Positions 1-64,000 of a DNA stretch of 64,000 nucleotides are shown here, one piece after another; within the stretch, counting starts at the first letter, position 1, and the number at the start of each line of letters is the position of its first letter. The translations under genes were made by a program, and so were the position numbers. Source of the stretch: Eledone cirrhosa. Taxonomy: Eukaryota. The notes below the pieces were generated by a model. The model was not told the origin of the DNA. It saw only the letters and a program-made list of their open reading frames with translations, and did not search any database. The DNA is taken from the NCBI GenBank assembly GCA_964016885.1, contig OZ024757.1, positions 4,464,001 through 4,528,000 of the forward strand, written 5' to 3'.

Positions 1-600
1 ACGTGATCTACCAGTGCAACGTGGGGACGGACACCTCCAACAAAGCTTATATACGATTAACCGCTTGTGACTTTAAGACCTGGCTCTACCAACACCGACA
101 TACTTTCCGAAACCCGGTCCGGCGACATGCCACTACACTTTCGGGCCACATCTGGGACCTCAAAGATAATAATATAACCTACAATCTCACTTGGAGCTTA
201 CTGTCCAGAGCTAACTCTTACACGGGAGGACGCCGTCCGTGTAACTTATGCTCGGAGGAAACATTACAAACGCTGTTTTCGAAGGACCAACTCCTAAACA
301 AGAAAGACGAACTGGTAACCGCATGCAAACACAGATTGTGTAGGACTTACCTCGCCCTCAAACCCCATAACGACCCGGGTGGGTAGACAAGGGCTGACAC
401 CCCCTACTTGCCAAATAAGTTAGGGGAAATCCCAGCTTACATAGGTAGATGTACCTCTTTTCTTTTCTTCTATGTTTTCTCCTTCCCTCTGGTGGGGGTG
501 ATGTATGTGGCATGATATACAAAATATGGGCTTACAAATGGTTACATGCAATAAAATAAATTCACTGAGATGAGGGATGGTGAGACGGGGCAAAGGTGGT
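1..600 (+). mobile_element. Penelope-like element 3' end (GIY-YIG endonuclease C-terminus plus 3' UTR)
   Basis: ORF 3-386: VIYQC..AYI, FKTWLYQHRHTF, TTLSGHIWDLK, CNLCSEE, LNKKDELVTACKH, the typical PLE GIY-YIG C-terminal pattern. AATAAA near 550. Confidence 0.8.
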
Positions 601-605
601 TATTA

Positions 606-1597
606 TTATGTTGGGGCATGGTTAGTGTGTGGCCCTCCGCCGAATATTTGTTCAGAAAATGTGTTCAGCCTGGTGTGTCTGCAATTGATAATTATGTTCG
701 ACCTATAGTTTATGGCAGATTTTAATTTAATTATTTCTGCCGCCTCGGCCAGGCATAACCTGCAGTGGTTTCTGTCACTGGGGAGTTGCGCCACGCGTCT
801 TTTGACTGACCATGTGATCTGGGATTCGATGTTCCTGTCCTTGAGGTCCCAGATCAAATCAGCCAGTCTAGTTTGGGATCGTTTCAGCCTATGTTTAAAG
901 GAGCTTCTATGGTTATGCCAGCGCTCCTTAAACGTAGTGGAGGTCGCACCTATATATGAGTACTATTTATTGCCAGCTGTGACATCGCACCGGTAAACAA
1001 TATTTTTAACGAGGCACTCCCCGTTTAATGGGCATTCAGCCCGTTTTTTGCAGTTGCAATTGGGTGTTACCGGTGTGGTGGCACGTTGCCGGTTGGTGGC
1101 ATGCTGTGTGGAGCTGTCATGTGAGTTGTGGTGTTGTGTTGTGTATGTGGTTTCGTTCTGGGTTGCGGTAGTGGTTTGTTGTGGGGAAACCATGTGTTTG
1201 CGTATTTTTGTCCTATTAGTGTATGCTATTGTGTGGCCTAGATTTGGTGCTGTGGAGAAAGAGAATTTTACAGTGTGTCTATTGAAGAGCTTGTGGTATT
1301 TATGTGTGTGATGTGTGTGTGGAAAAGATTGTTCAAGGGCCCTGAAGAAGGTTCCCAGTATATTGGTGGCAACGTGTATAGATGTCACAGCTGGCAATAA
1401 ATAGTACTCATATATAGGTGCGACCTCCACTACGTTTAAGGAGCGCTGGCATAACCATAGACCATGTGGCAGGTCTACTCCGGGCTCTACGGTGTTTAGT
1501 GAGGTTTTTGTGGTTATGTGGTAGTGTGGGTGCGTTTTGTTCAGGCGTATTTGTCATAGGGGTTTCTAGTAATCTATTGGGGTTATGTCTTTTGTCT
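606..1597 (-). mobile_element. Degenerate Penelope-like element fragment (RT-EN linker and GIY-YIG)
   Basis: Minus-strand peptides RSRPATW..VATNI, KLFNRHTVKFSFS, CNCKKRAECPLNGECLVKNIVYRC, YIG, IWDLK, CRLCLAE, CRH. Tail-to-tail with the element at 1-600. Confidence 0.85.
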
Positions 1598-1599
1598 CC

Positions 1600-4066
1600 A
1601 TTATTAAACACACACACCCAGCAACAACGACAAGAAAATAGCAGAACCACACCCCACCCCTAGCAAAAGAAATGCACAGCAATAAATACACACAACAAGA
1701 AACTATTGACTTACATAATTGAACACACATACATTTCACTGCACGACTACATAATACCAGCACCAATCAAAACACCAATGAACATAAGACTGGTAAGAAT
1801 ATCACAGAAACAATACACAAACATTAAAATGAAATTCCCCAACGCAGTTGGTGATTTCAGAAACCTAGGAGGGACACTCAACCGGAGAGTATATTCGGAT
1901 ATACTCACAGAAGAGCCGACGATTCAACGGTCCCTTCACCAGAAAATCAAGGTAAGTGATCCTTTCTCACTTGCCCCGTTCCTCACCCAACATGGCCGTA
2001 CTCAGAATAGGCAGTATAAATGCACGTGGCCTGCGGTCATCTTGGAAGCAGGGCCACCTGCTCAACGACCTCAGGTCACTAAACATAGATGTGGTGGCCA
2101 TGAGAATCTCTGAAGCACAAGCCTTCGCACCGATTTTTGGTGGCTACGATGTATACACATCTCCCAGCTGTCCAGGATCGGGGGGAGGGGTTGCCGTTCT
2201 TTTTCGGAGAGGCTTGGATCTCGCCATACGGGCCATCTTCATAGACCCAGAAGGTAAGTCGGTGGTGCTGGACGTGACCGGCAGCGAAGGCAATGCTTTC
2301 AGGCTAGTAGCCGTCTACGCCCCAACAGGGGCAGGACGGCTAGATTTCTTCAGACGTCTAGAGACCTTTCTTGGAACGTCCCGCTCTTTAGTGTTAGTGG
2401 GCGACTGGAACGGTATATTGGATGCACGCTGGGATTGTATGGAGCTAGTGGATAGGGAAGGAGGGTGCAAGAGCCTCACCAACCTGCTCAGACGTTTTGA
2501 ACTGTCTGACAGGTATCGACTGGATCACCCGAATGTGCCAATGTGGACATGGACAAACCGCAACGGGTCATCCAGATTGTATCTCGAGAGGGTATTCTAC
2601 AGAGAACTAGATAAGGCTAGTATAAGTTGTCCACAATTTAAAATAGTCGACTACACAGACCACAAATTTGTGATCTGTGAGATCGACATAGACAGACTTC
2701 ATAGACAAGGGCCCGGTTACTGGAAGCTGAACGCGTCTTTCCCGGCGTGCAAAGACTACAGAGACCGGATTAGCCTATTAGTTAAGCGGGCGTTGACGGG
2801 AGCGGTCGTCAATAACAGGTGGTGGTTCGCCCTGAAAAGGGCAATTAAAGTAGAGTCGATTAGGTTTAGCAAAGGACTAGTGATAGAGGAAAATAGAGTA
2901 GCGGGAGGGCTAGTCAGAAAGCTAGAAGAGGCGTTTAGGGCAGGCATCGCAACCGACGTGCTTGCGGCGAGATTGGCGCTCGACCAATTCTTCAACGCAA
3001 AACACGAAGGCTGCGTTGTCAGAGCTAGAGCGGGTGCTCTGAAACACGAGGGGACAAAACCCATCCAATGGGCCCGGGTGGCAGAGGCGCGACGTGGCAA
3101 CAAAGCCACAATTCGGTCTTTGTCTGATCAAAACGGGCGCGTGTTGCTTGAACTCGAGCAGATGTGTGAAGCTTTTCAGCAACACTTTGCTGAACTGTTC
3201 GGGAGCAGCGGCGGGCCGGATCTGGGTATGGACTTCAGTGCATACCTCGATGGACTGCCTCGGCTCTCGACAACCGCAGCACATTGTTGCGAAAAGCCAA
3301 TAACAGCCAGTGAAATACGGGAAGCGATGGCTAGCTGTACGAGGGATAAATCGCCAGGTTTGGATGGTCTGCCCTACGAGCTTTATTCATTTATGCCAGA
3401 CTTGTTCGGTGACCTCTTAGCAGACGTCTACTGCAACTGGCAGCAGAACGGGAGTATTCCTAGTTTTGTGAGCCGGGGAACGGTGGCGCTGCTGAGAAAA
3501 GACTCGAACAAGGGGGATGTTATCGATAACTTCAGGCCCATAACCCTGCTAAACGCAGAGTTCAAGATTTTGGCCAAGGTGTTAGCAACGAGGTTGTCGC
3601 CGAATCCCTAATTAACTTTTTCAAGTTTCACTTGAAGAAGAAAATCAGGGTGGAGAGGCAAGTGCTGCCTTCTAGCAAGTTTGTTGAAAGGTGGGTGAAT
3701 GTAGCCAGAATGGTCCGAGTGAACGCGACCGCTCTGAATATACGCCTGTAGTTTGAGAAATGGAAAAATTGAGAGAGGGCACTTGCCCTGGTGGTCAGGG
3801 TAGCCATGGTCTTTTGTGTGGTTTTCGCCACGAGTAACCCTCGGAGGTTTCCCCCCTATTGGGGAATTTTTCATTTTTTCAATTTTCATTTTCATTGTTT
3901 ATATATATATATATGTTTCTATGTCTTTTTTTTTCCTTTTTTTCTATAAATAATAAAAATCTCTACACGCATAAAACCCACATCGTACCGTCCTGTACCG
4001 TCCTATACCGTCCTGTGCCGTCTGTAATGATTTTCTTGATGTCAGCCCTTATTATAATCACACTCC
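1600..4066 (+). mobile_element. Tx1-clade (L1 group) LINE, 5'-truncated and internally deleted
   Basis: ORF 1956-3611 has APE endonuclease motifs (SINARGL, VYAP, GDWN, TDH, GPGYWKLN) and the RT N-terminus (KSPGLDGLP, NFRPITLLN). At about 3597 it jumps to sequence matching the 3' end of the copy at about 15810. Ends in (TTA)n. Confidence 0.88.
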
Positions 4067-4095
4067 TTATTATTATTATTATTATTATTGTTATT
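4067..4095. repeat. (TTA)n microsatellite between the Tx1 and Dong-like elements
   Basis: Direct reading. Confidence 0.9.
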
Positions 4096-4099
4096 CCTT

Positions 4100-6241
4100 G
4101 AATCTCAGTCATTGATGTTGGTTAACTGGAAAGTCCGTTGGAATGAATATCAAGCCACTACCTGCAGCCTCAGATATTCAGGACGTATCGGAGGGTTCTT
4201 GCTGTTCCAAGCAAGCATGCCTTTTGAAGCGTTCCAAAAAGCGTGAAGGGGCCGATTTTCTTTAACCATCCCTGGAAACTTTTGGAGATAGTCCCCAGTG
4301 CGCCTATGACAATCGGGATCACTTTGACTTCATGGCAGTTCCAAATCCTTTTCACCTCCCACTTTAGGTCCTGGTATCGGTTAATTTTCTCCCTCTCCCT
4401 CTCTTGCACTCTCGTGTCGAACGGGCAGGCCACATCCACAATCAGACACGATCTTTTTTCTTTGTCCACAACCACCAGGTCAGGTCTATTGTGTTCCAGT
4501 TTTTTGTCCGTCTGTATCCTAAAATCCCACAGCACCTTCACCTGATTGTTCTCCATCACCGCCTCCGGCCTATGCTCATACCATTTCTCAGAATGTGGTA
4601 AATTGTTTACTTTGCACAGGTGCCAGTGGATCACCCTGCCCATCACATCGTGTCTCCAGCCCTTATAGTGGGTCTGGGCTAGGTGTTTACACTCGGACAC
4701 AATGTGAGCCACAGTCTCCTCTCTCTCTCCACAGATCCTGCACAGTGGGCTAGCCTCCTCCTTGTAAATATGGTGCTTCAACCACTTCGTTTTGAGGGCC
4801 TGCTCTTGCGCAGCCATTATCATTCCTTCTGTAGCCTTTTTGAGGTCTCCTCTTCTCAACCAGTTCCATGTCTGTGGATCTCTAAATTCAGTTTTCTCAA
4901 AGAAGGTACTATGAAGGGATTTTCCCTTAAGGCTGCTCTTCCTCCTTGATGTTATTTCCTCCTTGGACATCCCCTGGCCTACTGTCCCCTCCTTCAGTAC
5001 AGCTTTGAGCATTGGCTCCTTACTATAGGTCACGTATTTGTATAGGTTGTTTTTCTCCATCTGAACACAGTCCTCTATGCTGATAAGACCTCTTCCACCC
5101 TCAGATCTCCTTAAGTAGAGTCTATCGACATCACTCCTCTTGTGGAACATGTTGTAGATAGTCAATAGCTTCCTAGTCTTCCTATCCATTTCTTTTTGTT
5201 CAGCAACATTCCATCTCAGAATTCCCGCACTGTACCTAATAATAGACACAGCATGGGAATTTACTGCGCTTATGGCATTTCTGCTGTTCAGATGTGACTT
5301 CAATACGCTCCTTACTCTCCGAATGTATTCAGTTCTTAACAATTCCTTCATTTTTTTGTTCTTTATGCCATCAGCCTCCAGAACGCCCAAATACTTGTAT
5401 CCTTCCTCAGAGTTAATTTCCTTTATCATCTCACCTGTTGGTATCTGGATCCCGCTACTTCTGCTCAACCTACCCCTCCTCATCACAATGACTCCACATT
5501 TACCAATACCAAACTGCATACATATATCACTGCTGAAAATACGGACAGTGTCAACAAGCACATCCAACTCCTTCTCACTTTTCCCGAAGAGCTTAAGATC
5601 GTCCATGAAGAGGAGGTGATTGATGGTAAGCTCTCCCCTTCCCAACTTGTATCCTGCTCTCACTTTTCGCAGCATAATGGTCAAGGGCATTAGGGCAAGG
5701 ACAAACAACAGAGGGGACAGGCTATCTCCCTGGAAGATACCTCTCTTGATCTTCACGCTTCCCAAGGATACTCCAGTTGATGTCAACTCTGTCTCCCAGG
5801 ACCCCATACTCCTGCCCAGCAACTGTCTGATGTTATCTGCCACCCTGAAGATCTCCAGGCTTTTGGTGATCCAAGAATGAGGCACCATGTCAAATGCCTT
5901 TCTGTAGTCTATCCATCCCATGGCAAGATCAGTGTGTCTCCTCCTGCAATTCCCCATTACCATCTTATCAATAAGTAACTGGTCCTTTGTACCACGTGAC
6001 TTCTTTCGGCATCCTTTCTGTTCGTCCGGTAACAAGTTGTTTGTGTGGAGGTGATGGTAGATTTCCTCAGACACAATGCTCGTCAACAGTTTCCACATTA
6101 CGGACAGACATGTGATAGGTCTATAGTTGGTGACATCATTACCCTTGATTCGGTCTTTCATTATCAGAACTGTGGTACCTTTTGTCAACCACTCTGGCAC
6201 CTCACCCGACACCAAGCAGTCATTGAACATGGCCGTCAGCT
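4100..6241 (-). mobile_element. R4/Dong-clade non-LTR retrotransposon, family A, 5'-truncated (RT + CCHC + restriction-like endonuclease)
   Basis: Uninterrupted 686-aa ORF 4170-6230: [69 protein letters not shown]. Flanked by (TAA)n. Confidence 0.9.
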
Positions 6242-6461
6242 ATGTTCAATGACTGCTTGGTGTCGGGTGAGGTGCCAGAGTGGTTGACAAAAGGTACCAC
6301 AGTTCTGATAATGAAAGACCGAATCAAGGGTAATGATGTCACCAACTATAGACCTATCACATGTCTGTCCGTAATGTGGAAACTGTTGACGAGCATTGTG
6401 TCTGAGGAAATCTACCATCACCTCCACACAAACAACTTGTTACCGGACGAACAGAAAGGAT
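6011..6461. repeat. Perfect 220-bp inverted repeat (fold-back) at the 5' truncation of the Dong-like element
   Basis: 6011-6230 is the reverse complement of 6242-6461 with an 11-nt spacer. The ORF track gives the same peptide (MFNDCLVSG...DEQKG) on both strands. Confidence 0.95.
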
Positions 6462-6471
6462 TATTATTATG

Positions 6472-6507
<36 letters not shown>

Positions 6508-6509
<2 letters not shown>

Positions 6510-7868
6510 AGCTGCATTTATCTTGCTTTATGTTCATACGAGTTATCACCAAGTCTCAACCAGTGACCTCAAGAGACAACAAGGTCCGCCATGTTCAAGA
6601 AAGAACATACATACTCACACAAGCATCTTTAGGTGTTTTGACTTGTGATGTACTTATATTGACAGAATCTTCCTTAGTATATGGGCAGTTCCCATTAGTA
6701 CTATCTTTTGTATTTCTCCTATACGCGGGTTTCCTAGGATTTGCGATAAGTAATCATTAGTTTGTTAAAATTTCTGTCAGATCGGAGAAGGTTTATTTGG
6801 CGATTGATGTTCTCTTGCCAAGTAGATTTCTTGTGGAAATTCCTTTGTTTTTTCATTTTCACTCCACATAAGTGAGTGGTGACTTTAGCCGATGCATAAT
6901 AGAGATGATTTAAATCAGTAATGTTTAGTTTGATTGTGATGATAATGTTTTTGAGAATTATGTTAGTCTTGTGTATTATCTTTTGGTTCTGTTTGGAGTT
7001 CTGGATCTTAGGGATGGTGTCTCGTTCCCCGTGTCAGATTCTTTCATTTTAATCCATTCGATCATAATTTCATCCTTCAAGTTGGCAAGTTCATTCTCAT
7101 TCATTTCTTTATCATTTACGATCTCATTGTTTTCATTTTGAGTTTCATCTTGAGCATGCACTCCCTCCACTTTTTCGTTCCTTTCTTTGATTTGTTCTGT
7201 TGTCAGTGATTCCGCCCCAACCCTGGGATTCGAAGTGTTACAATTTACCTCGTTTTCACTGACACATGTTTCATTTTCCCTTCGCTGACTTTGTGCTAAT
7301 AGCTTGATCTGATCAATTTCTATATCAGTAACTTTTTTTTTTACAATATTTCTTCGTATATTGGCTAGTTTGTTACTGTCTATATAGCCTCTGTTTTCGG
7401 GATGTTTCTTTTTCCAATTGATATATGTCTATTCTGTATTCGATGTATTTGATGGGTAGTACATGGCAGTGTAGAAAGCCTCAAGGACTTCTTTATTATC
7501 TTCCCTTGACCATTTATCTCTCTTTTTCTTTGGATTTCTTGGTGGTGAGCATGGAGGGCCAACAGTAGGAGTATTCCGGTTATGGGATGTCTCCAGCTCC
7601 GAAGTGATGGGAAGGTTTGAACCATTAGCTGATTTTCGACCCCAGTCTGGTTCCTCTCTGAGGGACGCGGCCCTTTTTGACCCGAGTGACGGCCGATCCG
7701 GTATGAGATTTTATCATTTGACATTTACTTTATTTTGTCGCGTTTTATCCTTATCCGCCAAGGGGTAATAATTTCGTGTTACCACTTCTATGACGAGTGT
7801 CAACCAAGACTAGAGGGGTCGTCCTCCCCTAGAGACACGGCTATTCCCGCCCGGCCGCCATCCCGGTA
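6508..7868 (-). mobile_element. R4/Dong-like family B, internally deleted copy (5' end joined to 3' end)
   Basis: 6508-6760 matches 7893-8140 (3' UTR and last codons). 6760-7868 carries a GC-rich leader and a degenerate N-terminal ORF region. Both ends abut (TAA)n. Confidence 0.75.
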
Positions 7869-7892
7869 TTATTATTATTATTATTATTATTA

Positions 7893-10207
7893 CAGTTGCA
7901 TTTATCTTGCTTTATGTTCATACGAGTTATCACCAAGTCACAACCAGTGACCTCAAGAGACAACAAGGTCCGCCATGTTCAAGAAAGAACATACATACTC
8001 ACACATGCATCCTTAGTGTTTAGACTTGTGATGTACTTATATTGACAGGATCTTCCTTAGTATATGGGCAGTTCCCATTAGTACTATCTTTTGTATTTCT
8101 CCTATACGCGGGTTTCCTGGGATTTGCGATAAGTAGTCGTTAGACCCCTTAGGTATCATTCCCAGAGCGCCTACAACCACTGGTATTGTTTTAGTTCTCA
8201 ATTTCCACATTTTTCCAATTTCTATCTCCAGGTCCTTATACTTGCTCAATTTTTCAAATGTTTTTATAGATACATTCTTGTCTATTGGAACAGACATATC
8301 AATTAGCAGGCATACCCTCCTTTGAAAGTCCTTCAATATTATATCAGGTCTATTTGCATCTATTTTTCGGTCTGTTTGGATGCTAAAGTTCCACAAGATT
8401 GAGATGTGATCTTTTTCAAGTATGGGAGGTGGTTGATGCTCCCACCAATTCTTTTGATGGGGCAGGTCAAAATGCTTGCACATTGTCCAATGTATGTATT
8501 GTGCAGCTCTGTCATGCCTGTTTAGGTATTCGGTTGGAGCTATAGGACTGCACATTGAAATTATATGGTCAATGGTCTCTGGTTGTTTTTTTGCATACAC
8601 GGCATAATGGGCTGCACCCATTTTTTATTATGTTGGCTTGGTAATTTTTTGTTGGCAGACACTGATCTTGTGCGGATATAATCAGTCCTTCAGTCTCCGA
8701 TTTCAGTCCAGAGGATGCCAACCACTGATGGGTTAAAGTTTTGTCAACATCAGGATTGTTAGCTCGCTCTGGGTATTTTCCATACAGAGGCTTTTCTTGC
8801 CATTTCTTAGCCAGTTTCTGTAGCAGTTCTTTCTTTGCAGTTACTTTTACCTGCTTTGCTTTTTCTGTGTTTTCCATTTCAGCAGTAAATGGGACTTCTG
8901 AAATTTGTAGTCCATTACTGTATCTTTGTGCATCTTTTGTAATGGAATATGATCTTTTGGTGCTTTCGTGTTTCAAAACGAGTTTGATCATCCAATAATG
9001 TGATTCCCTTAGATATGTGGATAATCCAATTGTTGCAGTTTTCAACGCAATGTCTAACTGGATTAACCCACGTCCTCCTTCTTTCCTAGGGAGATATATT
9101 CTATCTATGTCTGCCTTAGGGTGATGCATTCTGTGCATGGTTAAGAATTTTCGGATTTTTGTATCGAGCCTACGGATCTCTGTGCTTGACCAGTTGATGA
9201 CATTGTAACTGTAGGTTACTACTGGTATGGCAAGCGTGTTTATGGCATCGATCCTATTCCTTGCATTCAATTCCGTTCTTAAGATTGCTCTGACTCTGCG
9301 GTAACATTCCTTCCTTATCCTTTCCCTCATTGTCGAGTGCTTGATTCCGTCTCCTTCACAAACACCTAGATATTTGTAAGTTTGTTCTTGATCAATCTCT
9401 CTTATCACGTTCCCCCGATCAAGATTAATGTCTGAACTCTTCAGCAGCTTTCCTCTGGTGAACGTTGCTTTGGCGCATTTATCCAGTCCAAACTCCATTT
9501 TAATGTCATCACTGAACTGCTTCACAGTGGATAATAGCCCTTGCAATTGTTCATCATTTTTTGCAAATAGTTTCAGGTCATCCATGTAGAACAGGTGATT
9601 AATGGTTTTGTCATAGACTCTATATCCATGTTTTGTTTCATTGAGCATTTTACTTAATGGTATAAGTGCGATGCAGAATAAAAGCGGTGATAAAGAGTCA
9701 CCCTGAAAAATTCCACAATTAATGTTAACTTCTCCAGCTTCCAGTGATTTTGTTTCACTATTCAAAAGGAGTGTCGTTCTCCATGTCCTCATACTGAATG
9801 ACAAAAACCTCCTGATAACGGGGGATATTTTGAAAATCTCTAAACATTTTTCAATCCAACTGTGTGGCAAACTATCAAATGCTTTTTTATAATCTATCCA
9901 AGCAATCGATAGATTTTTGTGTCTATTATGACAATCTTCCAGTATCATTTTGTTAACCAGAAGCTGATCCTTACAGCCATATGAGCCTCGTTTACACCCT
10001 TTCTGCTCAATGGGAAATAGGTCATTTGTTATCAGGTGGTCATATGTGTATTCAGTTAGGACTGATGTTAAAATTTTATACATTGTGGTCAAGCAGGTTA
10101 TCGGTCTGTAATTTTTGGGATTGTTTGTCTCATCATTCTTCGGTAGCAGGAATGTAATGCCGTTAACTAGCCATGATGGTATCTTTTCTGGCTCCTTAAC
10201 TATTTCA

Positions 10208-10208
<1 letters not shown>
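7893..10208 (-). mobile_element. R4/Dong-clade retrotransposon, family B, 5'-truncated, one frameshift
   Basis: ORFs 8569-10092 (RT: [31 protein letters not shown]) and 8037-8621 (ETIDHIISMC, RHD, NRPD, KLSKYKDL). Flanked by (TAA)n on both sides. Confidence 0.9.
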
Positions 10209-10262
<54 letters not shown>

Positions 10263-10278
10263 CATTATTATTATTATT
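10209..10278. repeat. (TTA)n microsatellite
   Basis: Direct reading. Separates the Dong B 5' end from the Tx1 5' end. Confidence 0.9.
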
Positions 10279-13200
10279 GGCGACCTACGTAGAAAATCGT
10301 ATTATCGTGAGCTCCGCAAAGGTTTGTTGTTTTCAGTTGTTTAAAATTGCCATTTATGGAAAAATTTTATTGTTAACTGTATATAAGTGCACATACCTTG
10401 TTTTCTGAAAAGGACACTCAAAATGATTGGGGCCTTGAGCCCAAAATTTAAACTTTTATAATTATCAAACAAAAATTTCTTTGAAAAAAATCATGGACCT
10501 CTCACAGTCACACCTTCCTCACAAACTAACACCTCACACCGACACCACCATTGTAAATATTACTACGTTTGCCAACACTAAAAATATAAGCAGTAACAAT
10601 AATTTAAATTTGTCTCATGCAGACATTCATTTCCCGCCATTACCAATGACTGCAGGTGTTGAAGCCGCCACCTCCACCACCACCACAGCGACAACAGAAA
10701 CAAAAGAAGAAAATAAATTATCTCGTGACATCGAAATGGTTTCACCCAGAATGGAATCTTCCACACCGAACACCACTGACGCCACCACCACCACCACAAC
10801 TGAATCTAAAAATAACAATAACAAAAATAACGATAACAACAACAGCAACAACAACAATGAGAATAAGAAAATCACCCTGTCTTTTGCCAGAGTAGCAAAA
10901 AAGTGCGAAGCAATCCAGGTAACTCAGGAGGAATTAGATGAAGCTAAGAGAATGGTAAAGAAAGATGGGTACAGGGTCAGCCCCACCCCCACCCACCACC
11001 CACCCACCCCCCACCTAATAAAATAGAGCATAGGCGCCTATGCACCGTGTCTTATCGGACGATTAACATAAAATTGCGCCGAGTGGAACGGGCATCCGAG
11101 TCCCAAATCCAAAAAGCTTTGGGACATGTGTGAGCAAAAAAAACCCACATCAGACATGGGCAGAAATATGGAACCGTGGACGTCTTCTTTGGAACACCAC
11201 AGGAGGCCAGAGAACACTCCATGGCCCCATTAAGAAGTGACGACTTCACAATCGTCCCAAGCTATTGTGGCCAGAGACTCGTGAAGATCAGGGTGACCCA
11301 CGTTCTACCGGCCATCGAAATTCCCTGGCTAATGGCTGCCGTCCTCGCCTGCATCGAGGCCAATACCAAGATAATCGAAATAGCGAAAGAAAAGCAGGAG
11401 AACTGGTCCGGATCTGGGATGGAGCTCCTGATCCAACCGGTCCATAAAATCATTGAGGAGATCCAAGAGGTAATAGACCTCACTGACGGCAGCCACCTCA
11501 CCGTAATCGTCGAGGGCAGAAGGCCTAGGTGTGTCGTTTGTGGTGAAGGAACCCATCTAAGGGCTTTCTGCCCTCAGGCTAAAAGGTTGAGGCCACCTCT
11601 CTTACCCACCCCAGTGACTCAACCGTCAACACCACCAGCAGCAGAAATGGCAACAACTGTAGCAGCAACAACAGCAGCAACTGTAGCAGCAACAACTCCA
11701 GCAACAGTAGCAAAACCAACACCACCACCACCCAACGCACCAGAACTAGCACCAGCGCCTACACCTTCCACCACGCCACAACCAAAACCAACGCCTGTGG
11801 AGGATTTTCCACTCCCCGACCTGTCGCAACTGGAGACAGATTGTGACGACTAGAAGTGGGGAAACCCTATCAGGAAAAAAGGAACAAAGAAAAAGAAACC
11901 AAAAAAGAAAAAATTCTCTTCTTTCCCCCTCCAAAAACAAAATACAGAGGGAAACAAATAAACTATCAAACAAAAACGTTAGGACAGCTATGCCACCATC
12001 CACACCAGCATCACCACAAACACCAACACCATCACCATCATTAACCCCAAGACCACTGTCACCAACACTACAAAAGTCACCAAAAAGCGAAACAGAAACA
12101 AACCCACAACAAACGCAAACAAAACAAAACAACCAAAACGATACACACTACACAGCATTAAATTTGAACAACGGTGGATTGGCAGTATCGGTAAGGGTCG
12201 GACGCCATGTTTTGAAGCATAGAGTTACCTCCCTTTATGATCTGAGTTCAAATCCCGCCGAGGTTAACTTTGCCTTTCATCCTTACGGGGTCGATAAAAT
12301 AAAGTACCAGTAATGCACTGGAATAATTGCTGGCCTTGTGCCAAAAGTAGAAACAATTAAATTTGAACAACAACCAATTATTACACTACATCCAACACAA
12401 CACCAACATCACAGAAAAAGACTACACAATAATCCAAAAGTTCACACCACCTCCACACATACAAATCACTCGCATCACACAGAAAACGTACACGACACTA
12501 AAACAAAAATTCTCCAAAGACATCGGAGACTTCCGACAAGCACTCTCCAGGAGGATTTATAAGGACATCCTTCCGGAGGAGGCCACAGGCAGTGAAAAGG
12601 ATGGAGAAACCATCCTTCCTCTACGAGAAGTAAGGTAAGTGGTCTTTCCCATCTTTTCCACTCCATTTCAACATCACCGCACTCAGAATAGGCAGCATTT
12701 ATGCGCGTGGCTTGGGGTCGTCATGGAAGCAGGGCGACCTGCTCAACGACCTCAGGTCACTAAACATAGATGTAGTGGCCATCAGCGAGACCAGAATCTC
12801 CGAAACACGAGCCTTCGCACCGATATTCGGCGGCTACGATGTGTACGCATCTCCCAGCCGTCCAGGATCGGGGGGAGGAGTTTCTGGGCTTTTTCGGAGA
12901 GGTTTGGATCTCGCCATACGGGCCATATTCCTGGACCCAGAAGGTAAGTTGGTGGTGCTGGACGTGACCAGCGGAGACGGGCAAGCTTTCAGGCTAGTGG
13001 CCGTCTATGCCCCGACAGGAGCAGGGCGGCCTGATTTCTTCCGGCGTCTGGAGACCTTTCTTGGAACGTCCCGCTCTTTAGTGTTAGTGGGCGACTGGAA
13101 CGGGATCTTAGATGCACGCTGGGACTGTGTGGCATTAGCGAATAGGGGAGGAGGGTGCAAGAGCCTCACCAACCTGCTCAGGCATTTTGAACTGTCTGAC

Positions 13201-16200
13201 AGGTACCGATTGGATTTCCCGAATGTGCCAATGTGGACTTGGACAAACCGCATAGGGTCATCCAGATCATATCTAGATAGAGTATTTTATAGGGAAATAG
13301 ATAGGTCTAGCATAGGCTGTCCACAATTCAAGATAGTCAGCTACACGGACAACAAATTCGTGATTTGTGTGCTTGACTTAGATAGGCTTCATAGACGAGG
13401 ACCCGGCTACTGGAAGCTAAACGCATCCTTACCAGCGCGCAAAGCCCACAGAGACCGGATGATTAGCGAACTAGTTAAGCGGGCGTTGACGGGGGCCATC
13501 GTCAACAACAAGTGGTGGTTGGCTCTGAAAAGAGCGATTAGAATAGAGTCCATTAGGTTTAGTAAGGCTTTAGCAATAGAGAAAAATAGAGCAGAGGGGA
13601 ACTAGTTAGAAAATTAGACGAGGCGCTTAGCAAAGGCATCGCGACCGACGTACTTGCGCGAAATTGGCCCTTAACCAATTCTTCAATGCAAAGCATGAAG
13701 GCTGCGTTGTCAGAGCTAGGGTGCGTGCTCTCAGACAGGAGGGGACGAAAGCCGTTCAATGGGCCCGAGTGGCGGAGGCGCGTCGTGGCAACAAAGCCAC
13801 GATCCGGTCTTTGGTGGACCACGACGGGCGCTTGCTACTCGATCCCGGGCAAATGTGTGAAGCTTTTCAGCGACACTTCGCTCAGCTGTTCGGGGGCAGC
13901 GGCGGGCCGGATCGAGGGATGGACTTTAGTGTCTACCTCGACGGTCTGCCCTATGAACTTTACGTACAGATTCCAGACTTGTTCGGAGGCTTCTTGGCGG
14001 ACGTCTACTGCAACTGGCAACAGAATGGAAGAATTCCCAGCTCTGTGAGCCGAGGAGCGGTGGCGCTGATGAGAAAGGATCCGAACAAGGGGGATAACAT
14101 AGATAATTTCAGGCCCATAACTCTGCTAAACACAGAGTTCAAGATTTTGGCCATGGTGCTAGCAAAGAGGTTGGCGCTTGTCGTTGGTGGTCTGGTGGGA
14201 GAGGCGCAGACATGCGCCATTCCCGACAGATCCATCCACGACAACCTCCACCTCATGCGATACATCGTAGAGAGGGTAGCTATGGAACCTGGCACGGGTG
14301 GGTCCTTGATCAATTTAGATCAGTCGAAAGCTTTCAATAGGGTCGACCATCGTTACCTAGTGGCAGCCCTGAGGGCGGCTGGCTTTGGGCCCGTCTTCAG
14401 AGGCTGGATCGCTGCCATGCACAGCGACATCTGCTCTGTGGTGAGAGTGAACGGTCACCTTTCGGAACCGTTCAACATCATGCGCTCGGTCCGCCAAGGA
14501 TGTCCCCTCTCGTCCCTCTTGTACGTACTGACTCTCGAGCCATTACTGCACAAACTGGAGACGTTGAGGGGGAACCCGCGCGAACTAGGACGCGGAAGAT
14601 CCGTGTCAGCATATGCGGATGATGTCACCGTAGTGGTGTCGAACGCCAAACGCATCGAGGCGATCGGCACTACACTAAGAGAATACGAAGCGGTGACAGG
14701 AGCAATGATCAACCAGGAAAAGTCAGTAGGCCTGCAGCTCGGCCCCTGGAGAGGCAGGTCCATGCCGTCCAACAGCGTTGTCGGGCGCTGGACAGGCGGA
14801 CCGGTTAAATTGCTAGGGGTCTGGTTCGGTCCGGACCTCCAGACGGACTAAAACTGGGACGAGGTGACGAGCAGGGTGGCTTCTCTCACCCAGAAATGGG
14901 CGGAGAGGAAGCTATCCCTGAAAGGTCAAGCGGAGGTGGCTAACGCGTACATCGCGTCCGTCATCTACTACCGCCTGACCGTCGTACCTTGTCCTAAGCC
15001 CCGCCTGACTGCGCTGGAGCGTTTGTTCTTTCGCTTTTTGTGGAAGGCACGCGCTCCGATGGCCAGGCGGTCCATCTGCTGTCAACACCTGCTACGTGGA
15101 GGGCTGGGCATGTCGTGGCTGATCATGCGCAGACACGCGCTCAGGCTACGACAACTCCACCTCTTCCTCGACGGTGATCAGGTGTGGTCGCCGTTTGCTA
15201 GACGCGTCTTTCCCCAGCTCGACTCCTTGATGGAGCTGCTGTCCTGGGTCAATCGAAGATGAGATGGAGCCCTTGGAGACTGGAATGTCTTCAGGCGCTC
15301 ATAGCCCTCGACCAATCGAGCAATGTGATCGGTGAGAAACTCCACCTTGGCGTTCTATAGAGGATTAGTGGAGGGGAAGAGCGACGACGTACTTGGGGAA
15401 ACTATAGGCGTCGACGAAAATCAACTAGCCAATGGGCCTATGGACAACTTCCAGAAATCCCTGGCCTAGCAGTGCTACCGAGGAGCTTTGCCAGTTCGGG
15501 ATAAACTCTACAGGCATGGAGGTGCCATCAGCCGGGCATGTCCGAGATGTGCGCAGGGCGACGAAACCGTCCTGCACGCACTCGTCCAGTGTCCGAGAAT
15601 TGCTGACTTGTGGGTTTATGTTGAACACCTGCTGTAGCGTGTAGGACGGATCCGGCTATCAGCTGAGTCCATCGTGAGGATTGCCCCGCCCTCTTCCTTT
15701 AGCCAGGAAGGGCAGGCAGTTTTTATCTGTCTGGTGGCCATGGCGAAAGAGATAGTATGGTGGACACTTTTGAAAGGGCTGAAGACGAGCACTGACCTCT
15801 TCGGTGATGCCCTGATTAACTTTTTCAAATTTCATTTGAAAAGGAACATCAGGGTAGAGAGGGAAGTGCTCTCTTCCCAGCATTTTGTTGAAAGATGGGT
15901 GATAGAGGCAAGAATGGACCGAGTGAATGGGCCTACTCTGAGTATGTGTCTGTAAATTAAAGGTGGAAAACTGGGAGAGAGCAGTTGCCCTGGTGGTCAG
16001 GGTCACTGTGGCCTTTTAATGGGCTTTCTCCACAAATGTCCCTCAGAAGTCTCCCCCCTATTGGGGAATTTTTCATTGTTATTTTTATTACATCCTCTGT
16101 TTTTGTTTTTTACAAGCCGAAATGCCCATTTGTACCGTCCTGTATTGTCCTGTACTATCCTTAATGTCTACTTTATGTAAACCCTTGTGGTTAATAAAGA

Positions 16201-16203
16201 AAG
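10279..16203 (+). mobile_element. Near full-length Tx1-clade LINE (ORF1 with CCHC knuckle; ORF2 APE-RT-zinc finger), disrupted
   Basis: ORF1 fragments 10481-12638 include CVVCGEGTHLRAFC. ORF2 fragments 12712-15955 contain APE motifs, RT (NFRPITLLN, LDQSKAF, RQGCPLS, AYADD) and a C-terminal CPRC..ETVLHALVQC. AATAAA then (TTA)n at the 3' end. Confidence 0.92.
12173..12355 (+). mobile_element. tRNA-related SINE inserted in Tx1 ORF1
   Basis: B-box-like GAGTTCAAATCC. Central GCCTTTCATCC..GGGGTCGATAAAAT..GTACCAG domain shared with other copies here. 16-bp TSD ATTAAATTTGAACAAC at 12157-12172 and 12356-12371. Confidence 0.88.
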
Positions 16204-16267
16204 TATTATTATTATTATTTTTATTATTATTTTTATTTATTATTATTATCATTATTATTGTTCTATT

Positions 16268-16390
16268 ATTACATCCTCTGTTTTTTGTTTTTTTTACACG
16301 CAGAAATGCCCTTTTGTACCGTCCTGTATTGTCCTGTACTGTCCTTAATGTCTACTTTATATAAACCCTTGTGGTTAATAAAGAAAACAT
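16268..16390 (+). mobile_element. Extra copy of the Tx1 3'-terminal ~120 bp
   Basis: Near-identical to 16087-16203, separated from it by a degenerate (TTA)n tract and followed by (TTA)n. Confidence 0.8.
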
Positions 16391-16407
16391 TATTATTATT
16401 ATTATTA

Positions 16408-18023
16408 GTCTCAGTAATTGATGTTAGTTAACTGGAAAGTTTGTTGAAATGAATATCAAGCCACTACCTGCTGCCTCAGATATTCAGGACGTATCGGAGG
16501 GTTCTTGCTGTTCCCAGCAAGCATGCCTTTTGAAGCGTTCCAAAAAGCGTGAAGGGGCCAATTTTCTTTAACTATCCCTGGAAACTTTTTGAGATAGTCC
16601 CTAGTGCGCCTATGACAATCGGGATCACTTTGACTTCATGGCAGTTCCAAACCCTTTTTACCTCCCACTTTAAGTCCTGGTATCGGTTAATTTTCTCCCT
16701 CTCCTTCTCTTGCACTCTCGTGTCGAATGGGCAGGCCACATCCACAATCAGGCACGATCTTTTTTCTTTGTCCACAACCACCAGGTCAGGTCTATTGTGT
16801 TCCAGTTTCTTGTCCGTCTGTATCCTAAAATCCCACAGCACCTTCACCTGATCGCTTTCTATCACCGACTCTGGCCTATGCTCATACCACTTCTCAGAAT
16901 GTGGTAAATTGTTTACTTTGCATAGGTGCCAGTGGATCACCCTGCCCATCACATCATGTCTCCAGCCCTTATAGTGAGTCTGGGCTAGGTGTTTACACTC
17001 GGATACAAAGTGAGTCACAGTCTCCTCTCTCTCTCTCCACAGATCCTGCACAGTGGGCTAGCCTCCTCCTTGTAAATATGGTGTTTCAACCACTTCGTTT
17101 TGAGCGCCTGCTCCTGCACAACCATTAACATTCTTTCTGTAGCCTTTTTGAGGTCTCCTCTTCTCAACCAGTTCCATGTCTGTGGATATCTAAATTCAGT
17201 TTTCTCAAAGAAGGTACTATGAAGGGATTTTTCATGAAGGCTGCTCTTTCTCCTCGATGTTATTTCCTCCTTGGACATCCCCTGGCCTATTGTCCCCTCC
17301 TTCAGTACAGTTCTGAGCATTGGCTCCTTACTATCAGTCACGTATTTGTGTAGGTTGTTTTTCTCCACCTGAACACAGTCCTCTATGCTGATAAGACCTC
17401 TTCCATCTTCAGATCTCCTTAAGTAGAGTCTATCGACATCACTCCTCTTGTGGAACATGTTGTAGATAGTCAATAGCTTCCTAGTCTTCCTATCCATTTC
17501 TTTTTGTTCAGCAACATTCCATCTCAGAATTCCCGCACTGTACCTAATAATAGACACAGCATGGGAATTTACTGCACTTATGGCATCTTCAGATGTGACT
17601 TTAATACGCTCCTTACTCTCCGAATGTATTCAGTTCTTATCAATTCCTTCATTTTTTTGTTCTTGATGTCATCAGCTTCCAGAACATCCAAATACTTGTA
17701 TCCTTCTTCAGAGTCAATTTCCTTTATCATCCCACCTGTTGGTACCTGGATTCCGTTACTTCTGCTCAACTTACCCCTCTTCATCACAATGACTCCACAC
17801 TTACTAATACCAAATTGCATACATATATCACTGCTGAAAATACGGACAGTGTCAACAAGCACATCCAACTCCTTCTCACTCTTCCCGAAGAGCTTAAGAT
17901 CGTCCATGAAGAGGAGGTGATAGATGGTAAGCCCTCCCTTTCCCAACCTGTATCCTGCTCTCACTTTTCGCAGTACACTGGTCAGGGGCATCAGGGCAAG
18001 GACAAACAACAGAGGGGACAGAC
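16408..18023 (-). mobile_element. R4/Dong-clade family A, second 5'-truncated copy with frameshifts
   Basis: Closely matches 4103-5720 (LFMDD, RHD, NRPD). Flanked by (TAA)n. Confidence 0.9.
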
Positions 18024-18064
<41 letters not shown>

Positions 18065-18189
18065 CTTATATTAAATTATAATTACACTTATAATTACACT
18101 CCTTATTCCTCACATACTGAAACTGTTGACTTTCTTTAAATAACGTCTTCCTTGTGAAATTTGTGGTCTTGTCTTTGCTTAACTAATGA

Positions 18190-18285
18190 ATATATATATA
18201 CATATATATATATACATATACATATATACATATACATATACATATACAGATATATATACATATACATATATATATATACATATAC

Positions 18286-18339
<54 letters not shown>

Positions 18340-18469
18340 ATATATACATATACATATATATACATATACATATATATCTATATGTATACCTATATATACA
18401 CATATATATATACACATATATATACATATGCATATATACACATATATATATATACATATATATATATAT
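18190..18469. repeat. (TA)n/(TACA) microsatellite
   Basis: Direct reading. Confidence 0.95.
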
Positions 18470-19387
18470 CAAAATAATGATCCGAAGGCATGGAATAAAT
18501 TTCCTATCATTTTAATCACGACACCGTTGTCCCGTTGAGAATCTGAGTCCCCGAGTCTGTGCGTGCAAGCACCCGCCATGTAAGCCAACAAGGGACTCCA
18601 TGTAGGGTTGGTATTTGAGTTAAGGTGTCAGTGTGTGCGTTTTCCCGTCATATGGGCCCTCGGGCCTTTAAAATAAATATTTGAGTGGTGGAGGTGTCTT
18701 ACCCAACACAAATTAAAATAACAAAACTCCGGGGATGTGTGTAAGCCCATTGATGGCGTGTAGGTAGTATTGTCCATTCAGCAACTGTGAGCACTCCATG
18801 GTTAGAGGATCACAGACCAAAACCCTAGTGTAGTATTCAATCGATAAAATCGTGACTGGTCATAACTGTGGGAACTCCGTGTCTAAAGAAACCGGGCACT
18901 GTGTAGAATTTTATATAAGGAGCGTAATCCTTCTTAACTGAGTGTGTAATACGTCTATTTACTAACTGAGAGAACTTTATGGTTAGGGTATTCTAAAGTA
19001 ATGGTGAATGTGCGTAATCGGTCTTAACTGCGTGTGTAATTGTTCCAACCATTTACTAACTAGGTATTCTAAAGTAATGGTAAATGTGCACTCAGCTGTG
19101 AGAACTCTGTGGAAACATACCGAGTACAGTGTGTGAGTGCGCAAGCGATCTTAACTGTCTACTACCTGAGTGTGTGATTGTCTATTTTTTGCTATTTGAG
19201 AGAACTCTATGGCTAAGGTAAAAAGGGTGGAGTTATTGGTAGGTTACTTTCTAAAAATCTTGAGGAAGGTGTTGAAAAATTTCGCTCTCCTATTGATTAG
19301 TAGGGGGGCCGCCTCTAATTATATTAAAGGTTTCAGCTATACATAAATTACTATTACAGCTATACATAAATTACTACTACTCTCCAA

Positions 19388-20230
19388 CTCTTCTAGGTAA
19401 GGCCCTTAACTTTGCTAGCTTACACACCGACTTTACATCGGAAGAAATTAACATTATTCTCCTAACTAGGAAAACCTTAATTGAGTTCAACGGAGACTTG
19501 TGGACTAGGAGAGACTGGCCGGACAATTTTGACATAACCATGGGATCCACGGACTCGGCCCAGGTGACGGATCTTGTGGGCCTCTACATCCTCGACTGTC
19601 TTGGAGTGGAAATGCCCCACTTGGGAGGTGGGGCTTACCGTGACGACGTTTTGTTTATTGTGTCGTTCTTCATAATAATAGTATGGTACAGAGGGTGAGC
19701 AAAAAACTAAGAAAATTCTTCAACAACATAGACTTAAGTATAGTGTTCGAAGAAAACCCGAAGATAGTTAATTTTCTAGATGTTACACTTAACCTCAATT
19801 CAGGACTCTTCCAACCCTACCACAAACCCAACGAGAATTTAAATTATGTCAACGCCAAATCGAACCACCCTAGAATAGTCACTAACGGTATTACAAAAAG
19901 TGTCTCTAGTAGAATTTCAGGACTATCTTCCAATGAAGATACATTTGATAGGATCTCATATTACTATAATAGCGCCCTGGAACGCGCGGAACATAGCGAG
20001 GGAATCTCATTCAAACGTCCATTAAATAGTAGTAGGAACATTGTCTGCGATAGCTTAGGCCAAAATAGTGACACTTTAGTTAACAGCAGGCGGGAGGCGA
20101 AGGAGGATCAATATAGATTTCATTTTGTATTGCCTCCTAGTCCCAATGACGTGGGTACCAATGAGAATAACCACCCAGATACAAACACGGTGTCTGAGCA
20201 CCGTACAGCCAGCGGCAACTTTAATTATAA
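19388..20230 (+). mobile_element. Penelope-like RT fragment, degenerate
   Basis: FDITMGSTDSAQVTDLVGLYIL, YRDD, VNFLDVTLNL, PYHKPN..YVN..SNHP: PLE RT core and thumb motifs. Confidence 0.85.
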
Positions 20231-20232
20231 CC

Positions 20233-23200
20233 TTAACTGCAGGATCTAGTTGCAGTAGTTGACCTCTTCGGTTCAGCTCTACCAAGTCAAATTTTTCCGG
20301 CATTTCCTTGTATGCAGTAAACCAGTCTCCTATAAAAACTTATGGACAAATATCTTTATCATTGGACCTAGCTTTGCGTCGTTTTCAAATGGATTTTCAT
20401 CGTTGCGGACCTATTTCATCCTATTCTCGATGCTGATTTTTTACACCACTATGCACTGTTATTAGATATCAGGAGACAGACACTTGTGGGTGGTACCACA
20501 TCCTTATCTACGCCTGCTCGTAGGTCTATTGCTACTGTCATAAGTCCTGCGTGTTTTATAGCTGCCTCTGGAAACCAGCTTCATTCACTTCTTGCCTCGT
20601 TTGCCGAGTTAACTGACATTTCATTTAAACCGAATCAAGCAGTCCACTCGACTCGACATTTTATTACAACAACTGCTCCGCCTGTTTTCTCTCGTCCACG
20701 TAGGTTGGCTCCGGCAGGCTAAAGAAAGCCAGGGATGAGTTCGAACACATGCTTCAGCTTGGTCTTATACGACCGTCAACCAGCCCATGGGCATCTCCGC
20801 TTCATTTGGCTCGTAAGGGTGAGGCGAATTTTAGACCTGAGGGAGATTATAGACGACTTAATGCTTTCACTGCACCTGATCCTTATCCTCTACCAAATTT
20901 ACAGGGTTTTTCATCCGCTCTGCATGGATGCAAGATATTTTCTAAAATAGATATGGTACGGGCTTATCATCAAATACCCTTGCATTCAGAAGACATACCA
21001 AAAACAGTTGTGACCATCTCCTTTTGGTTCGTTTGAATTTCTGTCCATGCCTTTTGGTTTGCGGAATGCCTCTAGTACGTTCCAACGTTTTATCGATGAA
21101 GTCACACGTGGATTGGCTTTCGTATTTGCTTACGTAGATGATCTCCTGATAGCCAGTGATTCAACTGAGCACCATCAACATCTATCCCAGTTATTTCAAC
21201 GTCTCCAATCGTACCAAATCAGAATCAACCCAGCTAAATGTGTGTTTGGTACAGATTCACTGGAATTCCTTGGACATCTTATAGATTCAGAAGGCATTCG
21301 TCCTTTGCCATCTAAGGTAGAAGCGATTCAGCATATTGCATCACTAACATCCTTGAGAAAATTACACCATTTCTTGGCATTAATTAACTTTTATCGTCGT
21401 TTCATTCCTAACTGTGCGGACAAGTTGTTCCCCTTGACACAGTTTTTAAAGGCTGCAAAAAAGAAAGATGCTCCTATTTCACTTTCTGCCGATGCATTGC
21501 AGTCTTTTGAATCCGTCAAGTCTGAGCTAGCTGAAGTTTCCTTCCTTGCCCATCCTGTTGCAAACACGAGACTTTCCTTATATGTTGATGCATCCGATCA
21601 TGCTGTTGGTGCAGTTTTGCAACATGCGATCGATCACCAGGTTCAACCACTCGCGTTTTTCTCACGCCAACTAAAACCAGCAGAGCAACAGTACAGCACT
21701 TTTGACAGCGATTTATCTTGCTGTGAGACATTTCCACCATCTTCTTGAAGGTCGGGAGTTCATGGTATTCACAGACCATAAACCTCTCACATTCGCTCTT
21801 CAAACCAAATCCGACAGGTACTCTCCGAGAGCGTATAGGCATCTGGATCTCATCTCCCAGTATACCAGTGACATTCGTCATATAGCTGGAACTGCCAAAA
21901 TACCTGCGGACGCACTATCTCGACTTTCTGTGTGTTCTTTTGCGTCTCCTGCACACATCTATTTGGTTGCCATAGCAACTGACCAACCTACTTTGGATTC
22001 GATGAACATTTCTTCTACCCAACTTTCCTGCTGTAAGTTTGATTATTTACCCCTTCCATCTGCTGAAGGAAAAGTTTTTTGCGATATTTCTACTGGATCA
22101 CCCAGACCGTTTGTTCCGGATTGTCATCAGTGTACCGTTTTTGATGCACTTCATTCCTTGTCATATCCTGGCATAGCTGCCACGGTGAAGCTTATTACGG
22201 CTCGATTCTTCTGGCCTAATATGCGTCGTTTAATCACCAGTTGGGCACGTTCTTGTTTGAAGTGTCAGCGCTCTAAGATTTATCGGCATGTCCGCGCTCC
22301 TCTTGGGAAATTCAGCCCGCCAGACGCACGTTTCCGTCATATTCACATGGATATTGTTGGTCCGTGGCCCGTTAGTCATGGGTTCACATATATATTGACT
22401 TGTATCGATCGTTTCTCTCGGTGGTCTGAAGCTATACCCCTAGTCGACATAACAGCAGAGTCCGTTGCCCGAGCTTTCATTTCCAATTGGATTGCTCGCT
22501 TTGGTGTTCCTACTAAAATAACTACGGATTGTGGACGCCAATTTGAGGCTTCCTTATTTCGTGAAATATCACGACTCTTGGGTGCTTATCACATTCATAC
22601 GACCAGCTATCACCCAGCCCCTAATGGAATGTTCGAGAGGTTTCATAGACAGTTGAAAGCTGCACTCGCGCTACTCCTGATCCGCAACGTTGGACCGAAT
22701 TTTTGCCAATCGTGCTTCTTGGTTGTCGTTCTGCCATTAAGACAGATTTAGGTTTTTCTTCTGCTGAACTTCTTTATGGTAGCACATTGTCTCTTCCTGG
22801 ACAAATGTTAGCACCAGTGGATTCATCACATCTTGACCCAGCATTGTATTTCTCGGATCTTCCACCGATGAACCCTCGTGACCAGTCTATTTCTTCTGAT
22901 GTCCCATCGGACATCTCTACGTTGACACACATTTTCATACGGAATGATTCCGTCAAGGAACCGCTTACATCACCCTAGTGGAATTAACAAACTTCCTTTT
23001 CAGTTTCAGATAGAACTAGTGTCAGAAAGTCTGCACACTAGTAATGGATGAACTATTTGACTTTGAAAAACATTGATTTTACCATTGAGCATCAATTTTC
23101 TCTGCTCCTTTGTATTGACTATGATTTATCAATTGTTACAATCAGACATATTCTTTGTAAAATGAATTACTTGTTCTTGTTTTGTGCTCATTTTTCCTAT

Positions 23201-23766
23201 TTGCTTGCTCATGTTTTTTTTTATTCATTTATTCTCTTGTACCTTTTGTTTTGCTCCTCATTTCTTACGGGTTCTCGATACAATGATCTTCGATTGGTTA
23301 TTCGACTTCTCGAGGGGAGTCTTGTAGCGCTCTCTAGACAAGGGAAGTAGATAGAGTTACTTCCCGTTGAAATTCTAGAACCTTCCTTCTAACTTCCGGT
23401 CAAGGGATTATAAAAGAGGGAACTCAAATCCAACTTCCTCTTTTTGGCGGCTTTCCTCACACTGATCACATCGAGCGCAAGCATGATAATCTTTTTTCAA
23501 CACCATCTCATGGTTCAGGATTATGCCACGTTATGCCACGAGGATATTTGTTTACCACCTTTGTAACATGTACTACAATAAATGCAAGTTTATATTTGAT
23601 ACTCGTTTTGAGAAACTCGTTACGTTTTCAGTCATTACTTCTAGTAGTGAGAGATAATTCTCGCACGGCCTGGCCTGATATTGTATGAAAATTCTCCTCT
23701 CTCATATTTCGATTAAATTTAGTAGTTGGGATCCGGTGGTGCTTACTGGAGTAAGTAACCCTGGGA

Positions 23767-23770
<4 letters not shown>
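20233..23770 (+). mobile_element. Ty3/Gypsy LTR retrotransposon relic (PR-RT-RNaseH-IN plus 3' LTR; gag and 5' LTR absent)
   Basis: Protease C-terminus (ILDADFL), RT (SPWASPLHL, MPFGLRNA, YVDD), RNase H (DAS, TDHKPL) and integrase (H..PG, C..CQ, HMDIVGP, IDRFSRW, YHP..NG..ER) in Gypsy order. Purine tract before the LTR. Confidence 0.92.
23322..23770 (+). repeat. Gypsy LTR (~450 bp)
   Basis: Starts TGT after PPT-like GAGGGGAG. Contains TATAAAA and AATAAA. The second copy at 28349-28794 has perfect TGTGG..CCACA ends. Followed by (TA)n. Confidence 0.85.
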
Positions 23771-23809
<39 letters not shown>

Positions 23810-23810
<1 letters not shown>

Positions 23811-24020
23811 GTGGGAAAGTAAAAAATCGGAGAATAGACCGTTAAAACATGTTTATTTAAAATATCACCTACGTACGTTTCGCCCAGTTGGGCTTCTCAA
23901 AGGCATAAATAATCACAAGTGTTCCTTATATAGTTCGGAAAGAGTTTTGGGGGTTAAATCTACATCAAGATTCATTGCTCGCAAAAATATCTTGTTTTGA
24001 TTTTGCAGCAGGTCAAGGGA
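23810..24020 (-). mobile_element. 3' tip of another Penelope-like element
   Basis: Minus-strand peptide end AMNLDVDLTPKTLSELYKEHL*, then a hammerhead-like motif and AATAAA, ending at (TA)n. Confidence 0.5.
23866..23905 (-). ncRNA. Candidate minimal hammerhead ribozyme (U3-A8 core variant)
   Basis: Minus strand: TTGAGAA-GCCCA-ac-TGGGC-GAAAC-gtac-GTA. Palindromic stem III (ACGTACGT). Stem I is weak. Confidence 0.55.
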
Positions 24021-24024
24021 GTGT

Positions 24025-24739
24025 CATGTTGCCAATAAGAAACACACGCACCAGTTGATTAACTCCAATTTATTATAAATAAAAAAATTAAAAAAATGTT
24101 TTTCATTTTTTAATTTTATTTTATAAATTTCCGGTTGGTTGGTTCTACAACCGGACGGTTGTTCATATATTGTCAAAGTTCTTTTGTCACACATTCTGTG
24201 ACCTCTTCGGTGACTGGGATTCTTTTCTTTGTTTTGTGCCTCTCCCTTGTTCTGTCCTACGCCATCTTGTTTTTGTGTGCGTTGTGTGCTTAGTTTGCGC
24301 ATGTATTACATCCGGGTGTCTGTGTGTGTTTTTATTTGTTTATTTATTTGTTTATTTACATGTCACTGGTTGGTTGTTTGTTCTATGTGTGTGTGTGTTT
24401 TCATTTTGTCCTTAATTGTAAGTTGTGATGTTGCTATTCCATTCATCTTTTCTATTTAATTTTGGTTGGAGTTCATTTATGTTTATTGCCTCTGTGATTT
24501 GTCTAAACATTGCGTCTTTTCTGTGTGTAGATTCTATTTTTATTTCTATGTTCTCTAATTTGCCCTTATGTTCTATTTTAGCATGTTGGTGGAGTATTGA
24601 TGATTCTTTTTTATCTTGAAGCTCTCGCCAGTGTTCATTTAACCGTTCTCCTATACTACGAGCTGTCTCACCTATGTACACTATATTCTTATCTTTACAT
24701 TGTCTTTCAGTACATCTTATGCTATATATTACATTTCTA
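24025..24739 (-). repeat. Inverted terminal repeat (pLTR) of Naiad-like element 1
   Basis: Reverse complement of about 27618-28290. Encodes the same GIY-YIG C-terminus (ORF 24412-24822). Confidence 0.9.
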
Positions 24740-27700
24740 GATGAAACTAAACCAAGGAACTTCAGAGAATAGAGATAAATATCCAGACAAGATTGATGGT
24801 ATAAACATGGCCGACATCTCATTAACGGATGAATTCAACAACAACAACACAAATATATACGGCAACACTACAGTCGACTCTGATGAATTATCGATACTAC
24901 AGCTACCACCTAAATATGCCACATAAATAAGGTAAATATGATAAGATGCTTGTCAGAAATAGAAAAATCATTTACAAAATAACGTTGGAGCCTAAAAGAC
25001 AACAAAAACAAAAACAAAAGTAACAATATACGCGCACATACACACACATACAACACACATCCCAACAACAACAGACACACAGACACAATCAACGATAACA
25101 ACAACAACACACACATCAACAATAATAACATACTCAGAGACAACAACAGACACACAGACACAAACAACAATAACAACACACAACAATAATAACATACACG
25201 GAGACAACAACAACAACAACAACACACATCAACAACAGCACACATCAACAACAACAACAACACACACATCCTATACCTCTCACCACCACCACAATCTTAA
25301 CAAACACACATACACAGAAAACAGATGATGACAGTAACACAGAAGTAAGGGAAGGTAATAGGATTGAAAGAAGGGAGACTGTCGATACTGACAGAAAAAA
25401 TAACCACGACGAACACACAGACACACAAAATAGAGTAGATAATAACAATGAGCCAGAGGAAAGAGTCAAGAGTAATAATGAGAGACATAGAAACAACCAT
25501 GAGGCTGTTGGTGGAAATAGAAATAGAAACAACACAACTAACAATAACAATAGCAATAGTACACATAAAGCAGCAGCCTGGAATTCTACTTTTTATAATC
25601 CTTTCGATATGTCGTTTGACCTACGACGAGTCCACGCCACGGCTTTAGCTTTTAACAAACGTACGCAATTGCCGTCGCAGGTCGATGAACAAACAGAAGC
25701 ACAATTTAGTATAGCTAGATCTAAACTTAGAAATATTATAGAATAGTATAACAAGAAGCAAAATAGAATGGAGGCCCAGCAACTGGGAGAAAAATCTGCA
25801 AATGGCTTGCGTAAGCTCATGCAGCGCTCGCGTAATGGAGAGATTGCATGCTTTCCAACAGACAAGTCTGGCAGAATGTCGGTTGACAGTCTGTCAAACT
25901 ACATCAAGACAATGCAACCACACATCACTAACACAAGAGAAGTAACACCACAAGAGCATGAGGATATGGAGAAAACCCTCAATGTCCATATGATGATGTG
26001 GACAAACATAATGCAGCCCAATAAAAGGACTGCCAACAACTTCCAGGCATGGAACACTGACGTGCCAGCATTGTATGGGCTTCGAAAAGACCATAAGACG
26101 AACAGTGACCCTGTCACAGGACCACCAACACGCCCAGTCTGTGGAGCTAACATTGCTAGTAACTACAGACTTTCCTACTTCCTCTCCCTGATAATACGCC
26201 CCATCATTGAAATGTCTCCAGATATATGTGACAGCAGGAAGGACCTCCTCAGCAGAATCGGCGAAAATAACCGATCTAGGGACCTAACAAACTGTATAAT
26301 AGGTAGTATGGATCTTGTGTCCCTATATCCATCCATTGACGTGGATTTTTCTGTGAAGAAATGCGTAGAAATGATCAGTGAGAGCAATGTTGAATTCCGT
26401 GGGATTGAAACCAGTGAGCTGGGACTCCTACTTAAACTTACCTATAGTAATGATTAGCAACCTGTGCCCTACAAGACCAGCAAGAGGCAGACCACCTACC
26501 ATTACCTCAATGGCCAAGAAAACCCACACAGAAAGATGGAACGGGTGGACCAGAGCCATACGGAACCCTGAAAACCACGATGAACTAAAGAAAATGATTG
26601 CACATGCGGTGGGGGCCTGTATAAAACTAACCCTTAAGGAACATATGTTCAAATTTAATGGAAAAACATATGCCCAAGAGGAGGGAGCAGCCATTGATGT
26701 TAGCATTGCAGGTGACATAGCTAACCTATTCATGGTATGGTGGGACAATAAACTTAAACTTAAACTTAAAGAAAAATTAGAAGACAGCGACCTCTTAACC
26801 CTGATAATGTACTCCCGCTACGTTGATGATATATACATCGTAGTAAAAACACCCCCACTAGAGAACAGTCAGAAATTAGAAAAAAACACCATGGAAAGCA
26901 TCCAGCAAATAGCTAACTCCATCCACCAGAGTATTAGAGTTACTATAGACTACCCAAGCAAACACCCCAACCATCGATTACCTGTACTAGACACAGAGCT
27001 CTGGTTAGAAACCATTAATAACAAAAAACAAATCCTCCATTCCCATTATGCCAAACCCATTTTTTCCAAATATCTGATCCACCGCATCTCAGCTATTTTG
27101 GACCATACCAAAATCAACATACTGATTGCGGATTTGGTACGGGTGATGAGAAACGTGTCCGCATGTGCAACACCAAAGAACTAGACAGACACATACAACA
27201 CTTCATCCACCGTATGCAGTTCTCTGGTTACAATCAGAGAGATAAAATCAGAGTATAGAGGAGCCAGAACCAAATGGGAAAAAATGGTAAATAATGATAC
27301 AAATGGGACCTGCCCCTTGTATAGGAGCAAATTTTGGAATAGAATAGATAGAACTAGGAATAAGATTAATAGAATAAACTCATGGTATCATAGCAATAAA
27401 TACCAGAGTGTAATGTTCATCAATACGAACCCTAGAGGTGAATTAGCTTACAAATTTAGAAGGACCCTATACAAACTTAAACTTAATATTAAGATAGTAG
27501 AAAGACCAGGTACCTCTATAAAAACACTTAATAGTAATACATATCCTTTTCAAAGACCTCCCCGTATAGATAAGAAATACATAATATGTAAACTAAGCAC
27601 CCATATTGACTATAATACTAGAAATGTAGTATATAGCATAAGATGTACTGAAGGACAAAGTAAAGATAATAATATAGTGTACATAGGTGAGACAGCTCGT

Positions 27701-28310
27701 AGTATAGGAGAACGGTTAAATGAACACTGGCGAGAGCTTCAAGATAAAAAAGTATCATCAATACTCCACCAACATGCTAAAATAGAACATAAGGGCAAAT
27801 TAGAGAACATAGAAATAAAAATAGAATCTACACACAGAAAAGACGCAATGTTTAGACAAATCACAGAGGCAATAAACATAAATGAACTCCAACCAAAATT
27901 AAATAGAAAACATGAATGGAATAGCAACATCACAACTTACAATTAAGGACAAAATGAAAACACGCACACAGATAGAACAAACAACCAACCAGTAACATGT
28001 AAATAAACAAATAAAAACAGACACAGACACCCGGATGTAACACATGCGCAAACTAAGCAAACAAAAACAAGATGGCGTAGGACAGAAAAAAAGGAGAGGC
28101 ACAAAACAAAGAAAAGAATCCCCAGTAACTGAAGAGGTCACAGAATGTGTGACGAAAGAACTTTGACAATATATGAACAACCAACCGGAAATTTATTTTT
28201 TTTTAAATAAATTAGAAATTTTTTTTTATTTTTTATTTATAATAAATAGGAGTTAATCAACTGGTGCGTGTGTTTCTTATTGGAAACATGACCCTCCCAA
28301 AGTATAACAA
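24737..28310 (+). mobile_element. Penelope-like element 1, Naiad-like, degenerate
   Basis: PTDKSG, LYGLRKDHK, PPTRPVC, MDLVSLYPSI, GAAI, RYVDD, LPVLDT, HYAKP, PLYRSKFW, VVYSIRC..YIGETARS..ER..EH (GIY-YIG). Several stops and frameshifts. Ends at (TA)n. The clade call is from recalled motifs. Confidence 0.85.
28125..28167 (+). ncRNA. Minimal type I hammerhead ribozyme in the pLTR of PLE 1
   Basis: CTGAAGA-g-GTCAC-agaatgt-GTGAC-GAAA-G-aa-CTT-tgac. The inverted pLTR copy (24172-24214) has core mutations CCGAAGA and AAAA. Confidence 0.7.
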
Positions 28311-28348
28311 TATATATATATATATATACATATGTATATATATATGTG

Positions 28349-28950
28349 TGTGGTCCCAGGGTTACTTACTCCAGTAAGCACCACCGGATCCCAACTACTA
28401 AATTTAATCGAAATATGAGATAGAATTTTCATACAATATCAGGCTAGGCCGTGCGAGAATTATCTCTCACTACTAGAAGTAATGACTGAAAACGTAACGA
28501 GTTTCTCAAAACGAGTATCAAATATAAACTTGCATTTATTGTAGTACATGTTACAAAGGTGGTAAACAAATATCCTCGTGGCATAACGTGGCATAATCCT
28601 GAACCATGAGATGGTGTTGAAAAAAGATTATCATGCTTGCGCTCGATGTGATCAGTGTGAGGAAAGCCGCCAAAAAGAGGAAGATGGATTTGAGTTCCCT
28701 CTTTTATAATCCCTTGACCGGAAGTTAGAAGGAAGGTTCTAGAATTTCAACGGGAAGTAACTCTATCTACTTCCCTTGTCTAGAGAGCGCCACAAGACTC
28801 CCCTCTCAAACGAGAAGTCGAATAACCAATCGAAGATCATTGTAGCGAGAACCCGTAAGAAATGAGGAGCAAAACAAAAGGTACAAGAGAATAAATGAAC
28901 AAAAGAGAACATGAGCAAGCCAATAGCAAAAATGAGCATAAAACAAGTAA
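28349..28950 (-). mobile_element. Second Gypsy 3' end (about 160 bp internal sequence, PPT and full LTR), inverted relative to the first
   Basis: Reverse complement of 23167-23770 with few differences in the LTR. TGTGG...CCACA termini. The 3' end abuts a TA-rich microsatellite. Confidence 0.88.
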
Positions 28951-28957
28951 TGTGAAA

Positions 28958-29065
28958 CAACTGGTGCGTGTGTTTCTTATTGGCAACATGACCCTCCAAA
29001 AGTATAACAATATCGGTTTCAAAACACGTTTTCAGATAAAGAATCTTACTAAACAAATTCAGAAA
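28958..29065 (+). mobile_element. Short fragment of PLE 1 covering the 5' UTR and ORF start
   Basis: Matches 28258-28310 and extends as MTLQKYNNIGFKTRFQIKNL, homologous to the PLE 2 start MTLPKYNNICFDTRFH. Confidence 0.7.
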
Positions 29066-29099
29066 CGAAATATATATATATACATATATGTAGAAGTTC

Positions 29100-29448
29100 T
29101 ATTTAAATTGTTGGGATACAAGAAGCAAATATTTTTATAACAAAATAAAGCACTCAACAAATTATTGGAGTAAAATTACGATATATTAACAAATGGAAAC
29201 TATATTTATAAAACCATATTTATTTCATTATATATATTTGAAGGACACCAAGTTAAATTATGGTGTGCTTTCATCAGATAAAATATAATATAGAGCAGTT
29301 TTATAAATAAATATTGACATACCCTTAAAGAATGCAACCATTTCTGTTGGAAGCTCCCGGATAGTTGGGTTATAAATTTATTTATACTATTATGTAAATT
29401 AGTTTCGGATATTTTAAAATCAGAGTAGATTTAAATAAGCCGGTGGGT

Positions 29449-29506
<58 letters not shown>

Positions 29507-30839
29507 AGAGATAGAAAAAAGAGAAAAAAAGAGAAAAAAGAGCAAACTCTAAGAGGAGAATAAGAAAAATAAGAAAAGGAGAAAGAGAAGAAAAAAGATA
29601 AGAGAAAAGAGAAAGCGAAAGCTCTAAGTGATAGGTTGTTGTATTAGCTTAACTTTTGAGATGAAGTGAAGGAATAAATATTTAATGGATGAGTAGAGAA
29701 ATGTAAATAAGCGTGAATGGAAAATACATAAATAATAGGAGAATGTTAACCATTGTTTAGGATTAAATGTTTAGTTTATCAATTAAATTATTGAGATCTA
29801 TACATTAAAAATTAAGATTTATATATTATTGAGACTATATATTATTAAAAAATCTATATATTATTAAAAGAATATATTCATATATCTACATACGTACACG
29901 CAGATATATATATATATATACATATAAATATATATACATATTCCTACATATAGATACATATACATACATACAAACAATAAAGGATTTTTTAATTTAAGAT
30001 ATAGGAATTTTCATAAACTTATAGATTTTTCGGAGAAAAACTCAGAAAAAAACAGAGAAAATCATTTCTATGTAATATCGAAACAGCGTGAAGGAAATTA
30101 AGTTATTTACTTATATTAAATGTTACAAATGTTAAGATAGTAAAGGAAATTTTAGGTTATACAAACCTTATGTTATTATACAAATTTTTCATATAAGTTT
30201 TATATCTAATAAATCCACCTGTTATGTAGTTGTGACTGTTATTATATAAGTTTGTTTATCACGAACCTTAAGAAAATCCTTATAAACGAGTGCATTCGAA
30301 TTGTATGCATATATATATACACACACAGTCTCCACATAGATACACATAGACGTACTTACACATACAGGTAGATATGCATCACACATATATATATACATAC
30401 ATATACACACACATATATATATATATATACATACATATATACACACATACATATATATAGAGAGATATATAAATACAGTACATAGTATAATTGAAGTACA
30501 TAATATATATAATATAAAATAAAATAAAATAAAATAAAAATTAATTATATTACGATTTGGAAATATACTTATAAGCAATATAACTTTAAATCAATATAAT
30601 TTTAAAAAGTATTATAAAATATTTCAAGTTATAATTTTAAAATAAGAATATGTTTAATAGATTCAGTATAAAAATTTAAATTTTCTATATAATATTTAGT
30701 TCTCAGTATGTTTAACTTAATTTTATAGCCATAAGAAAAAGAAAGAGAAACTTTCAGAAAAGAAACTTTCAAAAATAGGAGAAACTTTCAAATAAAATAT
30801 TTTCCCCTTTTAAGAGCTTTCAGTATGTTTCGCTAGAAG

Positions 30840-30870
<31 letters not shown>

Positions 30871-31258
30871 TATTTTTATTTTTATTTTTATTTTTATTTA
30901 TATTTAGGAAAAAAAATGTTTTAACTTGAGAGTTTAAGCAGTCAAATGAAGAAATCTAATGATTTATCGATAGGTTCAATATATTAATAGAATTAATTAA
31001 TTATATATTACATTTTAAATTTATATTTAAACGTTGAGTTCAATCTATGTCTGCAGCAACTGAATAAATTGTTCCTTAGGTTCAGGGAATTTTTGGTCTT
31101 TAATATAAAGAATGTTTCCTCTATACAAAGATCACAATTTTCTGAAGAGGAGTTAAAATGAGTAGCTTTTGAAATAATATTCCAAAGCAACGAATATTTA
31201 ACGTTCTTTAATTTGAGGTCCCATAATAAGCTACATAGAGAAGTTGAAGATTTTTTGT
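29100..31258 (-). mobile_element. AT-rich Penelope-like 3' end with long 3' UTR
   Basis: 31008-31258 encodes [37 protein letters not shown] hammerhead-like motif lies about 1.7 kb downstream. Linking the two is inference. Confidence 0.65.
29221..29285 (-). ncRNA. Type I hammerhead ribozyme, core mutated (GAAA to CAAA)
   Basis: tattttat-CTGATGA-aag-c-acacca-loop-tggtgt-c-ctt-CAAA-tatata-TA-atgaaata. Confidence 0.7.
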
Positions 31259-31259
31259 T

Positions 31260-31543
<284 letters not shown>

Positions 31544-31546
31544 AGT

Positions 31547-34236
31547 TTTGCGAGGTTTTTTTATATGAAATCGTGTGTCGAAACAAATATTGTTATACTT
31601 GGGGAGGGTCATATTTGTGTAATATTGCCAGAATTAATAACAGAATACACTCACTGTTTGGTTGGTTTTCGCTTCTGTGTCTTTTATATCGGTAATCTAA
31701 TTTATTCGGTCCTCAATGTTGCCATTGACTGACCGACGGTCAAAAATAATACAGATACAATATAGACACAAACACATATATATAGTTTATCAAAGTTCTT
31801 TCGTTGCACATCTGCAACATCGTCAGTGGTGCTATTGTTTCCTCCCGTTACATTGTATGTCTACGCCATTTTTATTTAGTCTGTCTATATATTTATTTAT
31901 TTATTTGTTTGTTTGTTTATTTTATTTTGTCTTCTTTGCGCATGCGTTTGCGTGTGTGTATAGTGTTTTGTTTGATGTGTGTTCGTGATTGGGTGACTGT
32001 GTATCGGTTAATGTATTCTATCTTTACTAGTGTGTGTTTATATGTGTTTGTTGTTATTGTGTTTGTGTATGTATTTATTTATTTATTTATCTATTTATTT
32101 ATTTATTTATTTATACTTCTCTTAGGTCAGTGTTGTTTGTTTGGGTGTTGTTGTTATTCCATTCATTCTTTCGGTTTAGTCTTGGCCTTCTAAGTTCTAT
32201 TTCACTGGCCTCTCTGATTTGCCTATCTGCTGGGTCATTTCTATGTTTAGATATTCTAATTTCTATGTTGTCTATGTTACCGTCGTGTTGTTGTCTGGCA
32301 TGTTCGTATAGTACTGACCCGTTTTTTCGTCCGTTTAGTTCCCCCCAGTGTTGGTCTATCCTTTCACCTATGCTACGAGCTGTCTCGCCTATGTATGTTG
32401 TTGTCATGTTTCTGCAAGTACCCTCTGTACATCTTATGCTATAGACTACGTTTCTAGTTTTACAGTTTATCCGGGGGTTTACCTTACATATACATTTCCT
32501 ATTAGTACAGTGGGTTTTCTTAAAAGGGTAGGTTTTGCTGATCAGGGATGTTATGGTGGTTCCTGGCTTTTCTACCACCTTAATCTTTAAGTGGGTCTTT
32601 CTCAGAGCCTTTCTACACTGGTTAGCTAATTTCCTTCCAGGGGTAGCGTCCACAAACATGTCGTACCATGAGCTGGCTTTCCCTATCTTATGTCTAGTCC
32701 TATCTAAGCTATTCCATGATTTGCTCCTGTCTAATGGGCAAATTACTTTCATGTCCAGTTCTATGAGGGTCTTATACTTCTCCATGGCTCCTTCGTATAC
32801 TCTGACTCTGTCTCTTTGGTTGTAACCAGAGAACTGCATGCGGTTGATGAAGTGTTGGATGTGTCTTTCCATTTCTGTTGGGTCGCACATGCGGGACACA
32901 TTCTTCATCACTCGTACCAAATCTGCGATCAGAATATTAAACTTAGCACTACTGGACATTGCTGAGTTTTTGAGTATCAGGTATTTGGGGGCCATGGGTT
33001 TAGCATAGTGTGGGTGGAGAATTTGGGCTCTCTCATCTATAGTGTTAATCCAGAGTTCCGTGTCTAATACAGGTAGTCTATTGTTACGGTGTTTGGAAGG
33101 GAAGTCGATAGTTACAGTTATACTCTGGTGTATGGAATTAGCTATCTTCTGGATGCTTTCCATTGTGCTACGTTCTAAATCAAACTTGTTAGTGCTCTCT
33201 AGTGGGGATGTTCTTATAACTATATTGATATCGTCTACGTAACGAGAGTACATGAGGTCTATGGAGCTCTCATTAAGGAGATCTTCAAGTCTCCTTTCCC
33301 ACCATACCATGAAAAGGTTGGCAACATCACCAGCTATGCTGACGCCAATGGCTGCTCCCTCATTTTGGGCGTAGATCTTCTCGTTAAATTTGAATCTATG
33401 GCCATTTAGGGTAGTTTTGATACTAGCCCCTATTGCATGTGCGACAATTTTTCTTACCTGATCATTGTTTTGTGGGGTCCGTATAGCTTTGGTCCACCCA
33501 ATCCATCTTCCCATGGGAGTCTTTTTTGCCATTGAGGTTATGGTGGGGGGTCTACCTCTTATGGGTCTACTAGGGCAGAAATGTCTAAGGTCATGGCTGT
33601 CTAGGTAGTCGGTGTCGTAGGTAAGTCTAAGTAGGAGGTCCAGTTCGTCTGTGTCGACGTCGCAGAACTCCACCTCACTCTCAATGATCATCTCCACACA
33701 TTTTTCCACAGCAAAATCAATGTTAATGGATGGGTACAGTGATACCACATCCATGCTGCCTATTATGCAGTTGGATAGGTTCCTGTTTTTGTTGCACTCA
33801 CTGATTCTGCTGAGGAGGTCCTCTGTACTGTCACATACATCTGGGGACATCTTAATTATGGGGCGTATAACCATTGAGAGGAAGTAGGAGATCCTGTAGT
33901 TGCTAGCTATATTAGCTCCGCATACGGGTCTTGTTGGTGGTCCTGTTGTCGGGTTGTCGACTGTCTTGTGGTTTTTGCGGAGCCCATACAAGGGTGGTAT
34001 GCCATTGTTAGACGCCTGGAAGTTGTTGGCAGTGCGTCTGCTTGGCTTTAGGATATCAGTCCACATCATCATGTGAGCGTTGAGGATATTCTCTCTCCCA
34101 TCATGTGTTTGCTGTGCAATTTCGCTCGTGTTGGTGATGTGGGGTTGCATAGCCTTGATGTAATTCGGCATGCTATCTATTGACATCCTACCAGACTTAT
34201 CCGTGGGTAGACATAATACATCACCATCCCTTGTGC
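31547..34236 (-). mobile_element. Penelope-like element 2 (Naiad-like), 3' part with pLTR
   Basis: Uninterrupted 691-aa ORF 32111-34186 with RT (MDVVSLYPSI, GAAIG, RYVDD) and GIY-YIG (VVYSIRC..YIGETARS, EHARQQH). Ends at (TA)n. Confidence 0.9.
31789..31831 (-). ncRNA. Minimal hammerhead ribozyme in the pLTR of PLE 2
   Basis: CTGACGA-t-GTTGCA-gatg-TGCAAC-GAAA-G-aa-CTT. Confidence 0.7.
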
Positions 34237-34700
34237 ACTAAACATAGAAATGACCCAGCAGATAGGCGAATCAGAGAGGCCAGTGAAATAGAACTTAGAA
34301 GGCCAAGACTAAACCGAAAGAATGAATGGAATAACAACAACACCCAAACAAACAACACTGACGTAAGAGAAGTATAAATAAATAAATAAATAAATAGATA
34401 AATAAATAAATAAATAAATAGATAAATAAATAAATAAATAAATAGATAAATAAATAAATAAATACACTAGCACAATAACAACAAACACATATAAACACAC
34501 ACTAGTAAATATAGAATACATTAACCGATACACAGTCACCCAATCACGAACACACATCAAACAAAACACTATACACACACGCAAACGCATGCGCAAATAA
34601 GACAAAATAAAATAAACAAACAAACAAATAAATAAATAAATATATAGACAGACTAAATAAAAATGGCGTAGACATACAATGTAACGGGAGGAAACAATAG

Positions 34701-34743
34701 CACCACTGACGATGTTGCAGATGTACAACGAAAGAACTTTGAT
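34701..34743 (+). ncRNA. Minimal hammerhead ribozyme in the second pLTR of PLE 2
   Basis: CTGACGA-t-GTTG-cagatgta-CAAC-GAAA-G-aa-CTT. Confidence 0.68.
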
Positions 34744-35812
34744 AAACTATATATATGTGTTTGTGTCTATATTGTATCTGTATTATTTTTGACCGTCGGT
34801 CAGTCAATGGCAACATTGAGGACCGAATAAATTAGATTACCGATATAAAAGACACAGAAGCGAAAAGCGAAAACCAACCAAACAGTGAGTGTGTTCTGTT
34901 ATTAATTCTGGCAATATTACACAAATATAACAATATTTGTTTCGACACACGATTTCATATAAAAAACCTCGCAATCTAATTCATCGCCGTTATGGCATTA
35001 GCTTGTGCCAAGCTGAAAGGTTATTGAAAGACACTGTTTTCTGTTATATAAAAACTACAATAACAACAGAACAAATCCGCATCTTAAAACACTGTGTTTC
35101 CTCCAAAATATACACAACAAACATATCAAAACAAGTAAATAATTTATTATTGAACAAAACACAAGCTGAACGACTAAAACACACAATAACAGTTAATATG
35201 AAAAGAACAACATACACAAAAGTCAACGAACTTTACAGACAGAAACGCATTAACGGTAAGCAAGTCCAAAATCTCACCACACCAAACGAAAGGGATGACT
35301 TCATGAGCGTCATCCGACGTGAAACGAAATACGCCCGAAACGAATGCAATAGGCATTTCAATAAGAAATTAGAATGGATGAATAAGAAAAAACTACAAGA
35401 AAGGAAAATAGAATATTCTCAAAAATACCCAGATAACATCAACAATATCCGTATGACTGATGTAAAACTACCGGAAGAATTTACCAATGACCACACAGTA
35501 AATATTTATGGGAACACTTTAATCAGTGAACAAGAACAACAAATCCTGCAGCTACCACCAAAATTTGCCATCTACAAAAAGATTAACCCTATTGAGTGCA
35601 AAACGGAGCTGGAAAAGTGTTTCACAAAAATACGTTGGAATGCAAAAGTAAACAACAACAATAACAACAATAATAACGGTAGTAGTAATATAAACAATAA
35701 CTCTGAGTATAGAAATAACAGCCATAACAATAACAGGAGAGTGAGAAATAGTAATAATGGTAATAATACTAACGATAGACAGAACAACAACAACAACCAC
35801 AATAATAATAAT

Positions 35813-35998
35813 AATTGTTTCTACTTTTGGCACAAGGCCAGCAATTACCCAGTGTATTACTGGTACTTTATTTTATCGACCCCATAAGGATGAAAGGCAA
35901 AGTTAACCTCGGCTGGATTTGAACTCAGAATGGCAAGGGCCGTAACTCTATGCGTCAAAGCATGGCGTCCGACCCTCTACCGATACTGCAAATCCACT
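35813..35998 (-). mobile_element. tRNA-related SINE (same family as 12173-12355) inside PLE 2
   Basis: Its reverse complement closely matches 12173-12355. Sits in an (AAT/AAC)n tract. Confidence 0.85.
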
Positions 35999-37531
35999 AG
36001 AAACATTAAACACAGACACAGCAGCAGCGACCACAGTAGCAATAACGGTAACAATACGAACAACAACAACAATAACCTCATTGGTAATAATGGAAATAAT
36101 ACATGTAGCAACATTAATGATAGACACAACAAAAACAAGAAACATAATAAAAGTAACAACCACAATGGTAGAAATAACAGTAACAACAACAACAACAATA
36201 ACGGTGAAGTAAACAACAATACATCTAGCAATCATAACAATAATAATAATGCTAATGATAGGAACAACAACCACCATGATAACAATAATAGCAACACACA
36301 CAACTATGACGATAGATATAATGACAACCCCTTAGAGAAACTATTTTTCAACCCAGCTGACAAAACATAAAAGATGGGTAATATCTATCCTACGAGGTTA
36401 CCCTTTAATAAAAGAATTTGCATACCACAACAAATAGATGACGAGACAGAGGCACAGTTCACCATAGCTAGAAATAAGATTAGACAAATAGTAGACCGGT
36501 ATACTAAGAGATAGAGCAGACCAGAGGCCCAACAACTTGGGAGGAAACCTGTAGAAGGCTTGGTTAGCCTCAAGCAGCGCACAAGGGATGGTGAGGTAGT
36601 ATGTCTACCCACGGATAAGTCTCGTAGGATGTCAATAGATAGCATGCCGAACTACATCAAGGCTATGAAACCCCACATCACCAACACGAGCGAAATTGCA
36701 CAGCAAACACATGATGAGAGAGATAAAATCCTCAACGCTCACATGATGATGTGGACTGACATCCTAAAGCCAAGCAGACACACTGCCAACAACTTCCAGG
36801 CGTCTAACAATGGCATACCACCCTTGTATGGGCTCCGCAAAGACCACAAGTCAGTCGATGACCCGACAACAGGACCGCCAACAAGACCCGTTTGCGGAGC
36901 TAATATAGCTAGCAACTATAGGATCTCCTACTTCCTCTCAATGGTTATACGCCCCATAATCAAGATGTCCCCAGATGTATGTGACAGTACAGAGGACCTC
37001 CTCAGCAGAATCAGTGAGTGCAACAAAAACAGGAACCTATCCAACTGCATAATAGGCAGCATGGATGTGGTGTCACTGTACCCATCCATTAACATTGATT
37101 TTTCTGTGGAAAAATGTGGGGAGATGATCATTGAGAGTGAGGTGTAGTTCTGCGACATCGACACAGACGAACTGGCCTCCTACTTAGACTTACCTACGAC
37201 ACCGACTACCTAGACAGCCATGACCTTAGATGTTTCTGCCCTAGAAGACCCATAAGAGGTAGACCCCCCACCATAACCTCAATGGCAAAAAAGACTCCCA
37301 TGGGAAGATGGATTGGGTAGACCAAAGCTATACGGACCCCCCAAAACAATGATCAGGTAAGAAAAATGGTTGCACATGCAATAGGGGCTAGTATCAAAAC
37401 TACCCTACACCCAAAATGAGGGAGCAGCCATTGGCGTCAGCATAGCTGGTGATGTTGCCAACCTTTTCATGGTATTGTGGGAAAGGAGACTTGAAGATCT
37501 CCTTAATGAGAGCTCCATAGACCTCATCATG

Positions 37532-37930
<399 letters not shown>

Positions 37931-40926
37931 TCTTATATATATATAAAGTGAAGTTGGGCGTTGTTTGTTTGGTGTCCCGAACTTGCAGGCTACACCGTTC
38001 ATCCGATTTTCATGAAACTTGACACATATAAAATTCGACCCGTAGATTGGAATAGGCTACTTGAAATTTTCGAAAATTGATAATCGGGCCCTCAGAAGCC
38101 AAAAATCGATATTTTCAAAAATCGTCCGATTTCGATGAAACTCGACGCAAGTGTGTATTTTGATTCGGGGATGAACGTGGGCTAAAAATCGATAATTGGA
38201 TCACGAGAGGCAAAAATCGATATTTATGAAATTTGTCCGATTCCAATGAAATTGGTGTACGTATGTATTTTGATGCGGCGATCAACGTTGGGTACTTGAA
38301 ATTTTCAAAAAATCGATAATCGGGCCCCAGAGGCAACCGAAAAACGCCATTCTCCTTGCTTCCATTTGTCGCGACTCCCACTATGCAAAAATCGTTCAAT
38401 CTATCAGGATTATCCACCGTAAGTCTCTTTAAATTAACCCTCACCATATTCAGCAAACCTTTTATACCGATTCTTCCATTTCTTATATAAGGACTATCAA
38501 GACTATACCGCCGCGCATCATCCTGTATTGCGCCCAGTCTTCTCAAGCGATCATCGAGCCTCCATGTGCTCTGTTCATTCCCGTGGTCCCACTACTGTAG
38601 CATAATGAGGCATCCGTCAACCCCTGCCCTCTCCCTTCCCTGCACGCCGTCGACCCACGGCATCGTTGTGCATCACCATGCGCATCTCTGCCTTGCCAGC
38701 CGCAATTCATTCCCCGGCCCTTTCCATTGCCTGCCCGCCGTGGTCCCTAAGGACTGCCACGGCTCAACATGCCGAATCCCTGCCCATTTCCATTGCCTAC
38801 ACTCCGGGAGAGCTCAAGACTTCCATGCCTGACCAAGCCACATCCCTGCCACTGTCAACCCCTGCCCTCTCCCTTCCCTGCACGCCGTCGTCCCACTGCA
38901 TCGTCATGCCTCACCATGCCGCATCCATGCTCTGTATTCCGCCATGCCCTCCCCTGCACGCCTTGGTCCTTCACGAGTCCCATGGCTCACCATGCGGAAT
39001 CCCTGCAACCGTCAATCCCGGCCATCTCCCTTCCCTGCAAGCCGTCGACCCACTGCATCGTTATGCCTCACCATGCCGCATCCATGATCTATCAGCCGCC
39101 ATCCCCTCCTCAGCCTTTTATTTTGTCTGCCTGCCGTGCTCCTTCAAGACTGCCATGCCTAACCAAGCCACATCCCTGCCACCGTCAACCTCTGCCCTCT
39201 CCCTTGCCCGCACGCCTTGGTCCCTCACGACTGCCATGGCTCACCATGCGGCATTCCTGCCCTGTCAACAACTTGCTCAAATGTCATCAGCATGGTCTAT
39301 TCCTGCGCCGCACATAACCGCCCATTATCTCAGATCAAAGTCAGCACCGAACATGAAGACGATCCTGTGTAAGTCTTTTTACATTCATTTTGACCATATT
39401 TAACAAAATGAAACAAAAATTCACCTTTCTCCTCCAAAGCCAACCGATCATGTATGGCCGATAAACATCCTGCCTTGCACCCGGTTTTCTCAAACAATCA
39501 TCGTGCCTCCCGGTGCTCTCTACATTCCCGAGGTGCAACTCAATTGGCCTGCCGCATACACGCCCTGTCAGCCGCCATGCACCCTGCCCTTTTGTCATGC
39601 CTCATCATGTTGCATCCCTGCCCTGTCAGCCGCCATCCACTGCCCGACCCTTTCCACTGCCTAGGCATGGCAGTCTTGAGGGACCAAGTCGCATCCCTGC
39701 CACTGTCAACCCCTGCCCTCTCCATTCCCTGCATGCCGTCATCCCACTGCATTGTCATGCATCACCATGCCACATCAATGCTGTCAGCTGCCATCCCCTC
39801 CTCAGCCCTTTCTTTTGCCTGCCCACAGTGCACCTTCAAGATGGCTTATTGTTGCCCCATTTGACCACCGATTTTCGCAGGCTAAACACAATACCAACGT
39901 GCACGATAATCCATGGTAAATCTTTTTAATTACATGTTCATCATGCTAAGCAAAGGATGAATAGCAACTCTTTCATTTCTCCTGACATGCCTTTCTGTCA
40001 ATTATGGCTGAGAAGCATCCTGTGCAGCATCGCGTCTTCTCAAGCGATCAGCGTGCCTTCCACTGTCCTTACAATTGACTCACAACGCCGCATCTATTCC
40101 CTGCGACGCCCCTAAACATCATCAGCATGGCTTATTTTATTGCCGCGTTTAACCGGCCCTCATTCTAGGCCATAAACAACAAAACCACACGATGATGCTG
40201 CGTAAGTCTATTTAAATTAATGGTTAACATGTTCAGCAAAACAATTGTACCAATTCTTCCTCTTCACCTCCAAGGCCTATCCATTACATTTTAGAGGTCG
40301 GGATTTGCAATTTCTACGATTTCAATATTGACACAACAGTCCGTCAGGTTTTTCGGCACATGTTGCTCAGATAGGAATATCAATGTGATTTTCACTTAAT
40401 TCGTAAGTGTTCAGTCTTCCGTATGCTTTTATTTTTTATTGATACAAAACCAACTACAATCATCTAACTTCACTTTGTAGGCTAGAGGCGAATCACAAGG
40501 AAAACAATCCTCCGATATACAACCCCACCAAATTCTTTGGTCTACCTAGATTTCAATGGTTATATCCTTTGCTTTTGTACGGTTGTACATTTGATAATGT
40601 CGCAAAACATTATTCCACTTGATTCTTACCTTTCAGCTATGAATTGGGCAGTGCCTTAAAATCCCAGTTTATTTGCGTGTAATTTTTTGGTATCTTATGA
40701 ATGGAGAATCGAAAACCCTTTTTCTCATAACCTGATACATGCGTTACACATGCTCCATGAATGTTTGTGGACTATTTTTTTCAAAATACCAATATCACAG
40801 ATTGGAGCACAAAAAGAAACGTTTGTTCTTCATTTATTTTGGTTAAAGCATCCTGCTGGAATTTAGCGCAGACCCATTTAAATCCAGCGCCTTATAACCC
40901 CGAGTGTAACCGGGTACACCAGCTAG
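37931..40926 (+). mobile_element. Putative non-autonomous Helitron-like element
   Basis: 5' A|TCTTATATAT..AAAGTG followed by GTTT repeats and CCGATTTTCATGAAAC-type subterminal repeats. Candidate 3' end is an imperfect GC hairpin (ACCCCG..CCGGGT) followed by CTAG at 40923-40926. The next base is A, not the expected T. Whether both ends belong to one element is unproven. Confidence 0.55.
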
Positions 40927-41354
40927 AAAGACAAATGGAAACATTGTTTCCTCAGTCCGATTTGACGAAAGTCGATTTAGTTCCTCAACAAATTAACAAA
41001 TCATACTTGAAGACACGTTGAGGCTGTTGCAAAGGGCAATAACCCTAGACACAATTTTGATCAACCTTTTTTCACCTATAGCAAATTTACCGGGACAGGG
41101 TTTTAGCTACTCAAATCTACTTCAGAGATCACGCATTCATGTAAAAAATCAATAAAACTTAAGCGGGGGTTCGATTTTGTGTGCGCAAAAAACAAGGCAA
41201 AGTTGTACATGGGAAAACTTTTTACAGGAACATCCGATTTTCTTGAAAACTGTCGTAAAAGACTCGCCATTATGCCGCGGTGCAGATAAAGTCCCTTTTA
41301 TTTCTTCTTCTGCACATAACATTTACATTACTCTATATATATTATATATACTAT

Positions 41355-41700
41355 GGAGGCACATGGCTTAGTGGTTAGAGCATTGGCCTTGCAATCGAAA
41401 GGTTGCGAGTTCAATTCTCAGACCGGGTGATGTGTTGTTTCCTTGAGCAAGACACTTTATTTCACATTGCTCCAGTTTACTCAGCTGTAGAAATGAGATG
41501 ATAGCGACTGGGGTCCATATCATTCCACTGCAAAGTGGTCGTGGAGGTGCCACGGAAAAAAAGCACCCAGCACTCACTGTAAATGAGGTTGGTGTTAGGA
41601 AGGGTATCCAGCTGTAGAAATCAAGCCAGAATCAGTTCCCGTCTCACCCTTGCAAGCAGGGAAAAAGCGGACGTAAAATGAAATGATGATGATCATGATG
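41355..41700 (+). mobile_element. tRNA-derived SINE with RTE-like 3' end
   Basis: A box TGGCTTAGTGG, B box GAGTTCAATTC, TCCTTGAGCAAGACACTT core. 3' part shared with the RTE 3' UTR. (ATG)n tail. TSD ATACTAT at 41348-41354 and 41701-41707. Confidence 0.88.
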
Positions 41701-42678
41701 ATACTATTGTATTTTCATGGTAAAGGCTTTACCTCACATAATATCTCACATAACATTTTCATTACTCTATATATACTATTGTATTTTCACAGTAAAGGCT
41801 TTACCTCACATACTATCTCACATTACATTTACATTACTCTATATATACTATTATATTTCCATGGTAAAGGCTTTACCTCACATAATATCTCACATAACAT
41901 TTACATTACTCTATATATACTATTGTATTTTTATGGTAAAGGCTTTACCTCACAAAATATCTCACATAACATTTACATTACTCTATATATACTATTGTAT
42001 TTCCATGGTAAAGGCTTTACCTCACATAATATCTCACATAACATTTACATTACTCTATATATACTATTGTATTTTTATGGTAAAGGCTTTACCTCACATA
42101 ATATCTCACATAACATTTTCATTGCTCTATATATACTATTATATTTTCACAGTAAAGGCTTTACCTCACATAATATCTCATAACACTTACATTACTCTAT
42201 ATATACTATTGTATTTTCACAGTAAAGGCTTTACCTCACATACTATCTCACATTACATTTACATTACTCTATATATACTATTATATTTCCATGGTAAAGG
42301 CTTTACCTCACATAATATCTCATATAACATTTACATTACTCTATATATACTATTGTATTTTTATGGTAAAGACTTTACCTCACAAAATATCTCACATAAC
42401 ATTTACATTACTCTATATATACTATTATATTTCCATGGTAAAGGCTTTACCTCACATAATATCTCACATAACTTTTACATTACTCTATATATACTATTGT
42501 ATGTTTATGGTAAAGGCTTTACCTCACATAATATCTCGCATAACATTTACATTACTCTATATATACTATTATATTTCCATGGCAAAGGCTTTACCTCACA
42601 TAATATCTCACATAACATTTACATTACTCTATATATACTATTGTATTTTTATGGTAAAGGCTTTACCTCACAAAATAT
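41701..42678. repeat. 72-bp tandem repeat, about 13.5 units
   Basis: Unit ATACTATTGTATTTTCATGGTAAAGGCTTTACCTCACATAATATCTCACATAACATTTACATTACTCTATAT. Gives 24-aa periodicity in the ORF track. Confidence 0.95.
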
Positions 42679-43039
42679 CGAATCTACGAGATTTTGATGT
42701 TGTTTATTTTGAGAACAATACCTTAACATCAGTATGAGTGGCCAGTTACAACCAGTTTGAACAGAAGAAAGAGGTGAGAGAATTCTGACCAGATATGGCT
42801 AGTTTAAGGGTTAAACAAGAGCAAAAAAGAAAGAAGAGGAGTAAAAAAGTAAAAATATTATTATTATTTTTATTAATAAAGAAATTAAAAAATTCTTCCC
42901 AACACAATATTTTATCTAAATAACAACAACAACAATAATAACAGTGTCCTCACTTTCAGCTTATATAGGTGGCAGGTTGAAAACCCCTGAGACTAGAGTG
43001 GGGCTCCACATGGTTGCAACCCCGGGACTAGGGCTAGCG

Positions 43040-43156
43040 TTAATCTCTACATTTCACATCAATCACTGTTTTACCCCGGCTGTGTCCGTTCTGCACATGG
43101 TTGTAGGCCTGAGGCAACTGATCAAAGGGGAACACTTTATCAATGACTGGTCGTAT
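43040..43156 (-). CDS. RTN4IP1: RTN4IP1 terminal coding exon
   Basis: IRPVIDKVFPFDQLPQAYNHVQNGHSRGKTVIDVKCRD*, matching the recalled human C-terminus IRPVIEQTFPF..GHARGKTVI. Acceptor TTTACAG. Phase 0. Confidence 0.92.
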   Translation of the reverse strand: MRPVIDKVFPFDQLPQAYNHVQNGHSRGKTVIDVKCRD

Positions 43157-43289
43157 CTGTAAACATAAGACAGGAGATTCTATTATTGGATGTAAGGAAT
43201 ATGTGTGGTGCGGTGTGGTGTGTGGTATAATGTGGTGTGGTGCGGTGTGTGTTGTGGTGTGGTGTGTGGTATATGAGAATGTGTATATA

Positions 43290-43828
43290 CAAGGCGGCTT
43301 CAAAACGTTTGACCTCAATACACCCGTACGTTCTCGTATTAACGTGTCATCACATGCTCTAACATGAACCCTTAAATACATGTTGCATCACGGCACCAGT
43401 TGGAAGTCAGCACCCACTCGAGCAACATGGCCTCCATCAAAACATCAAATTCATGTTGAAACTAGGGTGGAAGAGCAGCCAAATCATTGATGCTCTGGAA
43501 AAAGTCTATGGGAACAATGCCCCAAAGAAATCAACAACCTTACAGTCCTGATTTAGCCCCATCTGACTTCTTTTTGTTTCCAAAACTGAAAAAAATCATT
43601 GAAAGGAACCCATTTTCCATCAATTGAAGATGTAAAAAAAGCTGCTTTGACATGGTTTAAACTTTAAACCACATGGCCGAGTTTAACACAGATGGACTTA
43701 AAGGCTGGTATCAACGCTTGTAGAAGTGTATTGACCTAGCTGGAGCATATGTTGAAAAATAAACATCATAACTTAAACCATTTTTTCCAACTGTCCTTTT
43801 TCCACAAACGTTTTGAAGCCTCCTCTCA
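43290..43828 (+). mobile_element. Internally deleted mariner element
   Basis: Imperfect TIRs CAAGGCGGCTTCAAAACGTTTG / CAAACGTTTTGAAGCCTCCT with TA flanks. Encodes PYSPDLAPSDFFLFPKLKK (mariner YSPDL motif) and an N-terminal remnant (IIDALEKVYGNNAP). Confidence 0.85.
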
Positions 43829-44194
43829 TATATATATATATATATATATGTGAGTGTGAATGTATATATCTGAATGTATATATATATATATATATATAGC
43901 AACTGAAGCATTAAAAAATATATATATATTCAATGCATATAATATCATGATTCACAATATGTTAGGTCTGCAGTAAATATATTTCTTTTTTAAATCATGT
44001 AACTGCTGGACTGCTTCAGATAAATATGAATCTTGATTTGTTGAAACTTTATATATTAAAATTCATTTTAAGAAACCTTTTAATAGAGATGACACCATTT
44101 TTTAACTGTAAACTCAAAATATATTTCTTTCTGACTACAGAGTTTTTAAACTGTATTTCTAACTGTAAACTTTGATGAGTGATATATTTATATT

Positions 44195-44360
44195 AGGCGG
44201 CAAATTGCCAGAGTCATTAAGACGTCGGAAAGAATGCTTTACAGTATTTGTCCCACCTCATTGCACGCTCTGAGTTCAAATCCTGCTGTGGTCAACTTTA
44301 CCTTTCATCCTTTCGAGGTCGATAAAAAACGTACCAGTCCAGTACTGGGATCGATTCTTC
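44195..44360 (+). mobile_element. Diverged tRNA-related SINE
   Basis: CTGAGTTCAAATCC..GGTCAACTTTACCTTTCATCCTTTCGAGGTCGATAAAA..GTACCAG, related to 12173-12355. Confidence 0.75.
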
Positions 44361-45107
44361 CACTATAGAAAAAAATCGGCTGTCTGACCTGGAGAGGGTT
44401 GGGCTTTACGAGGTTTAAAAAGATACCGTAGATACACCGTATGACGGGGCTTCTACGACTCTACAAGGAGTTATGGGATCTTTATATATATATATATTAT
44501 CTGTTCTAATTTTTCCTGAGTGACTTGTATTGGTATTTTAATTAAACTCTAATGACACCCACGGTCTATACTCACTAATTGTTAAACAAAATGATTTGCT
44601 ATACGTAGCATATCACTGTGGGAGGAAACAATTGTCAGTAATTAAATGCCTTAAACTCTTAAATTCTTTGGTTTGTAAACAAACTGTAACAATATATCAT
44701 CATCATCACGGTTTTATGTCAATTCTTCCACGCTAGAATGGGTAAGACAAGTTGTCCCGTTGTGGCCAATGCTAGGTCAGGTGACCATAGTGGGAGCATG
44801 GAGTGAGGTGGGGTGAGACATACTTTATATATGTGCCCGTGGGAAGTCAGGATCTTCAAAATGGCCGACTGAATACACACATGGTTTTTTTTTCTCCCCA
44901 ATTTTTTTCTCATTTTCCTCATTACTTCCTCTCATTACTCTTTACTTCCTAGTTATCTTCTGATAAAAGACTAGTGCCTGAAACAGTAAGACTCTGTTCC
45001 TGCTATTTCAAGCGTCAAACTAATATATTTCTTCCATGTACTGTGCCATTTGTTTACCTTTTACACACACATGTATATGTGTGTGTGTGTTTCTATACAA
45101 TACTTAC

Positions 45108-45200
45108 AGTGCCATTGTCCACCAACTGACCAATACGTTCCAAGGCTCTCCGGTCAGGAATGAAGAAAGCCCAGCGATAACTCTGACCATTCTTTAGGTT
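45108..45200 (-). CDS. RTN4IP1: RTN4IP1 internal exon (93 bp)
   Basis: NLKNGQSYRWAFFIPDRRALERIGQLVDNGT (human YRWAFF...LVDAGK). Acceptor TTGCAG, donor GTAAGT. Phase 0/0. Confidence 0.92.
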
Positions 45201-45344
45201 CTGCAATATTAGACAAACTGTTGGGGTTTATATATAGAGGGGTAGGCTAGGGTTATGTGGAGGAGGGTGTTGATGGAAGAGGGAGTATGTTAAGGCACAC
45301 ATACATATGCAAACACAAACACACAAATTTTGGATCATAGGAGT

Positions 45345-45878
45345 GTAACAGTACCAACAAGAGTAACAACAGTAACAACAACAGTAACAACAACAACAGT
45401 AACAACAGTAACAACAACAGTAACAACAACAGTAACAACAGTAACAACAGTAACAACAACAGTAACAACAGTAACAACAACAACAGTAACAGTAACAACA
45501 ACAGTAACAACAGTAACAACAACAACAACAGTAACAACAGTAACAACAGTAACAACAGTAACAACAACAGTAACAACAACAGTAACAACAACAACAGTAA
45601 CAACAGTAACAACAACAACAGTAACAACAACAACAGTAACAACAGTAACAACAGTAACAACAACAACAACAGTAACAGTAACAACAGTAACAACAGTAAC
45701 AACAACAGTAACAACAACAACAGTAACAACAACAACAGTAACAACAATAACAACAACAACAGTAACAACAACAGTAACAGTAACAACAATAATAATAACA
45801 ACAACAGTAACAATGATAACAATAATAACAACAACAGTAACAACAACAACCATAACAGCAACAACAGTAACAACAACA
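45345..45878. repeat. (AAC)n-AGT compound microsatellite
   Basis: Direct reading. Intronic. Confidence 0.95.
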
Positions 45879-45925
45879 CATGGTGTTCCTATCATTTAAC
45901 ATTCCTATCATTTAACATTACAAAC

Positions 45926-46100
45926 CTCAAGAATATTACATCCAAGGGCAGTGGCAGAGCGTAGGATACCCATAGGTAACCCATGGGTGTCAGTGTCCTC
46001 AAGAAAAGGGGTCTTTATTGTCACATATTTGGCATTGCACCAATTCTTCAAGACATTCCGAGAGGGTTTCTTACCAAGAACATCAAGGTAGATGTCAAAC
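45926..46100 (-). CDS. RTN4IP1: RTN4IP1 internal exon (175 bp)
   Basis: FDIYLDVLGKKPSRNVLKNWCNAKYVTIKTPFLEDTDTHGLPMGILRSATALGCNILE (human FDFILDNVGG..YVTLVTPFL). Acceptor ACCAG, donor GTTTGT. Phase 2/0, matching its neighbours. Confidence 0.9.
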
Positions 46101-46109
46101 CTGGTAATA

Positions 46110-46475
46110 TAGAGAGAGGAGAGGTGAGAGTAGAGAGTTGTAGAGAGGGTAGCAGAGTGTGGTGAGAGTAGAGAGTTGTAGAGTGGTGTCGTGAGAGTAG
46201 AGAGTTGTAGAGAGGGTAGCAGGGTGTAGTGAGAGTAGAGAGTTGTAGAGAGGGTAGCAGGGTGTGGTGAGAGTAGAGAGTTGTAGAGAGGGTAGCAGGG
46301 TGTGGTGAGAGTAGAGAGTTGTAGAGAGGGTAGCAGGGTGTGGTGAGAGTAGAGAGGGTAGCAGGGTGTGGAGGGAGTAGAGACAGTAGCAGGGTGTGGT
46401 TGGAGTAGAGAGGTGCGGTGGGAGTAGAGAGGTGTAGAGAGGTAGCGAGGTGTAGTGGGAGTAGAGAGGGTAGCA
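46110..46475. repeat. 38-bp purine-rich minisatellite
   Basis: Unit GTGAGAGTAGAGAGTTGTAGAGAGGGTAGCAGGGTGTG. Abuts the exon acceptor. Confidence 0.9.
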
Positions 46476-46854
46476 TGTATTCTGTTAAATAGATATCCAG
46501 TGTCTCTAATCAATAGATTATATTGATTAGATTTTTTCGATGATCATTTACATAGATTGATTTTGAGCTACACTTTCCAGGTATGAAATAGCACTATAAG
46601 GTTTCTCTTATGTTTCCACCTATGTACATATTCTTCTATAGAATGTGTATGTGGTATATACAATATACCATCTTTCTTATACAATATATGGCTCTCTCTA
46701 TATATATACTTGGGGAGGGGCATACTGTTGTATATAAATATCCCCAAGTATAACAATATTTGTTTCGACACACGATTTCATCACTGTCTCTCTCTCTCTA
46801 TATATATATATACAATATATTAATAAATGGAAACTATATTTATAAAACCATATT

Positions 46855-46920
46855 TATTTTATTATATATATTTCAAGGGCAACCAAGGCAAATTATGGTG
46901 TGCTTTCATCAGATAAAATA
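46855..46920 (-). ncRNA. Type I hammerhead ribozyme, intact core, sense to RTN4IP1 pre-mRNA
   Basis: tattttat-CTGATGA-aag-c-acacca..tggttgc-c-ctt-GAAA-t-atat-a-TA-ataaaata. Perfect 8-bp stem I; stem II imperfect. Confidence 0.75.
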
Positions 46921-48121
46921 CAGATTTGTTTTATAAATAAATATTGACATACCCGGAAAAAAGATAACCTTAACGGTTGGAGCTTCCTGGATAGTGGAGA
47001 TAATATTTTAATTGAGGGTAATACAAAGTTATGAGTGAGTATGCAAATGAGTGTCTGAAAAGTTGAAAAGATAACGGTTTATTTAAATTAAACTGTTGGA
47101 AGAAGAGGATATGTAAGGGAGAGAGAAGAAAAGGAAGGAGAAAGAGAGAAGAAAGAAAAAATGATTATACATAGTGATAGTGAAGATAGTCAAAGTGAAG
47201 GAGGAAATAAATTTTAATGGAGGAATATACGGAACTAAATATATCTAAGTGAAAGAAGAAATAAGATTAACGTGGAAGAATAATATTTAGAATGTAGGGT
47301 TCATTACGTTGTGATTATAATATTTATAATGATAAGTTGAAAAATTAAATTAAAATTAAAAATTAAAAATCAAAATTAAAGATTAAAATTTACTTTAATA
47401 TTAAAAATTTAATTTAATATTAATACTAAAATAAAAAATTAAAATTAAAATAAAAAATTAAAATTAGAACAGAAGTATTTATATTATATTGTGCCTAAAG
47501 TAGAAACAATTATGTATTAGTAATAATATATTGGTTTAGATGTGTATGTTATGGATTATAAATTATTTAAATGTATAATATTTGTCGACTAGTATGGTTT
47601 GTGATATTTATACCTAAATATATACAAAAAATATAACTTTCTGAGTCCCAAAACATACCCAAAATGAGTAAAATATATAAATGCATGAATGATTTACAGT
47701 TCAATTATAACCGGTAATCTTACAAGTTATATATCCAAATTATATATTTAAAACAAAGACAAATATATATAAGGATCCGAATCTAAATTATAAATATCTA
47801 AAATAATCCAAAGGTGTGCATATTCATCAAGAGAACAAGTTAACAAATAATATGTTTATATACCTAAACAAGAAAAAATTTTATTCATTACTCAGAATTA
47901 AATTAAATATTTTGAATATTAACGGTCAACCAGATATGTTTAGATATATATTGTATATATGGATAATTGTCTAAAGACTTGAACATAAGTTATTCCTCTT
48001 TATCTCTCTCTGTGTAATCAACTCTCTTTTGTTTTTCTAGGCCCCTACTAACTAAAAATCTATGCTTTTCTTTTCTTTCCTCTTTCTTAAGTAATTTAAA
48101 TTATTTAACAGTTAAGCCAAA

Positions 48122-51100
48122 TTCACCTCGTGGACGAGAATGCAAGCACTCCTCCTTGTTTCGGCCCAGGATGGCTAACATAACCCCATCCCCCCCCCCC
48201 CCGCGCCCCACCGCTCCCACCCTCCAAACGCAATCCAAAACTTCAGAGTTGGTACCATGAATGTAGGCACCTTAAAGGGTCGCTCTAACGAGGTTGTAGA
48301 AATGCTTGAACGTAAGGAGGTCGATGTTTGTTGTATTCAAGAGACCAGGTGGAGGGGAGGGTCGGCTAGATTCATCGTGGGTAAAGAGCGATGCTATAAG
48401 CTTTTCTGGGTGGGAAATGACAATGGGTTGGGTGGGGTAGGAATCACGGTAGCAGAAAAGTGGGCAGATAAGATAATAGACGTAAATAGAGTGAACGACA
48501 GAATAATTAAAATAAGACTTGTCCTCAATAAAACTACGGTGACAGTAATATCTGCGTACGCACCCCAATCCGGACAGCCCCGCGCTATAAAAGACAGATT
48601 CTACGAGACACTGATGCTCGCTACCTCCCAAATAACCGACAGTGACTATATAGTTATTGCAGGCGACCTAAATGGTCACGTTGGACAACATTGTGACGGC
48701 TATGACGGAATCCATGGAGGCTATGGGTTCGGTACTAGAAATGAGGAAGGCTCCAGAATCCTGGAATTCTGCGACGCAAATAACTTAACTATCTGTAACA
48801 CTAACTTCAAAAAACGAGACAATCACTTGATCACCTATAGATCGGGGGAACACACAAGCCAGGTAGATTATATCCTTACCAGAAGACGTGACAGAGTGTC
48901 TGTTGTTAACACTAAATCCCACCCCCATGAAGAATTCACCTCCCAACATAGACTGATAATTAGCGACCTCATAGTCAGGACGAGACGTACTAGACAGCGA
49001 AAGAGGACTATCCTCAGGAGAAAAATATGGAAGCTAAAGGACCCCATAGCCAGAAATAAATTTCAAAGCAAATTACTTGACGCTTTCGACAGTAAGGAAG
49101 AGCAATTAGAGTCGTATAATATAGAGGAACAGTGGGAATTCCTGAGAGCAAACCTGCTGACGGCGGCAGACGAAGTCTGTGGCTGGAGCAGGCCTGTAGG
49201 TAGGAGGAGAGTAACATGGTGGTGGAACAGTAAGGTGGAGGAGTCAATTAAGGCCAAAAAGCAGGCTTGGAAAGTATGGCGGAAGTAGAGAAGACTATCA
49301 AGTGGCCAGGAGGGAAGCTAGGAGACAAGTGTACTTCGCAAGAAGGGAAGCAGAGGAAAGAAAGTTCAAGCATGTTCTACAACGTGAGGACCAAAAACGT
49401 GAGGTGTTCAGGATTGCCAGGCAATCTGTCAAGGAAAACCGTGATATTGTCGGGGAGAAGTGTGTACTTAACGATGATGGCATACTTGCCATCACCGACG
49501 CTGATAAGAAGGTAGCTTGGAAGTGTCACTACGAAAGGCTTCTAAATGAGGAGAACAAATGGGAGAAAGACAGTCTCCCCCAGATCGATCCAATAGAGGG
49601 ACCAGCAGTGTTAGTTGAAGGTAGTATAATAAGTAAGGCAATCAAAGATATGAAGACGGGTAAGGCGGCTGGGCCTTCGGAAATAGTTGCTGAGATGCTG
49701 AAGGCATCTGGTTCGGTGGGACACACCATGGTCACCCGGATAGTTAACCAAGTCGTACAGAATGGGGTTGTTCCGAAGGAATGGCGTAGCAGCATCATTG
49801 TTAACTGCTATAAGGGAAAAGGAGATGCCCTAGATAGGAGTAACTATAGAGGCATTAAATTAATCGACCAGGTCATGAAGGTCACGGAAAAAGTAATAGC
49901 GCAACTAATCAGAGAGAGAATTGATCTAGATGAAATGCAGTTCGGGTTTGTGTCAGGCAAAAGTACCACAGACGCTCTTTTCATTGTACGACAACTACAG
50001 GAGAAGTACCTAGGTAAAAGTAAACCCCTATACTTATCTTTTGTCGACTTGGAGAAAGCCTTCGACAGAGTCCCCCGTTCCATTATCTGGTGGTCTCTTA
50101 GAAAACTAGGTGTTGACGAATGGCTTGTGAGAGCTATACAAGCCATGTATAAAGAAACAGTCAGTAAGGTTAGAATTAACAACGAATATAGTGAAGAGTT
50201 TAGTGTAAAAGTTGGTGTCCATCAGGGCTCTGTACTTAGCCCCCTACTATTTATTATTGCCCTTCAGGCTATAACAGAGGAGTTCAAGACCGGCTGCCCA
50301 TGGGAACTCCTATACGCAGATGATCTAACGCTCATAGCTGAATCAATGACCGAACTAGAGAAGAAATTCCAAACGTGGAAGCACGGCCTAGAATCAAAAG
50401 GCCTTAAAATTAACCTGGCTAAGACTAAAGTTCTAGTTTGTAGGAAAGAAAATAAGGCGGCGGTCCCATCGGGGAAATGGCCATGCTCAGTGTGTAGGAA
50501 AGGCGTAGGTAGAAACTCCATTTTATGTCCCAAATGCAAAGTATGGGTGCATAAAAGATGTAGTGGGATCACAGGTAAGCTAACTAAGAACATAGATTTT
50601 ACATGTGGCCGGTGCTCTGGTGCAATAAGTAGCAGCAAGTGCCCACAAAATACTAGCTCCTTCAACTGCGCAGAGGGTTCTATAGAAATAGTGGACAGCT
50701 TCCGTTATCTGGGTGACAAAATCAGCAGTGGGGGAGGGTGCTCTGAAAGTACAGTAGCTAGAGTCAGAACTGGATGGAAAAAGTTCAGAGAGCTTATACC
50801 ACTATTAGCCGCTAGAGGGTTCTCCCTAAAAATGAAAGGCAGGTTATACGATGCCTGCATACGAACAGCAATGCTGCATGGCAGTGAGACCTGGGCATTG
50901 TGTGCAGAGGATATACGCAGACTAGAGAGGAACGAAGCTTGCATGCTCCGCTGGATGTGCAATAGTAATATACGTGAACGGCAAAGCATAAACGAACTAA
51001 GGAAAAAATTAGAAATAAGAGGGATCAGATGTTGTTTACTCGAGAGAAGGCTACGTTGGTACGGTCACGTGATGCGCATGAAAGACGACAGCTGTATAAC

Positions 51101-51778
51101 AAAGTGCAGGGCAATAAAGATAGACGGTAGCCACGGAGTAGGCAGACCCAGAAAAACATGGGACGAGCTGATAAATTCCGACCTCACACGCTTACACTTC
51201 TCCAAGACAATGTCACTGGACCGAGACCTTTGGCGGTACTCAGTAATAGAGAAGTCCCGCCTTACCTAAATACAAAGTAAAAACCTACTACAGTCAGTAG
51301 GCACCTCTATCAAAACACACCCCCGTCCCACCACCTCCACCCCACCCACACCGCCCCTTTCAATGTAAAGTTATGTTGGTCCCACAACATCCAGGCCGAA
51401 ACAAATGAGATCGTGTAGGTGTCACGACAAAAAACACACAGTCCACGCTGTAAATGTGGCCGTGTAGGCAACACGGTAAAAACCTCCCAGCCCCACACTG
51501 TAAATGTGGTTGGTGTTAGGAAGGGCATCCAGCTGTAGAAAACCCGCCAGACAGTCCACGCTGTAATGTGGCCGTGTAGGCAACATGGTAAAAACCTCCC
51601 AGCCCCACACTGTAAATGTGGTTGGTGTTAGGAAGGGCATCCAACTGTAGAAAACCCGCCAGACAGTCCTATGCGAGCAAGACAACCACTCTTGCCTCAA
51701 GTGGGAAAACCCCCGTCCAAACCCATGCAAGCGTGGAACACGGACGCTAAACCTGATGATGATGATGATGATGATGAT
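48122..51778 (+). mobile_element. RTE-clade LINE, near full length, one frameshift, antisense in an RTN4IP1 intron
   Basis: APE (NVGTL, QETRW, SAYAPQ, GDLNGHVG, VDY, SQH) and RT (YRGIKL, FVDLEKAFD, GVHQGSVLSPLLF, YADD), C-terminal RLRWYGHV..GRP..TW, (GAT)n tail. Confidence 0.93.
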
Positions 51779-51953
51779 TGATGCCAAGTATTTTTTAAGC
51801 TGTCTCACACGCACCCTCTCTATTGTATGTAGTATATATTTTTCTCATGTTCTCAATATTAAGGTATATAAATATTGAGTTTTGTCATATATTACTCACT
51901 ACCATGACTGAATCTTAACCATCTACTAAGTCAGGGTATGTCATGCATCATCT

Positions 51954-52020
51954 TATTTTATCTGATGAGGACGTACTGTTGAAGTTAACTCAGTACCTCT
52001 GAAATATGTATAATAAAATA
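51954..52020 (+). ncRNA. Type I hammerhead ribozyme, intact core
   Basis: tattttat-CTGATGA-gga-c-gtactg-loop-cagtac-c-tct-GAAA-t-atgt-a-TA-ataaaata. Confidence 0.8.
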
Positions 52021-52164
52021 TACTTGATCATAAGAATATCTATTTTGTTAATATTTTGAATTAATATTAATAACTCTGGAAACCTCTCAGTTGAGTGCTT
52101 CCAATCTATTGTAAAACTCATTCTTTGATTTATTCATTGAACCTTGTTTAACTTTTAAATATGT

Positions 52165-52208
<44 letters not shown>

Positions 52209-52328
52209 CAATGAGTTATTGAATTTGTTGATAATTCAACAAATTTAGTTTATAACAGCTTAGAAGCACTCAACAGCATTCTTATCAATAATATTAATAA
52301 ATGGAAGCTATCTTTATAAAACGATATT

Positions 52329-52389
52329 TATTTTATTATATATATTTCAAGGGTACCAAAACTTTGGTACGCTCTCATCAGATAAAATA
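52329..52389 (-). ncRNA. Type I hammerhead ribozyme, intact core, sense to RTN4IP1 pre-mRNA
   Basis: tattttat-CTGATGA-gag-c-gtacc-loop-ggtac-c-ctt-GAAA-t-atat-a-TA-ataaaata. Confidence 0.8.
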
Positions 52390-52464
52390 CAAAAGTTGGT
52401 TTATAGATAGTGACATATTCAAACTAGAACTTAATGTTGTGATTTCTATTTGAATAGAACACAA

Positions 52465-53575
52465 TGGTTGGTTGGTTGGATGGAGGGCTGGTGTTTGGTT
52501 CGATGTAGGGCTGGTTGGTTGGTTGGTTGGTCGGAGGGCTGGGTGGTTGGGTGGTTGGTTGGTTGGTTGGTTGGTTGGTTGGAGGGTTGGTTGGTTGGAG
52601 GGTTGGTTGGTTGGAGGGTTGGTTGTTTTGTTGGTTGGTTGGTTGGTTGGTTGGAGGGCTGGTTGGTTGGCTGGTTGGTTGGTAGGTTGGTTGGAGGGTT
52701 GGTTGTTTTGTTGGTTGGTTGGTTGGTTGGTTGGAGGGCTGGTTGGTAGGCTGGCTGGTTGGTTGGAGGGCTGGTTGGTTGGTTGGAGGGCTGGTTGGTT
52801 GGTTGGAGGGCTGGTTGGTTAGAGGGCTGGTTGGTTGGATGGGGGCCTGGTTGGTTGGTTGGAGGGCTTGTTGGTTAGAAGGCTGGTTAGTTGGTTGGTT
52901 GGTTGGTTGGAGGGCTGGTTGGTTGGTTGGTTAGTTGGTTGGAGGGATGGTTGGTTGGTTGGTTGGTTGGTTAGAGGGCTGGTTGGTTGGTTGGGGGGCT
53001 AGTTGGTTGGTTGGTTGGAGAGCTGGTTGGTAGGTTAGAGGGCTGGTTGGTTGAGGGCTGGTTGGTTGGAGGGCTGGTTTCTTGGTTGATTGGCTGGTTG
53101 GTTGGATGGTTAGTTGGTTGGTTGGATGGTTAGATGGTTGGTTGGTGGGTTGGATGGTTGGTTGGAGGACTGGTTGGTTGTTTGGATGATTGGTTAGACA
53201 GTTGGATGGTTGGTTGGTTGGTTGGTTGGATGGTTGATTGTACGGTTGGATGGTTGGATGGCTGGACGGCTAGATGGATGGATGGTTGGTTGGTTGGTTC
53301 GTTCGTTGGATGTTTGGCTGGTTGGATGGCTGGATGGAAGGTTGGATGGTTGGTTGGACGTTAGATGGATGGTTGGACGGTTGGATGGTTGATTTGACAG
53401 TTGGATGGATGACTGGCTGGTTGGATGGATGGTTGGTTGGATGGCTGGACAGTTAGATGGATGGTTGGATGGTTGGAGGGCTGGAGGGTAAATGGTTGGA
53501 TGGATGGTTGGACGGTTGAATGGTTGGATGGTTGGTTGGTTGGATCGTTGGATGGTTGGACGGTTGGATGGTTGG
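52465..53575. repeat. (GGTT)n/(GGAT)n-based G-rich simple repeat
   Basis: Direct reading. Ends a few bases from the exon donor. Confidence 0.95.
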
Positions 53576-53586
53576 TCTTAACTCAC

Positions 53587-53723
53587 CCGTCCATCTTTGC
53601 CAGTTCGTCCTCTTCTATCTGTGTTTTATAATCAATGACCTTATCAGCTCCAAGTGAGGTGACGAGGTCAACAGCATTTGTACTGCAAGTGGAGGTGACA
53701 TAGGCACCCCAGCCCTTCATCAG
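53587..53723 (-). CDS. RTN4IP1: RTN4IP1 internal exon (137 bp); upstream exons lie outside the window
   Basis: [46 protein letters not shown] (human VMKAWDAHVTAVCS..LGADDVIDYK). Acceptor TTTTCAG, donor GTGAGT. Phase 0/2. Confidence 0.92.
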
Positions 53724-53744
53724 CTGAAAAGAGAAGTGAGGTTA

Positions 53745-56700
53745 CATAGGTGTCAGATAGAGAGGGGGAAAGATAGGACCTCTTTTACTAGGTGTGAGTG
53801 AGAGAGATAGGACCTCCTTCACTAGGTGAGAGAGAGAGATATGATCTCCTTCATTAGGTATGAGAGAGAGAGAGATAGGACCTCCTTCACTAGGTGAGAG
53901 AGAGAGAGATAGGAGCTCCTTCACTAGGTGAGAGAGAGAGATAGGATCTCCTTCACTAGGTATGAGAGAGAGATATGACCTCCTTCACTAGGTGAGAGGG
54001 AGAGAGAGATAGGATCTCCTTCACTAGGTGTGAGTGAGAGATAGGATCTCCTTCACTAGGTGTGAGTGAGACATAGGATCTCCTTCACTAGGTGTGAGTG
54101 AGAGAGATAGGATCTCCTTCACTAGGTGTGAGAGAGAGAAATAGGACCTCCTTCACTAGGTGTGAGAGAGAGAGATAGGATCTCCTTCACTAGTTGAGAG
54201 AGAGATAGGACCTCCTTCACTAGTTGAGAGAGAGATAGGACCTCCTTCACTAGGTGAGAGAGAGATAGGACCTCCTTCACTAGGTGAGAGAGAGATAGGA
54301 CCTCCTTCACTAGGTGTGAGAGAGAGAGATAGGATCTCCTTCACTAGTTGAGAGAGAGAGAGAGATAGGACCTCCTTCACTAGGTGAGAGGGAGAGAGAG
54401 ATAGGATCTCCTTCACTAGGTGTGAGTGAGAGATAGGATCTCCTTCACTAGGTGTGAGTGAGACATAGGATCTCCTGCACTAGGTGTGAGAGAGAGATAG
54501 GATCTCCTTCACTAGGTGTGAGAGAGAGATAGGATCTCCTTCACTAGGTGTGAGAGAGAGAGATAGGATCTCCTTCACTAGGTGTGAGAGAGAGAGATAG
54601 GACCTCCTTCACTAGGTGTGAGAGAGAGATAGGATCTCCTTCACTAGGTGTGAGAGAGAGAGATAGGATCTCCTTCACTAGGTGTGAGAGAGAGAGATAG
54701 GATCTCCTTCACTAGGTGTGAGAGAGAGATAGGACCTCCTTCACTAGTTGAGAGAGAGATAGGACCTCCTTCACTAGGTGAGAGAGAGAGAGAGATAGGA
54801 TCTCCTTCACTAGGTGAGAGAGAGACAGATAGGACCTCCTTCACTAGGTGAGAGAGAGAGAGATAGGATCTCCTTCACTAGGTGTGAGAGAGAGATAGGA
54901 CCTCCTTCACTAGTTGAGAGAGAGATAGGACCTCCTTCACTAGGTGAGAGAGAGAGAGATAGGACCTCCTTCACTAGGTGAGAGAGAGATAGGACCTCCT
55001 TCACTAGTTGAGAGAGAGAGAGAGAGATAGGATCTCCTTCACTAGGTGTGAGTGAGAGAGATAGGAGCTCCTTCACTAGGTGAGAGAGAGAGAGAGATAG
55101 GATCTCCTTCACTAGGTGTGAGAGAGAGATAGGACCTCCTTCACTAGTTGAGAGAGAGATAGGACCTCCTTCACTAGGTGAGAGAGAGAGAGATAGGATC
55201 TCCTTCACTAGGTGTGAGAGAGAGATAGGACCTCCTTCACTAGTTGAGAGAGAGATAGGACCTCCTTCACTAGGTGAGAGAGAGAGAGATATGATCTCCT
55301 TAACTAGGTGTGAGAGAGAGATAGGACCTCCTTCACTAGTTGAGAGAGAGATAGGACCTCCTTCACTAGGTGAGAGAGAGAGATAGGACCTCCTTCACTA
55401 GGTGTGAGTGAGAGAGATAGGATCTCCTTCACTAGGTGTGAGAGAGAGAGATAGGACCTCCTTCACTAGGTGAGAGAGAGATAGGACCTTCTTCACTAGT
55501 TGAGAGAGAGAGAGAGATAGGACCTCCTTCACTAGGTGTGAGTGAGAGAGATAGGATCTCCTTCACTAGGTGAGAGAGAGAGATAGGACCTCCTTCACTA
55601 GGTGAGAGAGAGAGAGATAGGACCTCCTTCACTAGGTGTGAGAGAGAGAGATAGGACCTCCTTCACTAGGTGAGAGAGAGAGAGAGAGAGATAGGATCTC
55701 CTTCACTAGGTGAGAGAGAGAGAGAGATAGGACCTCCTTCACTAGTTGAGAGAGAGATAGGACCTCCTTCACTAGGTGAGAGAGAGAGATAGGACCTCCT
55801 TCACTAGGTGTGAGAGAGAGAGATAGGACCTCCTTCACTAGGTGAGAGAGAAAAGAGAGATAGGACCTCCTTCACTAGGTGAGAGAGAGAGAGATAGGAC
55901 CTTCTTCACTAGGTGAGAGAGAGAGAGATAGGACCTCCTTCACTAGGTGAGAGGGAGAGAGAGATAGGACCTCCTTCACTAGGTCAGAGAGAGAGATAGG
56001 ACCTCCTTCACTAGGTGAGAGAGAGAGATAGGACCTCCTTCACTAGGTGTGAGAGAGAGAGATAGGATCTCCTTCACTAGGTGTGAGAGATAGAGATAGG
56101 AACTCCTTCACTAGGTGAGAGGGAGAGACAGATAGGACCTCCTTCACTAGGTGAGGGAGAGAGAGAAATAGGACCTCCTTCACAAGGTGAGAGAGAGAGA
56201 TAGGACCTCGTTAACTAGGTGTTAGAGAGAGATAGGACCTTCTTCACTAGGTGTGAGAGAGAGATAAGATCTCCTTCACTAGGTGAGAGGGAGAGAGAGA
56301 TAGGACCTCCTTCACTAGGTGAGAGAGAGAGATAGTACCTCCTTCACTAGGTGAGAGAGAGAGATATGATCTCCTTCACTAGGTGAGAGAGAGATATAGG
56401 ATCTCCTTCACTAGGTGAGAGAGAGAGAGAGAGAGATAGGACCTCCTTCACTAGGTGTGAGAGAGAGATAGGACCTCCTTCACTAGGTGAGAGAGAGAGA
56501 GATAGAATCTCCTTCACTAGGTGTGAGAGAGAGAGATAGGATCTCCTTCACTAGTTGAGAGAGAGAGAGATAGGATCTCCTTCACTAGTTGAGAGAGAGA
56601 TAGGACCTCCTTCACTAGGTGTGAGAGAGAGAGATAGGATCTCCTTCACTAGTTGAGAGAGAGAGAGATAGGATCTCCTTCACTAGTTGAGAGAGAGATA

Positions 56701-59700
56701 GGACCTCCTTCACTAGGTGAGAGAGGGAGAGAGATAGGACCTCCTTCACTAGGTGTGAGTGAGAGAGATAGGATCTCCTTCACTAGGTGCGAGAGAGATA
56801 GGACCTCCTTCACTAGTTGAGAGAGAGAGAGAGATAGGACCTCCTTCACTAGGTGTGAGTGAGAGAGATAGGATCTCCTTCACTAGGTGAGAGAGAGAGA
56901 TAGGACCTCCTTCACTAGGTGTGAGTGAGAGAGATAGGATCTCCTTCACTAGGTGTGAGAGAGAGAGATAGGACCTCCTTCACTAGGTGAGAGAGAGATA
57001 GGACCTCCTTCACTAGTTGAGAGAGAGAGAGAGATAGGACCTCCTTCACTAGGTGTGAGTGAGAGAGATAGGATCTCCTTCACTAGGTGAGAGAGAGAGA
57101 TAGGACCTCCTTCACTAGGTGAGAGAGAGAGAGATAGGACCTCCTTCACTAGGTATGAGAGAGAGAGATAGGACCTCCTTCACTAGGTGAGAGAGAGAGA
57201 GAGAGAGATAGGATCTCCTTCACTAGGTGAGAGAGAGAGAGAGATAGGACCTCCTTCACTAGTTGAGAGAGAGATAGGACCTCCTTCACTAGGTGAGAGA
57301 GAGAGATAGGACCTCCTTCACTAGGTGTGAGAGAGAGAGATAGGACCTCCTTCACTAGGTGAGAGAGAAAAGAGAGATAGGACCTCCTTCACTAGGTGAG
57401 AGAGAGAGAGATAGGACCTTCTTCACTAGGTGAGAGAGAGAGAGATAGGACCTCCTTCACTAGGTGAGAGGGAGAGAGAGATAGGACCTCCTTCACTAGG
57501 TCAGAGAGAGAGATAGGACCTCCTTCACTAGGTGAGAGAGAGAGATAGGACCTCCTTCACTAGGTGTGAGAGAGAGAGATAGGATCTCCTTCACTAGGTG
57601 GGAGAGATAGAGATAGGACCTCCTTCACTAGGTGAGAGGGAGAGACAGATAGGACCTCCTTCACTAGGTGAGGGAGAGAGAGAAATAGGACCTCCTTCAC
57701 AAGGTGAGAGAGAGAGATAGGACCTCGTTAACTAGGTGTTAGAGAGAGATAGGACCTTCTTCACTAGGTGTGAGAGAGAGATAAGATCTCCTTCACTAGG
57801 TGAGAGGGAGAGAGAGATAGGACCTCCTTCACTAGGTGAGAGAGAGAGATAGTACCTCCTTCACTAGGTGAGAGAGAGAGATATGATCTCCTTCACTAGG
57901 TGAGAGAGAGATATAGGATCTCCTTCACTAGGTGAGAGAGAGAGAGAGAGAGATAGGACCTCCTTCACTAGGTGTGAGAGAGAGAGATAGGATCTCCTTC
58001 ACTAGTTGAGAGAGAGAGAGATAGGATCTCCTTCACTAGTTGAGAGAGAGAGAGATAGGATCTCCTTCACTAGGTGTGTGAGAGAGATAGGATCTCCTTC
58101 ACTAGTTGAGAGAGAGAGAGATAGGATCTCCTTCACTAGGTGTGTGAGAGAGATAGGATCTCCTTCATTAGGTGTGTGAGAGAGATAGGATCTCCTTCAC
58201 TAGGTGTGTGAGAGACATAGGATCTCCTTCACTAGGTGTGAGAGAGATAGGACCTCCTTCACTAGGTGTGTGAGAGAGAGATAGGATCTCCTTCACTAGG
58301 TGTGTGAGAGAGAGAGGATCTCCTTCACTAGTTGAGAGAGAGAGAGATAGGATCTCCTTCACTAGGTGTGTGAGAGAGATAGGATCTCCTTCACTAGGTG
58401 TGTGAGAGAGATAGGACCTCCTTCACTAGGTGAGAGAGAGAGAGAGAGAGATAGGATCTCCTTCACTAGGTGTGAGAGATAGAGATAGGACCTCCTTCAC
58501 TAGGTGAGAGGGAGAGACAGATAGGACCTCCTTCACTAGGTGAGAGAGAGAGAGAGATAGGACCTCCTTCACAAGGTGAGAGAGAGAGATAGGACCTCGT
58601 TAACTAGGTGTTAGAGAGAGATAGGACCTTCTTCACTAGGTGTGAGAGAGAGATAGGATCTCCTTCACTAGGTGAGAGGGAGAGAGAGATAGGACCTCCT
58701 TCACTAGGTGAGAGAGAGAGATAGGACCTCCTTCACTAGGTGAGAGAGAGAGATATGATCTCCTTCACTAGGTGAGAGAGAGATATAGGATCTCCTTCAC
58801 TAGGTGAGAGAGAGAGTGAGAGAGATAGGACCTCCTTCACTAGGTGTGAGAGAGAGAGATAGGACCTCCTTCACTAGGTGAGAGAGAGAGAGATAGGACC
58901 TCCTTCACTAGGTGAGAGAGAGATAGGACCTCCTTCACTAGTTGAGAGAGAGAGAGAGAGATAGGATCTCCTTCACTAGGTGTGAGTGAGAGAGATAGGA
59001 GCTCCTTCACTAGGTGAGAGAGAGAGATAGGATCTCCTTCACTAGGTGTGAGAGAGAGATAGGACCTCCTTCACTAGTTGAGAGAGAGATAGGACCTCCT
59101 TCACTAGGTGAGAGAGAGAGAGATAGGATCTCCTTCACTAGGTGTGAGAGAGTGATAGGACCTCCTTCACTAGTTGAGAGAGAGATAGGACCTCCTTCAC
59201 TAGGTGAGAGAGAGAGAGATATGATCTCCTTAACTAGGTGTGAGAGAGAGATAGGACCTCCTTCACTAGTTGAGAGAGAGATAGGACCTCCTTCACTAGG
59301 TGAGAGAGAGAGAGATAGGACCTCCTTCACTAGGTGTGAGTGAGAGAGATAGGATCTCCTTCACTAGGTGCGAGAGAGATAGGACCTCCTTCACTAGTTG
59401 AGAGAGAGAGAGAGATAGGACCTCCTTCACTAGGTGTGAGTGAGAGAGATAGGACCTCCTTCACTAGGTGAGAGAGAGAGATAGGACCTCCTTCACTAGG
59501 TGTGAGTGAGAGAGATAGGATCTCCTTCACTAGGTGTGAGAGAGAGAGATAGGACCTCCTTCACTAGGTGAGAGAGAGATAGGACCTCCTTCACTAGTTG
59601 AGAGAGAGAGATAGGACCTCCTTCACTAGGTGTGAGTGAGAGAGATAGGATCTCCTTCACTAGGTGAGAGAGAGAGATAGGATCTCCTTCACTAGGTGAG

Positions 59701-62700
59701 AGAGAAAAGAGAGATAGGACCTCCTTCACTAGGTGAGAGAGAGAGAGATAGGACCTTCTTCACTAGGTGAGAGAGAGAGAGATAGGACCTCCTTCACTAG
59801 GTGAGAGAGAGAGAGATAGGACCTCCTTCACTAGGTGTGAGAGAGAGAGATAGGACCTCCTTCACTAGGTGAGAGAGAGAGAGAGAGAGATAGGATCTCC
59901 TTCACTAGGTGAGAGAGAGAGAGAGATAGGACCTCCTTCACTAGTTGAGAGAGAGATAGGACCTCCTTCACTAGGTGAGAGAGAGAGATAGGACCTCCTT
60001 CACTAGGTGTGAGAGAGAGAGATAGGACCTCCTTCACTAGGTGAGAGAGAAAAGAGAGATAGGACCTCCTTCACTAGGTGAGAGAGAGAGAGATAGGACC
60101 TTCTTCACTAGGTGAGAGAGAGAGAGATAGGACCTCCTTCACTAGGTGAGAGGGAGAGAGAGATAGGACCTCCCTCACTAGGTCAGAGAGAGAGATAGGA
60201 CCTCCTTCACTAGGTGAGAGAGACAGATAGGACCTCCTTCACTAGGTGTGAGAGAGAGAGATAGGATCTCCTTCACTAGGTGTGAGAGATAGAGATAGGA
60301 CCTCCTTCACTAGGTGAGAGGGAGAGACAGATAAGACCTCCTTCACTAGGTGAGAGAGAGAGAGAAATAGGACCTCCTTCACAAGGTGAGAGAGAGAGAT
60401 AGGATCTCGTTAACTAGGTGTTAGAGAGAGATAGGACCTTCTTCACTAGGTGTGAGAGAGAGATAAGATCTCCTTCACTAGGTGAGAGGGAGAGAGAGAT
60501 AGGACCTCCTTCACTAGGTGAGAGAGAGAGATAGTACCTCCTTCACTAGGTGAGAGAGAGAGATATGATCTCCTTCACTAGGTGAGAGAGAGATATAGGA
60601 TCTCCTTCACTAGGTGAGAGAGAGAGAGAGAGAGAGAGATAGGACCTCCTTCACTAGGTGTGAGAGAGAGAGATAGGATCTCCTTCACTAGTTGAGAGAG
60701 AGAGAGATAGGATCTCCTTCACTAGTTGAGAGAGAGAGAGATAGGATCTCCTTCACTAGGTGTGTGAGAGAGATAGGATCTCCTTCACTAGTTGAGAGAG
60801 AGAGAGATAGGATCTCCTTCACTAGGTGTGTGAGAGAGATAGGATCTCCTTCATTAGGTGTGTGAGAGAGATAGGATCTCCTTCACTAGGTGTGTGAGAG
60901 ACATAGGATCTCCTTCACTAGGTGTGAGAGAGATAGGACCTCCTTCACTAGGTGTGTGAGAGAGAGATAGGATCTCCTTCACTAGGTGTGTGAGAGAGAG
61001 AGGATCTCCTTCACTAGTTGAGAGAGAGAGAGATAGGATCTCCTTCACTAGGTGTGTGAGAGAGATAGGATCTCCTTCACTAGGTGTGTGAGAGAGATAG
61101 GACCTCCTTCACTAGGTGAGAGAGAGAGAGATATAGGATCTCCTTCACTAGGTGAGAGAGAGAGAGATAGGACCTCCTTCACTAGGTGAGAGAGAGAGAG
61201 ATAGGATCTCCTTCACTAGTTGAGAGAGAGATAGGACCTCCTTCACTAGGTGAGAGAGAGAGATAGGACCTCCTTCACTAGTTGAGAGAGAGATAGGACC
61301 TCCTTCACTAGGTGAGAGAGAGAGAGAGATAGGACCTCCTTCACCAGGTGTGAGTGAGAGAGATAGGACCTCCTTCACTAGGTGAGGGAGAGAGAGATAG
61401 GACCTCCTTCACTAGGTGAGAGAGAGATAGGACCTCCTTCACTAGTTGAGCGAGAGAGAGAGATAGGACCTCCCTCACTAGGTGTGAGTGAGAGAGATAG
61501 GATCTCCTTCACTAGGTGAGAAAGAGAGAGATAGGACCTCCTTCACTAGGTGAGAGAGAGATAGGACCTCCTTCACTAGTTGAGAGAGAGAGAGAGATAG
61601 GACCTCCTTCACTAGATGTGAGTGAGAGAGATAGGATCTCCTTCACTAGGTGAGAGAGAGAGATAGGACCTCCTTCACTAGGTGAGAGAGAGAGAGATAG
61701 GACATCCTTCACTAGGTGTGAGAGAGAGAGATAGGACCTCCTTCACTAGGTGAGAGAGAGAGAGAGAGAGATAGGATCTCCTTCACTAGGTGAGAGAGAG
61801 AGAGAGATAGGACCCCCTTCACTAGTTGAGAGAGAGATAGGACCTCCTTCACTAGGTGAGAGAGAGATAGGACCTCCTTCACTAGGTGTGAGAGAGAGAG
61901 ATAGGACCTCCTTCACTAGGTGAGAGAGAAAAGAGAGATAGGACCTCCTTCACTAGGTGAGAGAGAGAGAGATAGGACCTTCTTCACTAGGTGAGAGAGA
62001 GAGAGATAGGACCTCCTTCACTAGGTGAGAGGGAGAGAGAGATAGGACCTCCTTCACTAGGTCAGAGAGAGAGATAGGACCTCCTTCACTAGGTGTGAGA
62101 GAGAGAGATAGTATCTCCTTCACTAGGTGAGAGAGAGAGAGAAAGGACCTTCTTCACTAGGTGAGAGAGAGAGAGATAGGACCTCCTTCACTAGGTGTGA
62201 GAGAGAGATAGGACCTCCTTCACTAGGTGAGAGAGAGAGATAGGACCTCCTTCACTAGGTGTGAGAGAGAGAGATAGGATCTCCTTCACTAGGTGTGAGA
62301 GATAGAGATAGGACCTCCTTCACTAGGTGAGAGGGAGAGACAGATAGGACCTCCTTCACTAGGTGAGAGAGAGAGAGAGATAGGACCTCCTTCACAAGGT
62401 GAGAGAGAGACATAGGACCTCGTTAACTAGGTGTTAGAGAGAGATAGGACCTTCTTCACTAGGTGTGAGAGAGAGATAGGATCTCCTTCACTAGGTGAGA
62501 GGGAGAGAGAGATAGGACCTCCTTCACTAGGTGAGAGAGAGAGATAGGACCTTCTTCACTAGGTGAGAGAGAGAGATATGATCTCCTTCACTAGGTGAGA
62601 GAGAGAGATAGGACCTCCTTCACTAGGTGTGAGAGAGAGAGATAGGATCTCCTTCACTAGTTGAGAGAGAGAGAGAGATAGGATCTCCTTCACTAGTTGA

Positions 62701-64000
62701 GAGAGCGAGAGATAGGATCTCCTTCACTAGTTGAGAGAGAGAGAGATAGGATCTCCTTCACTAGGTGTGTGAGAGAGATAGGATCTCCTTCATTAGGTGT
62801 GTGAGAGAGATAGGATCTCCTTCACTAGGTGTGTGAGAGACATAGGATCTCCTTCACTAGGTGTGAGAGAGATAGGACCTCCTTCACTAGGTGTGTGAGA
62901 GAGAGATAGGATCTCCTTCACTAGGTGTGTGAGAGAGATAGGATCTCCTTCACTAGTTGAGAGAGAGAGAGATAGGATCTCCTTCACTAGGTGTGTGAGA
63001 GAGATAGGATCTCCTTCACTAGGTGTGTGAGAGAGATAGGACCTCCTTCACTAGGTGAGAGAGAGAGAGATATAGGATCTCCTTCACTAGGTGAGAGAGA
63101 GAGAGATAGGACCTCCTTCACTAGGTGAGAGAGAGAGAGATAGGATCTCCTTCACTAGTTGAGAGAGAGATAGGACCTCCTTCACTAGGTGAGAGAGAGA
63201 GATAGGACCTCCTTCACTAGTTGAGAGAGAGATAGGACCTCCTTCACTAGGTGAGAGAGAGATAGGACCTCCTTCACCAGGTGTGAGTGAGAGAGATAGG
63301 ACCTCCTTCACTAGGTGAGGGAGAGAGAGATAGGACCTCCTTCACTAGGTGAGAGAGAGATAGGACCTCCTTCACTAGTTGAGCGAGAGAGAGAGATAGG
63401 ACCTCCTTCACTAGGTGTGAGTGAGAGAGATAGGATCTCCTTCACTAGGTGAGAAACAGAGAGATAGGACCTCCTTCACTAGGTGAGAGAGAGAGAGATA
63501 GGACCTCCTTCACTAGGTGTGAGAGAGAGAGATAGGACCTCCTTCACTAGGTGAGAGAGAGAGAGAGATAGGATCTCCTTCACTAGGTGAGAGAGAGAGA
63601 GAGAGAGATAGGACCTCCTTCACTAGTTGAGAGAGAGATAGGACCTCCTTCACTAGTTGAGAGAGAGATAGGACCTCCTTCACTAGGTGAGAGGGAGAGA
63701 GATAGGACCTCCTTCACTAGGTGAGAGAGAGAGAGAGATAGGACCTCCTTCACTAGGTGAGAGAGATATAGGACCTTCTTCACTAGGTGAGAGAGAGAGA
63801 GATAGGACCTCCTTCACTAGGTGAGAGGGAGAGAGAGATAGGACCTCCTTCACTAGGTGAGAGAGAGAGATATGACCTCCTTCACTAGGTGAGAGAGAGA
63901 GAGATAGGATCTCCTTCACTAGGTGAGAGAGAGAGAGATGGGACCTTCTTCACTAGGTGAGAGAGAGAGAGATAGGACCTCCTTCACTAGGTGAGAGAGA
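53745..64000. repeat. More than 10 kb of minisatellite, unit about 30-38 bp: TAGGA(C/T)CTCCTTCACTAG(G/T)TG(AG)n
   Basis: Direct reading. Continues past the window end. Rare variant units recur in blocks. Confidence 0.97.

What the first reader, a model, noticed from the sequence alone, without database searches (positions are those of the whole stretch)
46855..52389. Family of covarying hammerhead ribozymes, two of them sense-oriented in an RTN4IP1 intron
Seen: four motifs (29221-29285 -, 46855-46920 -, 51954-52020 +, 52329-52389 -) share an 8-bp all-A/U stem I (TATTTTAT/ATAAAATA), CTGATGA and GAAA cores (CAAA in the 29221 copy), a tiny AT-rich stem III and an AUA cleavage triplet. Stem II differs in sequence but keeps the same shape: 3 bp, a C.C mismatch, then 5-6 bp (gga/tct+gtactg/cagtac; gag/ctt+gtacc/ggtac; aag/ctt+acacca/tggtgt). 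Known: Penelope-like elements carry type I hammerheads with short stem III that often act as dimers. Inference: the two intact minus-strand copies are both in the RTN4IP1 pre-mRNA and could pair through their palindromic (AU)n stem III and cleave the 7.5-kb intron.
Basis: partly seen in the sequence, partly recalled or inferred. Interest (0 to 1): 0.75.

Follow-up and report, generated by a model that had tools for sequence, protein, structure and literature searches.

The report
Penelope retrotransposon stubs carrying hammerheads
The four self-cutting-RNA motifs are real, but they are the ribozyme-bearing ends of broken copies of a known kind of jumping gene that has left tens of thousands of such ends in this animal genome, and the two inside the RTN4IP1 intron are predicted to be unable to cut it.

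Summary
The four type I hammerhead motifs are at the stated places (0 of 200 shuffles give any). They are 3' ends of 5'-truncated Hydra-clade Penelope-like retrotransposons (PLEs). A tight pattern finds 55,755 in the 3.0-Gb genome. The 29221 copy still has its endonuclease end 1.7 kb upstream, and a sister copy has a 742-aa ORF with all Hydra motifs checked. Stem II covaries (8 of 9 pairs). The helix III hexamer is mostly self-complementary: TATGTA 22,849 against its mirror TACATA 54, which favours a dimer.

Cleavage of the RTN4IP1 intron is not supported. The 52329 copy is predicted to pair with the antisense 51954 copy (about 25 kcal/mol against the active fold), the helix III duplex is weak (-3.2 kcal/mol), and close same-strand pairs are common. 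No RNA data were available.

Of side interest: copies end about 50 or about 140 nt past the cleavage site, each end just before a small hairpin, and 16 of 20 head-to-head pairs have one end of each kind. This scan has already reported Hydra hammerheads and these hairpins on other DNA, including this genome. Verdict: new member of a known kind, low interest.

The parts
29221..29285 (-). Hammerhead copy A; G12C core change (CAAA), predicted dead; predicted cleavage after 29229
   Evidence: sister copies have GAAA
29088..31259 (-). 5'-truncated Hydra-clade PLE: endonuclease C-terminus, about 1.7 kb 3' UTR, hammerhead A, long tail ending in (TA)n
   Evidence: (colinear with L098 and L100 over about 2.1 kb, 86-88%)
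31008..31259 (-). C-terminal piece of the GIY-YIG-type endonuclease (CDLC..E..N..CRH)
   Evidence: 63 of 70 residues identical to the 742-aa ORF of L111
29150..29171 (-). Tail hairpin 1 (ACTC..GAGTGC) of copy A, candidate reverse-transcription start signal (inferred)
46855..46920 (-). Hammerhead copy B, sense in the RTN4IP1 intron; intact core, distorted stem II; predicted cleavage after 46863
46813..47583 (-). 5'-truncated PLE end, subfamily B: about 650 nt of 3' UTR, hammerhead, short end (+50) in (TA)n
   Evidence: endonuclease upstream in 7 of 11 sister loci, two of which overlap
47577..47850 (-). Inverted piece of subfamily C 3' UTR, likely the remains of copy C's head-to-head arm
   Evidence: 67-73% to L128 and L130
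47875..48106 (+). Upstream part of the copy C element, separated from the rest by a LINE insertion
   Evidence: element positions about -460 to -195; resumes at -173 at 51777
48107..51776 (+). LINE (AP endonuclease, RT, PHD-like finger; label RTE recalled) inserted into the copy C element
51954..52020 (+). Hammerhead copy C, antisense to RTN4IP1; predicted cleavage after 52012
51777..52160 (+). PLE end, subfamily C, long tail; young (97-99% to most listed copies over 184 nt)
   Evidence: ORF upstream in 3 of 8 sister sites
52073..52098 (+). Tail hairpin 1 (ACTC..GAGTGC) of copy C
52160..52206 (.). (TA)n array shared tail-to-tail by copies C and D (insertion target)
52329..52389 (-). Hammerhead copy D, sense in the intron; predicted to be sequestered by antisense copy C; predicted cleavage after 52337
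52207..52457 (-). Short PLE end, subfamily D, long tail that has lost the ACTC arm of hairpin 1
   Evidence: partial ORF upstream in 2 of 10 sister loci
53587..53723 (-). RTN4IP1-like exon 5' of the intron
45926..46100 (-). RTN4IP1-like exon 3' of the intron
45108..45200 (-). Next RTN4IP1-like exon, inferred from splice sites and frame, not searched
43040..43156 (-). Last coding exon of the RTN4IP1-like gene

Best explanation
The four motifs are the hammerhead-bearing 3' ends of independent, 5'-truncated insertions of Hydra-clade Penelope-like retrotransposons at (TA)n runs; the ribozyme likely serves the transposon's own tandem RNA as a dimer and is likely silent in the RTN4IP1 pre-mRNA. Shown: copy number, link to an RT-endonuclease ORF with Hydra motifs, ends in (TA)n at two fixed distances, covariation of stem II, self-complementary helix III. 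Inferred: in a tandem or circular element RNA two hammerheads pair through the 8-nt helix III and cut 186 nt before the ATG, probably slowly or with help from the element's protein. The endonuclease nicks (TA)n, and reverse transcription starts inside the RNA about 50 or about 140 nt past the cleavage site, just before one of two small hairpins. It then runs back through the hammerhead, so the template must be uncut or religated, and usually stops early, leaving stubs like these.
For: Counts: 29,176 and 55,755 pattern hits, reversed-pattern control 0. Link to ORF: of 20 loci picked from 150 scored endonuclease hits, 13 have this hammerhead 1.4-1.8 kb downstream in sense, 1 at 2.6 kb, 6 none. 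The L111 ORF has RWR, DKT, CxCx5C, no GxKF/Y, one Cys only inside the GIY-YIG-like motif, CxxC and CxH, the Hydra definition in PMC8557442 section 11. Ends: 41 of 80 at +35-70 and 30 of 80 at +130-175 run into (TA)n, background 10%. Covariation: 8 of 9 stem II pairs with two-sided changes, 96.7% of cells paired, 0/500 shuffles as high, slid controls 36-53%. Dimer: 54,030 of 55,755 hexamers are TRYRYA; TATGTA 22,849 vs TACATA 54; TGCGCA subfamily. Silence: constrained hammerhead fold 0.05-1.8% for monomers; D paired with antisense C, z -7.9, ddG 24.9 kcal/mol. Literature: single PLE motifs showed no cleavage and dimers low cleavage (PMC4209133); the anole PLE hammerhead needed protein and no reads ended at its site (PMC11167929).
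Against: No cleavage assay and no RNA reads. Pfam gives no RT or GIY-YIG hit for the L111 ORF, so the domain call rests on motifs and on comparison by eye with published Hydra proteins; no tree with reference PLEs was built. Parent ORFs were found for only 3 of 8 C-type and 2 of 10 D-type sites. Copies are related, so covariation and hexamer counts are not independent events, and TRYRYA also admits A.C mismatches. Stem I shows only one-sided changes. Before antisense C is transcribed, nascent D has a 0.2% constrained fold, so a brief window for trans pairing is not excluded.
Confidence: 0.9

Rival explanations
1. One reading: copies B and D pair through helix III across 5.5 kb and cleave the RTN4IP1 intron, affecting splicing or mRNA level.
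For: Both are sense in a 7,486-nt intron with intact cores. Their helix III 8-mers are fully complementary. Two sense copies in 7.5 kb has Poisson P=0.002 at mean density. Intronic ribozymes in CPEB3 and amniote genes are precedents, without proof of function (PMC6765202 passages).
Against: D is predicted to be masked by antisense C. The duplex is only -3.2 kcal/mol, and the intron has 22 AUAUAUAU sites, B's and D's own included. Clustering makes such pairs common: 12 among the first 100 hits in 12.4 Mb. B and D are separate subfamilies inserted independently, in an intron of which 78% matches repeats elsewhere.
Confidence: 0.03
2. The motifs belong to a non-autonomous retrozyme or SINE family that amplifies as short units or RNA circles.
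For: Most copies are short; L006 and L017 share only about 200 nt around the motif. Tandem hammerhead repeats of another family exist in this genome (466-nt period, L064).
Against: 5' ends vary from about -30 to several kb and run into the ORF. None of the four window copies is in a head-to-tail array, and the layout is inverted pairs with tails, as in PLEs.
Confidence: 0.05
3. The motif is a fossil or protein-binding structure that never cleaves, even in the element's own RNA.
For: Weak A/U stem I, non-canonical 10.1-11.1 pair (A-U or G.U), and alternative folds that bury GAAA in B and D. In the anole PLE, cleavage was not needed for insertion in vitro (PMC11167929). Compatible with PLE origin; it differs only on activity.
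Against: The core is nearly invariant while stem II has been rewritten with compensation, and helix III stays self-complementary across subfamilies.
Confidence: 0.15

Closest known systems
Hydra clade of C-terminal EN+ Penelope-like elements (Craig et al. 2021, PMC8557442; e.g. Hydra-1_Obim, Hydra-2_Amil)
   Same: Single ORF with RT then endonuclease; RW[K/R], DKT, CxCx5C, no CCHH, CxxC and CxH; type I hammerhead near the 3' end; (TA)n insertion; inverted 5'-truncated copies and a one-sided tail.
   Different: Hammerhead sequence unlike any of the Hydra motifs listed in File S2: 8-bp A/U stem I and a bipartite stem II with a C.C mismatch. 3' UTR of 1.4-1.8 kb, so the unit is longer than the <3 kb given for most Hydra families. 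Tail of about 90 nt against 30-40 bp described for PLEs. At least 55,755 copies.
Minimal PLE hammerheads (Cervera and De la Pena 2014, PMC4209133; Lunse et al. 2016, PMC5785218, seen only as a reference title)
   Same: Type I, large helix II, palindromic helix III, thousands of solo copies per genome, pairs on opposite strands 100-700 bp apart, many covarying families.
   Different: No G10.1-C11.1 pair and no obvious extra base after position 9 in the fold used here; stem I longer (8 bp vs 4-5).
Poseidon element PAc of Anolis carolinensis (Frangieh et al. 2024, PMC11167929)
   Same: Two internal reverse-transcription start sites define the tail; AT-rich targets; hammerhead upstream of the start sites.
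   Different: In PAc the starts lie in an AC-rich stem-loop 111-118 nt inside the ORF and the hammerhead overlaps the ATG. Here both ends lie in the 5' UTR, about 90 nt apart, each just before a copy of an RCTC..GAGYGC hairpin, and the ATG is 186 nt past the cleavage site.
Non-LTR retrozymes (PMC7229834, listing only; bioRxiv 10.64898/2026.07.22.740005)
   Same: Type I hammerhead, PLE-derived, often intronic (about 43% in Xenopus).
   Different: Retrozymes are short tandem units without ORF; these are dispersed truncations of ORF-bearing elements.

Membership tests
Type I hammerhead ribozyme | CUGANGA and GAAA cores with NUH cleavage triplet | tested here: met
   Met in B, C, D; not met in A (CAAA)..
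Type I hammerhead ribozyme | Three helices, stem I open-ended, with covariation | tested here: met
   stem II 8 of 9 pairs two-sided; helix III 2 of 4; stem I one-sided only.
Type I hammerhead ribozyme | Match to an Rfam hammerhead model | tested here: not met
   no hammerhead hit. Not a defining feature of the class; PMC4209133 needed a relaxed descriptor for such motifs.
Type I hammerhead ribozyme | Self-cleavage | not testable with these tools
   No assay; no RNA run listed.
Penelope-like element (EN+) | Single ORF with RT and C-terminal GIY-YIG-type endonuclease linked to the repeat | tested here: met
   (YRDD; VVY..YVG). Pfam gave no hit for L111, so this rests on motifs and comparison by eye.
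Penelope-like element (EN+) | Pseudo-LTRs, partial tandems, inverted 5'-truncated copies, one-sided tail | tested here: met
   L103, L107, L111 have an upstream repeat running into the ORF; 22 head-to-head neighbours among 100 hits; 16 of 20 pairs short+long.
Hydra clade | RWK-like motif present, GxKF/Y absent, DKG changed to DKT | tested here: met
   RWR at 37, DKT at 118, no GxK[FY] in L111.
Hydra clade | CxCX5C linker, no CCHH, CxxC and CxH around the conserved E and N | tested here: met
   CNCRNKSNC at 601, no CX2-5CxxC, CDLC at 699, CRH at 726; same motifs in the C-type parent L129.
Hydra clade | Insertion into (TA)n and a hammerhead at the 3' end | tested here: met
   71 of 80 copies end in (TA)n in one of two windows.
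Hydra clade | Placement in the Hydra clade on an RT tree | not tested
   Reference proteins were seen only as text in the paper's supplement; no tree was built.
Non-LTR retrozyme | Short ORF-less units in head-to-tail tandem, each with a hammerhead | tested here: not met
Host-exapted intronic ribozyme (CPEB3 or amniote type) | Single conserved locus, monomer-competent fold | tested here: not met
   55,755 copies; monomer fold 0.05-1.8%. Cross-species conservation not testable: no relatives are held.

The most novel reading that the evidence does not exclude
In these Hydra elements a duplicated RCTC-loop-GAGYGC hairpin in the 5' UTR is the signal that sets where reverse transcription starts. 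One insertion event uses both hairpins of one uncut or religated RNA, one for each nicked DNA strand, which is why head-to-head pairs have one short and one long arm. Together with the genome-wide helix III counts, this would give a defined RNA signal for PLE priming and population-scale evidence that the hammerhead is kept as a dimer.
Probability: 0.45. Interest if true: 0.55.

Novelty: new member of a known kind. Interest (0 to 1): 0.22.

Why it matters
As given, it matters little: hammerheads in PLE ends, their large numbers, dimer design and (TA)n targeting are published, and a Hydra family from an octopus is already described. It does show that a 3-Gb genome tolerates over 55,000 intact-core hammerheads, some sense in introns, which suggests they are effectively off in host transcripts. 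The more useful part is for PLE mechanism: two fixed ends, twin hairpins and the short-plus-long rule give a concrete, testable model of internal priming for a clade with no biochemistry that I found (5 paper searches).

Tried and rejected
Rfam scans: no hammerhead family. First candidate parent, the endonuclease at 606-962: a different Hydra-like family; 1 of 30 loci had this hammerhead in sense downstream, 1 upstream and 1 antisense, but the flanks were only 1.5 kb, so this is not a matched control. RNA evidence: no RNA holder listed; three contig runs of unknown kind from one sample laid on 51700-52460 gave only repeat-derived short contigs and nothing on cleavage or polymorphism. Pfam on three full ORFs: no useful hit. 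A genome pattern for both hairpins was too narrow (13 hits, one subfamily). One row (L012B) of the hairpin alignment had wrong coordinates and is ignored. Search of earlier findings by sequence: nothing. Lunse et al. 2016 is not held. An orientation test of intronic copies was not possible without annotation. Supplements of the 2026 bioRxiv preprint were not seen and could bear on retrozyme-PLE links in invertebrates. No structure or complex prediction was run.
Full report
Observation. A descriptor needing both cores, three stem II pairs and seven stem I pairs finds 4 in the window and none in 200 local shuffles. A covariance model built from 50 copies, these included, finds no further copy at E<0.01. 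Rfam has no hammerhead hit here. Copy A (29221) has G12C and one U.G pair in stem I. Copy B (46855) does not have the tidy 3 bp, C.C, 5-6 bp stem II; it has an extra base, as its subfamily does. The host gene is RTN4IP1-like on the minus strand, with a 7,486-nt GT..AG intron at 46101-53586. B and D are sense in it, C is antisense, and A lies about 14 kb beyond the stop codon.

Copy number. The window is C18:4464001-4528000 of a 2,995,841,428-base genome. One exact pattern gives 29,176 hits and a wider one 55,755, about one per 54 kb, evenly on both strands, with 0 for the reversed control. Degenerate copies such as A are not counted. The organism is not given; the best named homolog of the element protein is an Argonauta hians hypothetical protein at 39% identity (322 hits among 7,986 candidates scored).

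What the repeat is. Around 30 sampled hits, homology starts at variable points upstream and stops at fixed points downstream (both outputs partly cut). Upstream of copy A lies the C-terminus of an endonuclease (31008-31259), 90% identical over 70 residues to a 742-aa ORF in L111. I took 20 loci from the 150 scored hits to this peptide (12 from the top of the list, 8 for long open frames). Thirteen carry the same hammerhead in sense 1.4-1.8 kb after the stop, one at 2.6 kb, six none. For subfamily B, 7 of 11 sister loci have the endonuclease upstream (two overlap); for C, 3 of 8 sites; for D, 2 of 10, partial. The L111 protein has RWR, DKT, YRDD, a CxCx5C linker, no CX2-5CxxC, a single Cys inside the GIY-YIG-like motif, CxxC and CxH. 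These are the features that PMC8557442 (section 11 read, passages, supplement sheets S1 and S2) uses to define the Hydra clade, which carries hammerheads, inserts in (TA)n and includes Hydra-1_Obim. Pfam does not recognise the ORF and no tree was built, so clade membership rests on motifs.

Anatomy in the window. A is a 2.2-kb truncated copy with a long tail. B is a 0.8-kb copy with a short end. C is a young copy whose upstream part was split by a 3.7-kb LINE (48107-51776), with a remnant inverted arm at 47577-47850. D is a 0.25-kb stub that meets C tail-to-tail on one (TA)n run at 52160-52206. The four belong to four subfamilies. At least 78% of the intron matches sequence in the fetched loci (5,861 of 7,486 nt).

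Structure. On 50 distinct sequences chosen from the 80 distinct ones collected plus window copies, 96.7% of cells pair; 8 of 9 stem II pairs change on both sides; slid controls give 36-53%. The copies are related, so these are not independent events. Stem I varies on one side only. The hexamer between A15.1 and U16.1 is TRYRYA in 54,030 of 55,755; this class also admits A.C mismatches, so it is an upper bound. TATGTA occurs 22,849 times and its DNA mirror TACATA 54 times. In RNA the first self-pairs with two U.G wobbles and the second cannot. A large subfamily has TGCGCA, a double compensatory change. The central pair cannot form in a monomer hairpin, so this favours a dimer (inference). Founder effects could inflate the ratio, though TATGTA appears with several different stem II types.

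The intron idea. As monomers the constrained hammerhead fold has probability 0.05% (B) to 1.8% (D). In 51900-52440 of the pre-mRNA, D and antisense C form a long fold-back (-136.8 kcal/mol, z -7.9, 0 of 100 shuffles); both cores of D are predicted paired and the active fold costs 24.9 kcal/mol. Before C is transcribed D's value is 0.2%. The B-D helix III duplex is -3.2 kcal/mol across 5.5 kb, with 22 AUAUAUAU sites in the intron, their own included. Poisson odds of two sense copies in this intron are 0.002, but copies cluster: 12 same-strand pairs within 7.5 kb among the first 100 hits. In PMC4209133 (parts 1-2 of 4 read) single motifs did not cleave and dimers cleaved weakly. In PMC11167929 (parts 1-2 of 4 read) the anole hammerhead cut only with protein, was not needed for insertion, and no reads ended at its site. 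No RNA data could be laid. I give intron cleavage of consequence about 3%.

Mechanism of the element. Of 80 copies, 41 run into (TA)n at +35-70 past the cleavage site, 30 at +130-175, 4 elsewhere and 5 not at all; background is 10%. In three copies where the repeat continues into the ORF (L103, L107, L111), each of the two end points is followed within about 10 nt by a hairpin, ACTC..GAGTGC and GCTC..GAGCGC, and the ATG is 186 nt past the cleavage site. L155, of another subfamily, also shows both. The hairpins are weak on their own (-3.8 and -4.5 kcal/mol). Of 20 head-to-head pairs picked by eye from the lists have one short and one long arm. Of the other four, two fit but have a later insertion in one arm (L159, L165), one has a +32 end and a disrupted arm (L150), and one has a long arm and an arm running past the second hairpin (L155). 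By analogy with the two internal start sites of PAc, the ends likely mark reverse-transcription starts. Because every copy keeps a whole hammerhead upstream of its start, the template was uncut or religated (inference).

Comparison and novelty. It works like, and on all motif tests is, a Hydra-clade PLE end with a minimal dimer-type hammerhead. It differs from published Hydra families in hammerhead sequence, UTR length, tail length and copy number. Five searches showed no paper on this family or on the twin hairpin; the library lacks most subscription papers, and Lunse et al. 2016 was seen only as a title. PMC6765202 and the 2026 bioRxiv preprint were read as passages (the latter also part 1 of 5). 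The scan's own index holds 55 findings with these words in at least 4 genomes, including this one. I had reached the Hydra reading before that look-up; the hairpin lead came from it and was then tested here.

Verdict. Observation confirmed; PLE origin and dimer design supported; intron cleavage not supported. New member of a known kind, interest 0.22.

Noticed in passing
L064:7109-8973 (G000:C14:22138000-22147999): Another hammerhead family in five head-to-tail copies at a 466-nt period, retrozyme-like, helix III CTAG palindrome.
   Followed up: no
window 606-1553 (-) and 19297-20249 (+); L061:2514-5096: Pieces of other Hydra-like PLE families (861-aa ORF in L061) with a different, C-rich 3' UTR; the first look found 50,331 candidates for this endonuclease.
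   Followed up: partly
G000 C1, e.g. 540607-540674; L100, L150-L163: A large sister subfamily with longer stem II and a TGCGCA helix III, often in near-identical head-to-head pairs.
   Followed up: partly
window 25747-27946 (+), 32111-37147; L061:6383-9847: Second kind of PLE (RT plus GIY-YIG, long N-terminus with Asn-rich tract; 1,155-aa frame in L061) in inverted arrangements.
   Followed up: no
window 53760-64000: 10-kb satellite of 32-34-nt units filling the next upstream RTN4IP1 intron, with higher-order repeats.
   Followed up: no
window 48107-51776 (+): Nearly whole LINE with a PHD-like Cys-rich finger after the RT domain, broken near 49250, inserted into copy C.
   Followed up: partly
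window 6195-6278: Near-perfect 84-nt hairpin at the end of a LINE (4170-6239, minus); Rfam miRNA hits are below gathering score.
   Followed up: no
window 20372-22978 (+): Broken LTR-retroelement pol remnant (RT, RNase H and integrase-like frames by eye).
   Followed up: no
window 41629-42790: 72-bp tandem repeat, about 13 copies, just downstream of the RTN4IP1-like gene.
   Followed up: no
window 46853-46922 and 52323-52391 (-): In B and D the 5' strand of stem I is predicted to pair with the GAAA-helix III segment, an alternative 'off' fold of the monomer.
   Followed up: partly
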